From Marispirochaeta sp. (GTDB lineage Bacteria; Spirochaetota; Spirochaetia; JC444; Marispirochaetaceae): DNA of 64,000 bases. Each line of letters opens with the position of its first letter. The stretch's first letter is position 1. Shown here one piece after another: positions 1-64,000 of the stretch. The stretch lies in assembly GCA_963676835.2 (NCBI GenBank), contig CAXXFF010000002.1, positions 1,024,001-1,088,000 of the forward strand, given 5' to 3'. Both the position numbers and the translations under genes were made by a program. The notes beneath the pieces were generated by a model, which was given only the letters and a program-made list of their open reading frames with translations, did not search any database and was not told the origin of the DNA.

Positions 1-1
1 A

Positions 2-529
2 AAATACGGGCAGAAGCTGCGTATCCGCTTTGATGCCAACCAGGGCTATTCCCAGGAGGAGGCCCTGTACTTTGTTGAAAAGACACGGGAGCTTCAGGTT
101 GAGCTTTTGGAGCAGCCGACCCGGAAGTCCCGGCCGGACCTGTTGGGAATTGTTACCCGGGGATCGGCAATCCCCATAATGGCCGATGAAAGCCTGGTCT
201 CTCTGGTTGATGCCTTCCATCTGGTAAAACATGGGCTGGTGGATCTGATGAATATAAAGCTGATGAAGACCGGGGGAATTACCGAAGCAGTACAGGTCGA
301 TGCCGTTGCGCGGGCTGCCGGTGTGGAGGTTATGGTGGGATGTATGGATGAGGCCGCCCTCGGAGTAGCTGCAGGGCTTCATTTTGCCCTGAGCCGTAAA
401 AACATCCGCTTTGCCGATCTGGACGGCCATTTCGGCCTTAAGGGCGATCCCTCTGCCGGACTCATTGCAAGCAGAAACGGCTATCTGTACCCATCCAACA
501 ATCCGGGCTTCGGGTGGGCCGGGTTGTAG
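2..529 (+). CDS. Dipeptide epimerase / muconate-lactonizing-type enolase superfamily protein (5' truncated by window edge)
   Basis: Frame open from base 2: RFDANQGY, EQP, IMADES, NIKLMKTGG, MVGCMDE and DLD motifs of L-Ala-D/L-Glu epimerases. Confidence 0.85.
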   Translation, partial: KYGQKLRIRFDANQGYSQEEALYFVEKTRELQVELLEQPTRKSRPDLLGIVTRGSAIPIMADESLVSLVDAFHLVKHGLVDLMNIKLMKTGGITEAVQVDAVARAAGVEVMVGCMDEAALGVAAGLHFALSRKNIRFADLDGHFGLKGDPSAGLIASRNGYLYPSNNPGFGWAGL

Positions 530-653
530 TCGCCGGATATCAGCGGCCTGTATTTTTAGAACTGTAATCCGTCAGTTCCATTACTGTTGTAATAAAATAG
601 AGAGGTATGTTGTGTTCATCACGCCGGAATACGGCACTCACTTCCCTGAAATG

Positions 654-1604
654 CTATAATAGCAAAAAAAATAAATATCCAGTATAAATCACAATAAAAA
701 TCAGACCTTCCCATCTTTCCAACTTTCGCCCTTTGCCTGTAAAAATGAAAGCGAACAATAAAATGCTTATGAAAATATTCAATAAAGCGTCATAAAATGT
801 ATCTCTCAAAACAGGCAGTGGATTCACAACCGCAGTTAATCCTAGGATAAAGAACACATTAAATATATTTGAACCGACCACGTTGCCTATGGCAATGTCT
901 ACATTCTTTTTTCTGACTGCAACTATTGAAGTTGCCAGTTCTGGTAATGATGTTCCTATGGAAACTATGGTAAGTGCGATAACTCTTTCAGAAATACCTA
1001 AATTCCTCGCAAAACCGGATGCTGAATCAACTACAATTTTTCCACCAAATATCAGGAGAGAAAAGCCCAAAGCCAATAGCAGAAATGTAATAGGTAGCGA
1101 ATAGTCTTTTACTTCTATATCTTCTGCAATCTCATTATTTAAGGTCAATTTAATATTGTATGAAATAAATACTAGAAAAAACAGCAATAGAATAATACCG
1201 TCAACTCTTGAAATAATTGAGATATCTGACTTGTCTATCACCACATCATTACCTAATACAAAAATCACCACTGCAGCCAATAAACAAAGCGGGATTTCAA
1301 TCCATGTTGTGTTGGTTTTTACAACTAGCGGGGTGATAACTGCAGAGATACCCAATATTCCTAGAATATTAAAAATATTGCTGCCTAAAATGTTCCCCAG
1401 TGCAATATCTGTATTATTATTAATCGCAGCAAATATATTGACTACCAATTCCGGAGCTGATGTTCCAAACGCTACTATTGTTAATCCGATCACAATGTTT
1501 GGTATATTCAATCTTTTAGCAATTGCTGAAGCGCTATTTACCAAAAAATCGGCACCAGAAATGAGTAAAGCAAATCCAATCAATATAAAAAACACATTTA
1601 GCAT
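654..1604 (-). CDS. Calcium/sodium antiporter (YrbG/CaCA family)
   Basis: Two alpha repeats (GTSAPE...GSNIFN and GTSLPE...GSNIFN), about 10 TM segments; visibly AT-rich. Confidence 0.92.
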   Translation of the reverse strand: MLNVFFILIGFALLISGADFLVNSASAIAKRLNIPNIVIGLTIVAFGTSAPELVVNIFAAINNNTDIALGNILGSNIFNILGILGISAVITPLVVKTNTTWIEIPLCLLAAVVIFVLGNDVVIDKSDISIISRVDGIILLLFFLVFISYNIKLTLNNEIAEDIEVKDYSLPITFLLLALGFSLLIFGGKIVVDSASGFARNLGISERVIALTIVSIGTSLPELATSIVAVRKKNVDIAIGNVVGSNIFNVFFILGLTAVVNPLPVLRDTFYDALLNIFISILLFAFIFTGKGRKLERWEGLIFIVIYTGYLFFLLL

Positions 1605-1877
1605 ATCATTTGCCTCAAAAAATAATTGTTCTAGTTTATTATACTATTCTCGAGCTATAGTTGGCGAGAGCTGAAGCTATTCATTACATCTTCCTGTATC
1701 TTATCTGCCGAAATACCAGGGAGGCCAAGTACGATATACAGTTTCCATGTATAACAACATCTTCTATTCCGGTGGCTCTCTGCTTCTCTTCACGTCAATA
1801 TACCTCACATGAGGTATTTTCTTCTGCTTTTCCGGATCATAAAATAATGCGGTCAGTAAAAACGGAAGGAGAAATGT

Positions 1878-2300
1878 ATGCTTACAAAAGAAGCCATCGG
1901 AGAAAATATTGTTATTGCAGAGATAAAAACAGACTCGTGTATTTCCAATGCCGAAGGGAAGTTCAATGAGCGGGATCTTGCTGTTGCCTTTACCGAAGCT
2001 CTGCAGAAACAGCTGGAAAAACGTAAGTTCTCTGTCGGTTCCGGCGGGAAGGTCGTAATTGAGGGCGAACTTACCAAGGTTGATATCGGTAACCGTTTTA
2101 TCCGCTATATTACCTTAAGCTTTTCCGGAAAAGTTCATGTGGCATTCAAAGGAAAGGTTATGCAGGATGGCAATGTCCTGCGCGAGTTTGATATAGAAGT
2201 TCCCCATACTTCAATGAGCTGGATTCATACTCCCCGGTTTCTCTGCACCCAGGCTGCCAAAGGCTGTGCCTTAAAGCTTGCCAAAATGTTCGAGAAATAA
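1878..2300 (+). CDS. Hypothetical protein (DUF4410-like)
   Basis: RBS AAGGAG; IEGELTKVDIGNRFIRY resembles the DUF4410 motif. Confidence 0.6.
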   Translation: MLTKEAIGENIVIAEIKTDSCISNAEGKFNERDLAVAFTEALQKQLEKRKFSVGSGGKVVIEGELTKVDIGNRFIRYITLSFSGKVHVAFKGKVMQDGNVLREFDIEVPHTSMSWIHTPRFLCTQAAKGCALKLAKMFEK

Positions 2301-2303
2301 GCC

Positions 2304-2633
2304 ATGGATTCCAGGCCCAAAGCTCTAATAGAACTTAAATCCGGAAAGATTCCCAGGGAACAGATTGTCAGCCAGGCGGTTGAAATGGGTGCAGATCGGG
2401 AAGAGGCGGAAAGGCTGTATCTGCAGCTGATGCGGAAAAAGCACAAGCTCTACTCCCGCTTAACCTTCTGGGGCGCCGTGGCTCTTGCGGTGGGGCTGCT
2501 AGTCTCCTGGGTTGGCACCAGTTCGGACGCCTATATCTACTTCTACTACTGGGGCCCCATAGTTGCGGGAGCCCTTGTGTGCATAAGCGGGGTTGTTCTC
2601 AAGCAGAAACTGCGGGCGGTGGAAAGAGACTGA
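2304..2633 (+). CDS. Hypothetical two-TM membrane protein
   Basis: 3 nt after previous gene; two hydrophobic helices around YYWGPIVAG. Confidence 0.7.
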   Translation: MDSRPKALIELKSGKIPREQIVSQAVEMGADREEAERLYLQLMRKKHKLYSRLTFWGAVALAVGLLVSWVGTSSDAYIYFYYWGPIVAGALVCISGVVLKQKLRAVERD

Positions 2634-2652
2634 GTTTTCAGAGAGCTAATCC

Positions 2653-3354
2653 TTATACGTTGAAAACGGTGTAATACCGTTCAAACTCGGACAGAGAGCT
2701 TGTTTCCAGTTTTGCACAGATATTCTTCCGGTGGGTCCGGACGGTGTGGTAGGAAATCTTCAGCAGTTCGCCGATGGTTTTCGACTCCTTGCCGTTTACC
2801 ACCAGGGAGAGTATCTCTTTTTCTCTTTCCGTCAGAGATTGATAGCGGTGGTAATTCCTGTTGTAAAACTCGTAGCTGCTTTCAATTATTGATGTAATAA
2901 ATGACTCTTCGGCGAGGGTCTCCAGGGGCTGACTGAATGAGAGTACCTTATCCGGTCCGTAGAGTTTCGAACTGGTATAAAATAGCTGAAACGGCAGTTT
3001 CTTTCGGGGGTAGTGGAGCCTCTGCAGGTGGCTGTACAGGCGGTCTTTATTTTCCGGCTGGAGAAAAAACTCACGCTTTTTTAAAAAGGTATGCTGGCTT
3101 TTAGTGTCGGTTATCTCTTCCAGAAATGCGGGGCCTAGGTTTATTATCTCATACAGGTCACGCTCGAAAATATCCAGGGCTTTATTGGAAAGATAAAGAA
3201 TCCCTCCGTTTGTATTGCTGTTGAGGTGAATGTATCCGGGAATCAGTTCTCCCATCTCATCGAAGCTGACAATCCCCTTTTTCTCAAGAATCTCGCAGTA
3301 GCTTAAATCCATCCGCGCCCGGGCAATCATTTCAGCTTCGGTATACTTTTTCAT
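2653..3354 (-). CDS. LuxR-family HTH regulator with PAS-like N-terminus
   Basis: C-terminal LTEREKEIL...ISYHTVRTHRKNICAKL; ATG at 3354 chosen (GTG at 3372 possible). Confidence 0.85.
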   Translation of the reverse strand: MKKYTEAEMIARARMDLSYCEILEKKGIVSFDEMGELIPGYIHLNSNTNGGILYLSNKALDIFERDLYEIINLGPAFLEEITDTKSQHTFLKKREFFLQPENKDRLYSHLQRLHYPRKKLPFQLFYTSSKLYGPDKVLSFSQPLETLAEESFITSIIESSYEFYNRNYHRYQSLTEREKEILSLVVNGKESKTIGELLKISYHTVRTHRKNICAKLETSSLSEFERYYTVFNV

Positions 3355-3448
3355 GCTGCGCAATACTATCACATTTATTACGTTTTTGTAAAATCAAGAC
3401 AGGCTTGTTCGGATGTACTGACTGGAAGAAACAGGAAAACTTGCAGAT

Positions 3449-4867
3449 TTGAAGCCGATTCCCTATATTTATAGGGTGAAAACAGAAAAACAGCTGAAAG
3501 TAGTAATTTTATCTATTTTTTTCCTGCAGATTCTTTTGAGCTCCTGCACTCCCGGCAAGGATAGTGAAGCAGGGGGTTCTTTCGGAAATATGTCGCCTGA
3601 GAATCCTCAGGTGCTTGTGGTCTGGAACCACGAATACCCCACCTATAATCAGGCCATGCGGGAAAAATGGATTCCCGAGTTTGAGGCATCCCATCCGGGG
3701 GTTACAATACAGTACGAAGTTTTTCCCTATTCCGGAGATATTGTCACCTTCGATACCAAGCTGCTGACCTCAGTTTCCGGCGGGACCGGGCCGGATGTCT
3801 GGTCCATGGCAAGTCACAATTTTTCCCAGGCCGGATATATCGATCTTGGTTTGATTTTCCCTCTGGATCCTGCGGTTTTCGGATACGAATCAACCGAAGA
3901 GATGGTAAAAGACTATCCTCCCCGGACTCTGGATGTTTTTTTGCGGGATAACAAGCTCTATGCCCTTATTGGTGAATTGACCAGCCTCTCTCTGTTTTAC
4001 AATAAAACCATGTTCCGGGAGACCGGGATTCCATATCTGCCGGAGGACCGTCCGGTAAGCTGGCAAACCATAGCGGATATCAGTCAGCAGCTGCTGGAGC
4101 TGAATCCCGAAACAGGTACCCCGGAGAAGATGGGCTATCAGTTCGGGTTCTTTGCCAACTATCCAGCCCTCGAATGGTACATCCAGGATTTTTATCCGGT
4201 CATGCGGCAGTTCGGACAGCACGAACTCTTTCTTGACGGGGCTCCTGCGGGAAATACCCCGGCCATGATAAGCGCCCTGCGCCTTTTTTATGATTTTACC
4301 CATACCTATAAAGCCTACGATCCCTATTTTGTCACCAACTGGTTTGAGGATTTTGCATCCGGCAGGGTGGCAATGGTAACTGCAGGATCCTGGTATCCCT
4401 CGGTTATTAAAAATATCAATCCCGAAATTGATTTCGGCTGTGTGCCTCACCCGGTTACCAATCTGGATAATACAGATACCTATCATTCCATTATGTATTC
4501 CTTCGGATGGGCGGTGAATGCCGGAGCAGAACCGGAACTGCAGAAAACCGGGCAGGAGTTTATTGCCTTTATTCTGGGCAAAAAAGGTGAAATAGAGCAG
4601 GCTAACTGGTGGCTTGAAAATGTCGGAATGTTTCAACCCCGAATAGACTTTCTTGAGTCGTCTGATTTTCTGCGGGTTGTGGCTGAAGATCCATGGATGA
4701 AGCAGTTTGTTGATATCTTCGATAGCTTTTCGGTGGACTATTATCAGCATTCGTCCAGTGAAGAAGGCAGAGCACTTGTCCGGGCTATAAACCGGGTGGT
4801 GTATAACCGGATGCAGCCACGGGAGAGCGCGGATCTTCTGCAGAATGAGCTCCTGCTTATGCAGTAA
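3449..4867 (+). CDS. Extracellular solute-binding lipoprotein (carbohydrate SBP family 1)
   Basis: Lipobox LLSS-C; FEASHPGVTI, GPDV, LFYNKTMF, FASGRVAM motifs; exact start uncertain. Confidence 0.88.
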   Translation: MKPIPYIYRVKTEKQLKVVILSIFFLQILLSSCTPGKDSEAGGSFGNMSPENPQVLVVWNHEYPTYNQAMREKWIPEFEASHPGVTIQYEVFPYSGDIVTFDTKLLTSVSGGTGPDVWSMASHNFSQAGYIDLGLIFPLDPAVFGYESTEEMVKDYPPRTLDVFLRDNKLYALIGELTSLSLFYNKTMFRETGIPYLPEDRPVSWQTIADISQQLLELNPETGTPEKMGYQFGFFANYPALEWYIQDFYPVMRQFGQHELFLDGAPAGNTPAMISALRLFYDFTHTYKAYDPYFVTNWFEDFASGRVAMVTAGSWYPSVIKNINPEIDFGCVPHPVTNLDNTDTYHSIMYSFGWAVNAGAEPELQKTGQEFIAFILGKKGEIEQANWWLENVGMFQPRIDFLESSDFLRVVAEDPWMKQFVDIFDSFSVDYYQHSSSEEGRALVRAINRVVYNRMQPRESADLLQNELLLMQ

Positions 4868-4873
4868 ATACGG

Positions 4874-6724
4874 TTGTATCGTGTGACAGAATATCTCTGG
4901 AAAAAGTGGAATAATCTCTCCATCGGCAGCAAGATAAGTCTCTCCTTCGGTGTTGTTCTGCTCATTGTTATCCTTGAGTTTTCAATCGGTACAACCGGGC
5001 TTATTCGTATACAGAAGGTTGATGATACAATCTTAAGCGCCGCAACAAGTCAGCGTCTGGTTCTTACTGTCAGCCGTAACTGGGAGAGGGTTAAACGGTT
5101 CAGTGCACTGTTTTTTCTTCAGTATCCGGAACTCGGGCCAGACCGGAGTTTTTCCATGTTTGCCCTGCCTGCGGGCAGCAGTATTGATGAGATTATCCGG
5201 GATATGGTGCAGCTGAAACAGACTGCAGAACAGGCAGAAGCCTCACATTTTCTCAGCAGAAATATTGGACTGATAAACAGGATCCTGGATAATACCGACT
5301 TGTACCTGCAGGGATTCAAGCAGGGATCAGCTCTGGTGCGCCAGTCCGCAGTCGACGGTAACGGTAAGTCACTGGCGCGGGTAATTAAGGAAAAAGAAGA
5401 TACCCTGAAAAATCTTGATCAGGATATTGAAGCTGAAATAGCTGCATTGCTGGCCAGTTTTCAGGAAGAGGTTCGTAATGCCGAGCAGCGAATCTCGGAT
5501 ATCCGCCATCAGACAACACTTATGTTTGTGGCCATGATTATTCTAAGTATTCTTGCAATCATTTTCATCTCTCTGATCCTGAGGCAGAGTATTACCCGGA
5601 AAATAGTTGGTTTAACCCGGGCAGCAGAGACCCTTGAAGAGGGAGATTTGAGCATCGTTCTGCCGGTAAGCAGCAATGATGAACTGGGTCGTCTCTACGG
5701 AACTTTCAACACCATGGCCGGAAAACTTCAGAAGATATTTACCCGTCTGACGGTTTTGCATCAGGCCAGCTACAATGTTTCCGATAACCTTGATGAACAG
5801 CATGTAATTGAGGTTTCTCTTGAAGCAGTACAGAAAATCTGCAGTCCCGAATTTGCCTGTATATGGCTGCTTGAAAACGGAACCCCGGTTGTAAAGGGCT
5901 GCCGGGGAGATTCCGGGCGGGGAGAGAAGCGGTCCCCCTTTTTGGATTTTCAGGATGACAGTATACCTCTTGATGCCCGCTGCTGGGAAAGTGAGGTTCG
6001 TAATGTTGTTAATGAAACTGATACCTCAGCTGAGGCGGTGATTCCTCTTGTCCTGGGAGACCGCTTTCTCGGGGTGCTGCATATTCAGTCGGGGAAACAG
6101 GATTTCTTCAGTAAGGATGTAGTTGAGATTCTTGAGCTGCTTTCTGCCCATACTGCGCTGGGCATAACCAATTCCCGGCGTTTTGATGAGAAGGACCGTC
6201 AGGCCAGGATCGATCTGCTTACGGGTTTGAACAATCGCCGGGGAATGTACGAATATGGAACCCGGGATATCCAACGCTGTTTAAGGTTGGGGCGGCCGGT
6301 CTCGGCTATTTTCATGGATATAGATTTTTTCAAGCAGTTTAATGACCGGTACAGCTATGAAACGGGAGATCTTGTTCTGCAGCGAGTTTCGGCAGTTTTT
6401 AAGGAGAGTATGCGCAGTATCGATATCCTGTCCCGTTTCGGAGGGGAAGAGTTTGTTGCCATACTCCCGGAGCTGGAACTGAAAGATGCGGTTGAAGTAG
6501 CCGAGCGTCTGCGCAGGACGATAAATGAGCAGAAGATATATTCAGATTTTGGTGAACTTTCCATAACAGTAAGCCTGGGCGTTGCCGCAGCGGGAGAAAC
6601 TTCCGGGGATTTTCCGGGAACAGATGCTGCTGTATATCTGGATAAACTGTTGGCAGAGGCCGGACTGCTTCTGCACAAGGCAAAAGAGAACGGCCGTAAC
6701 AGAGTGGAGTCCGGAATAGAATAG
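4874..6724 (+). CDS. Membrane diguanylate cyclase (TM-helical sensor-TM-HAMP-GAF-GGDEF)
   Basis: Two TMs, HAMP (NDELGRLYGTFNTM), GAF-like segment, DLLTGLNNRR, RSID I-site, GGEEF. Confidence 0.92.
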   Translation: MYRVTEYLWKKWNNLSIGSKISLSFGVVLLIVILEFSIGTTGLIRIQKVDDTILSAATSQRLVLTVSRNWERVKRFSALFFLQYPELGPDRSFSMFALPAGSSIDEIIRDMVQLKQTAEQAEASHFLSRNIGLINRILDNTDLYLQGFKQGSALVRQSAVDGNGKSLARVIKEKEDTLKNLDQDIEAEIAALLASFQEEVRNAEQRISDIRHQTTLMFVAMIILSILAIIFISLILRQSITRKIVGLTRAAETLEEGDLSIVLPVSSNDELGRLYGTFNTMAGKLQKIFTRLTVLHQASYNVSDNLDEQHVIEVSLEAVQKICSPEFACIWLLENGTPVVKGCRGDSGRGEKRSPFLDFQDDSIPLDARCWESEVRNVVNETDTSAEAVIPLVLGDRFLGVLHIQSGKQDFFSKDVVEILELLSAHTALGITNSRRFDEKDRQARIDLLTGLNNRRGMYEYGTRDIQRCLRLGRPVSAIFMDIDFFKQFNDRYSYETGDLVLQRVSAVFKESMRSIDILSRFGGEEFVAILPELELKDAVEVAERLRRTINEQKIYSDFGELSITVSLGVAAAGETSGDFPGTDAAVYLDKLLAEAGLLLHKAKENGRNRVESGIE

Positions 6725-6748
6725 TTCGTAGACTGAGTTCAGGCAGGG

Positions 6749-7471
6749 TTACTTCTTTCTTGAACCAATATATTCAAGCCAGTAGGGAATCCCCCGGGAT
6801 GAGGCAAGTTTATGCATTTTTCTGAATCCCCTGCCGTAGTCTTTGTGCCGGTCTTTAAAGAAACCCTGCATAAGGTAGGCAGCTTCCGGTTCTTTCCTGG
6901 TTCTTAGAATCAGCCAGGCTGCAAGGTTGCAGCTTCCTTCCACCAGGGCCGGGGAGGCGTCGGTTATTCCCCTGCTGTAAAACCAGATATGCATAAGTTC
7001 ATGGGCGCAGGTAGAGATAAAGCTGACACGGGGGAGCCCGTTGAGCAGAAATATCTGCAGGTCAAACTGCCGAATTTTCCCGTTGAACAGGCTTCGCCTG
7101 AACCGTGCAGTTCCCTGTTTTTCTCTTCCTGTTCTGTCCAGGCGCTTAAGATCCAACCGGTCTATCAGGGCGAACCCGGGTTTGAAGGGCTTAATCACAA
7201 TACCCATCTTTTCAAGGCCGGTGTAGGTTTCCATAAGAATAGTCTTCCCTTCCGCTACATCCTTCACAGCTGCCTTATCGCAGAGAGCACAGATAGCCTG
7301 TCCGTCGCTCAATGTTTTTCCGCCCCCGGTGCTCTCTTTGCTGATAAAGCGTCCGCAATAGGGGCATGCCGGGGTTTGCCGGTAATGGGCGGCACATACG
7401 CTGTTACCCCAGTAATCCCGGTAGTATCTGCCTGTGATGGTATGATTGTTGTGAATGCAAACGGGGTTCAT
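6749..7471 (-). CDS. DA1-like protein (LIM-like Zn fingers plus HExxH zinc peptidase)
   Basis: CAAH..CPYC..CALC; CAHELMH followed by VEGSCNL. Confidence 0.75.
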   Translation of the reverse strand: MNPVCIHNNHTITGRYYRDYWGNSVCAAHYRQTPACPYCGRFISKESTGGGKTLSDGQAICALCDKAAVKDVAEGKTILMETYTGLEKMGIVIKPFKPGFALIDRLDLKRLDRTGREKQGTARFRRSLFNGKIRQFDLQIFLLNGLPRVSFISTCAHELMHIWFYSRGITDASPALVEGSCNLAAWLILRTRKEPEAAYLMQGFFKDRHKDYGRGFRKMHKLASSRGIPYWLEYIGSRKK

Positions 7472-7543
7472 GCTCTTTGAGAGTACAATAAATCATCTAT
7501 AATAGCGAATTCTCCTAATCCTAACTAAAAAACTAAAAAAACA

Positions 7544-7572
7544 TTGACAACTGGAAAAACCACTGTTTAAAT
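7544..7572 (+). promoter_or_regulatory. sigma70-type promoter of the mrp-mbx operon
   Basis: TTGACA-17 nt-TTAAAT with an extended -10 TG. Confidence 0.6.
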
Positions 7573-7739
7573 AGAAATATATCAATATATAAATACTTAA
7601 ATACACGAAAATTTTGGCTGGAAATGTAAAAAAAACGGGCGATTTTCTTTCGCTTTTGTTTTGCTGGAACTACGATTAAGGGTGCTTAACGCTCTGAAAA
7701 CTTGAGAATAGTCACTTTTTATATATATGGAGGATATGT

Positions 7740-8231
7740 GTGAAGGTTAAAACTGCCCTTGTTTCTGTTGTACTGGGGCTGCTTCTCTGGCTTGGCCTTA
7801 ATGGCAGGCTGGATCCGGCAATTCTTGCTGCCGGTGCCGTGGTGGTGCTGGTTACAGCGGCATTCCATGTCAACTCAGCGGTGTTTGGAGAGTTGAAACT
7901 GACACCAAAGGCGCTGTTTGCGCTTATTGCGTGGTTTATTGTTTTTATTACAGAACTCATCAAATCCAACATTGATGTGATGTTCCGGGTAATAACACCG
8001 GAAGTAAAAATCAATCCTGCCATTGTAGAGGTGAAAACCAGGCTTACCTCACCCCTGGGACGGCTTGTTCTGGCAAACTCAATTACCCTTACTCCCGGAA
8101 CCCTGACAGCGGACATTAAGAATGACAGCCTTTTTATCCACTGGATTGACGCATCTTCCACCGATGTAGAGGGAGCTACAAAGGCAATCGTCGCAAAGTT
8201 TGAAAAATATCTGGAGGTGGTCTTTGGCTGA
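7740..8231 (+). CDS. Mrp/Mnh subunit E-like (MbxA)
   Basis: ELIKSNIDV, LANSITLTPGTLT, FIHWID; GTG start with GGAGGA RBS. Confidence 0.92.
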   Translation: MKVKTALVSVVLGLLLWLGLNGRLDPAILAAGAVVVLVTAAFHVNSAVFGELKLTPKALFALIAWFIVFITELIKSNIDVMFRVITPEVKINPAIVEVKTRLTSPLGRLVLANSITLTPGTLTADIKNDSLFIHWIDASSTDVEGATKAIVAKFEKYLEVVFG

Positions 8232-8484
8232 TCAAATACTTATGGCCGCGGTCCTGATCTCTCTGGTTAGTATCGGGATTATTCTTATCCGTTTTATTAT
8301 GGGGCCTTCTGTGCTGGACAGGGTGGTTGCCTTCGATACCGCCGGTATCATAGCTATCTCCCTGATCGTTCTATTGGCTCATATACTGGACCGCTTTATT
8401 TATGTAGATGTTGCCCTGGTTTACGGGCTCCTCAGTTTTATCGGTGTCCTGGTTGTTGCCAGGTATCATGAGAGGGGGCTGTAA
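8224..8484 (+). CDS. Mrp/Mnh subunit F-like (MbxB)
   Basis: GPSVLDRVVAFD, DVALVYGLLSFIG; TTG start after GGAGG. Confidence 0.9.
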   Translation: MADQILMAAVLISLVSIGIILIRFIMGPSVLDRVVAFDTAGIIAISLIVLLAHILDRFIYVDVALVYGLLSFIGVLVVARYHERGL

Positions 8485-8858
8485 TGGAGATGGCAGGTGC
8501 TGTTTTTGCTCTGATCGGGTCGATAATTTTCTTTTTCAGCGCTCTGGGGCTTATCCGTATGCCGGATTTATATAACCGGATACAGACAGGTACCAAGGCG
8601 ACAACCCTGGGAACCATAGTGTTGTCCATCGGAATCGCACTTCTTCATCCGGAATGGACCTGGAAACTGATCATTCTGATTCTCTTCATTGTCCTCACAA
8701 ACCCCATATCCTCCCATGTGGTTGCCCGGGGTGCCCACTACAGCGGACAGGAAATGACCGGGAAGACTGTAGCCGATGCGCTTTCAAAAGAGGAAGAAGA
8801 GGAAAAGAAAGAAAAGGAAAAGAAAGAAGAGAAAAAGAAAGAGGAGGTGAAGGGATGA
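8484..8858 (+). CDS. Mrp/Mnh subunit G-like (MbxC)
   Basis: GLIRMPDLYNRIQTGTKATTLG, LTNPISSH; charged C-terminal tail. Confidence 0.92.
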   Translation: MEMAGAVFALIGSIIFFFSALGLIRMPDLYNRIQTGTKATTLGTIVLSIGIALLHPEWTWKLIILILFIVLTNPISSHVVARGAHYSGQEMTGKTVADALSKEEEEEKKEKEKKEEKKKEEVKG

Positions 8859-9115
8859 CCATTGTTTTTGCAGTAGTGGCGCTCTTTACCCTTGGCACCG
8901 CTTTCTATGCTGTGGCAGTAAAGGACAGAATCGTTGCGGTGCTGTCCGCCGGGGCTTCCGGACTTTTTGCCTCTATCCTCTTCATCATGATGGCCGCCCC
9001 CGACGTGGCCATGACGGAAGCGGCCATAGGCAGCGGTCTTACCACCTTCATCTTTTTCTTTGCCCTTAGAAAAGTAAATGAAGGAAAGGTAAAAGGAGGG
9101 CAGAAAAATGGTTAG
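8855..9115 (+). CDS. DUF4040 / MbhD-like subunit (MbxD)
   Basis: AAPDVAMTEAAIGSG; ATGA overlap with previous stop. Confidence 0.9.
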   Translation: MTIVFAVVALFTLGTAFYAVAVKDRIVAVLSAGASGLFASILFIMMAAPDVAMTEAAIGSGLTTFIFFFALRKVNEGKVKGGQKNG

Positions 9116-9815
9116 AAAAGGCTTTGTTCTTCTTATGATCATTGCCCTGGGCTTTATGCTCTGGGATTTTGCCGGGAACTATGCAGGTAAAGATTCCCTG
9201 CCTGAAGTTTCTGCTCACTATATAGAGAAGGGTCCCCGTGAGCTTGGTGCGGTTAATGTGGTGACTTCCGTGGTTGTCACTTACCGGGGACTGGATACCC
9301 TGGGTGAGGTTACCATTTTATTCGCCGCAGCTGCGGTGGTCGGCCTGCTGCTGCATCTGGGGGGCAATGAAAACCCCCGGCGGCGGGAAGCAAGCGAGCT
9401 TCTGAAAACCGGAAGTGCCCTGTTGTTCCCTCTTATTCTGCTTTTCGGTGTGTATGTTTTTATCAATGGTCACCTTACACCGGGAGGCGGGTTCCAGGGG
9501 GGCGCAATAATCGCTTCCGCGGTGGTGCTCTCTGTTCTGGCGGACCCCAATAAAAAAGCAGGACACACGGTCCTCTCTGTAATTGAGTCCCTTTCCGGAC
9601 TTGCCTACGTCGGTCTTGGTGCCGCCGGAGCCTTTCTGATGGTAAACGGCTTTCTGGATAACCGTCTTCTGCCCCTGGGCGAATATGGATCGCTTGTCAG
9701 TGCCGGACTTATTCCGGTCATTTACTGCCTCGTAGGGCTGAAGGTCGGCTCGGAACTCAGTTCTGTGGTTATCGGATTTAAAGGTGAGTCGGCAGACAAA
9801 GGAGGTGCAGAATAA
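9108..9815 (+). CDS. Mrp/Mnh subunit B-like (fused MbhE/F type)
   Basis: NVVTSVVVTYRGLDTLGE and GHLTPGGGFQGG. Confidence 0.92.
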   Translation: MVRKGFVLLMIIALGFMLWDFAGNYAGKDSLPEVSAHYIEKGPRELGAVNVVTSVVVTYRGLDTLGEVTILFAAAAVVGLLLHLGGNENPRRREASELLKTGSALLFPLILLFGVYVFINGHLTPGGGFQGGAIIASAVVLSVLADPNKKAGHTVLSVIESLSGLAYVGLGAAGAFLMVNGFLDNRLLPLGEYGSLVSAGLIPVIYCLVGLKVGSELSSVVIGFKGESADKGGAE

Positions 9816-10165
9816 TGATTGGCACCATCGCAATTTCCACCGGTTCCCTGCTGATTCTCATCGGACTCTGGTGTCTTCTGTCCAATAAAGACATGATCCG
9901 CATGATTGTCGGATTCTCCATCTTTGATCTGGGTGTACACGTTGTCATGCTCAGCATCGGGTATATCAATGGAGGAACCGCCCCGATTATCGAAAGCCTT
10001 TCTGATACCGGTACGACCTATGTAGATCCGGTACCCCAGGCTCTGGTGCTTACCGCTATTGTAATCGGCCTGGGCATTACCGCATTTATGCTTACCTATG
10101 CGGTAAACATGTACGAAAAGAAAGGCAGCCTCCATATCGACAAATATGAGGAGTTAAAATGGTAA
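9815..10165 (+). CDS. Mrp/Mnh subunit C-like (MbxG)
   Basis: DPVPQALVLTAIVIG. Confidence 0.93.
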   Translation: MIGTIAISTGSLLILIGLWCLLSNKDMIRMIVGFSIFDLGVHVVMLSIGYINGGTAPIIESLSDTGTTYVDPVPQALVLTAIVIGLGITAFMLTYAVNMYEKKGSLHIDKYEELKW

Positions 10166-13100
10166 ACCCCATCTATCTTATTGTCATTGCCCTGGGTACC
10201 GCCTTTCTCCTCGGGCTCTTCAGAAAAGCGGCGCCCTCTCTACGCTCAGGAATTACCCTGCTGGCCCTTGCGGGTATGACGGCGGTCTCCGCGGCCTGGG
10301 CCTATGGAATACTCTTTGCCGGTGCAGAAGGCATCCAGGTATTCACCGCCGGATTCAAGCCGCCCCTCTCCATTAATCTTTATATGGGCAGAGCCGAAGC
10401 GGTGCTCCTGGTACTGGTAAACCTTACGGCATTCTTCAGCATGCTGTTCCTGGCAAAAGAGGTGAAGAGCACCTCAAGCTATATGCTCATGCTGCTGATG
10501 GTTTTTGTAACCGGACTCAACGGCGTGGTTATGACCCGGGACCTCTTTAACCTTTTTGTGTTTATCGAGATTGTCAGTATTGCTTCCGCCGGTCTGATCC
10601 CCTTAAAGGGCAGCCTGAAACAGCTCAGTGCGGGTTTCAAGTTCGTTATCGCCGGCGCCCTTGCCAGCGGTTTTATGCTCATCGGCATAATTTTTGTCTA
10701 CTACTCCACAGGCTCCCTCAACCTGGATGTAATCGCTTCCGGTATGACCCCCGCTCTGGCATCCGCCGGCTTCGTGGGGATTTTCCTGGTCTTTATCGGG
10801 GTTGTGATGGAGCTCAAACCCTTCCCGGTTAACGGCTGGGGTCTGGATGTCTACGAAGCATCTCTTCCTCCGGTAGCAGCCCTTGTAGCCGCGGGAACCG
10901 CCAGCGTCATGTTCTATGCCTTTACCAAGGTTATGGCCCTTACCGGCGGACTCCTCATCGGAGCCGCGGTTGTTATCGGTGCTCTTACCTTTGTGGGAAT
11001 GAACGTGCTGGCTCTAAAGCAGGATAAAGCACAGCGGCTTCTTGGCTATTCCTCCATCAGTCAGATGGGCCTGCTTCTTATGGCCTATGGTCTGCTGCGT
11101 CAGACAGGAAGCGAAAATGCCGAGCTGATTGTCTTCGGCCTGCTTATTACCCACGCCCTGGCCAAGGCTGCCCTCTTCTGGCTCGCCGGGATTGTGGAAA
11201 AAGAGAATATAAAAGAGTGGGCCATTATCCGTAAGAACCCCCTGGCTCTTATAGCCATGATTATGGCGGTATTCGGCCTTACCGCCTTTCCGCCCTTTCC
11301 CTCCTTCTTTGCCAAGTGGGAGCTGGTAATGGCACTGGCAGCCAAAGGGGGCTTCGGTTTTATAACAGTGATTCTGGTAGGGTCCTTTCTGGAAGCGGTC
11401 TATCTATTCCGCTGGCTGGGATACGCCCTGAAGCTGGACTTTAATCCTGGGGAAGAGGCCAACACCTCTGCTCTGTCCGCCCTGCCTTCACTGCTCTTCG
11501 GCCTGACTCTTGTCGGGCTGGGGTACCTGATGGGTACAGACTACGGTCTTTCCTGGATACCTCTGGCTGCGGTTTTAGGCTTTCTGGTTATCGATAAGAT
11601 TGACTCAAGAATCAAAACCACTCTTGCTCTGGTAATAATCGGCGCCTGGGGCTATCTGAACTACGAAAGCTACCTGGGGGATCTGTTCAAGACAATTTTT
11701 GCCGGGGTTTTTATCGGCGGAGCATTTCTTACTACTCTATCAGGCTACTATTACAAAGGGCGCAGGGGGGGATTCCACGCCTCCACAATGTCCATGTTCT
11801 TCGGCCTCTTTATGCTGCTCTCTGCGGAAACCATGCTTCAGTTTTTCTACGGTTGGGAGTTTATGGCCATCGGTTCCTACTTCCTGCTTATCCGGGGAAA
11901 GAAATCCATGCCCCACGGCTACAGCTACCTCATGTTCAGCATCGGCGGTTCCTTCGCCATGCTCATGGGCTTCGCCATGGCCTATCTCTCCAGCGGTTCT
12001 GCCGGCATGGATGCCCTGTTTCATATCACCGTGTATCCCGCAGTGGCCTACTCCCTGATGCTCATCGGCTTTATGACCAAGACCGCCACCATGGGATTTC
12101 ATACCTGGCTTCCCGGAGCCCACGGCGAGGCGGTTGCGGATATTCACTTCATGGCTTCAGCTATTCTGCTTAAGGCAGGAGTTCTGGGAATGATCTATGT
12201 ACTGTTGGGTATGGATCTCTCCATGTCCTACAGCCGCTGGATACTCATGACCATGGGCTGGCTGGGAATATTGAGCTCCCTCATCGGCAACGTCAACGCC
12301 GCCTTCCAGGAGAGCGCCAAGCGGCTTCTGGCCTGGTCCAGTATCGGACAGCTCGGGTACATTGTGTTCGGCCTCTCCACCATGAGCCATATGGGATGGC
12401 TGATCGCTCTCTCTCTTTCCATTACCCACTTCCTGTACAAGGGTATTCTCTTTCTGATAATCGGTGGAATCTCACTGAAGCTCGGAACCCCCATGATGTA
12501 CAAGATGGGCGGCCTGATCCGGCGCATGCCCTTCAGCTTCCTTGCGGTGCTGATTGCCATTATTACTCTTTCCGGTATCCCCCCACTTGTGGGATTTACC
12601 GCCAAGTGGATTCTCTACAATGTAACCGTGGGTAACGGTCTCTATTTTCAGGGCGTTATCGCCTCTTTCGCAGGCCTTGTGGCATTCCTCTACCTGTTCC
12701 GTCTGATTTTCTCAATCTTTCTGGGACAGCTGAAGGACGAGCATCGCAAGGTCGGGGAGATCAATATCTGGTTCCTGATCCCTGTGTATCTGCTTATCTG
12801 CTACATCATGGTTGTCTCCTTCCTGCCGGGTACTCTTCTCGGACCCATCGGGGACAAGCTTATGGCCTTCTTCCCGGATAATCCCATTATCTGGACCGGC
12901 TATCTGGCCAGTTCCGAGTTGGGCTACTTCAACGGCACCATGATTATGAATGTCTTTATGACCCTGTTTGCCATCAACTTTCTTATTCTCTTTTTCTTCA
13001 ATAAAAAGCGGGCCCAGAAGGTTGAACAGTTCAATATTGTCTACGCCGCCGAGAGGCCGGCACGGCCGGAAACAACCCACTTTGCCTATAACTTCTTTGC

Positions 13101-13290
13101 CCCTTACAGAAGGGCCGTCGGGGTACTGGAGTATCCCTTTGTGACAAAGTTCTGGAACGGCCTGAGTGATATTCTGCATGCCCTTGGAGGCTTATTCCGC
13201 AGGGTATACACCGGCAACGGCCAGACCTATCTGCTGCAGATGGTGGTTTTTGTTGTGGTCACCTACCTGCTGACCAAAGGAGGAATGTAA
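10159..13290 (+). CDS. Proton-translocating subunit made of two fused MrpD/NuoL-M-N-like modules (MbxH-H')
   Basis: Two sets of motifs: DLFNLFVFIEI / RLLGYSSISQMG / HALAKAALF and FFYGWEFM / HTWLPGAH / RLLAWSSIGQLG / HFLYKGILF. Confidence 0.9.
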   Translation: MVNPIYLIVIALGTAFLLGLFRKAAPSLRSGITLLALAGMTAVSAAWAYGILFAGAEGIQVFTAGFKPPLSINLYMGRAEAVLLVLVNLTAFFSMLFLAKEVKSTSSYMLMLLMVFVTGLNGVVMTRDLFNLFVFIEIVSIASAGLIPLKGSLKQLSAGFKFVIAGALASGFMLIGIIFVYYSTGSLNLDVIASGMTPALASAGFVGIFLVFIGVVMELKPFPVNGWGLDVYEASLPPVAALVAAGTASVMFYAFTKVMALTGGLLIGAAVVIGALTFVGMNVLALKQDKAQRLLGYSSISQMGLLLMAYGLLRQTGSENAELIVFGLLITHALAKAALFWLAGIVEKENIKEWAIIRKNPLALIAMIMAVFGLTAFPPFPSFFAKWELVMALAAKGGFGFITVILVGSFLEAVYLFRWLGYALKLDFNPGEEANTSALSALPSLLFGLTLVGLGYLMGTDYGLSWIPLAAVLGFLVIDKIDSRIKTTLALVIIGAWGYLNYESYLGDLFKTIFAGVFIGGAFLTTLSGYYYKGRRGGFHASTMSMFFGLFMLLSAETMLQFFYGWEFMAIGSYFLLIRGKKSMPHGYSYLMFSIGGSFAMLMGFAMAYLSSGSAGMDALFHITVYPAVAYSLMLIGFMTKTATMGFHTWLPGAHGEAVADIHFMASAILLKAGVLGMIYVLLGMDLSMSYSRWILMTMGWLGILSSLIGNVNAAFQESAKRLLAWSSIGQLGYIVFGLSTMSHMGWLIALSLSITHFLYKGILFLIIGGISLKLGTPMMYKMGGLIRRMPFSFLAVLIAIITLSGIPPLVGFTAKWILYNVTVGNGLYFQGVIASFAGLVAFLYLFRLIFSIFLGQLKDEHRKVGEINIWFLIPVYLLICYIMVVSFLPGTLLGPIGDKLMAFFPDNPIIWTGYLASSELGYFNGTMIMNVFMTLFAINFLILFFFNKKRAQKVEQFNIVYAAERPARPETTHFAYNFFAPYRRAVGVLEYPFVTKFWNGLSDILHALGGLFRRVYTGNGQTYLLQMVVFVVVTYLLTKGGM

Positions 13291-13291
13291 G

Positions 13292-14230
13292 ATGGAGTTT
13301 CAGTACATACACATACTCTATGCAGCCATAACCATCTTTATAACCATTAACTATGGTCTACTGCTGCAGGGAATAATCGGAAAGATTTATGCCCGGGTAG
13401 GCAAGCGGCGGGGAATCCGCATCTATCAGCCCTGGATCAATATTATCCGCCAGTGGGTAACCCGTTCATCAATTCACCACGGCATAATGTATTATCTGGG
13501 GCCGGTTTTCCGCTTTACCGGCGGAGGAGGAATCCTTATCTTCCTGCCCCTGGTCTACGGCGCTCCGTTGTTCTCTTCCTTTGTGGGAACCGGGGACCTG
13601 CTGCTGGTGCTCTACTTTATGTTCATCGGAACCCTGGGCATGGCCCTGGGCGGCGGTGAGGCGGGGCATCCCTATTCGGCCATCGCCGTAACCCGCGGAC
13701 TCTCCCAGGTAACCGCCGCGGAGGTACCGCTGGTACTGGCCATTTTCTCCATCTCAATCCAGTACGGAACCATGGATGTGATGAAGATTGTCGGAGCCCA
13801 GCAGGGAAGCTTTCTTAACTGGACCCTCTTTACCAACCCCCTGGCAACGGCGGCGGCAATGATCGCCTTTCTGGGATCCATGATGCGGAGCCCCTTTGAT
13901 GTGGTTCTTGCTCCCCAGGAAATTCCCATCGGACCTCCCACGGAGTATCAGTCCCAGTTTCTGGCCATGCTTATGACCAACCGTACTATCTTTCCCGTGG
14001 CCAAGACGGTGTTCTACGTGAACCTCTTTTTCGGCGGAGTTGCCCTCTATGACAATTATCTGCTGACCTTTCTGGTTTTCTTTCTCAAGACCTTCCTGGT
14101 CTATATGTGGTCCGTATTTGTGGGAGTCTCCTTTCCCCGCTTCCGGGTGGAGCAGAGTATCCGCTTCTTTCTTAAATGGCCCCTGCTCATCGGGGCGGCT
14201 GCGGTAATTGCGGCCCAGATAAGGTATTGA
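13292..14230 (+). CDS. NuoH-like membrane anchor (MbxM)
   Basis: ARVGKRRG..YQPW, RSPFDV..APQEI..GPPTEY, PRFRVEQ. Confidence 0.92.
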   Translation: MEFQYIHILYAAITIFITINYGLLLQGIIGKIYARVGKRRGIRIYQPWINIIRQWVTRSSIHHGIMYYLGPVFRFTGGGGILIFLPLVYGAPLFSSFVGTGDLLLVLYFMFIGTLGMALGGGEAGHPYSAIAVTRGLSQVTAAEVPLVLAIFSISIQYGTMDVMKIVGAQQGSFLNWTLFTNPLATAAAMIAFLGSMMRSPFDVVLAPQEIPIGPPTEYQSQFLAMLMTNRTIFPVAKTVFYVNLFFGGVALYDNYLLTFLVFFLKTFLVYMWSVFVGVSFPRFRVEQSIRFFLKWPLLIGAAAVIAAQIRY

Positions 14231-14232
14231 TT

Positions 14233-14898
14233 ATGGCAAAGATGAATTACAGCAAACGAAAAGCCGATCTGGAGCGGCGGACCGTCACCGGACCGGAGGG
14301 TGAGGTATTCGAAGTTGATCCCATGAAGGATTACTTCTGCGAGGCTCCTCCAAAGGTCTATAAGCCCTCCAAACTGACCCCCCTGGAAAAGTTCTACAAC
14401 TGGTGCCGGGCGGAGTCCATCTATATTCTCGGCTTTGGAACCGGCTGCGGCGCAATTGAGATGCGCCCCCTTATGAGCCCCATGTATGACGCCTACCGTT
14501 ACGGCGTTCACTGGCGGCCCACCCCCAGGCAATCCACGGTATTTGTCATCGGCGGATACGCCTCGGTAAAAACCATCAAGCGGATTGTCCGCAGCTACGA
14601 ACAGATGCCCGGGCCCAAGTATGTTCTGGCGGTCTGCAGCTGCACCATTAATGGCGGCATGTACTGGGATTCCTACAACACCATCAACCGGCTGGATCAT
14701 TATATTCCGGTGGATATCTATGTTACCGGCTGCATGCCCCGGCCGGAGGCAATTCTCGATTCTGTAGAGGCCCTCAAGAAACGAATTAAAGAAGGACGGG
14801 CGGAAGGGCAGAACAAGTATGCGGAAAACTTCGAATGGTACAAGGCAAACCAGAAACAGATTATCAAGGACTGGGATATGCCGGACTACAACTGGTAA
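14233..14898 (+). CDS. NuoB-like Fe-S small subunit (MbxJ)
   Basis: GTGCGAIE, PTPRQ, QMPGPKYV, CTINGG, VDIYVTGCMPRPE. Confidence 0.92.
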   Translation: MAKMNYSKRKADLERRTVTGPEGEVFEVDPMKDYFCEAPPKVYKPSKLTPLEKFYNWCRAESIYILGFGTGCGAIEMRPLMSPMYDAYRYGVHWRPTPRQSTVFVIGGYASVKTIKRIVRSYEQMPGPKYVLAVCSCTINGGMYWDSYNTINRLDHYIPVDIYVTGCMPRPEAILDSVEALKKRIKEGRAEGQNKYAENFEWYKANQKQIIKDWDMPDYNW

Positions 14899-14910
14899 GG
14901 AGGTTAATGG

Positions 14911-15471
14911 ATGGAAACGATTATTGAAAATATCAAGAAACAGTTCAGCCTGTCCGACGTCACCTCCGCCCACGGGTACTTTATTACCTGTGAAAAGAAG
15001 GATGCCGTCAGTCTGCTGACTTACCTGAAAAACGTGGAAGGCTTTAAACACCTGGTGCTGATAACCGCGGTGGACTGGATCGAAGACGGACGCTTTCAGC
15101 TGACCTATCTGCTGAATAATCCGGTAATGAAGAAGGAGCTGGGGGTCCGGACATTTATCGAACGGAGTGTCTGGCCGGAAGAATCCGAAATGGATACCGC
15201 CCACCATCTCTGGCCGGCTGCCAAGACCTACCAGCGGGAGCTGCATGAAATGTTCGGTATCGATTTTCCCGGCAGTCCCGAGATCAATGAACCCCTGATT
15301 CTTGAATACTGGGATGATATTCCTCCCTACAGAAAGGACTTCGATACGAAGAAATACTCTGAAGAGACCTACTTTCCCCGGGAGGGCAGAAGCACCAATG
15401 ATCCTGCTGAGTACATGAAAGCTAAGCTCTATCCCCGGGAGGGGGAGAAGACAAAAAAGGGGGATGCCTAG
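14911..15471 (+). CDS. NuoC-like subunit (MbxK)
   Basis: ITAVDW, RELHEMFGIDFPG, PPYRKDF. Confidence 0.92.
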   Translation: METIIENIKKQFSLSDVTSAHGYFITCEKKDAVSLLTYLKNVEGFKHLVLITAVDWIEDGRFQLTYLLNNPVMKKELGVRTFIERSVWPEESEMDTAHHLWPAAKTYQRELHEMFGIDFPGSPEINEPLILEYWDDIPPYRKDFDTKKYSEETYFPREGRSTNDPAEYMKAKLYPREGEKTKKGDA

Positions 15472-15557
15472 CATGGGACCCTTTTTTAGTCGAATAGCGG
15501 TAGAGTGTTTTCCGCATCAGCGGAAAAGTACTCGAGAGCGATATAAGGAAAAGAAAG

Positions 15558-16739
15558 ATGCTTGATTACGGCGAAAAGAACCGGGAACTCTTCCCCGAAA
15601 CGAAGAGCGACGGCACCATCGATATAGATCTCTCTTCCGGAAAGTTCACCAAGCTCTGGCATGGACCCAACCATCCGGGAATTACCGGAAATATGTCCCT
15701 GGAGCTGACCCTGTTAGGTGATGAGATTATGGAGTCCAAAACCCATGTGGGCTATCTGCACCGGGGGTTTGAGAAGCTGATGGAGCGGCGCCGCTTTATC
15801 AACAACTTCCCCTTGGTCTGCCGGGTATGTGTACCGGAGCCGGACTTCAATGAGTACTGCTATGCCGCGGCCCTTGAAGAGCTTGCCGGGGTTGAGGTCC
15901 CGGAGAAAGCCCTGTGGATCCGCACCCTGATTCTGGAAATGGCCCGGCTGCAGTCATATTTAATGTGGATCGGCGGACAGGCCGGTGCCTTCGGTATGGG
16001 CATGGTTGGACAGTGGACCTTATGGGCCCGAGACCGGGTACTGCAGATGTTTGAGGAACTCACCGGCGGACGCATCTATCATATCTTTATTCTCCCTGGC
16101 GGTGTGCGCAACAATCTTACCGAAGGCTTCAAGGGCCGGATGCTGGAGACCCTCAATGACGTGGTTTCCATACTCAACGATGTGGAACGGGTTCTCTTCA
16201 ACAACGCGGTGTTTAAAAAACGTGCCGTAGGCCTCGGGGTGATTGATCCCGACTGGGTGGATGAGTACGGCATAACCGGCCCCAACGCCCGGGCGGCGGG
16301 TGTCCCGAAGGACGTGAGAAAAGACAACCCTTACGTAAAATATGCGGAGCTCGATTTTGAGCCGGTAACCGGCACGGACTCGGATGTCTATACCCGGGCC
16401 CGGGTCCGCTTTGATGACTGCCTGATGACCGTGGATCTTATCCGTCAGATTCTGGACAGGATCCCGGAAAAAGGTGAGTTCAAGGCAAAGATGCCCAGTA
16501 TGCTCCACTGGAAAATCCCCGCCGGCGAAACCTATAAAAAAGCGGAATGTACCCGTGGTGAGTACGGCTACTACATTGTAACCGACGGCTCCGGTTATCC
16601 CCGCAGGGTCAATGTCCGTGGGCCTTCATACACCCATGCGGTAACCCTGGCAGAAAAGATGCTGGTCAACGCAAACCTTGCGGATGTGGCGGGTACCCTG
16701 GTATCCCTGCATACCTATCCGCCGGAAGTGGAGAGATAA
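15558..16739 (+). CDS. NuoD-like large subunit (MbxL), no complete NiFe site
   Basis: GPNHPG, GYLHRGFEKL, RVCVPEPD, ECTRGEYG, RGPS; C-terminus HTYPPEVER. Confidence 0.92.
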   Translation: MLDYGEKNRELFPETKSDGTIDIDLSSGKFTKLWHGPNHPGITGNMSLELTLLGDEIMESKTHVGYLHRGFEKLMERRRFINNFPLVCRVCVPEPDFNEYCYAAALEELAGVEVPEKALWIRTLILEMARLQSYLMWIGGQAGAFGMGMVGQWTLWARDRVLQMFEELTGGRIYHIFILPGGVRNNLTEGFKGRMLETLNDVVSILNDVERVLFNNAVFKKRAVGLGVIDPDWVDEYGITGPNARAAGVPKDVRKDNPYVKYAELDFEPVTGTDSDVYTRARVRFDDCLMTVDLIRQILDRIPEKGEFKAKMPSMLHWKIPAGETYKKAECTRGEYGYYIVTDGSGYPRRVNVRGPSYTHAVTLAEKMLVNANLADVAGTLVSLHTYPPEVER

Positions 16740-16740
16740 G

Positions 16741-18597
16741 ATGGGAAGTTCACCAAAATTCAGTTTCAAAGATGTTCTCTACCCCTTTACGGTCTGGAAG
16801 AACATTCTCAAAGAGCCGGTAACCCTTAAGCACCCGGAAAAACGGGAGGGATCCGACCGCTACCGGGGCTTTCATACCAACGATATCACCAAGTGCATTG
16901 GCTGCGGCACCTGCGAGGAAATCTGCCAGAATGCCGCCATCGACCTGGTCCCCTGTGAGGGAGTCGAAGCAAAGCCGGGAGATTCCGGCCTGCGTCCCCG
17001 GGTGGACTACGGCCGCTGCTGCTGGTGTGCCCTCTGTGTTGATGTCTGTACAACCAACTCCCTCGGAATGTCCAACAACTTCCGCTGGGCTGTAGAAGGC
17101 GAGAATCAGGGAGAGGGCAATGAAGCCAACGGCACTCCCGATGACTACCGCTTTATAATCGGTGCGGAGGAGAAGTCCTGGGATAGCGCGGAAAAGGGCT
17201 ATAAAAAGCCTGAGGATTACGATCTGACTCCTCCCGAGCGGGTTGCCATGGATCATCTCTCCGTGGATGAACGGGCTGACTCCTTTATCGAAATGATGAA
17301 GGGCTATTCGAAGGAACAGGCCCTGAAAGAGGCAGACCGCTGCGTTGAGTGCGGTCTCTGCACGGCCACCTGTCCCGCCCACATGGGAATCCCTGCCTAT
17401 ATAAAGGCCATCCGGGAGGATGATCTCGAAGAAGGTTTAAGAATTCTCTATGAAACCAACCCCCTGCCGGAGGTCTGCGGCCGTATCTGTACCCACAAAT
17501 GCGAGACCGTCTGTTCCATCGGTCATAAGGGCGATCCCCTTTCAATCCGCTGGCTCAAGCGCTACATCGCCGACAATGTACCGGCGGAAAAGTACAAGGA
17601 GATTCTTGGAACCTCAAAGCTTGCCAAAAACGGCATGAAGGTGGCGATTGTAGGATCCGGTCCTTCCGGCCTGTCCGCTGCCCACTATCTCTCCCTGATG
17701 GGCTATCAGGTAACCATTTTCGAAGCCCTGCCGGAAGCAGGCGGAATGATGCGCTATGGAATACCGGAATACCGGCTTCCCTATGATCAGATCGACAAGG
17801 ATATAAACTATATTGTCTCTCTGGGCGTGGAGATCCGTACCAACTGCAAAGTCGGTAAAGAGGTTTCCCTTGAGGATCTGCACCGTGATTATGACGCTGT
17901 CTTTGCGGGCACCGGTCTGCATCTGGGCCGCTCCACCCGGCTGGAAAACTCGGACCATAAAAAGGTGCTTCAGTCTATCGACCTGCTGCGGAAAATCAGT
18001 CTGGGAGAAGAGGTTCCCGTACCGGAAAAGATCGTGGTAATCGGCGGCGGAAACGTAGCCATGGATATTACCCGCTCTCTGGCCCGCTTCCAGCGGCAGA
18101 AATACGGCAAGGTGAATATTGTCACCACCTGTCTTGAGCCCGCCGACGGCATGCTGGCAGATGACGAAGAGGTTGAAGAGGCCCAGGAGGAGGGAGCTAT
18201 GATTACCCCCGCCTACGGCCCCCAGCGGATAGAGATTATCGATGAGGAGAATGTAAAAGGGCTCCATGTTGCCAAGTGTCTGGCCATCTTCGATGAGGAG
18301 AAACGCTTTAACCCCTCCTTCGACCTGAATGATACCCGCTTCTATGAGGCGGACATGATTGTTGAGTCCATCGGACAGGCCTCGGATATTACCTACATTC
18401 CCGAGCAGGTAATGAACGATCTGGAACTCAGCCCCCGCCGTCAGGTTGTGGCCGATCCGGACTGGCAGGTAAAGGGTGTGCCCTGGCTCTTTGTGGGAGG
18501 CGACATTGCCAAAGGCCCGGATGTTATTACAGGAATTTCCACCGGCCATCTGGCGGCAGTAGGAATTGACCGTTATCTTCAGGAGGGTAAAAAATGA
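16741..18597 (+). CDS. NuoI/MbxN-like 2x[4Fe-4S] domain fused to a GltD/SudA-like FAD-NAD(P)H oxidoreductase
   Basis: RYRGFH, CIGCGTCEEIC, CCWCALCVDVC, EADRCVEC, CGRIC, GSGPSG, YGIPEYRLP, GGGNVAMD. Confidence 0.92.
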   Translation: MGSSPKFSFKDVLYPFTVWKNILKEPVTLKHPEKREGSDRYRGFHTNDITKCIGCGTCEEICQNAAIDLVPCEGVEAKPGDSGLRPRVDYGRCCWCALCVDVCTTNSLGMSNNFRWAVEGENQGEGNEANGTPDDYRFIIGAEEKSWDSAEKGYKKPEDYDLTPPERVAMDHLSVDERADSFIEMMKGYSKEQALKEADRCVECGLCTATCPAHMGIPAYIKAIREDDLEEGLRILYETNPLPEVCGRICTHKCETVCSIGHKGDPLSIRWLKRYIADNVPAEKYKEILGTSKLAKNGMKVAIVGSGPSGLSAAHYLSLMGYQVTIFEALPEAGGMMRYGIPEYRLPYDQIDKDINYIVSLGVEIRTNCKVGKEVSLEDLHRDYDAVFAGTGLHLGRSTRLENSDHKKVLQSIDLLRKISLGEEVPVPEKIVVIGGGNVAMDITRSLARFQRQKYGKVNIVTTCLEPADGMLADDEEVEEAQEEGAMITPAYGPQRIEIIDEENVKGLHVAKCLAIFDEEKRFNPSFDLNDTRFYEADMIVESIGQASDITYIPEQVMNDLELSPRRQVVADPDWQVKGVPWLFVGGDIAKGPDVITGISTGHLAAVGIDRYLQEGKK

Positions 18598-19034
18598 GCG
18601 AAGTACAAATTTCCGATATTCTTAAATACTCCATAAAAATTGAACACGAAAGCATGCTCTTTTATCAGGATGCTGCTCCCGGAGCACAAGGAGAAGAGGT
18701 TAAGACTCTGCTTACTGAACTGGCAGATGAAGAGGTAAAGCATGAAGCACGTCTGAGTAAACTGCTGGATGAGCTCGAAGACGGCGCTGCTGCCGGCTTT
18801 GATCACAACTCCATGAAGAAGCTGATCCAGACCAGTGAGATTCCTTCGGGCGCTGACGAAGAGGCTGTACTGACAGTTGCCCTGGAGCGGGAGGTGAACA
18901 CCAGGGATTTCTACGGGCAGGTTTCCACCCTGACTAACCTCGATGCCAATGTTGTTGATGTCTTTGATATGCTCTACAAACAGGAATCGGGACATGTTTT
19001 AAGAATTTCAGGACTGCTGAAAAAGCTGTCCTGA
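18594..19034 (+). CDS. Ferritin-like / rubrerythrin-type di-iron protein
   Basis: Two E...FY...ExxH repeats (EEVKH, QESGH); ATGA overlap with previous gene. Confidence 0.82.
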   Translation: MSEVQISDILKYSIKIEHESMLFYQDAAPGAQGEEVKTLLTELADEEVKHEARLSKLLDELEDGAAAGFDHNSMKKLIQTSEIPSGADEEAVLTVALEREVNTRDFYGQVSTLTNLDANVVDVFDMLYKQESGHVLRISGLLKKLS

Positions 19035-19054
19035 TAGTCAGTTTTCTTCCACTG

Positions 19055-19091
19055 AAAGAGCTTTCGTACAGACATGCGGAAGCTCTTTTTT
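19055..19091 (+). terminator. Intrinsic terminator of the mbx operon
   Basis: AAAGAGCTTTCGTA...TGCGGAAGCTCTTT followed by a T tract. Confidence 0.8.
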
Positions 19092-19153
19092 ATTGAATGT
19101 ACACGTAGCTTTCATGTATGAAATAAATTATCATTATTTATGGTTAGCTGCAG

Positions 19154-20932
19154 ATGATAGAAAGCTTCAGTATTGAATACAATAAAAGAGGTGACCTTGA
19201 TCCTCTGAAATACCGCCTCGATAAATATTCTCCGAAAAATACACTTATTCAGGTTTTTTCCGGAAAGCCTGATCTGGCGGATATTGAAGAGGTTCTTGAA
19301 GACATTACCACCACCTATCCCGGAGTTCCTGTTATCGGGACAACTACTGCCGGTGAAATAATGGACGGGAATGTTTCAGATGGAAAGATTATCATCAGTT
19401 TTTTATTGTTCAATGATACTGCAGTTCAGTCTATTTTTATTAATCAGAATGATGATCTTGCCCTGGCCGGGCGTACCATTGGCGAGGCCTTTGCTTCCCT
19501 TGATCCCCGGGCTGTAATAGTCTTCGGCTGTGGTATTAAGGATAAGCGCACCATTGACGGATCTCCGCTGATTGCCGAACTTCAGCGCAAGCTGCCGCAA
19601 ACAGTCCTTGCCGGGGCGCAGGCCGGTGATAATGGTGCAGCCCTTTCTACCTTTGTGTTTACCGAATCGGGTATTACCGGGAATGGAGTTGCCGCAGCAG
19701 CTCTTTCGGGGGAACATCTTATTGTCAACAATCAGTATGATCTTGCCTGGATACCCATAGGCAAGAGCCTTACCATTACCAAAGCCAAAGGGCGCCGGGT
19801 ATATACCATAGATAACCAGACTCCCTATGATCTGTACAAGCATTATCTTGGACAGGCCGTAGCAGATGGGCTTCCCCTTTCTGCGGTAGATTTTCCCCTT
19901 ATGATCGAAAGGGATGGGATAACCATGGCTGTCCATGCCATGGGAGTAAACGATGACGGCTCTTTCGACTATATTCACAGCTTTCATACCGGGGAACAGC
20001 TTAAATTCGGGTTCTGCCATGCCGGACTGCTTGCTCTCAGTGCCCAGGAGACCTATGAGCACCTCAGTGAGCAACCGGTGGAAGCGGCATTTATGTACAG
20101 CTGTGTATCCAGAAAATGGATTCTCGGTGAGGATATTGATGTTGAGGTCTGCCCTGTAGGACAGATAGCACCCCTCTCCGGTTTTTTTGCCTATGGAGAA
20201 TATTTTTCTCTTCCGTCGGGAAAGAGCTTCTTTTTCAGTCAGACAATGACGGTACTGGGGCTGGCGGAACAGGACCGCAGTATTCCTCCCAATATTGAAA
20301 ATGGCCAGTTCTGTCCCGATAGAACCGAATCCCGTCAGCTGAAGACTTTAAAAGCTCTTCACCGTCTGGTGGAAACTTCAGCCCGGGAGATAGAAGAGAT
20401 TAATACTGAGCTGTTCCAGCTTGCTCAGAAGGATTCCCTTACCGGATTGTATAACCGCCGCTATCTGGATGCTCAGTTTGCTCTTGAAATAAAACGGGCC
20501 GGCAGGACCAGAAAACCACTTTCGGTAATTCTGATGGATGTTGACTATTTTAAACTCTACAATGATACCTATGGACATGTGGCCGGCGATAACTGCCTGC
20601 GGGGAATGGCTCTTGAGGTAAAGAAAATTCTGAAACGGCCGGTAGATCTTTTTGCCCGCTATGGGGGTGAAGAGTTTATCTGTGTTCTGCCCGAAACCGA
20701 CGGTGAAGGTGCACTGCACATAGCTGAACAGATACAAAAAAGCATACAAAACCTATCCTTCATTCATAGTGAGTCAAAGGTTTCGGATTTTGTCACAGTC
20801 TCCATGGGAATTATCACCGCCCGCCGGGTGGATAACAGTATGACCCAGGACTTTTTTATCAAAGCCTGTGATGCAAAACTTTATGAGGCAAAAGCTGCCG
20901 GAAGAAACTGTGTTATGTCAGGTGAATTGTAA
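19154..20932 (+). CDS. FIST (NosP-like) domain diguanylate cyclase
   Basis: IGTTTAGEI, GAQAGD, YSCVSR, GFFAYGE (FIST N and C) plus DSLTGLYNRR, RPVD, GGEEF. Confidence 0.92.
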   Translation: MIESFSIEYNKRGDLDPLKYRLDKYSPKNTLIQVFSGKPDLADIEEVLEDITTTYPGVPVIGTTTAGEIMDGNVSDGKIIISFLLFNDTAVQSIFINQNDDLALAGRTIGEAFASLDPRAVIVFGCGIKDKRTIDGSPLIAELQRKLPQTVLAGAQAGDNGAALSTFVFTESGITGNGVAAAALSGEHLIVNNQYDLAWIPIGKSLTITKAKGRRVYTIDNQTPYDLYKHYLGQAVADGLPLSAVDFPLMIERDGITMAVHAMGVNDDGSFDYIHSFHTGEQLKFGFCHAGLLALSAQETYEHLSEQPVEAAFMYSCVSRKWILGEDIDVEVCPVGQIAPLSGFFAYGEYFSLPSGKSFFFSQTMTVLGLAEQDRSIPPNIENGQFCPDRTESRQLKTLKALHRLVETSAREIEEINTELFQLAQKDSLTGLYNRRYLDAQFALEIKRAGRTRKPLSVILMDVDYFKLYNDTYGHVAGDNCLRGMALEVKKILKRPVDLFARYGGEEFICVLPETDGEGALHIAEQIQKSIQNLSFIHSESKVSDFVTVSMGIITARRVDNSMTQDFFIKACDAKLYEAKAAGRNCVMSGEL

Positions 20933-20950
20933 ACTGCCCGCAACTCAGCG

Positions 20951-22906
20951 TTACTTCTCAATCCGGTTTCTTCCCCGGTTTTTGGCAACATAGAGAAGTT
21001 CATCCGCCCTGCTTACCATTTTAGACGAGCTTTCTCCCAGATTCTCAGCAACGCCGCCGCTGATGGTTATTTTCCTGTTGGTATCAAATTCCCAGGTAAC
21101 TTTAGAAACCAGCTCCCGCAGTCTGTCTGCAAGATCATATGCTTCTTTCAATCCTGTTTCCGGAAGCACAACAAGAAATTCTTCTCCTCCGTACCTGCCG
21201 ATAATGTCGGTTTCTCTCAGGTTGTTTTTAATAACCTCCACAGTTTTCAACAGGACAAGGTCGCCAATCTGGTGCCCGTAACAGTCATTTACACTTTTAA
21301 AAAAGTCGATATCAAATAAAATGATGGAGAGACTGTTGTTATATCGGGTACTTCTCTTCACTTCTTCTTCGAGATACCCGCTGATGTACTTCTTGTTGAA
21401 AATCATGGTCAGGCCGTCTCTTATTGAGATATACCTCAGGGATTCCAGGGCCTTTTCTGCAATTGCTTCTTTCTCTTTCAGCCGCTCCGTCATGACATTA
21501 AAATAGTTGGTGACATCTCCCATTTCCGAGCCTATGTCTGATTCCAGTTTCTGTATCCCGTCTACTTTACTGTTTTCGATGATTTGTCTCATTGAGTTTG
21601 AAAGTTCAATGACGCTGGAGCATGACCCGTGTTCCGCGATATTCAAGCCGATCTTCTCATGCTCCGGCGAGACCCTGACCGGTATGAATCTTTTTATTCC
21701 CGCAAGGATAAGAAATGAAAGTCCAAATCCCCAGACAAAGCAGGTAATGACTCCGATACCCTGAATGCCGATCAGTTCGAGTCTGGTGTGGCTGAGTTCG
21801 GTAAGGATGCTGTTTTTTATAAAGACTCCGGTGGCAATGGTACCCCATACACCGGCAAAAGCGTGAACAGGAACAGCGGAAACAACATCATCAATACCTG
21901 CTTTTTCAAGCAGGTTCGTACCGTAGTAGACAATCAAACCGGCGACGATTCCGATTACCAGGGATGCGCCGGAGGGAACATAGGCACATCCTGCGGTGAT
22001 GGCAACCAGCCCTGCAATCACCCCGTTGATGATCATCTCCGGTTCCGGAAGCCTGCTTTTACCCATGGACATGCTTAAAAACATGGAGGTTATTCCCCCG
22101 AAGGAGGCTGCAATAATAGTATTCAGTACAATCTGTGCAACCCCGGGATCTGCTTCCAGAGAACTTCCGCCGTTAAAGCCGAACCAGGCGAAAAAGAGAA
22201 TAAAGGTACCCAGATAGGCAAATACAATATTGTGCCCCTGAATTTTCTGGGGAGTACCATCGGCAGCAAATCTACCCGTACGGGGACCGATTACAATCGC
22301 GCCGGCCAGGCCCACCCAGCCGCCGATGGAATGCACAACGCTTGATCCTGCAAAATCGAGAAAGCCCAGATTCTGCAGCCAGCCGGCCTGGTTTTCGTAG
22401 AAGAGTCCCCCCCAGGCCCAGTGGCCGAAAATAGGATAAATAAGCGCTGATGTAATAAAGGACATTATCAGATAGGTACTGAATTTTGCCCGCTCCGCCA
22501 CAACTCCGGAATCGATGGTTGCCGCGGTACCTACAAAAACAGCCTGAAAAGTAAAAAAGGTTGCTTTCCAGCTGTCATCATTAAAGGAGGTGAAAAAATC
22601 AGAAATACCCACAAGGCCGAGAAAAGATCTGCCGAACATCAGTCCGTACCCGATAAACCAGAAGGCGGCAATGGAGAAGATAAAGTCCGTAAGGTTTTTG
22701 ATGGCGACATTTATTGAGTTCTTCGCTCGTGAAAGTCCTGTTTCCAGGGCCATGAATCCTGCCTGCATAAGGAACACCAGCATTGCGGAGACTAGAACCC
22801 AGAGGATGTCGTCAAGAGATTTGCCGTTTGAAATACCTTCTGTAATTCCCTGGGAAAAGAGCGGATTCAGTAAAAGCAGCAGTGCGGGAACAAGGAGGTA
22901 TCGCAT
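20951..22906 (-). CDS. Ammonium transporter (Amt) fused to a GGDEF domain
   Basis: MQAGF..LETG, AER, HWAWGG, DFAGSSVVH, WFGFNGGS, DDVVSAVPVH; C-terminal RETD..GGEEF. Confidence 0.94.
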   Translation of the reverse strand: MRYLLVPALLLLLNPLFSQGITEGISNGKSLDDILWVLVSAMLVFLMQAGFMALETGLSRAKNSINVAIKNLTDFIFSIAAFWFIGYGLMFGRSFLGLVGISDFFTSFNDDSWKATFFTFQAVFVGTAATIDSGVVAERAKFSTYLIMSFITSALIYPIFGHWAWGGLFYENQAGWLQNLGFLDFAGSSVVHSIGGWVGLAGAIVIGPRTGRFAADGTPQKIQGHNIVFAYLGTFILFFAWFGFNGGSSLEADPGVAQIVLNTIIAASFGGITSMFLSMSMGKSRLPEPEMIINGVIAGLVAITAGCAYVPSGASLVIGIVAGLIVYYGTNLLEKAGIDDVVSAVPVHAFAGVWGTIATGVFIKNSILTELSHTRLELIGIQGIGVITCFVWGFGLSFLILAGIKRFIPVRVSPEHEKIGLNIAEHGSCSSVIELSNSMRQIIENSKVDGIQKLESDIGSEMGDVTNYFNVMTERLKEKEAIAEKALESLRYISIRDGLTMIFNKKYISGYLEEEVKRSTRYNNSLSIILFDIDFFKSVNDCYGHQIGDLVLLKTVEVIKNNLRETDIIGRYGGEEFLVVLPETGLKEAYDLADRLRELVSKVTWEFDTNRKITISGGVAENLGESSSKMVSRADELLYVAKNRGRNRIEK

Positions 22907-22998
22907 TCCTTCTCCTCAGTGGAAAATTGGTTTAGGCTTGGTTTATGTTAACTTCATCGGGGGAGTTAAGCAGCAAGCATAGATTAACATAATTACAT

Positions 22999-23014
22999 TG
23001 CAAAAAGCGTACCA
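22999..23014 (-). promoter_or_regulatory. sigma54 (-24/-12) promoter of amt-GGDEF
   Basis: Minus strand TGGTACGCTTTTTGCA = GG-N10-GC, about 90 nt upstream of the start. Confidence 0.7.
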
Positions 23015-23147
23015 TATACGTGTTGATATATTAATTCATTTATAGATAAGCATTTATAACCATTCTGTATAGCTCAGTGGCTGTTCGGTGGGCGTAAAGC
23101 TACAATTTTGAGGTTCCGGAATATTGTTTTTTACTTTCAGGTAAAAA

Positions 23148-23909
23148 CTACAGGGTAATTCTGTCTCCCGCATGAAATACGGTAACCGGCAGTCTGTCGC
23201 TCATATGTTTAAGGGTCGGGAAATCGATGCAGTGCATGGGATAGAAGAACTCCATATTCTTTTTCTCAAACCATGATACAGTCTCTACGACTGTTTCCCG
23301 GTTGTCATCAAACAGGTGCATGCCGCCGATAACTCCTCTCAAGGGTTGACCGGTAACCTCTTCCGCCTGAATACAGATATTTGCAATACCCGAATGGGAA
23401 CATCCGCTGATAACAATACAGCCTTTATCTGTTTTCAGAGCCAGGGCGGAATCTTCCCGCATGGGATCATCGTTATGCATTCCACTTTCGAAGGGGGTTT
23501 TCCTGGGGATTTGTCCGAGAAAAAACAGCCCGTCACCTATTTCAAGCGCTTCGGCTGAGAGTTCCAGGGTATAGCGTTTCTCTAAAAGGGCTTTCAGCCC
23601 GGCCGGCAATTTTTCCATAAGTTCCGGATGGGCGTACAGCTTTGTGCCGGGAGAGGGGGTAAAAAATTCCAGGCCGTCAGCATGATCCCAGTGGTGATGA
23701 GACAGGGTAACTCCGTTTACTGAAGCCAGGTCTGACTGCATATGTTCTGCATTCTTGAGAAAAAGTCCGGAGGGTCCGCCGTCGAGAAGGATGTGCTGCT
23801 TCTGCCAGTGTATCAACAGGCTCAATCCCCATTCCGCCTGACAGGTCCGGGCATGTTGTCTGCCTACGGTATTTTCCATCAGTATATCTACAGTCAGAGT
23901 GTTACTCAT
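23148..23909 (-). CDS. MBL-fold metallo-hydrolase (COG1237-like)
   Basis: EWGLSLLI, LSHHHWDHADG, SGCSHSG, GGMHL, PMHC. Confidence 0.88.
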   Translation of the reverse strand: MSNTLTVDILMENTVGRQHARTCQAEWGLSLLIHWQKQHILLDGGPSGLFLKNAEHMQSDLASVNGVTLSHHHWDHADGLEFFTPSPGTKLYAHPELMEKLPAGLKALLEKRYTLELSAEALEIGDGLFFLGQIPRKTPFESGMHNDDPMREDSALALKTDKGCIVISGCSHSGIANICIQAEEVTGQPLRGVIGGMHLFDDNRETVVETVSWFEKKNMEFFYPMHCIDFPTLKHMSDRLPVTVFHAGDRITL

Positions 23910-24061
23910 GCTTTTCTCTCTCCAGTGTGGATGCAGTTATTGATTTATAGTATCATTATTATTAGGCGAAGGTATAGCGTCGATATGGGGTGGATTATTG
24001 TTGCTCCCAACCTAAAAATCACGGTCTTCTTTTTCGTATCAAGGGGCATACTTGAACAGGG

Positions 24062-24994
24062 TTATTCAGTATTAAACACGGTGCAGCAGTTTCTGCCGTT
24101 TTTTTTCGATTCGTACAGACCCAGATCTGCCCGTTTAATAAAAGTCTCAATACTGTCGTTAGCATTCATCTGGGTAATACCGAAACTGGCGGTAATACGA
24201 AGGTTTTTAAGAATATCGGATTTTTCAATTAATATACGAAGTCTGTCCGCTACCTTCCGTGCGTCTATTGCCTGGGTGTACTGAAGGACAATGATGAATT
24301 CCTCTCCGCCGTATCGTACAAAACAATTTTCGCCGCGTATTGATTCGCTGATAATTTTAGATACCCTCACTAACACAATATCACCGTAATCATGGCCGAA
24401 ATTGTCATTAACTCGTTTGAAGTAATCAATGTCCAGCATAATGAGACTCAGGGGAAGCTTTTTTCTTTTGGCCAGAGGCATAGCCTGTGATAGATGCTCA
24501 ACCAGAAAGCGTCTGTTGAATACACCTGTAAGGTCATCTTTTCTGGTTAGTTCAGCGATTTTTTTATTGGCTTTCTCCAGCTGTGCATTCTTTTTGCCAA
24601 GTTCTCTGAGGAGGTTATTTGTATCGTTTGCAATACTGCTGAACGACGAAAGTGCATCTGTTTCTTCTGCATTCACCAGCTCTGATGCAATAATAATTTT
24701 CTGATCTATTTGTGCAGCTACAATTTTAAATTTTCTACAGTCTGGTTTGATGGGAACGTCATACATGGACAGGATGCGGCCGGTTTTCAGGTTACCCATA
24801 AATTCAGTTTTGTCGATCTCAAGGTAGGCGAAAATATCCGTATTGTTCAAATTGCTATTGTGAACGATTTGTTTAAAATATTTATTGGAACAGAGGATCT
24901 TAAAATCAACATCACATACACAATAGGCTACCAGGTTCAGGTTGTTGAATAATTCGATCAGTCCGCCTTGGGTCTGGCAGAATATACTATTCAT
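24062..24994 (-). CDS. Cytoplasmic diguanylate cyclase with PAS-like N-terminus
   Basis: DDLTGVFNRR, DIDYFK, GGEEF; ATG overlaps the upstream stop (ATGAATAG); I-site degenerate (RGEN). Confidence 0.9.
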   Translation of the reverse strand: MNSIFCQTQGGLIELFNNLNLVAYCVCDVDFKILCSNKYFKQIVHNSNLNNTDIFAYLEIDKTEFMGNLKTGRILSMYDVPIKPDCRKFKIVAAQIDQKIIIASELVNAEETDALSSFSSIANDTNNLLRELGKKNAQLEKANKKIAELTRKDDLTGVFNRRFLVEHLSQAMPLAKRKKLPLSLIMLDIDYFKRVNDNFGHDYGDIVLVRVSKIISESIRGENCFVRYGGEEFIIVLQYTQAIDARKVADRLRILIEKSDILKNLRITASFGITQMNANDSIETFIKRADLGLYESKKNGRNCCTVFNTE

Positions 24995-26078
24995 TTGTGT
25001 GGTCCGCAATTTCGTCCGCTTTGTTACGGGCATCTTCAAAACTGTATGCTATGTAATCTGCGTGGACAACTGTCGCAAGTTCCGGGAACTGGCGAAGGAG
25101 GTATCCCCCCAGAAAAACAGTGATCCTGCTTAATTCCTGATCCTCTTTTATGTGGTTTACCAGATCTATTACCTGATCAAGATTAAATGCCATTGTTATG
25201 GAAATCCCGAGAACATCGGGGGAGAATGATTTAAGTATCGCGATTACATCCTTAGTTGGTGTATTTGCCCCCAGATAGTGAACATCCCACCCGTCGAGCT
25301 CAAACATGTTTGCTATCATCCATGCGCCAATCTCATGAAACTCATTGGGTGCGGAGGTTATTAACATTTTTCCCTTCACCGCGTCCGGTACCTTCACATG
25401 CTGATAAAATGATGCAAGGATCCGGGAAACAATCGCGGAGGCAAGGTGTTCTTCTGCAACCGATATTTCTCCAAGCTCCCACTTCTTTCCTATCTGATAC
25501 ATAACCGGCTGGATCAAATTAAGATAGAAATCAGCAATATCAGCATCCTTGGCCAGATAGTCATTAACAATTGAGAAAACATCCTTCTGTCTTCCGGAGA
25601 TAAGTGAAGCTAAAAGTTTTTCCTGAAGAGGGGGCAACTGTGTAGGCCAGCTTTCTGTTTGTAACTGTTGAGAGAGGGCAATTGTTCTGGAGTGCTTTTC
25701 AATAAGCAGTTCATAGATTTTTACCAGTTCTTCTTTATCAAGCCCGGTTAGGGTTTGTTCTGCTGCAAGTCTCCAAAGCTTAAAGGCTGCAAGGAAGTAG
25801 TCATACCTGAATCCCTGATTATGGTACGCTCTGTATACCCAGGGCAGGGTGTGAAACAGTAAAGAGAAGTCTCCCAGCAGCAGTACCGTATTCATATAGG
25901 CAATATGATTTCTCTGCTGATCCAGCATGGTGGGGATGTTTATTTCACCGCCAATGAGAGCCGCAGTCTCAGAATTGTTCATCATCATGCTGTTAACTTT
26001 CTGCAGCAGCAGGTCTTTGTTTTGTTTTACCGTCTGTTTAAGACTTTCGGTAACTATAATGTTGTTTATATCACTCAT
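24987..26078 (-). CDS. Cobalamin-binding protein with N-terminal helical (globin-like) domain, photocobilin/CarH-like
   Basis: W-x9-EH cap (WELGEISVAEEH), EFHEIG, YLGANTP, GISITM, LGG; start could be TTG at 26126. Confidence 0.85.
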   Translation of the reverse strand: MSDINNIIVTESLKQTVKQNKDLLLQKVNSMMMNNSETAALIGGEINIPTMLDQQRNHIAYMNTVLLLGDFSLLFHTLPWVYRAYHNQGFRYDYFLAAFKLWRLAAEQTLTGLDKEELVKIYELLIEKHSRTIALSQQLQTESWPTQLPPLQEKLLASLISGRQKDVFSIVNDYLAKDADIADFYLNLIQPVMYQIGKKWELGEISVAEEHLASAIVSRILASFYQHVKVPDAVKGKMLITSAPNEFHEIGAWMIANMFELDGWDVHYLGANTPTKDVIAILKSFSPDVLGISITMAFNLDQVIDLVNHIKEDQELSRITVFLGGYLLRQFPELATVVHADYIAYSFEDARNKADEIADHTNE

Positions 26079-26147
26079 GGACGCGTTCCAGCTTTCTATT
26101 ATAGGTGATGGATCATGAGAAATCAAAAATTCTGCAGGTGTAAGATT

Positions 26148-26939
26148 TCAGGTGCTGAGCTTGAGAATCCTCATGGCTCCCTGGACTACCAGAATAAAAA
26201 CAATAGTACCTACAATCAGATCCGGAATTCCTGTATTCAGGAGATATACCAGAGACCCGGCAATAATTACCCCCAGATTGATAATTATATCGTTGGAGGT
26301 AAAAATCATACTGGCCCGCATATGTGCTTCACGGCTTTTAGACTTTTGCAGAATGTACAGACAGGCAGAATTTGCAGATAGTGCCATAAGTGAAAGGATG
26401 ATCATGGCCAGAAACTCCGGCATCAATTCAGCGGCGATAAATCTTCTGATAACTTCTGCCATTCCAATCAGAGCCAGAATCAGCTGAAAAATCCCCGCAA
26501 GTCTGGAAATACGATTCTTAAGAATCAGTGTACCGCCTACAGCAAACAGGCTGATGGCATAAACAAATGAGTCGGCCAGCATATCAAGGCTGTCTGCAAC
26601 CAGGCCCATGGACTGTGCGATCAATCCGAATACCATTTCAAGGATAAAAAAGGAGAAATTAATTATCAGAACCTGCCATAAAATTCTGCGCTGATTATTT
26701 TCCTCGGCAAACTGGGGCTTTTCAACCTCTTCAGAAGCAATCATCCTTCCGCCAAGATTCAGATCGAGTATTGAAGAGGAAATCTCTGCAAGTTTCCCTG
26801 TGTGATAAACAAAGATCCGTCGCTGGGCAATATCAAAATCTATATGTTGTATTTCATTAAAGCCTTCCAGTTTTATTCGAATCAGATTTTCCTCGGAAGG
26901 GCAGTCCATTTTTTCTATGCGATATTCTGTTTTCTGCAT
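26148..26939 (-). CDS. Cation diffusion facilitator (CzcD-like) with N-terminal HMA-like domain
   Basis: MDCPSEE; SMGLVADSLDMLAD; FTSNDII; PDLIVG. Confidence 0.87.
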   Translation of the reverse strand: MQKTEYRIEKMDCPSEENLIRIKLEGFNEIQHIDFDIAQRRIFVYHTGKLAEISSSILDLNLGGRMIASEEVEKPQFAEENNQRRILWQVLIINFSFFILEMVFGLIAQSMGLVADSLDMLADSFVYAISLFAVGGTLILKNRISRLAGIFQLILALIGMAEVIRRFIAAELMPEFLAMIILSLMALSANSACLYILQKSKSREAHMRASMIFTSNDIIINLGVIIAGSLVYLLNTGIPDLIVGTIVFILVVQGAMRILKLST

Positions 26940-27003
26940 TACATCCTCATATATACTATCCTAGCTGCTTACAATGTTACCGTCATTTCGCAAAAGTATG
27001 CTT

Positions 27004-27831
27004 CTACCACATGATAATCTCGGTTTTATCTTCTTCACTTGCAATATTAAACTGAAAGTAGTACTGAAGCCCGTTCTTCGAAGCCTGTGTTATATCCGGA
27101 ATAAACAGGGATTCTTCCTGTTTCAGGTTTGCGGTTTCAATATCAAGGGAGTAGATTAAATGGTTTTCATCAGTATCGTCCATTTTGGTTTCAAGGGGAG
27201 TGATTGTCAGTACTCCGTTTCGGTTCAGCCCGCTCTGCAGATTCAGGAAGCTGGAAAAATAGAGTTTTCCTGCTCTCCAACCGATCAGCCCGACTGTTCC
27301 CGGATATACATTGGTTGACATAATGGTATCTCCATCACGGCTTACCTTTATATCCGGGTGACCTTCTCCCGATGCATCCGTCGCCCAGCTTCTGCTTTCG
27401 GGATCATAGTCGACTGCCCAGCGCTGATCGGCCGAGCTGAACCGTATGTAGTCGAACCGGTAATCCGGTATAAACGAGAGGCTTGTAAAGTCAAAACAGG
27501 CAACTCCCTCCGGGCATTCTGCACATTTTTCTGCAAGGATAATTAAACCGGAGTCGTCGACGGTCCATTCCACATCCCGGATCTCCAGGTAATCCGGTAC
27601 TGTAACCTGAATAATACTCTTTAGGGGTTCCGCTTCAATTATACAGATTCCACTTCCAGCCTCGTTCGTTGTGACCAATGCAAGCCGGTTCCCGGTGTTG
27701 GCCCATGACCAGGTCTGAAGTCTACCTTCAACAGTAATTCTGGCGGGGTATTCCGGTGTATCTGACAGAAGGGGTGTCTGAGTAAGTGTCAGCAGGAAAA
27801 AGAAGCTGATAATGTGGTTCGATCTGATCAT
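27004..27831 (-). CDS. Hypothetical exported beta-rich (propeller-like) protein
   Basis: Signal-peptide-like N-terminus; WSW..GNRLA and VEWTVDD repeats. Confidence 0.65.
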   Translation of the reverse strand: MIRSNHIISFFFLLTLTQTPLLSDTPEYPARITVEGRLQTWSWANTGNRLALVTTNEAGSGICIIEAEPLKSIIQVTVPDYLEIRDVEWTVDDSGLIILAEKCAECPEGVACFDFTSLSFIPDYRFDYIRFSSADQRWAVDYDPESRSWATDASGEGHPDIKVSRDGDTIMSTNVYPGTVGLIGWRAGKLYFSSFLNLQSGLNRNGVLTITPLETKMDDTDENHLIYSLDIETANLKQEESLFIPDITQASKNGLQYYFQFNIASEEDKTEIIMW

Positions 27832-27989
27832 ATTGAAAGTTTTTCCTCTGGAAAATTAACCTGTTTTGTCTCTGTCTAATATAAGCTTCCAGCTTCATCT
27901 GGAATAGAGGCAATTTGACAAACCTGCTGGAAGCATTAAGCTTAGTGTAATAACCCGTACTGCGGGTTGTCCTAAATAAGGAAGCACAA

Positions 27990-30113
27990 TTGTCCGGAAG
28001 CAGGGAAAACATTAAAACATTACTTCTTGTAGAAGATGAAGTTTTAATCGCCATGGGTAAACAGGTAGAGTTGGAAAGGTATGGATATCAGGTGGTTCTT
28101 GCGAATACCGGCGAGAAGGCTGTTGCCCGTGTTAAGGACGATCCGGCCATCGACCTTGTTCTTATGGATATAGATTTAGGCCCTGGAATAGACGGAACAG
28201 AATCAGCTGAGTTGATTCTCAAGGACCGGGAAATTCCAATAGTCTTCCTCTCAAGTCACATGGAACCGGAAATTGTAGAAAAGACCGAGATAATCACATC
28301 TTACGGTTATGTAGTGAAAAGTTCAAACATTACAGTTCTTGATGCTTCCATTAAAATGGCTTTCAAACTTTTTGACGCCAACATGAAAATTGAAGAAAGT
28401 AATGAAAAGCAGAAAACCATGCTGTCCAACATTACGGATGTAATCAGTATTATTGACGCTGAGGGAAAAGTTCAGTATATCAGCCCCAATATTCAAAAGT
28501 GGTTTGGCTGGTCTACGGAAGAGATGACAGGATCAAGTGGTTTCCAGAATATACACCCCGATGATCTTCAGCGTGCACAAGCTGTGTTTGCTTCAGTTGT
28601 CAGACAGCATGCTGCCGTAAAAACAATTAACTTAAAATACAGATGTGCAGACGCATCATACAAACCTATAGAACTCTCATGCCTGAATCTAATGAACGAT
28701 CCGGCTATAAACGGGGTTCTGATAAATTACCGGGATATTTCCCAGCGGATAAAATATGAAGACAGGAATACTGCAAATCTTAATTCACTGATAAATAATC
28801 GCCAGGAGTCTATCTGGTCTATCGATAGAGATTATAACTACATTATCCTGAACGATTTTTTTAAAAAAGCGTATTATGATGTTTATGCTACCTACCTGAT
28901 AAAAGGTACAAATGCTCTGGATGCGCTTCCTGCCGACCAGTTGGTGTTGTGGAAATCAATGTACGATACTGCACTATCAGGCGAGTCTGTTGTCTTCGAG
29001 TTTAAAAATCCGAAAGATCAGTTATATCAAGTTTCCTTGAATCCTATTATTACAAATAATATTGTTACCGGAGTAACCGCATTAAGTGTGGATATTACTG
29101 AACAAAGAAGGATTGAAGAACTTGCATTAGAGAGTAATGAAAAATACAAATTAGTGTTTGATAACAGCATGGACGGTATTCTTTTTACGGCTCCAGACGG
29201 TTCAATTATCTCGGCAAACACCAGGGCTTGCGAAATCCTGGAGAGTTCCGAATCTGCGCTTATAGAGAAAGGACGCGGAGGGGTTGTAGATGTCAACGAT
29301 CCACGGCTGCCCGGGGCTTTATCCCAAAGAGAAGAGCTGGGGTATTTTAACGGTGAACTCTCCTTCCTTCGAGGGAACGGTGAGGTTATTCCCGTAGAAC
29401 TTACGTCCTGTATTTTTCTCGATCGTGAACAAAGAAAACGAAGTTATATTTCCTTCAAGGAACTCAGTGAGATAAAAACAAAAGAGAGAGAGCTTGAGAA
29501 AGCACTTGAAGAAAAAGAGTATCTGATGAAAGAGATGAATCATCGGGTAAAAAATAATTTATTCATGGTCTCTTCGCTTCTGAGTATGAAAAATTTATCA
29601 CTGGGTGAGCAGGTCGATCTGTCAGATATAATAAGTCAAATTGATGCAATTACAATTATACATGAGAAGCTTTCCTATCAGTCGGAAAATATTGATCAGA
29701 TTGATTTGGCGGACTATATAGAGGAACTGCTTTCATCGGTTTTCTCTCTGAACAATGCTCCTGTTCAGGTTGAGCAAAGAGTTCCGAAATTTCTAATAGA
29801 TGCGCGCTCAGCAATAGCTATTGGACTTATTGTAAATGAGCTCGCAACTAATGCAGTAAAACACGGGTTCAGTAACAGTTCCGACCCACGGTTTATTATA
29901 GAATTTAAACAAGCCCTATCTGCGGAAAAAAGGTTTGTGTTAACGGTGTCTCATACCGGAGATCCTTTCCCTGACGATATTGATTTCAGTAATACTCAAA
30001 CACTTGGATTAAGGTTGATATCCGCTCTGGTGGAACAGCTGTCAGGAGAATTTGAGTTGAAGCGACGGCCACATCCTGAATTTACTATCCGCTTTCCTTT
30101 AGAAAGATCGTAA
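27990..30113 (+). CDS. Hybrid sensor: REC-PAS-PAS-PAS-HisKA_2 histidine kinase
   Basis: LLVEDE, LMDIDL, IHPDD, EMNHRVKNNL, IVNELATNAVKH, LGLRLI. Confidence 0.92.
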   Translation: MSGSRENIKTLLLVEDEVLIAMGKQVELERYGYQVVLANTGEKAVARVKDDPAIDLVLMDIDLGPGIDGTESAELILKDREIPIVFLSSHMEPEIVEKTEIITSYGYVVKSSNITVLDASIKMAFKLFDANMKIEESNEKQKTMLSNITDVISIIDAEGKVQYISPNIQKWFGWSTEEMTGSSGFQNIHPDDLQRAQAVFASVVRQHAAVKTINLKYRCADASYKPIELSCLNLMNDPAINGVLINYRDISQRIKYEDRNTANLNSLINNRQESIWSIDRDYNYIILNDFFKKAYYDVYATYLIKGTNALDALPADQLVLWKSMYDTALSGESVVFEFKNPKDQLYQVSLNPIITNNIVTGVTALSVDITEQRRIEELALESNEKYKLVFDNSMDGILFTAPDGSIISANTRACEILESSESALIEKGRGGVVDVNDPRLPGALSQREELGYFNGELSFLRGNGEVIPVELTSCIFLDREQRKRSYISFKELSEIKTKERELEKALEEKEYLMKEMNHRVKNNLFMVSSLLSMKNLSLGEQVDLSDIISQIDAITIIHEKLSYQSENIDQIDLADYIEELLSSVFSLNNAPVQVEQRVPKFLIDARSAIAIGLIVNELATNAVKHGFSNSSDPRFIIEFKQALSAEKRFVLTVSHTGDPFPDDIDFSNTQTLGLRLISALVEQLSGEFELKRRPHPEFTIRFPLERS

Positions 30114-30238
30114 GATCCTTCAGCGGTATAAATACACTCTTAAATCTAATAATTAAACCATTGCCACAGTCTATTTATGCTACTATATGTGAGCATCATT
30201 GTGAGTTTAGTTCAACATCGCAGCATAGGGAGGCGTTT

Positions 30239-31273
30239 ATGCGTGCACTGGTAAAGTTTAAAGAAGGCTATGATGGTCTTGAGATACGGGATATGCCGAT
30301 CCCGGTTCCGAAGGCTAATGAGGTTCTGGTAAAGGTTCATTCCTGCGGGGTCTGCGGTACGGACCTGAAAATACAGGAAGACGGTTTTCCCTATACACCT
30401 CCGGTAATCATCGGGCATGAGTTTTCCGGAACCATTGAATCTGTCGGTTCCGCGGTAAACGGCTGGGCTCCCGGGGAGAGGGTAATTGCAGAACAGCATT
30501 TTCATCATTGCGGTAAATGTGAGTACTGCCTCACCGGCAGGCGTCAGTTTTGTCCTTCGAAGAAATCTCCCGGATATTTTTCCGACGGTGCTTTTACTGA
30601 GTACATTGCGGTGGAAGAGTCCCTTCTTCATAAAATTCCTGAAAACCTGACCTTTGAGCAGGCCGCCCTGGTTGAGCCCATGGGTATTGCCGCATCTGCA
30701 ATTCTCGGTAAAGCCGGGGTAAATCCCGGAGAGTTTGTAGTAATTCTGGGTACCGGGCCCATTGCCCTACTTGCCCTTCAGATGGTGAAGGCTGCAGGAG
30801 CATCCCATGTGGTGACCACCGGGCTTGATGCGGATGAAGATTCCCGCTTCAAGGCGGCCCTCGCATTCGGTGCTGATATGACCATAAATGTTCAGCGGCA
30901 GGATCCTGTAGCTGTGGTAAAAGAGACTACCGGCGGTAAAATGGCCGACCTGGTTATCGACCTGTCCGGGGCTGCACCGGCGATTCTCTCCGGATTCAAC
31001 ATGCTCAAAAAAGACGGCCGCTTCTGTGCAATCGGTCTTCCCCATGGAAATGTGAACTTTCCCTGGGCTGATGCTGTGCTCAAAGCGGTTACGGTCTTCT
31101 TCAGTTTCAGCTCCGATTTCCGCGCCTGGGAACGTTGTCTTCAGATGATGTCGGATGGAAAGATAAAAACCGACGGATTTACCGATAACTGCTATCCACT
31201 GGAAAAATGGTCCGAGGCTCTGGATATGGCCAGAAGCGGAAAGGCGCTGAAGGTGATAATTCAGCCGAGTTGA
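30239..31273 (+). CDS. Zinc-dependent medium-chain alcohol/polyol dehydrogenase
   Basis: CGTD, GHEFSG, CGKCEYC..C, EP, GTGPIA; GGAGG RBS. Confidence 0.92.
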   Translation: MRALVKFKEGYDGLEIRDMPIPVPKANEVLVKVHSCGVCGTDLKIQEDGFPYTPPVIIGHEFSGTIESVGSAVNGWAPGERVIAEQHFHHCGKCEYCLTGRRQFCPSKKSPGYFSDGAFTEYIAVEESLLHKIPENLTFEQAALVEPMGIAASAILGKAGVNPGEFVVILGTGPIALLALQMVKAAGASHVVTTGLDADEDSRFKAALAFGADMTINVQRQDPVAVVKETTGGKMADLVIDLSGAAPAILSGFNMLKKDGRFCAIGLPHGNVNFPWADAVLKAVTVFFSFSSDFRAWERCLQMMSDGKIKTDGFTDNCYPLEKWSEALDMARSGKALKVIIQPS

Positions 31274-31290
31274 GACCTTCGGAATATTGC

Positions 31291-31340
31291 TGCAAGGTGT
31301 AAGCCCGGTATCATTTACCGTAACAGGATTACACCTTGCA
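31291..31340. terminator. Hairpin between convergent genes
   Basis: TGCAAGGTGTAA...TTACACCTTGCA, 12-bp perfect arms. Confidence 0.7.
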
Positions 31341-31372
31341 TTTAAAAAAGTCAGAAAAGAAAGATAGACTGC

Positions 31373-32680
31373 TTACGCTTTTTCTCCCCGTGCCAGCCGT
31401 ACATGGGAGTCGGCCATCTCGTAACCGGCTGCCTGGGCACAGGCGGTATTCAGATCCAGGGCAGTAACTGCTGCGGCACAAATCTCCGCAAGACGCATTA
31501 CATGATTATTATCCTCGGGACTGGTTCCGCATCCGGCGCAGTCGATCAGCGAGAGGGCTTCTTTCGCTGTTCCGAAGGCTGCTCCTCCGCCGATGGTGGC
31601 CACTTCAAGAGAGGGGAGAGAGGCGGTAAAGCGCAGATTGTCTCCAATCTCCTCGGCCTGAATAAAGCAGCTGGAAGAGGTGATTACCTGTGCAAGATCC
31701 TGTCCGGTGGCGGCAAAGAACGCCGCAATGGTATTGGCGGCATTTACATTAAAACCAGTCAGTGTACCGCTGAAAGATGAGCCAAGGTAGCATTTATGAA
31801 AAACCACCTTCTCGACACTTCTCGGGGTAACACCTTTCTTGAATACCTCGGTAAGGACCTCTGCGGGAACTATCACTTCAGTCTCAACGGATTTTCCCCT
31901 GCCGTTTAACACATTTATATGGGCAGCTTTTTTGTCGGTGCAGACATTGCTGCTGATGGTTACCAGCTTCCAGCCTTCTTTCCGCTTCAGAACCTCACGG
32001 ATAATATCGGCAGATGCCTTGGTAACCCCGTTCATACCCATGGCATCTCCGGTTTTAAATGACAGGCGCAGAATAACCTTTACCCCTATCTGATAGGGAT
32101 CGATTTTTATCAGGTTAACAAAAGGGTCTCCTGCAAAGCGTCCAAGATCAGCTGTCAGAGTGCTCTGATTCTGCTGTATCTCTTTGACAAATTTATCGGC
32201 TTCGTAAATATCCGGTGCTTCAATCATGGGTGCCCGGGCCATTGAATCTTCCCTGACCAGGGTGGTAATTCCGCCGGCTTTATTTATTGCCTTTATTCCG
32301 CGCTGAACTCCTGCCACAAGGGCTGCTTCGTTGGTTGCAAGGGGAATATAGTATTCACCGTCGGCATACCTGCCTTTGATTTTCAATGGGCCGGCAATCC
32401 CCATGGGGACCAGAGCGGCTCCAACCTTCATTTCTATACCGGTAAGGAGTGAACCCTCTGCACCTGCCATGGCATTATCTATACGGCTCTGTTTTATCAG
32501 GGAAAGATTTTTCCCTGTCCTTTTTTCAACATCTTCACAGCGGATAATACCGGCAATATGACAGGCGTCATTTATTTTTGTTGCATCGCCTGCAAACAGT
32601 TCTGTGAAAACGACGGTTTCCAGTTCCCGGCCTTTTATTTTTCCAGTGCTGAAACGCTCAGCAATTTGTGAATAATCCAT
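31373..32680 (-). CDS. HMG-CoA reductase, class I fold
   Basis: PLATNE, MARAP, GDAMGMN, cis-loop SSNVCTDKK, GRGKSV, GQDLAQ, C-terminal SH; AAGGAG RBS before ATG 32680. Confidence 0.9.
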   Translation of the reverse strand: MDYSQIAERFSTGKIKGRELETVVFTELFAGDATKINDACHIAGIIRCEDVEKRTGKNLSLIKQSRIDNAMAGAEGSLLTGIEMKVGAALVPMGIAGPLKIKGRYADGEYYIPLATNEAALVAGVQRGIKAINKAGGITTLVREDSMARAPMIEAPDIYEADKFVKEIQQNQSTLTADLGRFAGDPFVNLIKIDPYQIGVKVILRLSFKTGDAMGMNGVTKASADIIREVLKRKEGWKLVTISSNVCTDKKAAHINVLNGRGKSVETEVIVPAEVLTEVFKKGVTPRSVEKVVFHKCYLGSSFSGTLTGFNVNAANTIAAFFAATGQDLAQVITSSSCFIQAEEIGDNLRFTASLPSLEVATIGGGAAFGTAKEALSLIDCAGCGTSPEDNNHVMRLAEICAAAVTALDLNTACAQAAGYEMADSHVRLARGEKA

Positions 32681-32709
32681 TTTTGATCTCCTTTTATCTA
32701 CGTGAGCGC

Positions 32710-33573
32710 TTATACAAGCGAACGGGCGAAAACGCCGCATTCAGTTATTTTTTCTGCATCAATACCGGTTTCAATTCCCATGCGGTGAAACATATCCACA
32801 ATGGTCTCTGTTGCAGTGTTTCCGGTGGCCCCGGGAGCAAAGGGGCATCCCCCCAGGCCGCCTACGGATCCGTCAATCACGGTAATCCCCGCTTGCATGG
32901 CTGCCAGAATATTGGCGAACTCAATACCGTTTGCCCGGTGAAAGTGGGCCGCTACGGATGCTTCAGACAGGGCTGACTTGACTGCCTTGCATACTTCATA
33001 ACTGCTGGCGGGGGATGCCATTCCGGTAGGGTCTCCCAGGGATATTTCATAGGAACCGTAGGATTCCAGCTCCCGGGCAATATTAACCAATGTTTCCACC
33101 GGGATTGCTCCCTCCATGGGGCAGCCGAAAGAAGTTGCTATGTATGAACGTACCCGCAGCCCCGCCTCGGCGGCCTTCCGGTTTATCTCCTTTATCTGGG
33201 CAAGGGAATCGGCCATGGGCATATTGAGATTTTTTTTATTGTGGCTTTCGCTGGAACTCATAATGGTGATAACTTCCTTGAGCCCCGATTCAATAGCCAG
33301 TTCCAGCCCTTTCATGTTGGGGATAAGGGCGTTCAGGAGTATTCCCTTACGCTCTCCGATTGCAGCTACAACCTCTTTGGCATCCTTCATCTGGGGAACC
33401 CATTTGGGAGAAACAAAGGATGTCAGCTCTATTTTCTGACAACCTGCATCGATAAGCTTCTCAATCAACTCCAGTTTGCTCTCGGTGGGTACAAACTTTT
33501 TCTCATTCTGCAGTCCGTCCCTGGGGCCAACCTCAAAGATTTCAAGCTGCTTTGGATAATTCCAATCCGTCAT
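32710..33573 (-). CDS. Hydroxymethylglutaryl-CoA lyase
   Basis: EVGPRDGLQNE, SFVSPKWVPQM, FGCP.EG, HFH, GLGGCPFAPGATGN. Confidence 0.93.
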   Translation of the reverse strand: MTDWNYPKQLEIFEVGPRDGLQNEKKFVPTESKLELIEKLIDAGCQKIELTSFVSPKWVPQMKDAKEVVAAIGERKGILLNALIPNMKGLELAIESGLKEVITIMSSSESHNKKNLNMPMADSLAQIKEINRKAAEAGLRVRSYIATSFGCPMEGAIPVETLVNIARELESYGSYEISLGDPTGMASPASSYEVCKAVKSALSEASVAAHFHRANGIEFANILAAMQAGITVIDGSVGGLGGCPFAPGATGNTATETIVDMFHRMGIETGIDAEKITECGVFARSLV

Positions 33574-33592
33574 TCAATCCTCCTGTTTTACA

Positions 33593-34261
33593 CTAATCTT
33601 CCAGACCTATATTGAATCTCATATGATTTATGTTTTTCCGGATACAGCGGATAGATTCATCCGTGTGCCTGAGTTTAAGAAAGCTGATAAGTTCGTCATG
33701 ATCTTTCATGGCTGCATGGTTTTTTTCATAAGCCAGTAGCTCTGTCTCCACAAGTCTGATGAGCTGAACGAATTCCCCTGTCCGCTCCAGCAGTTCAATG
33801 AGGAAGTCATTTCCGGAACCCTTGGCCAGTTCGTGGTGAAACTGAAAATCAAGGCGGTTGCATTTTTCGTAGTCTTTGTCTGCAAGGGCTGCTTCGAGTT
33901 GGCGGTTTATCTCTTCCAGATGGTTGATCCGCTCCGTATCCGCATGCCTGATGAACTCTGCAACGGCTAACGACTCGAGGTTGAGCCGTACATCCAGAAG
34001 ATCACTGATCTCCCGGCGTGACATGCGCCGGCAGTAGCTGCCTCTTTGGGGTGTGGATTCCAGAAGCCTCTCTGCTGTCAGTCTGTTTACCGCTTCTCTC
34101 ACCGGGGTTCGGCTGACATCAAGTTTTTTTGCCACCTCTTCTTCTACTATCTTCTGCCCCGGAGCGTAGATTCCCTGGAGAATCATCTGTTTTAACTGCC
34201 AGTAGATTCTGTCTTTGAGGCTGGCAAACTGTGCTGTATTGGAAAAAGGTACGTTAGCCAT
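33593..34261 (-). CDS. GntR/FCD transcriptional regulator
   Basis: VSRTPVREA, FHHEL, DHDELI; ATG 34261 chosen (34276 possible). Confidence 0.92.
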   Translation of the reverse strand: MANVPFSNTAQFASLKDRIYWQLKQMILQGIYAPGQKIVEEEVAKKLDVSRTPVREAVNRLTAERLLESTPQRGSYCRRMSRREISDLLDVRLNLESLAVAEFIRHADTERINHLEEINRQLEAALADKDYEKCNRLDFQFHHELAKGSGNDFLIELLERTGEFVQLIRLVETELLAYEKNHAAMKDHDELISFLKLRHTDESIRCIRKNINHMRFNIGLED

Positions 34262-34265
34262 ATGA

Positions 34266-34359
34266 AATGTATACATTGTGATGGGGTATCTGTCAAATTA
34301 ATTAGAAATTACCGGAAATTAAGGAGTAAGCCCTCCAAAACAGGATAAAAATGTATACA
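34266..34359 (-). promoter_or_regulatory. Promoter overlapped by TGTATACA dyads, likely GntR operators
   Basis: AATGTATACATT at 34266-34277 over the -10 of a TTGACA (34296-34291) promoter; second TGTATACA at 34352-34359. Confidence 0.6.
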
Positions 34360-34449
34360 AATATAACCGGGATATCTTCTCCCGGAGAAATTCAGATAAT
34401 GCTCTCCCCGGGGGATATGGTTAAAAGTACAAGGAAATGCCCGAAGCTG

Positions 34450-34475
34450 GAGAGCCCTCAGAGATGAGGGCTCTC
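34450..34475 (-). terminator. Hairpin downstream of the 34498-35187 gene
   Basis: GAGAGCCCTCA-GAGA-TGAGGGCTCTC perfect stem. Confidence 0.55.
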
Positions 34476-34497
34476 AGAATGTGAAGTGTAGGTTGTT

Positions 34498-35187
34498 CTA
34501 TAGTTGCGTGAGGAATGTTGTGTACTGGTCTTTCTGCTCCGGAAGTACGCCGGCTTCGATATTCTGCGCAAGGTAGGCAAAGAGCTGTTCCCGGTACTGC
34601 TGGTCAACCTCCTGCATAATTGCCGGACCATAGACCGAAAGGTTCTTTTCAAGTAAGGCATAAATATCTTCCGGCAGTGCAGCTGTGTAAAGGGTAATAA
34701 TACTGCCTAAAACCATATTCACTCCGCCAACCTGTGCCTGCTGCAGTCCTTGCAGGCGGGTCTGGTAGGTGTAGCTTTCCGGATCAAGCTCTGTCAGATA
34801 CTCCCGTGATGCCTGCAGAACGCCTGCAAAGAGATGGGCGAGGACTGCGGTCATCTTAATAATCCGCTCGCTTGGTACAGGATTTGTGAGACCCTCCTCT
34901 TTTTGCAGCAGAACATTGAGATTGGTATAAATGGGAAGAATAAAATCCAGACCGGCTTCAGCCGATTGCGATTTGAGCTGCTGATCAAAGATTTCCCAGT
35001 TCAGATATATCTCATCCAGCAGGGTGTCGCTGATTCCCACTGTTTGGTTTTTATCAGCCAGATCCGTTTCTATCTGGAGTGCTGAAACAGCTTTGTTGAT
35101 GTCGAAAGGATTCTCCTGAGCAATCAACGAAACCGATGCACAGACAAGTAAGAGAAGAGCTATTGTAGTTGTTTGTTTCAAATTCAT
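34498..35187 (-). CDS. Hypothetical exported alpha-helical protein
   Basis: Signal peptide (LLLLVCASVSLIA-QE); no family recognised. Confidence 0.7.
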   Translation of the reverse strand: MNLKQTTTIALLLLVCASVSLIAQENPFDINKAVSALQIETDLADKNQTVGISDTLLDEIYLNWEIFDQQLKSQSAEAGLDFILPIYTNLNVLLQKEEGLTNPVPSERIIKMTAVLAHLFAGVLQASREYLTELDPESYTYQTRLQGLQQAQVGGVNMVLGSIITLYTAALPEDIYALLEKNLSVYGPAIMQEVDQQYREQLFAYLAQNIEAGVLPEQKDQYTTFLTQL

Positions 35188-35227
35188 AACAAGGATGGTA
35201 TCATAATAACCAATAGATTATCAAAGA

Positions 35228-35911
35228 TCAGAGCAGTCGTATCGAATCTCTCATAATATCTATATCATGTACCATTTCGTCCCGGGCCAGAGCTGAGAAG
35301 CCGTTCTCCAGAGCACGTATTATTGCATAATGATACCTGGTATTAACCATGCCGGGATTGCTGTTGGTTTTTTGACCGATTGCCTTGTATGCCAGCCAGT
35401 GATACCGGGCAATTCTGCTCTGTACGCTCCTGTATAATTCAAGGAGATATTTGTTTCTTGAGGCGTTAATAATTACCTGATGGAACTCACAATCCAGTTC
35501 TGCATATTTTTGACATGATTCGTCTGTGGTACTCAGATATCTGGCGTGTAGTTCGTTCAGCTTGGTTATCTCTTTCTGTGAAATTTCTTTTGCCGCAAGA
35601 AATGCAGCTTCCCCTTCTATTCCTTTTCGCATGGCACAGAGGTCAAGACAATCTTCAACACTCATATAGGAAACCCGGGGCATTTTACCTGGTTCCTTCT
35701 CTACCAGTCCGTTCATATGCAGCCTTTTAATAGCTGAACTAACGGGAGATCGGCTTATTCCTGTATCACGTGCGATCTTCAACTCATTAATTCTGGAACC
35801 GGGATTTATCTTCAAGGAAATTATATCATCAAACAGATGTTCATATACAATCTGGTTTATCGGGGTGAAGGGGTTTATATCCAGTTTTTTTTGCAGGTCT
35901 TCCCGGTTCAT
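35228..35911 (-). CDS. GntR/FCD transcriptional regulator
   Basis: ISRSPV, DCEFHQVI, ASRNKYL; GGAGG RBS before ATG 35911. Confidence 0.9.
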   Translation of the reverse strand: MNREDLQKKLDINPFTPINQIVYEHLFDDIISLKINPGSRINELKIARDTGISRSPVSSAIKRLHMNGLVEKEPGKMPRVSYMSVEDCLDLCAMRKGIEGEAAFLAAKEISQKEITKLNELHARYLSTTDESCQKYAELDCEFHQVIINASRNKYLLELYRSVQSRIARYHWLAYKAIGQKTNSNPGMVNTRYHYAIIRALENGFSALARDEMVHDIDIMRDSIRLL

Positions 35912-36062
35912 AAAACCTCCAGAGTAGGCGTAATGGTACATATACAGGCAGAGCATTATAAAGCGGGAAATGTATAATGGACAGGTTTTTCAGCAGATCA
36001 TAATGATTTTTAACCGAACCGGAAAGAGTTTTTTCTTCCCGGTTCGGCATAAGGAACTGGAG

Positions 36063-36830
36063 TCAGCTTTTTACAGCTTTTGCATAGGCTATCGCCGAGG
36101 ACATAAGAAAGCTCATGTCCACGTGTACAACTGCATCGAATCCTTGTGCAAAAGTTGGCTCTATAGCTTCCATCGCCATTGCGAGACCAAGGCAGAATTT
36201 GCCCGAATCTCTGCAGGCCTTTGTTACACGCTCAATAGCTGAAATAAAAGTCGGATCTTGAAACTGTGCCGGTTTTCCCAGAGCAATAGAAAGGTCATAG
36301 GGCCCGAGGAAAATCCCGGCTACACCCTCGAGGTCGCAAATTTCCTCAATGCATTCAAGAGCTTCAACAGTTTCGCATTGGGGAATAATCAGGGTCTCTC
36401 GATTGCAGGTTTCAAAATATTCTTCAGTGCTTTTATACCCGGGCATCATACCAAATGCATTTATGCGGCTGGCGCCGAATCCTCTCTGTCCCATGGGAAC
36501 GTACTTCGCATACTCTATTACCTGCTGTACTTCTGCTACAGATTTTATAAATGGAACCATTAAACCCATCGCTCCGATATCAAGCATTTTAAGTATGGAT
36601 GAGCGGGATGCATCTTTGACCCGGACTATAGGGACAATATCACGCCTTTCTGCAGCGAGAATAAGTTTAACTGTACTTTCTACATCTGACGGACCATGCT
36701 CTGTATCTATAATTACAAAGTCCAGCCCCGCAAGGCCCAGGCTTTCAATTACTGCACTGCTGTCGAGGATGGAGAAGGCGCCAGCCATTTTTTCTCCCTT
36801 CGAAAATTTCTCAAGTATTTTATTATTCAT
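36063..36830 (-). CDS. HpcH/HpaI (GarL-like) class II aldolase
   Basis: IDTEHG, VRV, LDIGA, P.GQRG, QCET, FLGPYDLS. Confidence 0.9.
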   Translation of the reverse strand: MNNKILEKFSKGEKMAGAFSILDSSAVIESLGLAGLDFVIIDTEHGPSDVESTVKLILAAERRDIVPIVRVKDASRSSILKMLDIGAMGLMVPFIKSVAEVQQVIEYAKYVPMGQRGFGASRINAFGMMPGYKSTEEYFETCNRETLIIPQCETVEALECIEEICDLEGVAGIFLGPYDLSIALGKPAQFQDPTFISAIERVTKACRDSGKFCLGLAMAMEAIEPTFAQGFDAVVHVDMSFLMSSAIAYAKAVKS

Positions 36831-37073
36831 CAATTGTTGTCTCCTTATTTATGGATTGATGTCGGAAATTATAGGGCTATCTATTTTCATGTGTCAAAAA
36901 ATATGCGAACTGGCAGGATTACAGGTAAACTGTATATGACAAGAATCACTATTGCTGTACTGCTTCATTTATGAACATAGTTTGAAGCATGGTGCTGATT
37001 CTGTGAAACAAAATTATCAGTCTGCTAATCCTGTCTTAATAAAAACAGAACATTAATATTGAGTTATAAATTC

Positions 37074-37688
37074 ATGCGTGCAATTATTACAACCTTTCTA
37101 TTTGCGTTCTCATTTTATCCATTGTTTACTGTTGAACTGGATTCAAGTGTTGTCAGCCATTATGCGGTAGAAGCTCTTATCCAGAAAGAGTGTATCTATC
37201 TGGAGACAGAAGGCAGAACCGAAATGCCCCTGGAAATGGTCAGCAGCCTGATTGAGAGGCCGGAAATTTTCGAAATGATCGGAGATGCCTATGAAAGTAT
37301 GCAGACTGATGAAAAAGATGCAGAATTCAGGGTAAGAAAAGTAGGCGAGGGAAAGTATACCTATGTAAGCCGCAAGAACCAGGAAACCGGCATCGAAGAG
37401 GTTGCACGGGTTGTTGTGCAGCAGGAAAAAGCCCTTGTGGCCTATCTGGGTGAAGGACGCCGGTTTTTCGGAGCATTTCAGGTCCTGGTGCAGGTAGAAT
37501 TAACCCCTGCCTTTGACGGCGGAAGCAAGTACACTGTTTGTGTTTATGCCTATCCTGATTCCGGTGCTGTGCGGTTGTTTGCAAAAATACCGGGTGTGGA
37601 AAGTTACTTCAAAAGAAAAACCACCGAAATTACCGAGCTTGCCCTGTCTATATGTGAAATTCTTTATGGGCAGGAGAATGCGGGGTAG
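37074..37688 (+). CDS. Hypothetical exported protein
   Basis: Signal-like N-terminus; no family recognised. Confidence 0.65.
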   Translation: MRAIITTFLFAFSFYPLFTVELDSSVVSHYAVEALIQKECIYLETEGRTEMPLEMVSSLIERPEIFEMIGDAYESMQTDEKDAEFRVRKVGEGKYTYVSRKNQETGIEEVARVVVQQEKALVAYLGEGRRFFGAFQVLVQVELTPAFDGGSKYTVCVYAYPDSGAVRLFAKIPGVESYFKRKTTEITELALSICEILYGQENAG

Positions 37689-37766
37689 GGCATGAAGCCC
37701 CTTTTGATCTGTTATCCAATAAGATATATATTAGTAAACAGCTAAAGATATCCGGAGGATGATGGT

Positions 37767-38783
37767 ATGAAAGAAACGGTGAGCAATATACAGTCGTTGG
37801 GGTTTCAGTGGGCAACCCGTGATCCTTTTCTGTTCTGTGCTCATCATTACGATCATTATCCGGCCGGGAATGAGCATCAGGGACCGGCTGCCTCCCTTGC
37901 CGGCAGAAGTATCGGGCAGGACTTTACTGTAAAAGACGGCTGGCGGATGTATCACGGTGAACAGGTCCCGGGCTTTCCGGAACATCCCCACCGCGGTTTT
38001 GAAACAATAACTATAGTTCTGGAAGGCTTTGTTGATCACTCCGATAGCCATGGTGCCGCAGGGCGCTACGGTGAGGGGGATGTTCAATGGATGACCGCCG
38101 GCAGCGGTCTGCAGCATTCGGAAATGTTTCCCTGTGTGTTTAAAGACAGACCCAACACCCTGCATATCTTTCAGATATGGCTGAACCTGCCTGCTAAAGA
38201 CAAGTTTGTCGATCCCCATTACACTATGCTATGGTCGGAAGATATCCCGATACGTAAAGAGACAGATGATGAAGGCAGGGAAATTTCCATCCGCATTATT
38301 GCAGGAAGCCTCCACGGGGATTCCGCTCCGGCCCCTGCTCCGGATTCGTGGGCTGCGGACTCTGAAAACCATGTTGCTGTCTGGCTGATCACCCTGGCCC
38401 CCAACGCTGTCTGGACACTGCCGGAGGCCTCCGCGGAAACAGCACGTACCCTCTATAACTATGAAGGAGACGGCTTGGCCGCTGAAGACACTGAAATTCC
38501 TGTTAATCACTCCTTTGATACAATTTTCGAACAACCAGTCTGCCTCAAAAACGGAAATAAGGAGAGCCGGATTCTGCTGCTCCAGGGTAGACCCATTAAG
38601 GAACCGGTCGCACAGTACGGGCCCTTTGTTATGAATACTCATGAAGAAATAAATCAGGCAATAAGCGATTATCAGGCCACTCAGTTCGGCGGATGGCCAT
38701 GGACTACCAGGGAGCCGGTCCACTCTCCCCATGGGATACGCTTTGCCCGGTATGCCGATGGCACAATCGAAGAAAGGCAGTGA
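37767..38783 (+). CDS. Pirin family protein
   Basis: HPHRGFETIT, HSDS, QWMTAGSGLQHSE, GPFVMN. Confidence 0.93.
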   Translation: MKETVSNIQSLGFQWATRDPFLFCAHHYDHYPAGNEHQGPAASLAGRSIGQDFTVKDGWRMYHGEQVPGFPEHPHRGFETITIVLEGFVDHSDSHGAAGRYGEGDVQWMTAGSGLQHSEMFPCVFKDRPNTLHIFQIWLNLPAKDKFVDPHYTMLWSEDIPIRKETDDEGREISIRIIAGSLHGDSAPAPAPDSWAADSENHVAVWLITLAPNAVWTLPEASAETARTLYNYEGDGLAAEDTEIPVNHSFDTIFEQPVCLKNGNKESRILLLQGRPIKEPVAQYGPFVMNTHEEINQAISDYQATQFGGWPWTTREPVHSPHGIRFARYADGTIEERQ

Positions 38784-38842
38784 CAAACCCCGGTTAATCA
38801 GCTGTTCAGTCGCCGTGTATACAGTTTGTGGAGGTTCCAGCA

Positions 38843-39187
38843 ATGAGTTCTGTTGATGAATATATAAAGAACCAGTCGGAGACTGTCCGTTCTGTTCTCA
38901 CAAAAGTGAGGGCCATGGTGCTCTCTTCGGCGCCCGATGTGCTTGAGGGGATAGCCTACGGAATGCCGGCCTACAAGCTTGCCGGCAAGCCGCTTGTCTA
39001 CTTCGCTGCACAGAAAAAACATCTCGGTTTCTATGCAACTCCGTCAGGCCATGAAGCCTTTGCTGACCGTCTCTCAGGCTATAAGCACGGTAAAGGCTCT
39101 GTTCAGTTTCCCTTCGATAGCCCGATTCCCTATGATCTGATACGTGAAATGGTGGAATTTCGGGTAAGGGAGAATGAGACGCTATAG
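38843..39187 (+). CDS. YdhG/DUF1801 (iron-chaperone-like) protein
   Basis: VDEYI, EGIAYGMPAY, KKHLGFY, KGSVQFP. Confidence 0.88.
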   Translation: MSSVDEYIKNQSETVRSVLTKVRAMVLSSAPDVLEGIAYGMPAYKLAGKPLVYFAAQKKHLGFYATPSGHEAFADRLSGYKHGKGSVQFPFDSPIPYDLIREMVEFRVRENETL

Positions 39188-39337
39188 CTGTCGGATAGTT
39201 CCTTAGTTGATGGAGGGTAGATTTTATTGTCTATTCTCTAATGAATTCCAATCGATTTACCAGGCTGGAAAGGAATTTCCTGTTTTCATATTTGATTATA
39301 TAATGTATATTATGATTATATACGTTTGGAGGGGTTT

Positions 39338-39649
39338 GTGGACTTTTCCGGCATTAATGGTTTTGAATGGGATGAAGAAAACTTCTACAAGAATATTGGA
39401 AAGCATGGTGTTTATGATTCCGAGGCGGAGCAGATTTTCTTTAACCATCCATTAGTAATCAAGCGGGACCATAAACACTCCCGATCAGAAGTTAGATACT
39501 ATTCCTTGGGTCGGACAAATCATGAAAGGCTGCTTTTTGTCGCTTTTACTATTCGATCTGATAAAATCCGGGTAATTTCTGCCAGGGATATGACGAACAG
39601 GGAGGTTAAGGTATATGAAGACCACAAAAAAAGAACTTCCTATATTTAA
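39338..39649 (+). CDS. BrnT-family toxin
   Basis: FEWDE.N..KHGV, HS.SE.RY, IRVISARDM. Confidence 0.9.
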   Translation: MDFSGINGFEWDEENFYKNIGKHGVYDSEAEQIFFNHPLVIKRDHKHSRSEVRYYSLGRTNHERLLFVAFTIRSDKIRVISARDMTNREVKVYEDHKKRTSYI

Positions 39650-39902
39650 AAATGAGCAGGAAGAACGTGATTTCTGGGCCGTTCATGATTCTGCAGATTT
39701 TATAGACTGGAAAGAAGCTGAGACTGGACGCTTTCCTGATTTAAAACCGACCACCAAAGCCATTTCCATCAGGCTTCCTCAGTCTCTAATAGAAGATCTG
39801 AAAATCCTTGCGAACAAGCGGGATGTTCCCTATCAGTCGCTACTCAAGATATTACTGGCGGAGAAAGTTGATGATGAGTTTGGAAGAAAGAGGGTAGGAT
39901 AG
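39615..39902 (+). CDS. BrnA/CopG-like antitoxin
   Basis: P.FKNEQEERDFW, ISIRLP, VPYQSLLK; overlaps the toxin 3' end. Confidence 0.88.
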   Translation: MKTTKKELPIFKNEQEERDFWAVHDSADFIDWKEAETGRFPDLKPTTKAISIRLPQSLIEDLKILANKRDVPYQSLLKILLAEKVDDEFGRKRVG

Positions 39903-39928
39903 AGATGGCTGAAAGCTGAGTGGTGTAC

Positions 39929-41560
39929 TCAGCTCTCTTTCTTCTCCAGATAGTAGTTGTAATCCCCTTCAAACACTGTCATCTGTCCATGATCAATCTC
40001 AAAAACCCGGTTAACCAGGTGTTTAAGGAAGTAGCGGTCGTGGCTGACTATAATGACGGTGCCCTCAAACTCCTGAAGTGCTTCCAGCAGAACTTCCCGG
40101 CTGGCGATATCAAGGTGGTTTGTCGGCTCATCGAGCATGAGAAAATTGATGGGTCTGGCAAGCAGTGAGGCCAGCATGACCCGGCTTTTTTCCCCTCCCG
40201 AAAGGACCGAGATCCTCTTCTCTACATCGTCGCCGGAAAACTGAAAGGCCCCTAAGAGGTTCATGATGCTGCCTTTGGATTCGGTGGGCAGCAGAGCAGA
40301 AATTTCCTCAAAAATCGTGTTGGAGGAAGTCAGGCTGTCTCCGGAATACTGGCTGAAATAGCCGGGGGTAACAGAGGCTCCAAGTCCGCAGTTCCCAGAA
40401 CTTGCTTCGGTCAGCCCTGCAATAACTTTGAGAAAGGTGGATTTACCGGCGCCGTTGATTCCGGTGAGGGCGATCTTATTTCCCCGTTCTACTGTTCCTG
40501 AGATGCCGCTGAATACGGGGTGGACCCCGCCGTCGTCAAGGGGCCAGTCTTTGGCAAGGTCTTCCATGGTGACCACCATGTCGCCGCTCCGGGGGCAGGA
40601 AGGAAAGTTGAACTTCATTACCCGTGGTTCCGGAGGAACAACGATCCGCTCCATCTTTTCTATCATCTTTACCCGGGACTGTACCTGGGCCGCATGGGAG
40701 GCCCGGGCTGCAAAACGGGCAATAAACTCCTCTTCCTTGGCAAGCATTGCCTGCTGCCGTTTCTGGGCGGCAACAAGCTGTTCCCGTCTAATTGCCCTCT
40801 CAGTAAGGAAGAAGTCGTAATCCCCGCTGTAGGTCTGAATGGTTTCGCCTGCGGCCTCGATGGTACGGCTGCAGATGCGGGTCATAAACTCCCGGTCGTG
40901 GCTGGTCATCATCAAAGCGCCTTTAAAGCTTTTGAGCCACTCTTCCAGCCATAGAATGGATTCCATGTCCAGGTGGTTGGTGGGTTCGTCCATTAAGAGC
41001 ACATCCGGGTTGAGCAGCAGCACCCGGGCCAGGGCAATGCGCATTTTCCAGCCGCCGCTGAAGCTTGCCATATCCAGCTGCTGACGGCTCTCGGCAATTC
41101 CGAGGCCGTCGAGAATAGCCCTGGCTTCAGTTTCAAGCTCGTAACCGCCGAGGTTCTGAAATTCCATCTGCACTTCGCCGTAACGGGCCATGAATTTCTC
41201 CATGTCTTCATCACTCATCTGCCCCATGGCCTCGGTATCGCCCATGGCATGTTCCATCTCTTCCAGCTGCAGGCCTAACTCATAGACTTTACCGGCCCCC
41301 TGAAGCACTTCCTGAAACGCGGTTCTTCCGGCGCTTTCGCCTACATCCTGTGAGAAGTAACCGATTACTGTGCCGGGATCAACCGCGACAACGCCGTCGT
41401 CAGGCGTCTCTTCCCCGGTAATAAGACGGAAGATGGTGGTCTTGCCGGAGCCGTTGGGGCCTACCAGGCCGATCCGGTCCTGGGGGCGGATAAGCAGGGA
41501 AGAATCCCTGAAAAGGATGCGTTCGCCGTAGGCAACGCGGATACCGGACATATTGATCAT
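39929..41560 (-). CDS. ABC-F family ATP-binding protein
   Basis: Two ABC domains (GPNGSGKT/FSGGW/DEPTNHLD and GINGAGKS/LSGGE/DEPTNHLD), no TM. Confidence 0.93.
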   Translation of the reverse strand: MINMSGIRVAYGERILFRDSSLLIRPQDRIGLVGPNGSGKTTIFRLITGEETPDDGVVAVDPGTVIGYFSQDVGESAGRTAFQEVLQGAGKVYELGLQLEEMEHAMGDTEAMGQMSDEDMEKFMARYGEVQMEFQNLGGYELETEARAILDGLGIAESRQQLDMASFSGGWKMRIALARVLLLNPDVLLMDEPTNHLDMESILWLEEWLKSFKGALMMTSHDREFMTRICSRTIEAAGETIQTYSGDYDFFLTERAIRREQLVAAQKRQQAMLAKEEEFIARFAARASHAAQVQSRVKMIEKMERIVVPPEPRVMKFNFPSCPRSGDMVVTMEDLAKDWPLDDGGVHPVFSGISGTVERGNKIALTGINGAGKSTFLKVIAGLTEASSGNCGLGASVTPGYFSQYSGDSLTSSNTIFEEISALLPTESKGSIMNLLGAFQFSGDDVEKRISVLSGGEKSRVMLASLLARPINFLMLDEPTNHLDIASREVLLEALQEFEGTVIIVSHDRYFLKHLVNRVFEIDHGQMTVFEGDYNYYLEKKES

Positions 41561-41680
41561 GGAAGGGGGCTCCTGACTGTGGGGTGAATCGGGGTGATTG
41601 TACTGTGTCGGTTTAGGGAGTGTCAATTTGGAGGTTCAGAAGCTGAAGGGGATAGTTTGTCATTTTCTTTCTGCCGATTC

Positions 41681-42364
41681 TTACTCTTCAGCCAGTGCGT
41701 CCAGAGCGGATTTACGGAACCCCCTGAAAATCAGGAACAGGCTCAGGCCTATCTCGAAGAGTCCCCCGGGCAGGGAAAGCAGCACACCTATGCCGGTTCC
41801 GAAAAGCTCAGAAACCATACCGGCGATAAAGATGGCATATCCCGCAGCGCCCCAGATGGAAAAGAATCGGGGTACGATTTTTGAGCTGTACAGCACCGAG
41901 ACAAACAGAAGGCCGCCGAGCCCCCAGATGGCCATGCTGATATAATAGCAATACAATCCCGCCTGTATCAGAAGATTTCCCAGGGTTTCAAATAGAAGCC
42001 CCGCGGCGGGTCCGGCATTGGCGTATTCCGCACTCAGGGGAAGCAGGAGGAGCGAAAAAACAGTACCGACTACAGCCATGGAAGTGGCGGCAATTGCTGC
42101 ACTCAGGTATCCATAACTCAGGGTTTTATTGAATCTTATCAGAATCGGCATCATAACAACCGGCAAACCTATGTTTACGAAGGTATGGACAATGGCTATC
42201 AGTATGACACCTAACACCAGGGTACTGCTGTTCTCATGGATTTGTGTAAGAAAGTCCGGGGCATCTGTGACAGAAGCGATAAGCCCGCTTCCAGTTCCAT
42301 ATGTAAGAAAAGCGACGATAAAAAATATTCCGAATATTCTGGCGGTAGATCTGTAGTTATTCAT
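41681..42364 (-). CDS. DUF4386-family membrane protein
   Basis: About 6 TMs; ARIFG, SKIVPRFFSIWG, PGGLFEIGL..LIFRGF. Confidence 0.8.
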   Translation of the reverse strand: MNNYRSTARIFGIFFIVAFLTYGTGSGLIASVTDAPDFLTQIHENSSTLVLGVILIAIVHTFVNIGLPVVMMPILIRFNKTLSYGYLSAAIAATSMAVVGTVFSLLLLPLSAEYANAGPAAGLLFETLGNLLIQAGLYCYYISMAIWGLGGLLFVSVLYSSKIVPRFFSIWGAAGYAIFIAGMVSELFGTGIGVLLSLPGGLFEIGLSLFLIFRGFRKSALDALAEE

Positions 42365-42365
42365 T

Positions 42366-42590
42366 CTATTCTCCTTGGTTGGTCGGGTTTACCGAAATTA
42401 TGGTTATTCCCAGGTTGTGCATCTTTTTGAAAACACCGTGAAGAGCGGCCTGATCGGAAATCGGGCCGTGCAAACAGCTGTTCCCGTCATCTGTACGGGT
42501 TATGGTCAGCCCATCAAAATGGTTCTCCCAGTCCGTATTCAGAAATCCTTTGATCTGTATTGAGTAGTGATCCGGTTCATTCATTTTCAT
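42366..42590 (-). CDS. Small hypothetical protein (ACT-like)
   Basis: YSIQIKG.L...W...FDGL, G.ISDQAALHG; start uncertain. Confidence 0.75.
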   Translation of the reverse strand: MKMNEPDHYSIQIKGFLNTDWENHFDGLTITRTDDGNSCLHGPISDQAALHGVFKKMHNLGITIISVNPTNQGE

Positions 42591-42622
42591 GTTCACAAAT
42601 TTAATGCGGGCGAGATGAAAAA

Positions 42623-42665
42623 AAACCACAGCAAACTGTAGTTTGACTGCGGAATGCTGTAGTTT
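42623..42665. promoter_or_regulatory. Probable LuxR/MalT-type operator boxes
   Basis: CTGTAGTTT at 42636 and 42657 (21-bp period) plus inverted AAACCACAG at 42623. Confidence 0.5.
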
Positions 42666-42710
42666 TGGAAAGGTTTAGAGAGAGAAAAAGGGGAGACGGC
42701 AACCCCAAGG

Positions 42711-45335
42711 TTACATGAGCCTCAGTTCCCGGGCTTTCGCAATAGCCTGGGTACGGTTTCTGACTCCCAGTTTACCAAAGATATTTTTGGTGTGATAGAG
42801 AACAGTGTTGAGACTGATGAAGAGCTTTTCCCCGATCTCTCTGTTTTTCAATCCCTCTGCAATGAGTTCCAGTATTTCCAGTTCCCGGGCACTCAGTATT
42901 TCAGGAACTGCAATTCCCTTGTCTATCCCATCTGATTGCATTGCAGATTTAAAAGCTGCTGAAAGCTGCTCAGCATAATCAGGGTGTATTCCCTGAATTA
43001 CAGCATTTGAAATCAGTTTTGCCATTTCCCGGCCTTCATCAAGAAAGGATCTGATAAAGCCTTCCTGTTCTGCCAGATGCATGGCATCTGCCAGATGGTC
43101 CACTGCTTTGTCGGGTGATCCATTGGCGGAATGCGACAGTGTCTGAAGTATTATAATCCTGAGCAGTTCATCCTGATATCCTGAAGCTTCCATCTGAACT
43201 CTCAGGGGATTCAGGATGGCCAGGGCGGCGGACGGATCTTTCCGGTGAAGCTGTACCCGGGCAAGCGAAAGCGGTAGGGTATACCTTTCTGCCAGTTCAT
43301 TAGCTCCTTCGGAATTGTCCTTATGGAGCAGGATCAGAATTTGCATCCCGGCGATTTGGGGCATTCTGAACTCAAATTGATTCCGGCGGACATACTTTTC
43401 TGCTTCAATCAGATCCGATTCCGCGGCCTTCCAGTCATCTTTTGCTATCCCGATCCGGGCGTTGATAATTTTATACGAAGCGAAGGAGTCAATACTATCT
43501 GTGTATCTGGTCATTTCCAGACCCCGGGATGCATACCGGGAGGCGGTTTCCAGATCATTCCATTCATAGTGTATTCTCGCCAGTCCCAGAAAAGCCTCGC
43601 AGGCGATGGTATGGGGAGGATCGCCGGCCAGGCGGATTCCCTCTTTGTATGTCTCCGCTGCCTGCAGGAGCTGGTTATTCGACTCCAGGATCTGCCCCAG
43701 GGTTATGGTGGCGGCAGTGGTATACAGAGAATCACAGCCTATGGCAATGGCTTCCCCGTAGGCTGATGCTGCAGCCTGCCGGTCCCCCTTAAGGTGGAAT
43801 ACGAAGCCTGATGTCCAATGAGCAATGGTGCGGAATATTCTATTTCCGGAACCCAGATATTTTTTCGCCAATTGTGATTGGGTAAAAATAAGCTCGGCAT
43901 CATTCTGAATCACTCCCAGGGTCGCCCGTATTGCGGCTATGCGCCCTGCAAGATCCATTGAGTCATCCCCGGCGGCTTGATTGTCCGATACTGCTTCCGC
44001 TGCACATAACTTCTTTTCAACAGCGGTATGCTGACCCGCAAGCAGTAAAGCTGAGGCATATATTACCCAGAGGATCGGATTCTTATCCATTTCGGTACTG
44101 GATACAGTCTCCAGCCATTTCAAAACATTGGGAGCTGCTCCCCGAAAGTAGAGGGGGACGTCCCCTGCTTCAACAAGACCCATCGCCCGAACTGTGTCAT
44201 TCGCAGCAGCGGCATATTCCAGTGCTTCGATTTCGAGGCCGTTTTGCTCAAACCATTCACTTGCCCGGAGATGTAAGGAATGAGTTTTGGGCAGTTTCCC
44301 TTGTCTTGACGATTGTGCTCCGGTTTTCAGTTTCTGACGCAGCAGGTCGGCGAACAGGTGGTGATACCGGAACCAACGCCGTTCATTATCCAGGGGAATC
44401 AGGAATAAATTGCTTTGTTCGAGCCGATTCAGGATTTTCTGTCCCGAAGCAGTATCATCGCGGGTAACTGCATCGCACAAAGATCCGCACAGACGATTGA
44501 GAATGGATGTCTGTAGAAGAAATGCCATGATTTCTTCTGATTGCCGGCCAAGCACTTCTTCCATCAGGTAGTCCAGTATGAATCTGTGGCTTCCGGAGAA
44601 GGAATCTATGAAGCTGCTGACATCCCCGAGACCCTGCATGGATATTGCGGCTAACTGCAGACCTGTAATCCATCCTTCGGTTCTTTTTTCCAGCCGTGCA
44701 ACATCAGCGGCGCTGATATCCAGGCCTGCTTTACTGTTGAGGAATTCAGATGCCTCATCTATGGTGAACTGAAGGTCTGCGACACGGATTTCTGTCAGCT
44801 GACCCCCGGCACGCAATCTGGCTACGGGTAAATCAGGATCCTCCCGGGTTGCAATAATCAGATGCATCTGCTGCGGCATGTTTTCAAGCAGGAAGGCAAC
44901 TATGGTAGCGACATCCGTGGAATCAATTACATGATAGTCGTCAAGAACCATTACAAAATCACTGTCTATCAAACTGATTTCGTTCAGCAGAGGGGGCAGA
45001 ACGGATTCTGTATCCGGTGGTTGCGGCGACAGAAGCATTGCCAGCAGAGCGTCGCCCAGGCCCTCAGCAATAGTCTGCAGTGAGGAAATAACATATGCCA
45101 GAAATCTCCCGGGATCATTTTCTCCCCGATCCAGGGATAGCCAGGCGACAGCGGGATTTATCTCTTCAATCCAGTCACTGAGAAGAGTTGTTTTCCCGGA
45201 ACCCGGAGACGCGGTAATAAGTGTAAGGGCTCCCTGGGTACCCGAACTGAGTTTCTGAAGGAGCCGGGGACGGGAAACGATTTTGGATTTTACCTTCGGG
45301 GTAAATAACTTTGTCTGCAGAAGGGCAGCAGGCAT
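42711..45335 (-). CDS. MalT-like large ATP-binding LuxR regulator
   Basis: TKLF.P, ASPGSGKTT, VLDDYH, TEGW, RYHHLF; C-terminal LSARELEIL...IFGKLGV. Confidence 0.93.
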   Translation of the reverse strand: MPAALLQTKLFTPKVKSKIVSRPRLLQKLSSGTQGALTLITASPGSGKTTLLSDWIEEINPAVAWLSLDRGENDPGRFLAYVISSLQTIAEGLGDALLAMLLSPQPPDTESVLPPLLNEISLIDSDFVMVLDDYHVIDSTDVATIVAFLLENMPQQMHLIIATREDPDLPVARLRAGGQLTEIRVADLQFTIDEASEFLNSKAGLDISAADVARLEKRTEGWITGLQLAAISMQGLGDVSSFIDSFSGSHRFILDYLMEEVLGRQSEEIMAFLLQTSILNRLCGSLCDAVTRDDTASGQKILNRLEQSNLFLIPLDNERRWFRYHHLFADLLRQKLKTGAQSSRQGKLPKTHSLHLRASEWFEQNGLEIEALEYAAAANDTVRAMGLVEAGDVPLYFRGAAPNVLKWLETVSSTEMDKNPILWVIYASALLLAGQHTAVEKKLCAAEAVSDNQAAGDDSMDLAGRIAAIRATLGVIQNDAELIFTQSQLAKKYLGSGNRIFRTIAHWTSGFVFHLKGDRQAAASAYGEAIAIGCDSLYTTAATITLGQILESNNQLLQAAETYKEGIRLAGDPPHTIACEAFLGLARIHYEWNDLETASRYASRGLEMTRYTDSIDSFASYKIINARIGIAKDDWKAAESDLIEAEKYVRRNQFEFRMPQIAGMQILILLHKDNSEGANELAERYTLPLSLARVQLHRKDPSAALAILNPLRVQMEASGYQDELLRIIILQTLSHSANGSPDKAVDHLADAMHLAEQEGFIRSFLDEGREMAKLISNAVIQGIHPDYAEQLSAAFKSAMQSDGIDKGIAVPEILSARELEILELIAEGLKNREIGEKLFISLNTVLYHTKNIFGKLGVRNRTQAIAKARELRLM

Positions 45336-45644
45336 ATGTCGAGTATACGGGATAGTTCATTTATTGGTAAGTAACCGGTTACGTGCGGAGGTATCCATTA
45401 TTGGAAAGAAATTACAGGAGTTAACAGCTGCCTGTATGCACCGGACATGTATACAAATACTGAGGTCTGCGGAATATGTCTGACAGACCAGTAAAAAACA
45501 TTCCCTGACCCATCCTTCCTAACAGAAGCAGTTTGATAAGGAATTCCAATCAGTTTGGAATTCACCAAACATAAATCAGCATATGCACATAATCCATGAT
45601 AAACTTTTGTTATCAGATCTTAAATAAAGGAGTCTCATGGGTTT

Positions 45645-46319
45645 ATGAAGAAGTATGTCTGTTCCATCTGCGGTTATATCTATGATGAAGCATCCGGTTA
45701 TCCGGAAGGGAACATTACTCCCGGGACTGTATGGGCAGATGTCCCTTCCTCGTTTGTCTGCCCGCTTTGCGGCGCTTCTAAATCTGAATTTAATGAAAAG
45801 AAAGATGAGAGTACAAAATTGTCTGCTTCATCAACGGCAAACAGCTCTGCTTCCCTTCCGGATGACATCAGCTATACAGCCGCAGAATTATCTGCCGTCT
45901 TTTCCAATCTGGCAAAGGGCTGTGAGAAGCAGTATTATCCCGGGATGGCCCAACTCTACAATGAGCTGGCATCCTACTACAACAGCAAATCCGGAAATTT
46001 GGGCCGTCCGGAGTTTGATAATCTGCAAGCCCTTCTTCAGGATGATCTATCAGCACATTTCGCATCTGCCAATGAAGTGGCCGGAAAGCATCATGACCGG
46101 GGGGCTCTGCGCTCGTTGAAATGGGCAGAACAGGTTTCACGGATGCAAAATTCCCATCTGAATAAGCTTGAATCTGGTTCGGCAGATTTTCTTAAAGAAA
46201 CCAATGTCTTTGTGTGTGATATCTGCGGGTTTATCTATGTGGGTGATGAGAAACCGGAAATATGTCCGGTCTGCAAGGTTCCTAGTATAAAGATGACACA
46301 GGTCAGAAGGAGCGCTTGA
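45645..46319 (+). CDS. Protein with N- and C-terminal rubredoxin domains
   Basis: CSICGYIY...CPLC and CDICGFIY...CPVC; AAGGAG RBS. Confidence 0.88.
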
Positions 46320-46320
46320 T

Positions 46321-47316
46321 ATGCATGCAGTAAGAAATATACGGCTCTGTACAAAAGACTGCCTGTGCCTTTACGTTTGCCCCACCGGCGCGACGGATAC
46401 AGAAACAGGTCAGATTGATGCAGAAAAATGTTTGAGCGGCTGCCGTTTGTGTGTGGATGCCTGTCCCTCTCATGCAATCTCGCTGGTCCCCGAAACGTTT
46501 CCTGTGCAGCAGAAAACATCAGATGAGGTTAAAAAAGCCCTGGGAATACTATCCAAAAGTAAGACAGAACAGGAGCTTATAGCATTTAAAATTGGTAAAG
46601 AATCCGAAAACCCGATGGTCAGGCAGCTGGCCACTGCGATTGGAATGTCCAACAGAATTATGGCGGAGGATCTGTTAAGAGAAGCAGGCTTCATGCTTCC
46701 CCAGAGTGATAATGCGAAAGTATTACTTAGAAAATTATTGGCCGAAAACAGGGACAATGATTTACCCGAAGAAACGGTGAAAAAATTAATTGGTCTTTTA
46801 GATACAAACAATACAGAGGAGAAGCTCATGTCTAAAACCACAGACAATTTAATGGAAGCCTTTGCCGGAGAGTCTCAGGCAAACAGAAAGTATCTTGCAT
46901 TTGCCAGGAAAGCAGAGAAGGAAGGGTATTTGAATGCCGCCAAGCTGTTTAAGGCGGCCTCCGATGCAGAGACCATTCATGCACTTAAGCATTTTGAGGT
47001 AGCGGGAAAAGTTGGTTCCACCATGGATAATTTGAAGTCTGGAGTAGACGGGGAAACTCATGAATACAAAGAGATGTATCCGCCCTTTGTAGAGCAGGCT
47101 GAAGCGGAAGGCAACAAAGATGCAGTAAGAACCTTTACCTTTGCAATGAAAGCGGAAGAGGTTCATGCCGGATTGTATCAGGAAGCCATGAATAATCTGG
47201 AAAGCACGGAAGAGGTTTTCTATTATCTGTGTCCTGTGTGCGGGAATATTGAGAAAGCTATTCCCGGAAAATGCCCTATCTGCGGTGTTCCCGGGGAGAA
47301 ATTTATCAAGTATTAA
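46321..47316 (+). CDS. 2x[4Fe-4S] ferredoxin-like domain fused in frame to rubrerythrin
   Basis: CTKDCLCLYVCP, CLSGCRLCVDACP; AFAGESQANRKY, ETIH, EEVH, CPVC..CPIC. Confidence 0.88.
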   Translation: MHAVRNIRLCTKDCLCLYVCPTGATDTETGQIDAEKCLSGCRLCVDACPSHAISLVPETFPVQQKTSDEVKKALGILSKSKTEQELIAFKIGKESENPMVRQLATAIGMSNRIMAEDLLREAGFMLPQSDNAKVLLRKLLAENRDNDLPEETVKKLIGLLDTNNTEEKLMSKTTDNLMEAFAGESQANRKYLAFARKAEKEGYLNAAKLFKAASDAETIHALKHFEVAGKVGSTMDNLKSGVDGETHEYKEMYPPFVEQAEAEGNKDAVRTFTFAMKAEEVHAGLYQEAMNNLESTEEVFYYLCPVCGNIEKAIPGKCPICGVPGEKFIKY

Positions 47317-47334
47317 ATCATTTTCTGTTATGTA

Positions 47335-47371
47335 AATATAGGGGTGTCTACTCGGGTAGGCAGCCCTGTTT
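47335..47371 (+). terminator. Intrinsic terminator after rubrerythrin
   Basis: TAGGGGTGTCTAC-TCGG-GTAGGCAGCCCTG-TTTAT. Confidence 0.65.
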
Positions 47372-47546
47372 ATAATTGTTGTCCTGAAGAAAATTTGGAC
47401 CTACGCCTGAAACCCCGGACTATTACCTGAACTATGTGCAATCCGTTATGTAGTATATCGAACCATTTTATACTGTCTTGAGGCCCGTTTATGAAGGATG
47501 TCATCCAAATATACCTCTGGACTTTTCGATTAAAAGTATCACTTTT

Positions 47547-47861
47547 TCAGGACGCTTTTGGATGTATCTTGTTGTACTCTTCCTGATGTTTTTCCTTCGC
47601 AACATCAAGGTCATATAGCGACTGAAGATTTATCCAATACTCAGCAGATGTCCCAAAAAATCTGGACAAGCGAATTGCTGTGTCTGCCGTTATCTTGCGG
47701 GTACCGTTTATAATTCTTGAGATCCTCATTGGATCAACATTGATGCCCTTTGCCAATTCATACGCAGTTATTCCCATGGCATCAAGAAAATCTTCCTTGA
47801 GTACTTCGCCTGGAGTGGTCAGCTCAATCAGCTCATCGCAATACTGTTTATTTTCATTCAT
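47547..47861 (-). CDS. higA: HigA-family antitoxin
   Basis: PGEVLKEDFL, ITADTAIRLSRFFGTSAEYWINLQ. Confidence 0.93.
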   Translation of the reverse strand: MNENKQYCDELIELTTPGEVLKEDFLDAMGITAYELAKGINVDPMRISRIINGTRKITADTAIRLSRFFGTSAEYWINLQSLYDLDVAKEKHQEEYNKIHPKAS

Positions 47862-47872
47862 CTCACAGCTCC

Positions 47873-48154
47873 CTAATGATAATCACAAAATTCTACATCA
47901 AATGCATGCCCATTTTCCCAACGGAAGCATATGCGCCATTGATCATTAACCCGTATAGAATGTTGCCCTTTGCGATCACCTTTTAAAGCTTCCAGTTTAT
48001 TGCCTGGAGGGATTCTCAGGTCCTCAAGAGCAACGGAGCTCTCAATATTCCGCAGCCCTTTCAAGGCTTTTTTCGCCAATTCCGGATGCATACCTTTTTT
48101 CAACCTTCTGTTGAAAATGGCTTCTGTATTTTTATCAGCGAAACTTTTAATCAT
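47873..48154 (-). CDS. higB: HigB-family (RelE-like) toxin
   Basis: MIKSFADK, DLRIPPGNKLEALKGDRKGQHSIRVNDQWRICF, DYH. Confidence 0.93.
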   Translation of the reverse strand: MIKSFADKNTEAIFNRRLKKGMHPELAKKALKGLRNIESSVALEDLRIPPGNKLEALKGDRKGQHSIRVNDQWRICFRWENGHAFDVEFCDYH

Positions 48155-48163
48155 GGTACATTA

Positions 48164-48194
48164 TAGCGCTGCAAGCTAATAGCGTAAAGAGCTA
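48164..48194. promoter_or_regulatory. Tandem operator dyads of higBA
   Basis: TAGC-N7-GCTA twice (48164-48178, 48180-48194) just upstream of higB. Confidence 0.6.
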
Positions 48195-48318
48195 TTGTTG
48201 TGTCCCGTGCGGAAAGGTGATCTGTCTATTAGTGTTCAATCTTTAAGGCTCGTTGCGGACCTCTGTTCGGGATGAACTTCGAAGGTTAAAGTCGGCCGCG
48301 CCGTGCCGGATAATCGGG

Positions 48319-48414
48319 CTAATCGCGCCGTGCTCATTCAGGAGGTTCAAGTACTCTTTATCTACCAATAAAAAAAGGCCACTCTCTATTCGAAAGTAGC
48401 CTTTTCCCATTGCC
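48319..48414 (-). repeat. tRNA-linked repeat, copy C (partial)
   Basis: Closely similar to 50170-50265, including the terminator hairpin, GGAGGTTCAAGTACTCTT and a TTGCC remnant of the tRNA end. Confidence 0.85.
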
Positions 48415-48480
48415 ATGCACATGCTCTAACGTAATTTCCTGCGGAAATCACTGCCGCATGTTTCGGTTTGCGAATCCGCT
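48411..48480. repeat. Cassette-boundary repeat R1
   Basis: Core AATTTCCTGCGGAAATCACTGCCGCAT at 48433-48459. Confidence 0.8.
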
Positions 48481-48746
48481 TAATAGCGGCGGCTGTTTCC
48501 CCGACTTTCTGCTTCGTTGACACGTAAATTACGGCCACCAAGATCTGTTCCATTAAGGGCGGAAATAGCAGCAGAAGCAGCGTTGTCGTCTGCCATTTCA
48601 ACAAATCCAAACCCTTTTGATCGCTGTGTGTCCCGATCTGTGATAATGCGGGCAGAGGTTACTTCACCGTACTGTGCAAAAAGCTCGCTCAGTTCGGTCT
48701 CTGTGGTATTCCAACTCATGTTACCAACATAAATGTTCTTAGACAT
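48480..48746 (-). CDS. RRM RNA-binding protein
   Basis: RNP2 IYVGNM, RNP1 KGFGFVEM, LRVNEA. Confidence 0.95.
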   Translation of the reverse strand: MSKNIYVGNMSWNTTETELSELFAQYGEVTSARIITDRDTQRSKGFGFVEMADDNAASAAISALNGTDLGGRNLRVNEAESRGNSRRY

Positions 48747-48901
48747 AATAGTCTCCTGTTCCGGAATTCTCCGGCAAATTTGATTTTACGGAATGAATAT
48801 TGAATATTTGAAACGGAAATTGAAGATGGGAAACAATAGATTTGGTTACTAAAAAATCAATATTTCGGTTCTGCATACAAAAATATCAGACTGTAGATTT
48901 T

Positions 48902-48930
48902 ACTATATGTGGTTTCCCGGGAAGTGTCAA
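48902..48930 (-). promoter_or_regulatory. sigma70 promoter of the RRM gene
   Basis: TTGACA-17-TATAGT on the minus strand; implies a leader of about 150 nt. Confidence 0.7.
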
Positions 48931-48964
48931 TAAAGGGTATTTAGCCCTTGCATTGGCATTTTCC

Positions 48965-49031
48965 TGACCTGCCCATGCTGTCGGAATTTCCTGTGCAAAT
49001 CACTGCTGCATAATTGGGTAGGCGAATCGCT
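48965..49031. repeat. Cassette-boundary repeat R2
   Basis: Core at 48985-49011, 24/27 identical to R1, with similarity extending on both sides. Confidence 0.8.
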
Positions 49032-49068
49032 TGCCCTACGCAGGTCAAGTAATTTTAATATTACGTAT

Positions 49069-49338
49069 CTACACTGCAACATCGTGGAAATTCATTCCCA
49101 AGGCAGCCATCGCTTTGAAATAGGTGTCGATATTGCAGTTCTCTCCATTCTCGATTTTACTTACCTGTTGCTGGGTAAGATGAGCCAGACGGGCGATTAC
49201 TCCTTGTGATAACCCTTCTTCCTCGCGTTTTCGAGCAATTGCTACAGCCAAATCCACTCTTAGTTTTTCAGCTTGAACACGGCTGTCAAAACCGGGATCG
49301 TTTTTACGGAGTGAATCCTTGAAATCGTTGTATTTCAT
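49069..49338 (-). CDS. XRE-family HTH antitoxin
   Basis: REEEGLSQ..IA..AHLTQQQVSKIENG; ATGA overlap with toxin. Confidence 0.87.
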   Translation of the reverse strand: MKYNDFKDSLRKNDPGFDSRVQAEKLRVDLAVAIARKREEEGLSQGVIARLAHLTQQQVSKIENGENCNIDTYFKAMAALGMNFHDVAV

Positions 49339-49691
49339 TCTGTCTTCCTTCTTAAGTAAGCAGTTCTAATATCATCCGCTTTCTTAATCTCTTTCTCAGG
49401 AACCTTGGAAACATTCTTATAAAATGGGTGGGTAAGCACTATTCGATTCTGAAAGACAAAAAAGTACAGAATTCGAACCTGATTATGAGCAACCTTAATC
49501 CTGAGCTCATGAATCCCATCCCGCAAAATATCAGCATATGGACGTGGGAGGAGAGGTCCCATCTCCTGCAGTTTATCAATCCAGGCAATTATCTTATCCC
49601 TGTGGGATTCTTTCTGCTTTAGTATCCACCTTTCTAATTCGCAGAAACCATCCTCGTTTGAATAGAACTCAATATCCCACTTTAGTTTCAT
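49335..49691 (-). CDS. RelE/ParE (Gp49-like) toxin
   Basis: IEFY, GP.LPRPYAD.L.DGIHELR, RILYFF, LTH.F.K; TACATC-N6-GATGTA dyad upstream. Confidence 0.88.
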   Translation of the reverse strand: MKLKWDIEFYSNEDGFCELERWILKQKESHRDKIIAWIDKLQEMGPLLPRPYADILRDGIHELRIKVAHNQVRILYFFVFQNRIVLTHPFYKNVSKVPEKEIKKADDIRTAYLRRKTE

Positions 49692-49864
49692 GAATACAAA
49701 TCTACATCTAAAATGATGTAAATGCAAGTGTGAGGATTGGGGCTTACGGTTTGAAGTACTTAGTGCATGTGCAGGTAGGATATGGGGTTGATGCAACTTC
49801 CATGAGGACAGTATCTATATGCCATAGCTTTAGGTCTTCATGGAAATTTTCGGTGTGTGTTTTC

Positions 49865-49913
49865 GTTATTTACTGCGTAAATCACTGCCGCAAGTTTGGG
49901 CTGCGATATCGCT
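49865..49913. repeat. Cassette-boundary repeat R3
   Basis: Core at 49867-49893, 23/27 identical to R1 with a compensatory stem change. Confidence 0.78.
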
Positions 49914-49928
49914 TTGCGAATCGCTGTG

Positions 49929-50083
49929 CCCGCCCTTCATTCGCTGGCGTCCGGCATCCCTGCCGGACTTCCGGTGCTAATCGCACCGCGCTCATTCCGG
50001 AGGTTTAAGTTCTCTTTATCTGCCCAAAAAATAAGGCCACTCTCTGACGAGAGCAGCCTAATTTCTTTGCCCAGAAGAGGACT
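49929..50083 (-). repeat. tRNA-linked repeat, copy B, including a 17-bp duplicate of the tRNA 3' end
   Basis: TTGCCCAGAAGAGGACT at 50067-50083 equals 50261-50277; 194-bp period with copy A. Confidence 0.9.
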
Positions 50084-50122
50084 GAAGTCTCTGGTCATCG
50101 GCATCGTGCCGATTCCCGCCGA

Positions 50123-50261
50123 CCCGTCCCTCATTCACTGGCGCTCGGCGTCCTGCCTCGCTTCCGCACCTAATCGGTGCGCGTTCATTCAGGGGTTCAA
50201 GTTCTCTTTTTCTTGCCAATAAAAAAAGGCCACTCTCTATTCGAGAGTAGCCTTTTTCTAT
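50123..50261 (-). repeat. tRNA-linked repeat, copy A
   Basis: Aligns with 49929-50067; contains a terminator and several hairpins. Confidence 0.9.
50221..50257 (-). terminator. Intrinsic terminator of tRNA-Leu
   Basis: Minus strand AAAAAGGCTACTCTC-GAATA-GAGAGTGGCC-TTTTTTT. Confidence 0.85.
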
Positions 50262-50345
50262 TGCCCAGAAGAGGACTTGAACCTCCACCCGGAAACCCGG
50301 ACTAGAACCTGAATCTAGCGCGTCTACCAATTCCGCCACCTGGGC
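50262..50345 (-). tRNA. tRNA-Leu(CAG), CCA not encoded
   Basis: GCCCAGGTGGCGGAATTGGTAGACGCG-CTAGA-TTCAGGT-TCTAG, long variable arm, GGAGGTTCAAGTCCTCT-TCTGGGC-A. Confidence 0.97.
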
Positions 50346-50360
50346 TTAAAGCGTGGACGC

Positions 50361-50389
50361 ATAGTATGCAAAATGATGGCTTTTGTCAA
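50361..50389 (-). promoter_or_regulatory. tRNA promoter with GC-rich discriminator
   Basis: TTGACA-17-TACTAT then GCGTCCAC. Confidence 0.8.
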
Positions 50390-50604
50390 TATAATGTGAC
50401 GCTCATATATAAATACAGTTTTGCATGAAAAAACTTGGCTTGGCATCTTAAAAACATAGTGATGGAAATACGACTCATGTCTGCTTTTCTCCCGAAATGG
50501 AATCGCCAATTCCAAAAACGCAGAGAATAGTGATCTTTGGGAAATAACATGCCATGATGCGATGATGTCTTGATGTAGCGCAATTTACGTAATATCTTTA
50601 TTTT

Positions 50605-50835
50605 ATGCGGACCACGATAAATATAGACGATGATATTTATAAAATTGCTCAAAGTCTTGCGGCGGAAAAAGGTATTTCCATGGGGGCTGCAATCTCTCTG
50701 CTTGCGCGGGACGGGTTAAACATGTCGCGGGATGTTACCTATACCAAGGAGTCAGGCCTCCCGGTTTTTCAGGTTGCAGAAAACGCGGAAATAATAACAT
50801 CGGAAGATATTGCCGCAGCTGAGGATGAAGAGTGA
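50605..50835 (+). CDS. VapB-type antitoxin
   Basis: MRTTINIDDD, SMGAAIS.LAR.GL, GLPVF, ITSEDI. Confidence 0.88.
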   Translation: MRTTINIDDDIYKIAQSLAAEKGISMGAAISLLARDGLNMSRDVTYTKESGLPVFQVAENAEIITSEDIAAAEDEE

Positions 50836-51281
50836 TATTTTTTCCGGATGTCAATGTTCTCATAGCTCTGGCCTGGCCGAACCATTTACATCACAGTGAC
50901 GCCCACCGGTGGTTCAGCGATACCATAAATGGTACTGAAAACAGCTGGGCAACCTCACCTCTCACTCAGACAGCGTTTATACGTATATCTTCAAATCCAC
51001 GAATAATTCATGATGCGGTTCCGGTAAGGGAGGCACAGACAATTCTGGATGCATATATCCAGCATCCTGCACATGTTTTCTGGGCCGATACCCTGGATGC
51101 TTCAGTATTGGCAAAACTCCCGCCTTCAATGCTGCAGGGCCACCGTCAGGTGACAGATGCCTATTTGCTGAGTCTTGCATTTCAAAACAGTGGAGTTCTG
51201 GTGACTTTCGACAAGGCTATAGTAAATCAGGCAGTTGGAACAAAATATACTTCATCGGTTCAGCTGCTGCAGAACTCCTAA
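50832..51281 (+). CDS. VapC PIN-domain toxin
   Basis: DVNVLIAL, H.HH, VTDAYLL.LA, LVTFD; GTGA overlap. Confidence 0.9.
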   Translation: MIFFPDVNVLIALAWPNHLHHSDAHRWFSDTINGTENSWATSPLTQTAFIRISSNPRIIHDAVPVREAQTILDAYIQHPAHVFWADTLDASVLAKLPPSMLQGHRQVTDAYLLSLAFQNSGVLVTFDKAIVNQAVGTKYTSSVQLLQNS

Positions 51282-51362
51282 GTAAGGTTGTGGCTTTCCC
51301 TGCTCCGAAACTACCGTCTTTGATGACGCAACAGTACGGTATGAACGGATTCGACTGTCTTC

Positions 51363-52904
51363 CTATGTCACCGGCGCCGGATTAAAAATCGCCAGATCGT
51401 TCTTCAGGCCGAACTTCTCCGCCGCAGTAACCTTTCGTCCGCTGGCGGTATCCAGAAGCAGGTTGAAAAGCTCCCAGCCTATCTCTTCAATGGTGGCCTC
51501 GCCTAAAACAATGCTGCTGGAATCAAGATCAATCAAATCAAACCAGCGGTGGGAAAGGTCCCTTCTCGAAGAGACTTTCAGAACCGGTGCTGCCGGCAGG
51601 CTGTACGGGGTTCCCCGTCCGGTGGTGAATATCTGTATACTTATGCCCGAGGCAAGCTGACAGGTTCCGCAGAAAAAGTCGCTTGCAGGGGTTGCTGCAA
51701 AAACGAGACCCTTCTTTTTGATCAGTTCTCCCGGCCCGATAACATCATCGATATTCATTGAGCCCGATTTGATAACCGATCCCATGGCTTTTTCAACAAT
51801 ATTTACCAGTCCGCCGGTTTTGTTTCCCGGGGTGGTGTTGGCGCTGCGGTCCACTCCGCCTGTATGAAGGTAATTATCATACCAGTCGAGTTCGCTGATA
51901 AGCTTGTCAAAGGTCGCTTTTTCTTTGCACCGGGAGGCCAGCACCGGAGCTGCGTCCCGAACTTCCGATACTTCGCTGAATACTGCCGTAGCTCCGGCCC
52001 GTACCAGCAGGTCTACAACAAATCCGACTGCGGCATTTGCGCTGACTCCGGAGAATGCATCGCTTCCACCGCATTGTACTCCCAGTCTCAGGTCGGAGAG
52101 GGGGCACTCAACCCGTTTTCTTTTATTGAGTTTTTCCAGATGTTTTATGCCCAGTTTCACAGCGGCATCCACCATGTCCATGTAGCCCTTCAGGGATTCA
52201 TCCTGGAGTATCATGGTAGAGAGAGAGTCTCTCGGGGTTCCCGCTTTCTCTACATGAAAGGCTTCGAGATTCTTCATCTCAAGCTTTTCACAGCCAAGGC
52301 CTATCATCATAACCTCGCCCCCCAGATTGGGATTAACAGAGAGGTTTTCCACCTGGCGGATGGGGATAAACGCTGCCGGGGCGTTTATGGCAACACCGCA
52401 GCCGTAGATGTGATTCAGGCCGACGATATCATCTACATTGGGAAAGCGGCTTAGGTGCTCTTCCTTTAAAATACGGACTACATGGTTAACAATACCGGAA
52501 ACACACTGCACACTGGTGGTTATTCCCAGGATATTACGGGTGCCCACGGTACCGTCCGCATTGCGGTAACCCATGAAGGTGTAGCCTTTTAGGGGTTTGC
52601 AGGGTACCGGCGGAGGCTGTTTCCATACCAGGTCTTTCAGTGCCGGAGAAGGGGGCATTTCTACAATCTTTTCCTGAACCCAGCGGCCGGCTTCGATGGA
52701 TTCCAATGCGGTTCCAATGGCAACCCCGTAGCGGATAATTCTTTCCCCCTTCGCAATAAAGCGGAGTGAGATTTTGTGTCCCTGGGGAACATCCTCTATG
52801 AGGGTTACTCCCTCTTTTTCCAGTTTTTCACCGGCTTTCATTCCGGTACTGCCGACGGCTATGGCAACATTGTCACCGTCATTGATTTTTATAGCCTGTA
52901 TCAT
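51363..52904 (-). CDS. garD: Galactarate dehydratase
   Basis: SAF domain, GYRNADGTVGTRN, HIYGCG, QCGGSDAFSG, ANTTPGNK.GG, FNPAPVT. Confidence 0.93.
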   Translation of the reverse strand: MIQAIKINDGDNVAIAVGSTGMKAGEKLEKEGVTLIEDVPQGHKISLRFIAKGERIIRYGVAIGTALESIEAGRWVQEKIVEMPPSPALKDLVWKQPPPVPCKPLKGYTFMGYRNADGTVGTRNILGITTSVQCVSGIVNHVVRILKEEHLSRFPNVDDIVGLNHIYGCGVAINAPAAFIPIRQVENLSVNPNLGGEVMMIGLGCEKLEMKNLEAFHVEKAGTPRDSLSTMILQDESLKGYMDMVDAAVKLGIKHLEKLNKRKRVECPLSDLRLGVQCGGSDAFSGVSANAAVGFVVDLLVRAGATAVFSEVSEVRDAAPVLASRCKEKATFDKLISELDWYDNYLHTGGVDRSANTTPGNKTGGLVNIVEKAMGSVIKSGSMNIDDVIGPGELIKKKGLVFAATPASDFFCGTCQLASGISIQIFTTGRGTPYSLPAAPVLKVSSRRDLSHRWFDLIDLDSSSIVLGEATIEEIGWELFNLLLDTASGRKVTAAEKFGLKNDLAIFNPAPVT

Positions 52905-52981
52905 GCTGATTACCCTCGATGTTTGACTTAACAGTATAGGCTTTTATGAAAATTACGTAGAGAAACTGACTTTTCTGAATA

Positions 52982-53016
52982 ATTCAACAGGGACCGATTT
53001 TCAGCCCCTGTTGAAT
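52982..53016 (-). terminator. Intergenic hairpin between gudD and garD
   Basis: ATTCAACAGGG...CCCTGTTGAAT, 11-bp arms. Confidence 0.55.
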
Positions 53017-53023
53017 ATTAATC

Positions 53024-54355
53024 TTAGCGTACCAGACAGGGCTTCTTGTTGTCAAAGGTCCAGCCGGGTATCAGAAACTGCATTCCGATGGAGTCGTCCC
53101 GGGCACCGAGACCTTCCTTCATATACAGTTCATTGGCTATTTTTACCTGCTCCATATCGATGTCGATACCAAGACCGGGTTTGTCCGGGATGGCAATGTG
53201 GCCGTCTTCCATCTTCATCGGTTCTTTGGTAAGTCGGTCCATACCTTCCTGCCAGATCCAGTGGGTGTCGATTGCGGTTACCCTGCCGGGAACTGCCGCC
53301 GCCACCTGGGTAAACATTGCCAGAGAGATATCGAAGTGGTTATTGGAGTGGGATCCCCAGGTGAGCCCGAAGGAGTCACACATCTGTCCTACCCGCACAG
53401 AACCTGCCATGGTCCAGAAGTGGGGGTCTGCCAGGGGAATATCCACACTGTTCAGTGCCACCGAGTGCTGCATCTGCTGCCAGTCAGTGGCGATCATATT
53501 TGTAGCGGTGGGAAGCCAGGTGGCTTTACGGAACTCCGCAAGGGTTTCCCGTCCGGAGAGGGTTCCCTCCGCACCGCAGGGGTCTTCACAGTAGCTCAAG
53601 ATACCGTGCATATCCTTACAGAGTTCAATTGCCTCTTTCAGATACCAGGCGCCGTTGGGATCAAGGGTAATACGGGCATCGGGAAAGCGCTTTTTCAGAG
53701 CCTTGATGGCTTTGATCTCTTCTTTTCCCTCAAGTACTCCGCCCTTCAGCTTGAAGTCTTTGAAGCCGTACATCTCGCTGGATGCTTCGGCAAGATGTAC
53801 AACCGCGTCGGGGGTCAGAGCCTCTTCCCGGCGGATGCGGTACCATTCATTGCTCGAATCTTTTTCCCGTACATAAGGGAGGTCTGTTTTGTCGGGGTTT
53901 CCGATGTAAAAAAGGTAACCTAAAATCTTGACCCTGTCCCGCTGCATACCGTCTCCCAGCAGGGAGGCCACCGGTACGCCCAGGTATTTGCCTAAAAGAT
54001 CAAGAAAACATGATTCAATGGCGGTAACCACGTGGATGGTTGTGCGGAGGTCAAAAGTCTGCAGCCCCCGTCCTTCGGAATCCCGGTCACTGAAAGATTG
54101 ATGTACCCGGTTGAGCACATTCTTGTAATCACCCAGGCTTGATCCTATAACCAGTTTGCTGGCATCTTCCAGAGTTTTCCGGATGCTTTCCCCTCCGGGA
54201 ACCTCTCCAATTCCGGTTTCGCCCTTATCGGTGGTGAGAATAACTATGTTTCTGGTAAAGTAGGGCCCGTGGGCCCCACTTAAATTTAGAAGCATACTGT
54301 CTCGTCCCGCTACAGGGTAAACCTTCATGTCCGCTATAACAGGCGTTACACTCAT
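53024..54355 (-). CDS. gudD: Glucarate dehydratase
   Basis: [45 protein letters not shown]. Confidence 0.95.
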
Positions 54356-54379
54356 AATTGTATCCTTCTGATGTACTGA

Positions 54380-55270
54380 TTACGCCTTGCGGGTAACTTC
54401 AGTGTTGGCAAGCTTTTCGTAGAATTTAACGATGCTTGAGTGATCCTCAACACCGCATCCGTCCTGCTTGATAGCCTGCATAATTTCCATGGAAAGTGCT
54501 GCCAGGGGCAGTGAACAGCCAACGGCCTTGGAAGTTTCCAGCGCGTTGTTCATGTCTTTAATGTGGAGATCAATCCGGAAACCGGGTTTGAAGTTTCTGT
54601 CCATCATCATGGGTGCCTTTGCATCCATTACAGTACTTCCGGCAAGACCGCCGCGGATTGCTTCGTATACAAGCTCGGGATCAACTTCTGCTTTCTTGGC
54701 AAGAACCATAGCTTCAGAAACTGCTGCAATATTAAGAGCTACAACAATCTGGTTACACAGCTTGGTGGTGTTACCGGCACCTAATTTTCCCACATATACA
54801 ACAGAACCGGCCATGGGCTCGAGGATCTCTTTGTACTTGTCAAAAATGTCTTTCTTTCCGCCAACCATTACTGCGATGGTTCCGTCGATAGCCTTGGGCT
54901 CTCCACCGGATACAGGAGCATCAAGCATTTCCATGCCTTTCTCAGCCAGGGCTTTTCCGATTTCCTGGGAAGCCTGGGGTGCAATGGAGCTCATGTCGAT
55001 AAGAACCTTTCCGGGAGCAGCAGACTCGATCAGTCCGTTCTCTCCAAGGGCAACAGCTTTTACGTGGGGAGAGTTGGGGAGCATGGTGATGATAACATCA
55101 GTTTTTGATGCTACTTCAGCGGGGCTTGCAGCAGATTCCGCACCTGCAGCTTCCAGTTCGGCAACGGCATCCTTGTTGATGTCTGCCACGAGTACTTCAT
55201 ATCCTGCTTTAAGCAGGTTTTTGGCCATGGGGCGGCCCATAATTCCGAGTCCGACAAATCCTAATTTCAT
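54380..55270 (-). CDS. garR: 2-hydroxy-3-oxopropionate (tartronate semialdehyde) reductase
   Basis: GLGIMG.PM, TMLPNSPHVK, DAPVSGGEPKA, FKPGFRIDLHIKD. Confidence 0.94.
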   Translation of the reverse strand: MKLGFVGLGIMGRPMAKNLLKAGYEVLVADINKDAVAELEAAGAESAASPAEVASKTDVIITMLPNSPHVKAVALGENGLIESAAPGKVLIDMSSIAPQASQEIGKALAEKGMEMLDAPVSGGEPKAIDGTIAVMVGGKKDIFDKYKEILEPMAGSVVYVGKLGAGNTTKLCNQIVVALNIAAVSEAMVLAKKAEVDPELVYEAIRGGLAGSTVMDAKAPMMMDRNFKPGFRIDLHIKDMNNALETSKAVGCSLPLAALSMEIMQAIKQDGCGVEDHSSIVKFYEKLANTEVTRKA

Positions 55271-55323
55271 CTTCTTTCCTCTCTCAATAAGTAAATAAGT
55301 TTATATTTTCATCAGCCTGCTGA

Positions 55324-56220
55324 TTAAAGCATGCCGATCTGCACAAGAATTTTCTCCGCTTTCTTTACGGTTTCGTCACTGACGTATTTAACCGGGCGGA
55401 TGGGGTTGCCTGCTTTAACCCCGAGGATGTTCAGCATAACCTTCATCATTACCGGGAAAGTTCCCAGTCCGTAGGCATCACGCAGGGGCATCAGCCGCTT
55501 CTGGGCATCAAGAGCACCGAGGTGGTCGCCTTTCACATAGTTTTCGTAGATATCAACAACCAGACGGGGCGCTACGTTTGCGGTTCCTGCAACACTACCG
55601 GCTCCGCCGTGACAAAGGGTCGCATAGATGTAGTAGTCGATTCCGCCGAATACTGCGAACTCAGGTCTGTTGGCCGCGGCCTCGATGTATTTAATGGTGA
55701 GGCTGAAGTCCATTGAGGTGTTTTTAATTCCCAGGAAGTTGTCAATTGCCAGAAGTCTTTTCAGAAGACTTGGGGTAATGGTGTTGTTGGTTTTTCCGGG
55801 GTTGTTGTAAAGCATTACCGGAAGCTTGCAGTTATCGGTAATGGCCTTGAAGTGGTCGAAAAGTTCATCCTCAGTAGGGGTAATGAACATGGGAGTAAGT
55901 ACAGAAAGTGCATCGGCTCCTACCTCTTCGGCCATCTTTGCCAGGGCAATGGATTCCTTGGTGGTAATTGCGGAAGCTCCGGCGTATACGGGAATTTTTC
56001 CGCCTACGTGGTCAACGGTAACTTCAACCGCTTTTTTCTGATTGGCAAAGTCCAGTCCGTAGAACTCACCGTTACTTCCGTTTACGAAAACACCGTGAAC
56101 TCCACCGTCCATGACATGCTGGATAACCTGTTTCAGGCCTTCAGCATCAACATTTTCGTTTGCATCGACAGGGGTAATAATCGGGGGCACAATCCCGTGG
56201 AAAGAGATCTCTTTACTCAT
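55324..56220 (-). CDS. DapA/NAL-family class I aldolase
   Basis: ITP, GSNGEF, LYNNP, GIKNT, GTANVAP. Confidence 0.9.
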   Translation of the reverse strand: MSKEISFHGIVPPIITPVDANENVDAEGLKQVIQHVMDGGVHGVFVNGSNGEFYGLDFANQKKAVEVTVDHVGGKIPVYAGASAITTKESIALAKMAEEVGADALSVLTPMFITPTEDELFDHFKAITDNCKLPVMLYNNPGKTNNTITPSLLKRLLAIDNFLGIKNTSMDFSLTIKYIEAAANRPEFAVFGGIDYYIYATLCHGGAGSVAGTANVAPRLVVDIYENYVKGDHLGALDAQKRLMPLRDAYGLGTFPVMMKVMLNILGVKAGNPIRPVKYVSDETVKKAEKILVQIGML

Positions 56221-56320
56221 AAATAGCTCCTTTCAGCTGACAGCTGTAGATATGAGACTAAATATGGTGATATAGCATGAAAAAAGCTATGTGTAAGAGG
56301 TATGAAAGGAATGCTGAATA

Positions 56321-56337
56321 TTATGCAGTTTGCACAA
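56321..56337. promoter_or_regulatory. Probable CdaR operator
   Basis: Dyad TTATGCA-GTT-TGCACAA, 100 nt upstream of the first catabolic gene. Confidence 0.6.
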
Positions 56338-57483
56338 TCAGCATCTGTCCAGATAGTGAGCCAGTTCCCGTAAGAATTCCCGGTCGGACCGCCGGTCCAG
56401 GGGATCAATATTCAGCAGGGATTTCAGCTTTTTCAGCCGGAAGGTAATGGTGTTCCGGTGTACATGCAGGGCCCTGCTGGTATGCACCAGGTTGTAGTTG
56501 TTGGCTTCAAGGGATTTTATGGTTTCCACCATTACCTCCTTTTCATCCCCGGGAAACAGAGAGTGGAAGGAGGAGAAAATATCCTTGTACAGCTTAAGGG
56601 TAACCGAGTTGCGGATGTAATCCTGAATATGGTCCAGAAAGAACGTGACTTTCTCATAGTTGCCGGACTGTGGCTGGATAGCCAGCTGCTGAGCATGCAT
56701 ATAGGAGGTCCGGAACTGATCTATCCGGGCCTGAAGGCTTCCGGCAAAGTAGTTCAGATCCTTCTGTTGAGGTATCTTTTTAACCTGCTCTTCAATCTGC
56801 CATATCCAGGAAAAAAGCTGTTCCCTATAGTCCTTGACTGCCTCCGGAGTTTCCCCTTTCAGGTTCTTCAGGACAAGCACATCATCATTCCATCCCCGTA
56901 TGGCAATGTCTCCGCGTTCCAGCAGTGTTCCCTCTTTTAAGGTTTTCAGCAAGCTGCCTCGGTTCATACCGTAAGGCGAACGGATCAGAATAATGACTGT
57001 CAGAGGTGAAAAGTTAAGGCTGTAACGGTCGCAGAGTTCCAGTGCTTCATCATGACTGTACTCTTCATCAAAGAGGCTGTAATGGAGGAATTTTTCCGCC
57101 TCATCAAGGCTGTCCCGGTTTTTCGATGCCTGGATCTCGTAATCGAGCATTGTTTCCAGGGAAGATTTCACAAATCCTGCAAAGGAGTTAACATTTTCCG
57201 GATCGCCGGTAACACAGATCACTCCTATATGTTTTTCTTTATAATCAACATACATATTGATTCCCGGTTTCGCTCCGATATAGTCATCCTTCGGGGTAAC
57301 AATGCCGGAGTCCAGGGTTCCGTGGAGTAGTCCGTAGGCAACTTCATGAAAATCGCCGATACGGGAATCGTCCTTGCTGGCTATTATAATTCCGTCGTGG
57401 TTCATAATATTTACGTTATAGGGGAGGTTTTTTACGGTTTTCTGTATGAATTTCTGGGCAAACTCCGGACTCAGAATAGCCAC
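56338..57483 (-). CDS. CdaR-family sugar diacid regulator
   Basis: NVNIMN..GIIIAS.D.SRIG.FHE, KPGIN, GVICVTGDP; LHVHRNT HTH; GTG start. Confidence 0.9.
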   Translation of the reverse strand: MAILSPEFAQKFIQKTVKNLPYNVNIMNHDGIIIASKDDSRIGDFHEVAYGLLHGTLDSGIVTPKDDYIGAKPGINMYVDYKEKHIGVICVTGDPENVNSFAGFVKSSLETMLDYEIQASKNRDSLDEAEKFLHYSLFDEEYSHDEALELCDRYSLNFSPLTVIILIRSPYGMNRGSLLKTLKEGTLLERGDIAIRGWNDDVLVLKNLKGETPEAVKDYREQLFSWIWQIEEQVKKIPQQKDLNYFAGSLQARIDQFRTSYMHAQQLAIQPQSGNYEKVTFFLDHIQDYIRNSVTLKLYKDIFSSFHSLFPGDEKEVMVETIKSLEANNYNLVHTSRALHVHRNTITFRLKKLKSLLNIDPLDRRSDREFLRELAHYLDRC

Positions 57484-57565
57484 GGTAACTCCTTAATCGG
57501 AACTTCTCCGACAAGGTTAAAATATAGAGAATAAAAAAGGTATTGTAAAATCCTGTCGAATCCGG

Positions 57566-59683
57566 TTAAAAACCGGAATGGGCGTGAGCTGCACCGGTTA
57601 GCAGGGTTTCCACGGTGCTGCTTTCACCGGCTGATATTGTTTTCATCTCACGGTAGATTGAGTGCAGCTTATCCACAATTTCATCAAGCTCCCGTGAATT
57701 GTCATCAACTTCTCTGCTTTTATCCTGTATCAGGCCGAGAGCCTGCTGAACCTGTGTTGTGCCGGCGGTCATTTCTGACATTGTCTCCGCCAGTTCCTGA
57801 AAGCTCAGGTTGAGAATCTGAATCTTATCTATCAGTTCAGTGATCAGCCCGTTTGTTTCGCTGGACTGATTCTGGGTGGCGTTTATGTTCTGTTCAATGC
57901 TCTTCAGATCCTGGGCAATAATATGAGCGTTTTTACCTGACTCTTCAGCAAGTTTGCGGATTTCCGATGCCACAACGGCAAAGCCCAGACCAGCTTTTCC
58001 TGCATGTGCAGCTTCGATGGCGGCATTCATGGCCAGAAGATTGGTGTTGGCCGATACGGAATCTATGGTTGTATTCACCTCACGGATTTTCAGCATTCCC
58101 CTGGTTACATCTTCCACCTGGGTGAGTGTTCTCTGCATGGCTTCGGCTCCGGAGTCGCACCGCTGCTTAAGATCCTTCAGTATTTCCTGACGCTTTTGCA
58201 CGATGGAGTTGATGTTGGTAATTGAGGCAATCATTTCGTCTATAGCAGAAGAGGACTGGGATACTGCATTAACCTGTTCTTCCGAACTTGAATGGTTTTT
58301 CATTGCCAGTTCAACTACGGCCTGCATAAGCTGATTCGCCGAGAGTATTTTTTCTTCAAGCACCTGTGCGGTTTCGTGAATATTGGATTTTGCCTTTTCT
58401 ATGACAGACATTTTGTAGTGATGGCAGTTTTCCGGATTATTCAGATTATTGAAAATTGCTGTTGCCATTTTCTCGCAGCTGCCGTACCCGCAGGAGGAAC
58501 AGTTATACAGGTCTTCTTCAGTAGACTTTTCCATTTTATTATAGATCTTCCAGAGCTGTTTGCTGTCAGGTATCTTTATAGTGATCATGCTGGATTTATT
58601 CTGATAGGTACGGGTATATAACTCAGGCTTCCAGAATTTCTTTAGTATCCGGTTTACCTTTTTTGAACTTTGTTTCCTGTTTTTCCCGGAGCCATATTTA
58701 ATCTTCATCTGTTCTGCTCTCAGGCTGACAGCGTGTTCCAGAATGTCTTCAGAAGTATCTGTTGAGGATGTACCGGTACCACCATTGCAGCCTTTATCGC
58801 AATTGAGACAATCTATAATCAGGGGCTGTGCTCCCTTTTTAAGGGATTCCGGAAGTTCCTGGAAATAGCGGTATATCTGCTGAACCCCCTCTATCTTGCG
58901 GATTCTGGGGCTTAATTCCGGTATCTCCCGTTCGATGGTTTCTCTTAATCCCCCGGGGGAGGAAAAGAGTACCGCTCGCTCTGCCGGAGGGTTGGAGAAC
59001 TCAATTTCAGGGAATCTTTCCAGGGCTATGTTCTTGTTTTTTAAATAGGCTTCAATTGAGGCGAATGTTAAGTTGTAGTCGCCAGTTTTTACGGCATCAA
59101 ATTCATGCCGTTTGGCAACACATGGCGAAAGAATTACAATTTTGTGTCTGGCATATTCTGGATAAAACTGCCGGACCATCTTCATGGTATGAACCATTGG
59201 GCTGTCTGAAGGAGCAAGGTAGTCGAGAAGTTCCGGTTGATACATTTCAAGGTAATTCACAATTGCAGGGCAGGGCTGGGCAATTACCATCTTCGGACTG
59301 TTTTCTTTTATATACCGTAGATAGGAATAGACGGTGAGTTCTGCTCCGAAGCTGACATCAAAAAAAGCGGCAACGCCCAGGGAGTGCAGAAAGCCGTTCA
59401 AACGCAGAATGTTTCCCTGAAATGATGCTTCTGCTGCAGGGGCGACAATGGCGATCATTTTCTGTTTTTCAGGCTGATTGAAAATGAACTCATCCCAGTC
59501 ATCCACGGCTTTCCTCGCACCATGAGTGCAGGCCTTAATGCAGGCCCCGCAGGCAATACAGGCTTCATGGTTAATCTTTACTGAATCGCCACTGGCATCC
59601 TGACAGAGTTTTATGGGACATACAGAAATGCACTGGTGACAATTTATACATTTTGCTTCATCAACCTGAATCAATGGTCTCAT
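57566..59683 (-). CDS. Sensory [FeFe]-hydrogenase domain fused to a methyl-accepting chemotaxis domain
   Basis: 2x[4Fe-4S], VAPA, AQPCPA, SPCVAKRHE, CLNCDKGCNGG, NCSSCGYGSC, TNLLAMNAAIEAAHAG. Confidence 0.9.
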   Translation of the reverse strand: MRPLIQVDEAKCINCHQCISVCPIKLCQDASGDSVKINHEACIACGACIKACTHGARKAVDDWDEFIFNQPEKQKMIAIVAPAAEASFQGNILRLNGFLHSLGVAAFFDVSFGAELTVYSYLRYIKENSPKMVIAQPCPAIVNYLEMYQPELLDYLAPSDSPMVHTMKMVRQFYPEYARHKIVILSPCVAKRHEFDAVKTGDYNLTFASIEAYLKNKNIALERFPEIEFSNPPAERAVLFSSPGGLRETIEREIPELSPRIRKIEGVQQIYRYFQELPESLKKGAQPLIIDCLNCDKGCNGGTGTSSTDTSEDILEHAVSLRAEQMKIKYGSGKNRKQSSKKVNRILKKFWKPELYTRTYQNKSSMITIKIPDSKQLWKIYNKMEKSTEEDLYNCSSCGYGSCEKMATAIFNNLNNPENCHHYKMSVIEKAKSNIHETAQVLEEKILSANQLMQAVVELAMKNHSSSEEQVNAVSQSSSAIDEMIASITNINSIVQKRQEILKDLKQRCDSGAEAMQRTLTQVEDVTRGMLKIREVNTTIDSVSANTNLLAMNAAIEAAHAGKAGLGFAVVASEIRKLAEESGKNAHIIAQDLKSIEQNINATQNQSSETNGLITELIDKIQILNLSFQELAETMSEMTAGTTQVQQALGLIQDKSREVDDNSRELDEIVDKLHSIYREMKTISAGESSTVETLLTGAAHAHSGF

Positions 59684-59793
59684 TTTTTTCCCCCTACTTC
59701 CTGCTTTCGCTCTATAATCGGAAGCAATTGGATCCTGTTTTAGGAAATATTCAGCCAGTCGACCGACATGGGGCTGATTCAAGGAGAATACCA

Positions 59794-60228
59794 GTGAAAA
59801 AACTAATGATCTTTCTGTTTTATGTTCTTTTCTTATCCGCTGCCTTCAGCCAGTCAAAAGAAGAAGATATTGTCCGTCTGATGGAGATGACCGGATCTGC
59901 CGACATGGGGATGCAGATTATGCAGAACATGATTACCCAGTTCAAACAGATCCTGCCGGAAGTTCCAGTGGAGTACTGGGACCAGTTCATGGACAAGGTG
60001 AGTCCAGAAGATATGATAAAAATGGTTGTTCCCATCTATGATCGTCATCTGAGCCATGAAGAAATCAAGGACATAATTGCTTTTTATGAGACCCCTACCG
60101 GCCGAAAGCTTATCCAGCAGCTGCCTCTTATCACTGCAGAATCCATGGCTGCCGGTCAGGAATGGGGTCAGCAGCTGGGAATGGAGATTCAGAACCAGCT
60201 TATAGAAGACGGGCTGCTGAATATCTGA
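59794..60228 (+). CDS. DUF2059 protein
   Basis: Signal peptide; IY.RHLS.EEI..IIAFYETPTGRKL; GTG after AAGGAG. Confidence 0.85.
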   Translation: MKKLMIFLFYVLFLSAAFSQSKEEDIVRLMEMTGSADMGMQIMQNMITQFKQILPEVPVEYWDQFMDKVSPEDMIKMVVPIYDRHLSHEEIKDIIAFYETPTGRKLIQQLPLITAESMAAGQEWGQQLGMEIQNQLIEDGLLNI

Positions 60229-60240
60229 TCTCCTGAGGCA

Positions 60241-61818
60241 CTACTCAAGCAGCTTCGGTTCATCCTGTTCTATCTGCCGGTACCCGTAGCCGGCTTGATT
60301 TATTTTGAAGAACTTCATTACTGCTTCCAGGTGACCGGCCTGATGAGCCAGTTCTTCCGAAGTTGCCGCTAACTCCTCCGATGAGCTGGCATTCTGCTGT
60401 ATAACCTTATCCAGATCCATAATCGCCATGGATATCTGTTCCACCCCGGTCTGCTGTTCCCGGTTGGCGGCGCTTATCTCCTGTACCAGTGAGGTTGTCT
60501 GCTGAATGTTGGGAATAAGGGCGTCCAGCATATCTCCGGCTTCGGTGGAGGTTTTTACCGTGGCATTGGAGAGTATGCTTATCTCTCCCGCAGCGGTCTG
60601 GCTCCGTTCCGCAAGACGGCGAACTTCTGCCGCTACAACTGCAAAGCCTTTTCCGTGCTCTCCGGCCCTGGCCGCTTCGATGGCGGCATTCAGGGCCAGC
60701 AGATTGGTCTGCCTGGCAATCTCTTCTACGATGCTGATTTTCTCCGCAATATTCTTCATAGCTTCCACTGCACTTACAACAGCAGTTCCGCTGGTCTGGG
60801 CATTATCGGAAACCGCATTGGCCAGTTTTTCGGTTTCCGACGAGTTGTCCGCATTCTGCCTCAGGTTGGCGCTCATCTCTTCGATGGAAGAACTGACTTC
60901 CTCTGCCGCCGCCGCCTGGTTGGTGGCACCGTTGGCAATATCCTGAGCAGCGGCTGAGAAATGTCTGCTGCTGGTGGAAATACTGATTGCCGCGGTATTT
61001 ACATCACCTACAATGGATCCCAGCTGGCTCGCCATGGAATCCAGCGCCCTTGCAAGCTCTCCTATCTCGTCCCGGCGTTTCATGTCCCCCTGTTCAACAT
61101 GAATATTAAGGTCTCCCTCGGAAATGATCTTGGCCAGTTCTACGCCGCGGATAATGGGCCGGGCAATACGCCTTCCGAAGATAAAGCCCGCCGTCAGGCC
61201 GACAAGCGCCAGTACCAGGCAGAGTATCAGAAGCATGGTTATTATGCTGGATGAAAGCCTGCGGGCCATGGTTTTTATTTCATCGTTGGGAATCCCCACA
61301 TAAAGAATGCCTATCAGGTTTCCCCGTCTGTCCAGCAGGGGGTCATAGGCTGTGAGGTAGGATTTTCCCAGAATTACCGCTGTGCCGAGGAAGCGCTGTT
61401 TCGATATAATCGGAGTATAGGCGGCACTCTCTTTGCCCAGAAAAGTTCCTACCGCCCGGGAGCCGTCGTCTTTCTTTATATTGGTTACGATGCGAATAAA
61501 GTCATCATCCCGGGCCTGGAAAACCGTGGCGGTAATGCCCAGCTTTTCTCCGAAATTATCGATAAAATCAAAATCTTCAACCGATGAGCCGGACTGGCTG
61601 ACAATTCGTCCTGCAGAAATAGACGGTGTACCGTAGCGGTTGAAGAAAAATGATCGAAAGGATTCTATATCCCCCTCAACCTTCATTTTTAATGCGGCAT
61701 GGGAAACATCGTCAGCCAGTTTATTCAGACCGTAGTGCGCAATAAGCAGCCCGGCACCTGTTATAGCCAGAACAATGACTGCAATAAAGAGCATAATCTT
61801 GTTGGTTATCGATTTCAT
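60241..61818 (-). CDS. Methyl-accepting chemotaxis protein (Cache3-Cache2, HAMP)
   Basis: [57 protein letters not shown]. Confidence 0.94.
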
Positions 61819-61918
61819 ATCTTCAAAAACTCCTGGTTTGTGACCTCTTTTCTCAGGTTCAGCTTTAATCTTAGGAGGACCGGTGGAGGAGTGCAAATTT
61901 TTATGATACCGTTGCGGC

Positions 61919-62734
61919 ATGAATCGTCTTTTTGTTCTCGGCACCGGAAATGCCATGGCCACCCGCTGTTATAACACCTGCTTCGCCCTAAAAAGCGGCG
62001 ATGAATACATCCTGGTCGATGCCGGAGGCGGCAACGGTATCCTTGCCCGGTTGCAGGCAGCAGATATTGCCATTGGCAGTATCCGGCACCTGGTGCTTAC
62101 CCATGAACATTCGGACCATCTCCTCGGAGCGGTGTGGATAGTCCGGGCCGTAACCGCCGCAATACTTGCCGGTAAATACAAGGGTAACCTTAGCGTCTGG
62201 TGTCATGAAGGACTCGAGAAAGCCCTGCGGGATATCTGCGGTCATACACTGCAGCCCAAGTTTACCCGGCTCATAGGTGAAAGGATCAACTTTTCTATTA
62301 TCAGCGATGGGCATAGCGCAAAGCTGGGAACACAGCAATTCACCTTTTTCGATATTCACTCAACCAAAGCGCTTCAGTACGGATTTTCTGCTGAACTTGA
62401 GGGCGGGGTCCGGCTGACCTGTCTGGGAGATGAGCCCTATAACCCTGCCTGTGAGAAGTATGTACGAGGATCGGACTGGCTGCTTTCCGAGGCCTTCTGT
62501 CTCTATAAGGAGCGGGAAAAATACAAGCCCTACGAAAAGCATCACAGCACCGTCAAGGAAGCCTGCGAACTTGCGGAAGAGCTGAATATCCCCAACCTGG
62601 TGCTCTGGCATACCGAGGACGACAACTATACCGACAGAAAGGAACTGTACACAGCTGAAGGCAGAAAATTCTACAGCGGGAATCTGCTTGTTCCCAGGGA
62701 CGGAGAGACTCTGGCTCTTATTAACGATAAATAA
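61919..62734 (+). CDS. MBL-fold hydrolase, RNase Z/BN-like
   Basis: LGTG, LVDAGGG, THEHSDH, GDEP, HST, LWH. Confidence 0.85.
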
Positions 62735-62808
62735 ATATCAATTTATTGAAATATATTTCGTTTTGGTATATTTCTATTCACAGTACATTCAACACAAGGC
62801 TGTGCATA

Positions 62809-64000
62809 ATGAAACTCTATCAGAAAATTTCACTGGCCATCTGTATTCTTGTAACCTGTCTCTCCCTTTCACTGGGAATTACTTTTCTTGCCGTTTCCAG
62901 TAATGTCGTACGTTCTGTAGCTGAAAAAGGGCTGCGGGGCCAGGCAGATTCCGGAGCCCGGCTCGTAGGGCAGCAGGTGGGCAGTCTCCTCGCCGCCATG
63001 CATATTATTGCCAACCTGGAGTTCTCCTCCCTGGAGGTGGATTCCTCCAAAAAGGCCCGTTTGACGGAAGAGCTGAAACGCCTTCACCTGCTTGATTTCG
63101 GCGTAGTGGGGAAAGACGGTGTTGCCCGCTATGTCAAAGGAGAAACTTCTGCAGACCTTTCCGACCGTGAATATGTTCAGCAGGCCTTGCGGGGTGTTTC
63201 TGCTGTTTCTGACGTAATTATCAGCCGGGTAACCGGCAGGCCGGTTGTAATGTTTGCCGTCCCGATAATTCAGAACAGTAATATCGCCGGCGCACTGATT
63301 GCACGGGGAGACGGAAATATCCTTTCAAGTCTCATTGATAATGCCGGATTCGGTGACAGTGGGTATGCCTATATTCTGAGCAGTAAAGGCGTTATGCAGG
63401 CTCATCCCGATGAATCCCTGGTTCTTGAGCAGTACGCTCCCGTAAAAGCCGCCGAAAGCGATCCCGGAGTTCAGGGCCTGGCCGATACGGTGTCCGCAAT
63501 GCTTACCGAACCCAACGGTGTCGGCAGTTACAGTTTCCGGGGCAGTACCATGGAGGCAGGATACTCTCCTGTCGGACTCAATGGTCTCATTTATGTACTC
63601 ACGGTGAAGAGAAGTGAGCTTATGCATGAACTCCGTATTCTGCGTACGGTCATTATCTTCGGTACCCTGGCGGCCATAGCAGTGGGACTTATTCTGGGAA
63701 TGATCCTCGGTCGAACCATTGCCCGGCCTATCCGCAAAATGCTGCCCGTATTTGAAGAACTTGCTACCGGTGATCTTACCGGCAGGCTTGAGATCACCTC
63801 AAAAGACGAGCTGGGCCAGCTTGCCCACAAGTTCAACAGCTCCATCGAAGACCTCTCCCGTATGATACGCCTTACCGGCAGCCAGACCAATCAGCTTCAT
63901 GCCGATTTCGGCCTGCTCGCCCGGGACATGTCCGAAACTGCGGTCTCAATCAACCAGATAAGTTCCGGTATTCGGGGCATAAAAGACCAGACCGGCCGGC
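62809..64000 (+). CDS. Methyl-accepting chemotaxis protein with dCache domain (3' truncated, absent from ORF track)
   Basis: Own translation: MKLYQKISLAIC-TM, DLSDREYVQQAL, SDVIISRVTG, VMFAVP, GYAYIL..G.MQAHPD, TM, GDLT...KDELGQLA. Confidence 0.88.
   Translation, partial: MKLYQKISLAICILVTCLSLSLGITFLAVSSNVVRSVAEKGLRGQADSGARLVGQQVGSLLAAMHIIANLEFSSLEVDSSKKARLTEELKRLHLLDFGVVGKDGVARYVKGETSADLSDREYVQQALRGVSAVSDVIISRVTGRPVVMFAVPIIQNSNIAGALIARGDGNILSSLIDNAGFGDSGYAYILSSKGVMQAHPDESLVLEQYAPVKAAESDPGVQGLADTVSAMLTEPNGVGSYSFRGSTMEAGYSPVGLNGLIYVLTVKRSELMHELRILRTVIIFGTLAAIAVGLILGMILGRTIARPIRKMLPVFEELATGDLTGRLEITSKDELGQLAHKFNSSIEDLSRMIRLTGSQTNQLHADFGLLARDMSETAVSINQISSGIRGIKDQTGR

Follow-up and report, generated by a model that had tools for sequence, protein, structure and literature searches.

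Organization of the locus

The window we analyzed, a 64,000-nt (64-kb) stretch of a Marispirochaeta sp. genome that is 97% complete, holds three co-oriented genes on the minus strand: gntR, an HMG-CoA-lyase-family gene and a gene for a class I HMG-CoA reductase (HMGR)-like enzyme (Table 1). They are separated by gaps of 19 nt (gntR to lyase) and 29 nt (lyase to HMGR), as an earlier sequence-only reading of this DNA had described. The lyase and HMGR reading frames are both intact and their starts are preceded by AGGAGG and AAGGAG, and the 29-nt gap suggests that the two genes are co-transcribed; gntR has a further in-frame ATG at 34276. A convergent Zn-dehydrogenase gene (30239–31273) was considered as a pathway member and set aside, its product being 27–35% identical to the dehydrogenases of related clusters, which themselves share 45–58% identity with the L031 reference and group on a separate branch.

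Table 1. Genes and candidate regulatory features of the locus (positions in the window)
Feature	Position	Strand	Basis or remark
gntR (GntR-family regulator, FCD domain, 222 aa)	33593..34261	-	ORF, profile match
HMG-CoA-lyase-family enzyme, 287 aa	32710..33573	-	ORF, profile match
Class I HMGR-like oxidoreductase, 435 aa, D-P-F clade	31373..32680	-	ORF, profiles, model
Perfect 12-bp palindrome AATGTATACATT, candidate operator		34266..34277		Putative function; over possible -10 box
AATGTATACAAA, second candidate operator	34350..34361		Sequence; putative function
Possible promoter TTGACA, 17 nt, TATACA	34268..34296	-	By eye

Upstream of gntR, the 8-mer TGTATACA occurs at 34268, where it forms the core of the palindrome, and at 34352. 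There are four copies in the window versus 0.27 expected and 74 in the genome, in which the full palindrome is single-copy. The putative TATACA ends 6 nt ahead of the gntR ATG, so that the message would be nearly leaderless; a consensus promoter scan returned nothing above chance, and the promoter seen by eye was not among its results. The 8-mer also lies upstream of 3 of the 27 GntR paralogs in the genome, and none was seen at the clusters of relatives, whose adjacent GntR proteins are 30–40% identical to this one and not orthologous. The regulator probably represses its own operon, gntR-lyase-HMGR. Control by GntR, as the sequence-only reading had it, is plausible at the Marispirochaeta sp. 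locus but does not characterize the system as a whole, since a GntR gene adjoins only 6 of 40 loci of the HMGR clade.

A class I reductase with an altered cofactor site

All HMGR motifs quoted earlier were found in the protein, namely EMKVG, ATNE (Glu118), GDPF, GDAMGMNG, the class I cis-loop SSNVCTDKK (Lys250), NVNAAN, GQD (Asp328) and DSH (His426); the four catalytic residues (E118, K250, D328, H426) are invariant across the clade, the carboxylate-site residues R149, S243, K251 and K296 are retained, and G218 replaces the Met after DAMGMN. Structure comparison with the predicted model (pLDDT 89) places the enzyme in class I, with Z of 39–41 and rmsd of about 2.1 to human, plant and archaeal class I enzymes versus Z of at most 29 for class II, and PDB class II matches reach an E value of 2e-4 at best. 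The best family match is TIGR00533 at 306.5 bits, under the equivalog cut-off of 441.8, and the score against TIGR00532 (class II degradative HMGR, mvaA) is 35.8 bits versus a cut-off of 259.95. The sequence deviates from the clade at 1 of 161 near-invariant columns. In the pocket, the carboxylate- and hydroxyl-binding residues are all kept and we observed no diagnostic change: the His752-to-Asn replacement of clade HMGRs also occurs in lone HMGRs that form a sister grade, one of them from Micrarchaeota, and of 224 other class I enzymes 27 have Thr412 and 25 have Gln416, archaeal ones included. Thr412/Gln416 and Asn313 were accordingly rejected as proof of a new substrate. The clade enzyme may therefore accept mevalonate.

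The cofactor site is different. Aligned with HMMER to human HMGR (PDB 2q1l, 1dq8), the protein shows no gap from about residue 113 to 281, which bears out the earlier by-eye mapping: D185-P186-F187 aligns on the human S-R-F and, given the constant offset of 441, corresponds to Ser626-Arg627-Phe628. Human Ser626 and Arg627 are, we assume, the residues that specifically bind the 2′-phosphate, and all three are among the NADPH-site residues listed in the accessible part of PMC7503714. Asp at the Ser626 position, and likewise the whole of Asp-Pro-Phe, is found in 159 of 159 clade members, while among the other class I enzymes (n = 224) 215 have Ser or Thr at the Ser626 position and 129 have Arg at the Arg627 position; rows with fewer than 280 aligned residues (at least 8) were left out of the HMGR set. 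Part of the NADPH site is still present, since Arg431 (human Arg871, an NADPH-site residue) is retained and is invariant in the clade. Class II enzymes with an Asp at the adenine ribose are selective for NAD (PMC10070635 and PMC12292504, available text), and class I HMGRs are said to use NADPH exclusively (PMC13488460, 2026, available text). The Asp-Pro site suggests that the clade enzyme uses NAD. Placing class II Asp146 against Asp185 by profile alignment was abandoned, the class II matches being too weak.

Asp-Pro is also found in the sole HMGRs of three archaeal genomes, two of which have mevalonate kinase, and these enzymes are probably biosynthetic. A single origin of all Asp-Pro enzymes was rejected (AU test, p 6e-5, 30 rows, on a quick tree with SH-aLRT support), and by this comparison the motif evidently arose separately in the archaeal HMGRs. 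Given these archaeal counter-examples, Asp-Pro taken alone does not denote catabolism.

A divergent lyase linked to the reductase

The lyase scores 360 bits against NF004283, above the cut-off of 246, and retains R18, D19, E49, Y144, H210, H212, C243 and N252, which match the catalytic and metal-binding residues in PMC3435538. At several invariant positions, however, its pocket is unlike that of all five solved HMG-CoA lyases compared: the clade has its own residues at I104, S143, T183 and E218 and has lost the Asp-Thr after HxH. In this copy, Pro182 (base 33030) replaces the Thr of GDTxG, a Thr present in 118 of 120 homologs and in all five solved lyases. The base agrees with a public contig, which may be the source DNA, and since Pro182 is common to the 80%-identical homolog P0301 it has been kept over some divergence. 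Neither Pro182 nor Arg431 of the HMGR figured in the sequence-only reading.

A survey of whether Asp-Pro enzymes co-occur with lyase neighbors, which that reading had proposed, found a lyase at 32 of 40 clade loci (a few of them near-duplicates). Of 89 class I loci outside the clade, many of them short, none has one. The lyase is directly upstream of the HMGR at 30 of the 40, and at 7 of the 8 loci lacking it the sequence gives out no more than about 200 bp ahead of the HMGR gene. Across 30 loci, distances between HMGRs track those between lyases (Spearman 0.68; 0 of 2000 permutations), supporting co-evolution of two tightly linked genes. No clade member was found in 400 sampled genomes of the same phylum (21 of them have class I HMGRs of other kinds, none above 42% identity), and 5 of 60 nearer relatives have one; the bare pair is seen at several other spirochaete loci. 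The pair is widespread in bacteria; cultured carriers include Marispirochaeta aestuarii and Caldicoprobacter guelmensis, and carriers, judged from named taxa, are fermentative anaerobes; most of their genomes are drafts whose completeness is not stated.

Genomic context

The sequence-only reading had noted no mevalonate biosynthesis genes nearby, and we found none elsewhere in the genome, which has the MEP pathway (DXR and an IspE-like kinase) and lacks HMG-CoA synthase and mevalonate kinase. The enzyme is thus not the sole biosynthetic HMGR of a genome with a full mevalonate pathway, and nothing else that could be checked from sequence, among the findings named in advance as contrary to the reading, turned up. 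Above cut-off, 25 carrier genomes have DXR in 21 cases, HMG-CoA-synthase-family proteins in 2 and mevalonate kinase in 1, and in the single carrier that has a mevalonate cluster, this cluster includes an additional, class II-like HMGR. With the MEP pathway present and both HMG-CoA synthase and mevalonate kinase missing, a catabolic role is well supported.

At the 40 loci, the neighbors include Zn-dehydrogenase (17), ABC permease (13), PCC domain (11), RraA-type aldolase (10), binding protein (8), xylose-isomerase-like barrel (7), apiosidase-like protein (6), 2-hydroxyacid dehydrogenase (5), GH2 (4), split transketolase (3) and glycerate kinase (2), and fuller clusters have genes for glycosidases and sugar ABC transporters in the same orientation as the pair, and also hold an aldolase and enzymes of hydroxypyruvate/glycerate type. 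These families, typed to Pfam/NCBIfam level, are broad and differ between loci; Atlas and PDB searches identified the barrel and apiosidase-like proteins to family level only, the sole PDB match of the latter being 4n0r, a putative glycoside hydrolase. The barrel protein is present in 22 of 30 carrier genomes and, among relatives (kin, not independent), in 5 of 6 carriers versus 4 of 55 non-carriers. Compared with the fuller clusters, the three-gene form in Marispirochaeta sp. is reduced: the genome lacks orthologs of the apiosidase-like gene, the RraA aldolase and the cluster dehydrogenase, and has elsewhere the barrel protein, a 2-hydroxyacid dehydrogenase ortholog, a MOFRL-type glycerate kinase and acetate kinases.

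Proposed function and alternatives

Class I fold, lyase link, non-biosynthetic context and the acidic residue at the Ser626 site argue for a catabolic, probably NAD-linked module, so that much of the earlier proposal, a class I HMGR repurposed for oxidation and convergent with mvaAB, stands. Its end point, mevalonate to acetoacetate, is not supported in the form given: no thiolase, no BKACE and, above cut-off, no 3-hydroxybutyrate dehydrogenase was found in the Marispirochaeta sp. genome, and the clusters of relatives are sugar-catabolic, which favors the "analogue" that had been offered beside mevalonate. We consider it reasonably probable that HMGR and lyase are the central enzymes of a breakdown route in anaerobic bacteria that use the MEP pathway, acting on a branched sugar acid with NAD and lyase cleavage. 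The HMGR-like enzyme would work oxidatively with NAD+ and CoA, making a CoA thioester from a mevalonate-shaped hydroxy acid at its terminal alcohol or aldehyde group; the lyase would break the bond that lies beta to this thioester and release a small 2-oxo acid or ketone together with acetyl-CoA (or glycolyl-CoA); and the acyl-CoA could yield ATP through acetate kinase. Mevalonate is unlikely to be the substrate, and the best candidate is a branched, polyhydroxylated sugar acid, which would be freed from a glycoside or imported as the free acid and would more likely derive from a plant sugar. Direction, NAD use, product and substrate are what we infer from this context, and our guess for the substrate is first a hydroxymethyl-branched acid leading to hydroxypyruvate (apiose/apionate-, hamamelonate- or xylo-isosaccharinate-type) and second the aceric acid of rhamnogalacturonan II.

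Mevalonate itself, oxidized to HMG-CoA and cleaved to acetyl-CoA, which is used, and acetoacetate, which is excreted or reduced by a neighboring SDR or Zn-dehydrogenase, is a less likely alternative. The HMG-binding residues given in the accessible part of PMC7503714 are all kept but Leu853, the lyase exceeds the HMG-CoA lyase cut-off, the bare pair occurs at many loci including this one, and two loci also carry an SDR and a 3-hydroxyacyl-CoA dehydrogenase-like gene. Against this stand the clade-wide changes in the lyase pocket and the thiolase record of the carriers (above cut-off in 5 of 26, absent in 20 of 26); this scarcity, together with the sugar-enzyme neighbors, makes mevalonate doubtful as the substrate. 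Somewhat less probable again is a stranded remnant in Marispirochaeta sp., its uptake and upstream genes gone and its lyase impaired by Pro182. The missing cluster orthologs and the near-universal Thr182 fit such decay, as does the similar reduction of the same-genus genome G430 relative to G432 and G434, but both reading frames are unbroken and have ribosome-binding sites, the HMGR is almost unchanged at near-invariant columns, P0301 shares the Pro, other spirochaete loci have the bare pair and the barrel protein is retained.

We regard as improbable an electron sink, in which the lyase would join acetyl-CoA to a keto acid, the reductase would use up two NADH on the thioester and a branched dihydroxy acid would be excreted as sugar is fermented. 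HMG-CoA lyases are known as cleaving enzymes, the thioester would be wasted, and linked importers, glycosidases and substrate-type regulators suggest uptake and breakdown, although the fermentative character of the named carriers agrees with a sink and an NADH-type site would fit reduction equally well. HMGRs also usually favor reduction, as reported for the Borrelia enzyme in the available text of PMC13488460. An ordinary NADPH-linked biosynthetic HMGR, suggested by the TIGR00533 best match, by homologs labelled "NADPH" and by the retained Arg871 equivalent, is very hard to reconcile with the sub-cut-off score, the MEP pathway, the missing synthase and kinase, and the separate HMGR of the carrier with a mevalonate cluster.

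Returning to the branched sugar acid route, we see about even chances for a fuller joint reading: an undescribed fermentation of a branched plant sugar or sugar acid, with an NAD-switched class I HMGR as CoA-acylating dehydrogenase and an HMG-CoA lyase paralog debranching by retro-Claisen cleavage, the HMGR being of archaeal origin and the pair having spread sideways among Clostridia, spirochaetes and planctomycetes. If true, this would give the first example in nature of an NAD-linked class I HMGR, and also a new mode of sugar debranching that conserves the thioester; our literature search, with subscription journals outside its scope, found nothing on this pair, on an NAD-linked class I HMGR or on an aceric or isosaccharinic acid pathway. 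Natural branched sugars number more than 40, and their microbial breakdown is little understood (PMC13753588, accessible part), and the pair is a candidate debranching step in anaerobic plant-biomass degraders. With the large, conserved Asp-Pro clade, the rule that class I enzymes are biosynthetic and use NADPH can be tested directly; a class I enzyme that accepts NADH, if confirmed, would interest isoprenoid engineers. In such genomes "HMGR present" is misread as "mevalonate pathway".

Comparison with known systems

The mvaAB operon of Pseudomonas mevalonii serves mevalonate catabolism. It shares with this locus an HMGR and a lyase in one operon, an acidic residue at the adenine-ribose site (Asp146 of mvaA, tied to NAD specificity in the available text of PMC10070635) and the oxidative direction, here presumed; its reductase is class II, whereas here the reductase is class I, the lyase comes first, the hosts are anaerobes mostly without thiolase and the neighbors are sugar-catabolic. 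Known D-apiose and D-apionate breakdown, comprising one transketolase and three oxidative routes in the accessible part of PMC13753588, resembles the clusters, by family only, in its branched-sugar context and in apiosidase-like, split transketolase and xylose-isomerase-like barrel proteins, but that part of the source describes no CoA-thioester route and does not contain "HMG". Class I HMGRs (Methanothermococcus 6hr7/6hr8, human 1dqa, Arabidopsis 7uli; TIGR00533) have the same fold, cis-loop, catalytic residues, CoA- and carboxylate-binding residues and Arg871 equivalent, yet carry Ser/Thr-Arg and a Met after DAMGMN where the clade has Asp-Pro and Gly, and the mevalonate pathway is missing from clade genomes. 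HMG-CoA lyases (Bacillus 1ydo, human 2cw6, Pseudomonas 2ftp; NF004283) share the DRE motif, HxH metal site and Cys-loop at 40–50% identity; the clade lyase differs in Ile for Phe, Thr for Ile in GDTxG, no Asp-Thr after HxH and a new Glu, with Pro for the GDT Thr in this copy, and its gene partner is a reductase rather than leucine-degradation genes.

Operon and gene identities

As the sequence-only reading had it, gntR and the genes for an HMG-CoA lyase and an HMG-CoA reductase (HMGR) are co-oriented on the minus strand, 19 and 29 nt apart, and ribosome-binding sites are clear ahead of the latter two. The reductase scored 35.8 bits against the degradative class II model (cut-off 259.95), and its AlphaFold model (pLDDT 89), with Z of 39-41 to class I structures and at most 29 to class II, supports the proposed class I assignment.

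Features of the window and of archaeal loci (L numbers, extracted loci; other positions, window coordinates)
Feature	Position	Strand	Remarks
Mrp-antiporter-like and complex-I-like subunits in a run	9108-16739	plus	resembling a membrane-bound energy-converting hydrogenase or related complex
651-aa ORF	20951-22906	minus	by eye, putative ammonium transporter fused to GGDEF domain
Zn-dependent dehydrogenase	30239-31273	plus	converges on operon
HMG-CoA reductase	32680-31373	minus	best model TIGR00533, below its cut-off (306.5 vs 441.8 bits)
HMG-CoA lyase	33573-32710	minus	360 bits vs cut-off 246
gntR	34261-33593	minus	GntR and FCD by Pfam/NCBIfam
Candidate operator AATGTATACATT	34266-34277		unique in genome
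Second candidate operator site	34350
229-aa protein	34498-35187	minus	directly upstream of operon; signal-peptide-like start; no Pfam or NCBIfam match
Second GntR/FCD regulator and HpcH/HpaI-type aldolase	35228-36833	minus	1-2.6 kb upstream of operon, same strand; GC lower, 43-45%
Galactarate/glucarate use cluster	51363-57483	minus	galactarate dehydratase, glucarate dehydratase, DHDPS-family protein, tartronate semialdehyde reductase, CdaR-like regulator
[FeFe]-hydrogenase-like domain fused to chemotaxis signalling domain	57566-59782	minus	probable hydrogen- or redox-sensing receptor
Archaeal Asp-Pro HMGRs (Nezhaarchaeales-type; genomes G427-G429)	L032:3446-4678, L033:8001-9233, L035:6238-7479		class I, Gly after DAMGMN

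Cofactor site of the reductase

The by-eye mapping of the cofactor site held in an alignment that is ungapped from about residue 113 to 281 and sets D185-P186-F187 on human Ser626-Arg627-Phe628, which we take to contact the NADPH 2'-phosphate. The triplet is invariant across the query and its 119 best homologs, and Asp-Pro is found in 159 of 159 sequences of the clade of class I HMGR-like enzymes to which the window's reductase belongs (gaps left out of the count), as against Ser/Thr in 215, Asp in 5, Glu in 3 and Gly in 1 of 224 other class I sequences at the first position. The position of human Met659 is Gly in the clade. An acidic residue also occupies the site in the homologs P0186, P0189, P0213, P0238 and P0261. 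The human triplet belongs to the NADPH site in the portion available of PMC7503714; passages of PMC13488460 and PMC13001223 describe NADPH as the exclusive cofactor of class I enzymes, and in class II enzymes selection of NAD is ascribed to an Asp at the adenine ribose (excerpts of PMC10070635 and PMC12292504). On these grounds the clade enzyme probably uses NAD, though Arg431, the equivalent of human Arg871, is invariant in the clade.

Linkage of reductase and lyase

A survey of 40 clade loci, some of them near-duplicates, showed that the Asp-Pro motif and the lyase do co-occur, with a same-clade lyase in 32 (directly upstream in 30); seven of the other eight have almost no upstream DNA, and L041, on a 4-kb contig, is a real absence. 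No lyase neighbour was found at 89 other class I loci, many of them short. Pairwise identities of HMGR and lyase correlate over 30 loci (0.68; 0 of 2000 permutations).

The window's lyase retains all catalytic and metal residues named in the part available of PMC3435538. Compared with five solved lyases, Ile104, Thr183 and Glu218 replace Phe, Ile and Ala, and the Asp-Thr after HxH is missing, all (near-)invariant features among 120 homologs. Pro182 (window 33030) is Thr in 118 of the 120, the only other Pro being in P0301 (80% identical); the whole stretch is identical in a public contig that may be the source DNA. Pro182 could be the sign of a sub-lineage whose substrate has shifted, or of a weakened lyase.

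Origin and distribution

Clade members are closely related, with 62-70% identity in the set of the best 119 homologs; in a 67-row quick tree they form a monophyletic group (SH-aLRT 100) nested within a grade of lone HMGRs, one from Micrarchaeota. The tree has no firm root and can therefore do no more than suggest an archaeal donor. The carriers that are named (Bacillota, Spirochaetota, Planctomycetota) are intermixed on the tree. The distribution is patchy: a sample of 400 genomes of the phylum had no member, whereas 5 of 60 nearer relatives had one, and 3 of 5 within the genus. Because the window's enzymes share only 64-67% identity with same-genus copies and the GntR differs as well, the operon looks like a separate acquisition. 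One TAG stop interrupts the clade HMGR of L018 (G413:C120), and genome G415 has two clade-like copies. Same-phylum loci L125-L127, L129-L131, L133 and L134 encode divergent class I HMGR domains within 612-994 aa frames, several with altered loop motifs (GDASGQNM or GDAAGQNM), possibly fused, non-canonical enzymes.

In three archaeal genomes the sole HMGR has Asp-Pro and the Met-to-Gly change, with mevalonate kinase in two; these are candidate biosynthetic class I enzymes using NADH. A single clade of these and the bacterial group was rejected (p-AU 6e-5), so by sequence the motif has two or more origins and is not in itself a mark of catabolism.

Function and substrate

The window's reductase is not the sole biosynthetic HMGR of a full mevalonate pathway: its genome (97% complete) has this one HMGR and DXR, no HMG-CoA synthase was found there, and its three GHMP kinases read, from translations, as IspE and two galactokinase-like proteins. 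Among 25 carrier genomes of unstated completeness, DXR exceeded its cut-off in 21, against 1 for mevalonate kinase and 2 for the HMG-CoA-synthase family; G402, alone among the carriers in having a mevalonate cluster, encodes within that cluster a further HMGR, which is class II-like. The catabolic direction is likely.

Cleavage of HMG-CoA yields acetoacetate, whose use needs thiolase. Of 26 carriers, 5 have a thiolase above cut-off and one more has a fragment, and in the window's genome neither thiolase, BKACE nor above-cut-off 3-hydroxybutyrate dehydrogenase was found, beside one CoA-transferase-family gene. Of the proposed oxidation of mevalonate or an analogue towards acetoacetate, the missing thiolase thus speaks against mevalonate, and sugar-catabolic neighbours favour an analogue. 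Mevalonate may still be a substrate, since every carboxylate-binding residue of the pocket is retained and the pocket's Asn313, Thr412 and Gln416 substitutions occur in other class I enzymes too.

Neighbours of the 40 clade loci include a Zn-dehydrogenase nearest to threonine dehydrogenases (17, with an SDR as alternative), sugar ABC permease (13) and binding protein (8), PCC-domain (11) and RraA/HMG-aldolase-family (10) proteins, a xylose-isomerase-like barrel (7), apiosidase-like glycosidases (6), 2-hydroxyacid dehydrogenase (5), Gfo/Idh/MocA (5), GH2 (4), split transketolase (3) and glycerate kinase (2). Two same-genus genomes have one run of gntR, two apiosidase-like genes, an ABC system, PCC, SDR, lyase and HMGR; a third has gntR-lyase-HMGR only. 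Single loci have instead a TRAP or branched-chain-type transporter, lactate racemase or tartrate-dehydrogenase-like gene, pointing to a free hydroxy acid at the centre of the route. Across genomes the pair and the barrel protein go together: the latter occurs in 22 of 30 carrier genomes and, among relatives, in 5 of 6 carriers versus 4 of 55 non-carriers. The window genome's copy (G000:C2:522236-525595; L177:7236-10596) lies behind an 805-aa transketolase-like protein, beside tripartite transporter-like genes.

Hydroxypyruvate is handled by enzymes of the barrel isomerase, 2-hydroxyacid dehydrogenase, glycerate kinase and transketolase families, and we therefore favour a hydroxymethyl-branched acid as substrate. 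Aceric acid would be expected to give 3-hydroxy-2-oxobutanoate, for which a dehydrogenase similar to threonine dehydrogenases would be suited. The window's convergent Zn-dehydrogenase was rejected as an ortholog of the cluster enzyme and could be a stand-in or unrelated; its HpcH/HpaI-type aldolase could, at a guess, replace the relatives' RraA-type aldolase.

In the mechanism we propose, the acid would be imported or released (by functions in relatives' clusters, absent from the window), its terminal alcohol or aldehyde oxidised to a thioester with NAD+ and CoA, as known HMGR chemistry would allow, and the thioester then split in a metal-dependent retro-Claisen reaction that gives an oxo compound together with acetyl- or glycolyl-CoA; acetate kinase would yield ATP and the oxo acid would enter through glycerate. 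The window's genome has two acetate kinase genes and, elsewhere, glycerate-route orthologs along with a MOFRL-type kinase. On the side of the galactarate/glucarate cluster, some 10 kb past the window end, there is a MOFRL-type glycerate kinase.

Regulation

AATGTATACATT overlaps a TTGACA-17-TATACA element (read by eye) ending 6 nt before the gntR ATG. The 8-mer core occurs 4 times in the window (0.27 expected), 74 times genome-wide and before 3 of 27 GntR paralogs; none was found at relatives' clusters. GntR control is thus plausible as local autorepression of the window's operon; as a trait of the system it fails, with GntR near only 6 of 40 clade loci and two-component systems at others. Two more TGTATACA sites, at 38816 before a 119-aa gene and at 45448 between a MalT-like regulator and a rubredoxin gene, may reflect chance or other regulators.

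Comparison with known systems

A full-text search of the main texts of openly available papers found no description of the reductase-lyase pair, which as far as it reached is undescribed; the bacterial HMGR network in PMC13488460 could contain clade sequences unremarked. Little is known of the degradation of 40-plus branched sugars (PMC13753588, in part), and the accessible portion of bioRxiv 10.64898/2026.03.13.711244 contained no aceric-acid pathway. The pair is real and widespread. It would work much as the Pseudomonas mevalonii mvaAB operon does but, having a class I reductase and no acetoacetate route, is not a member of that system.
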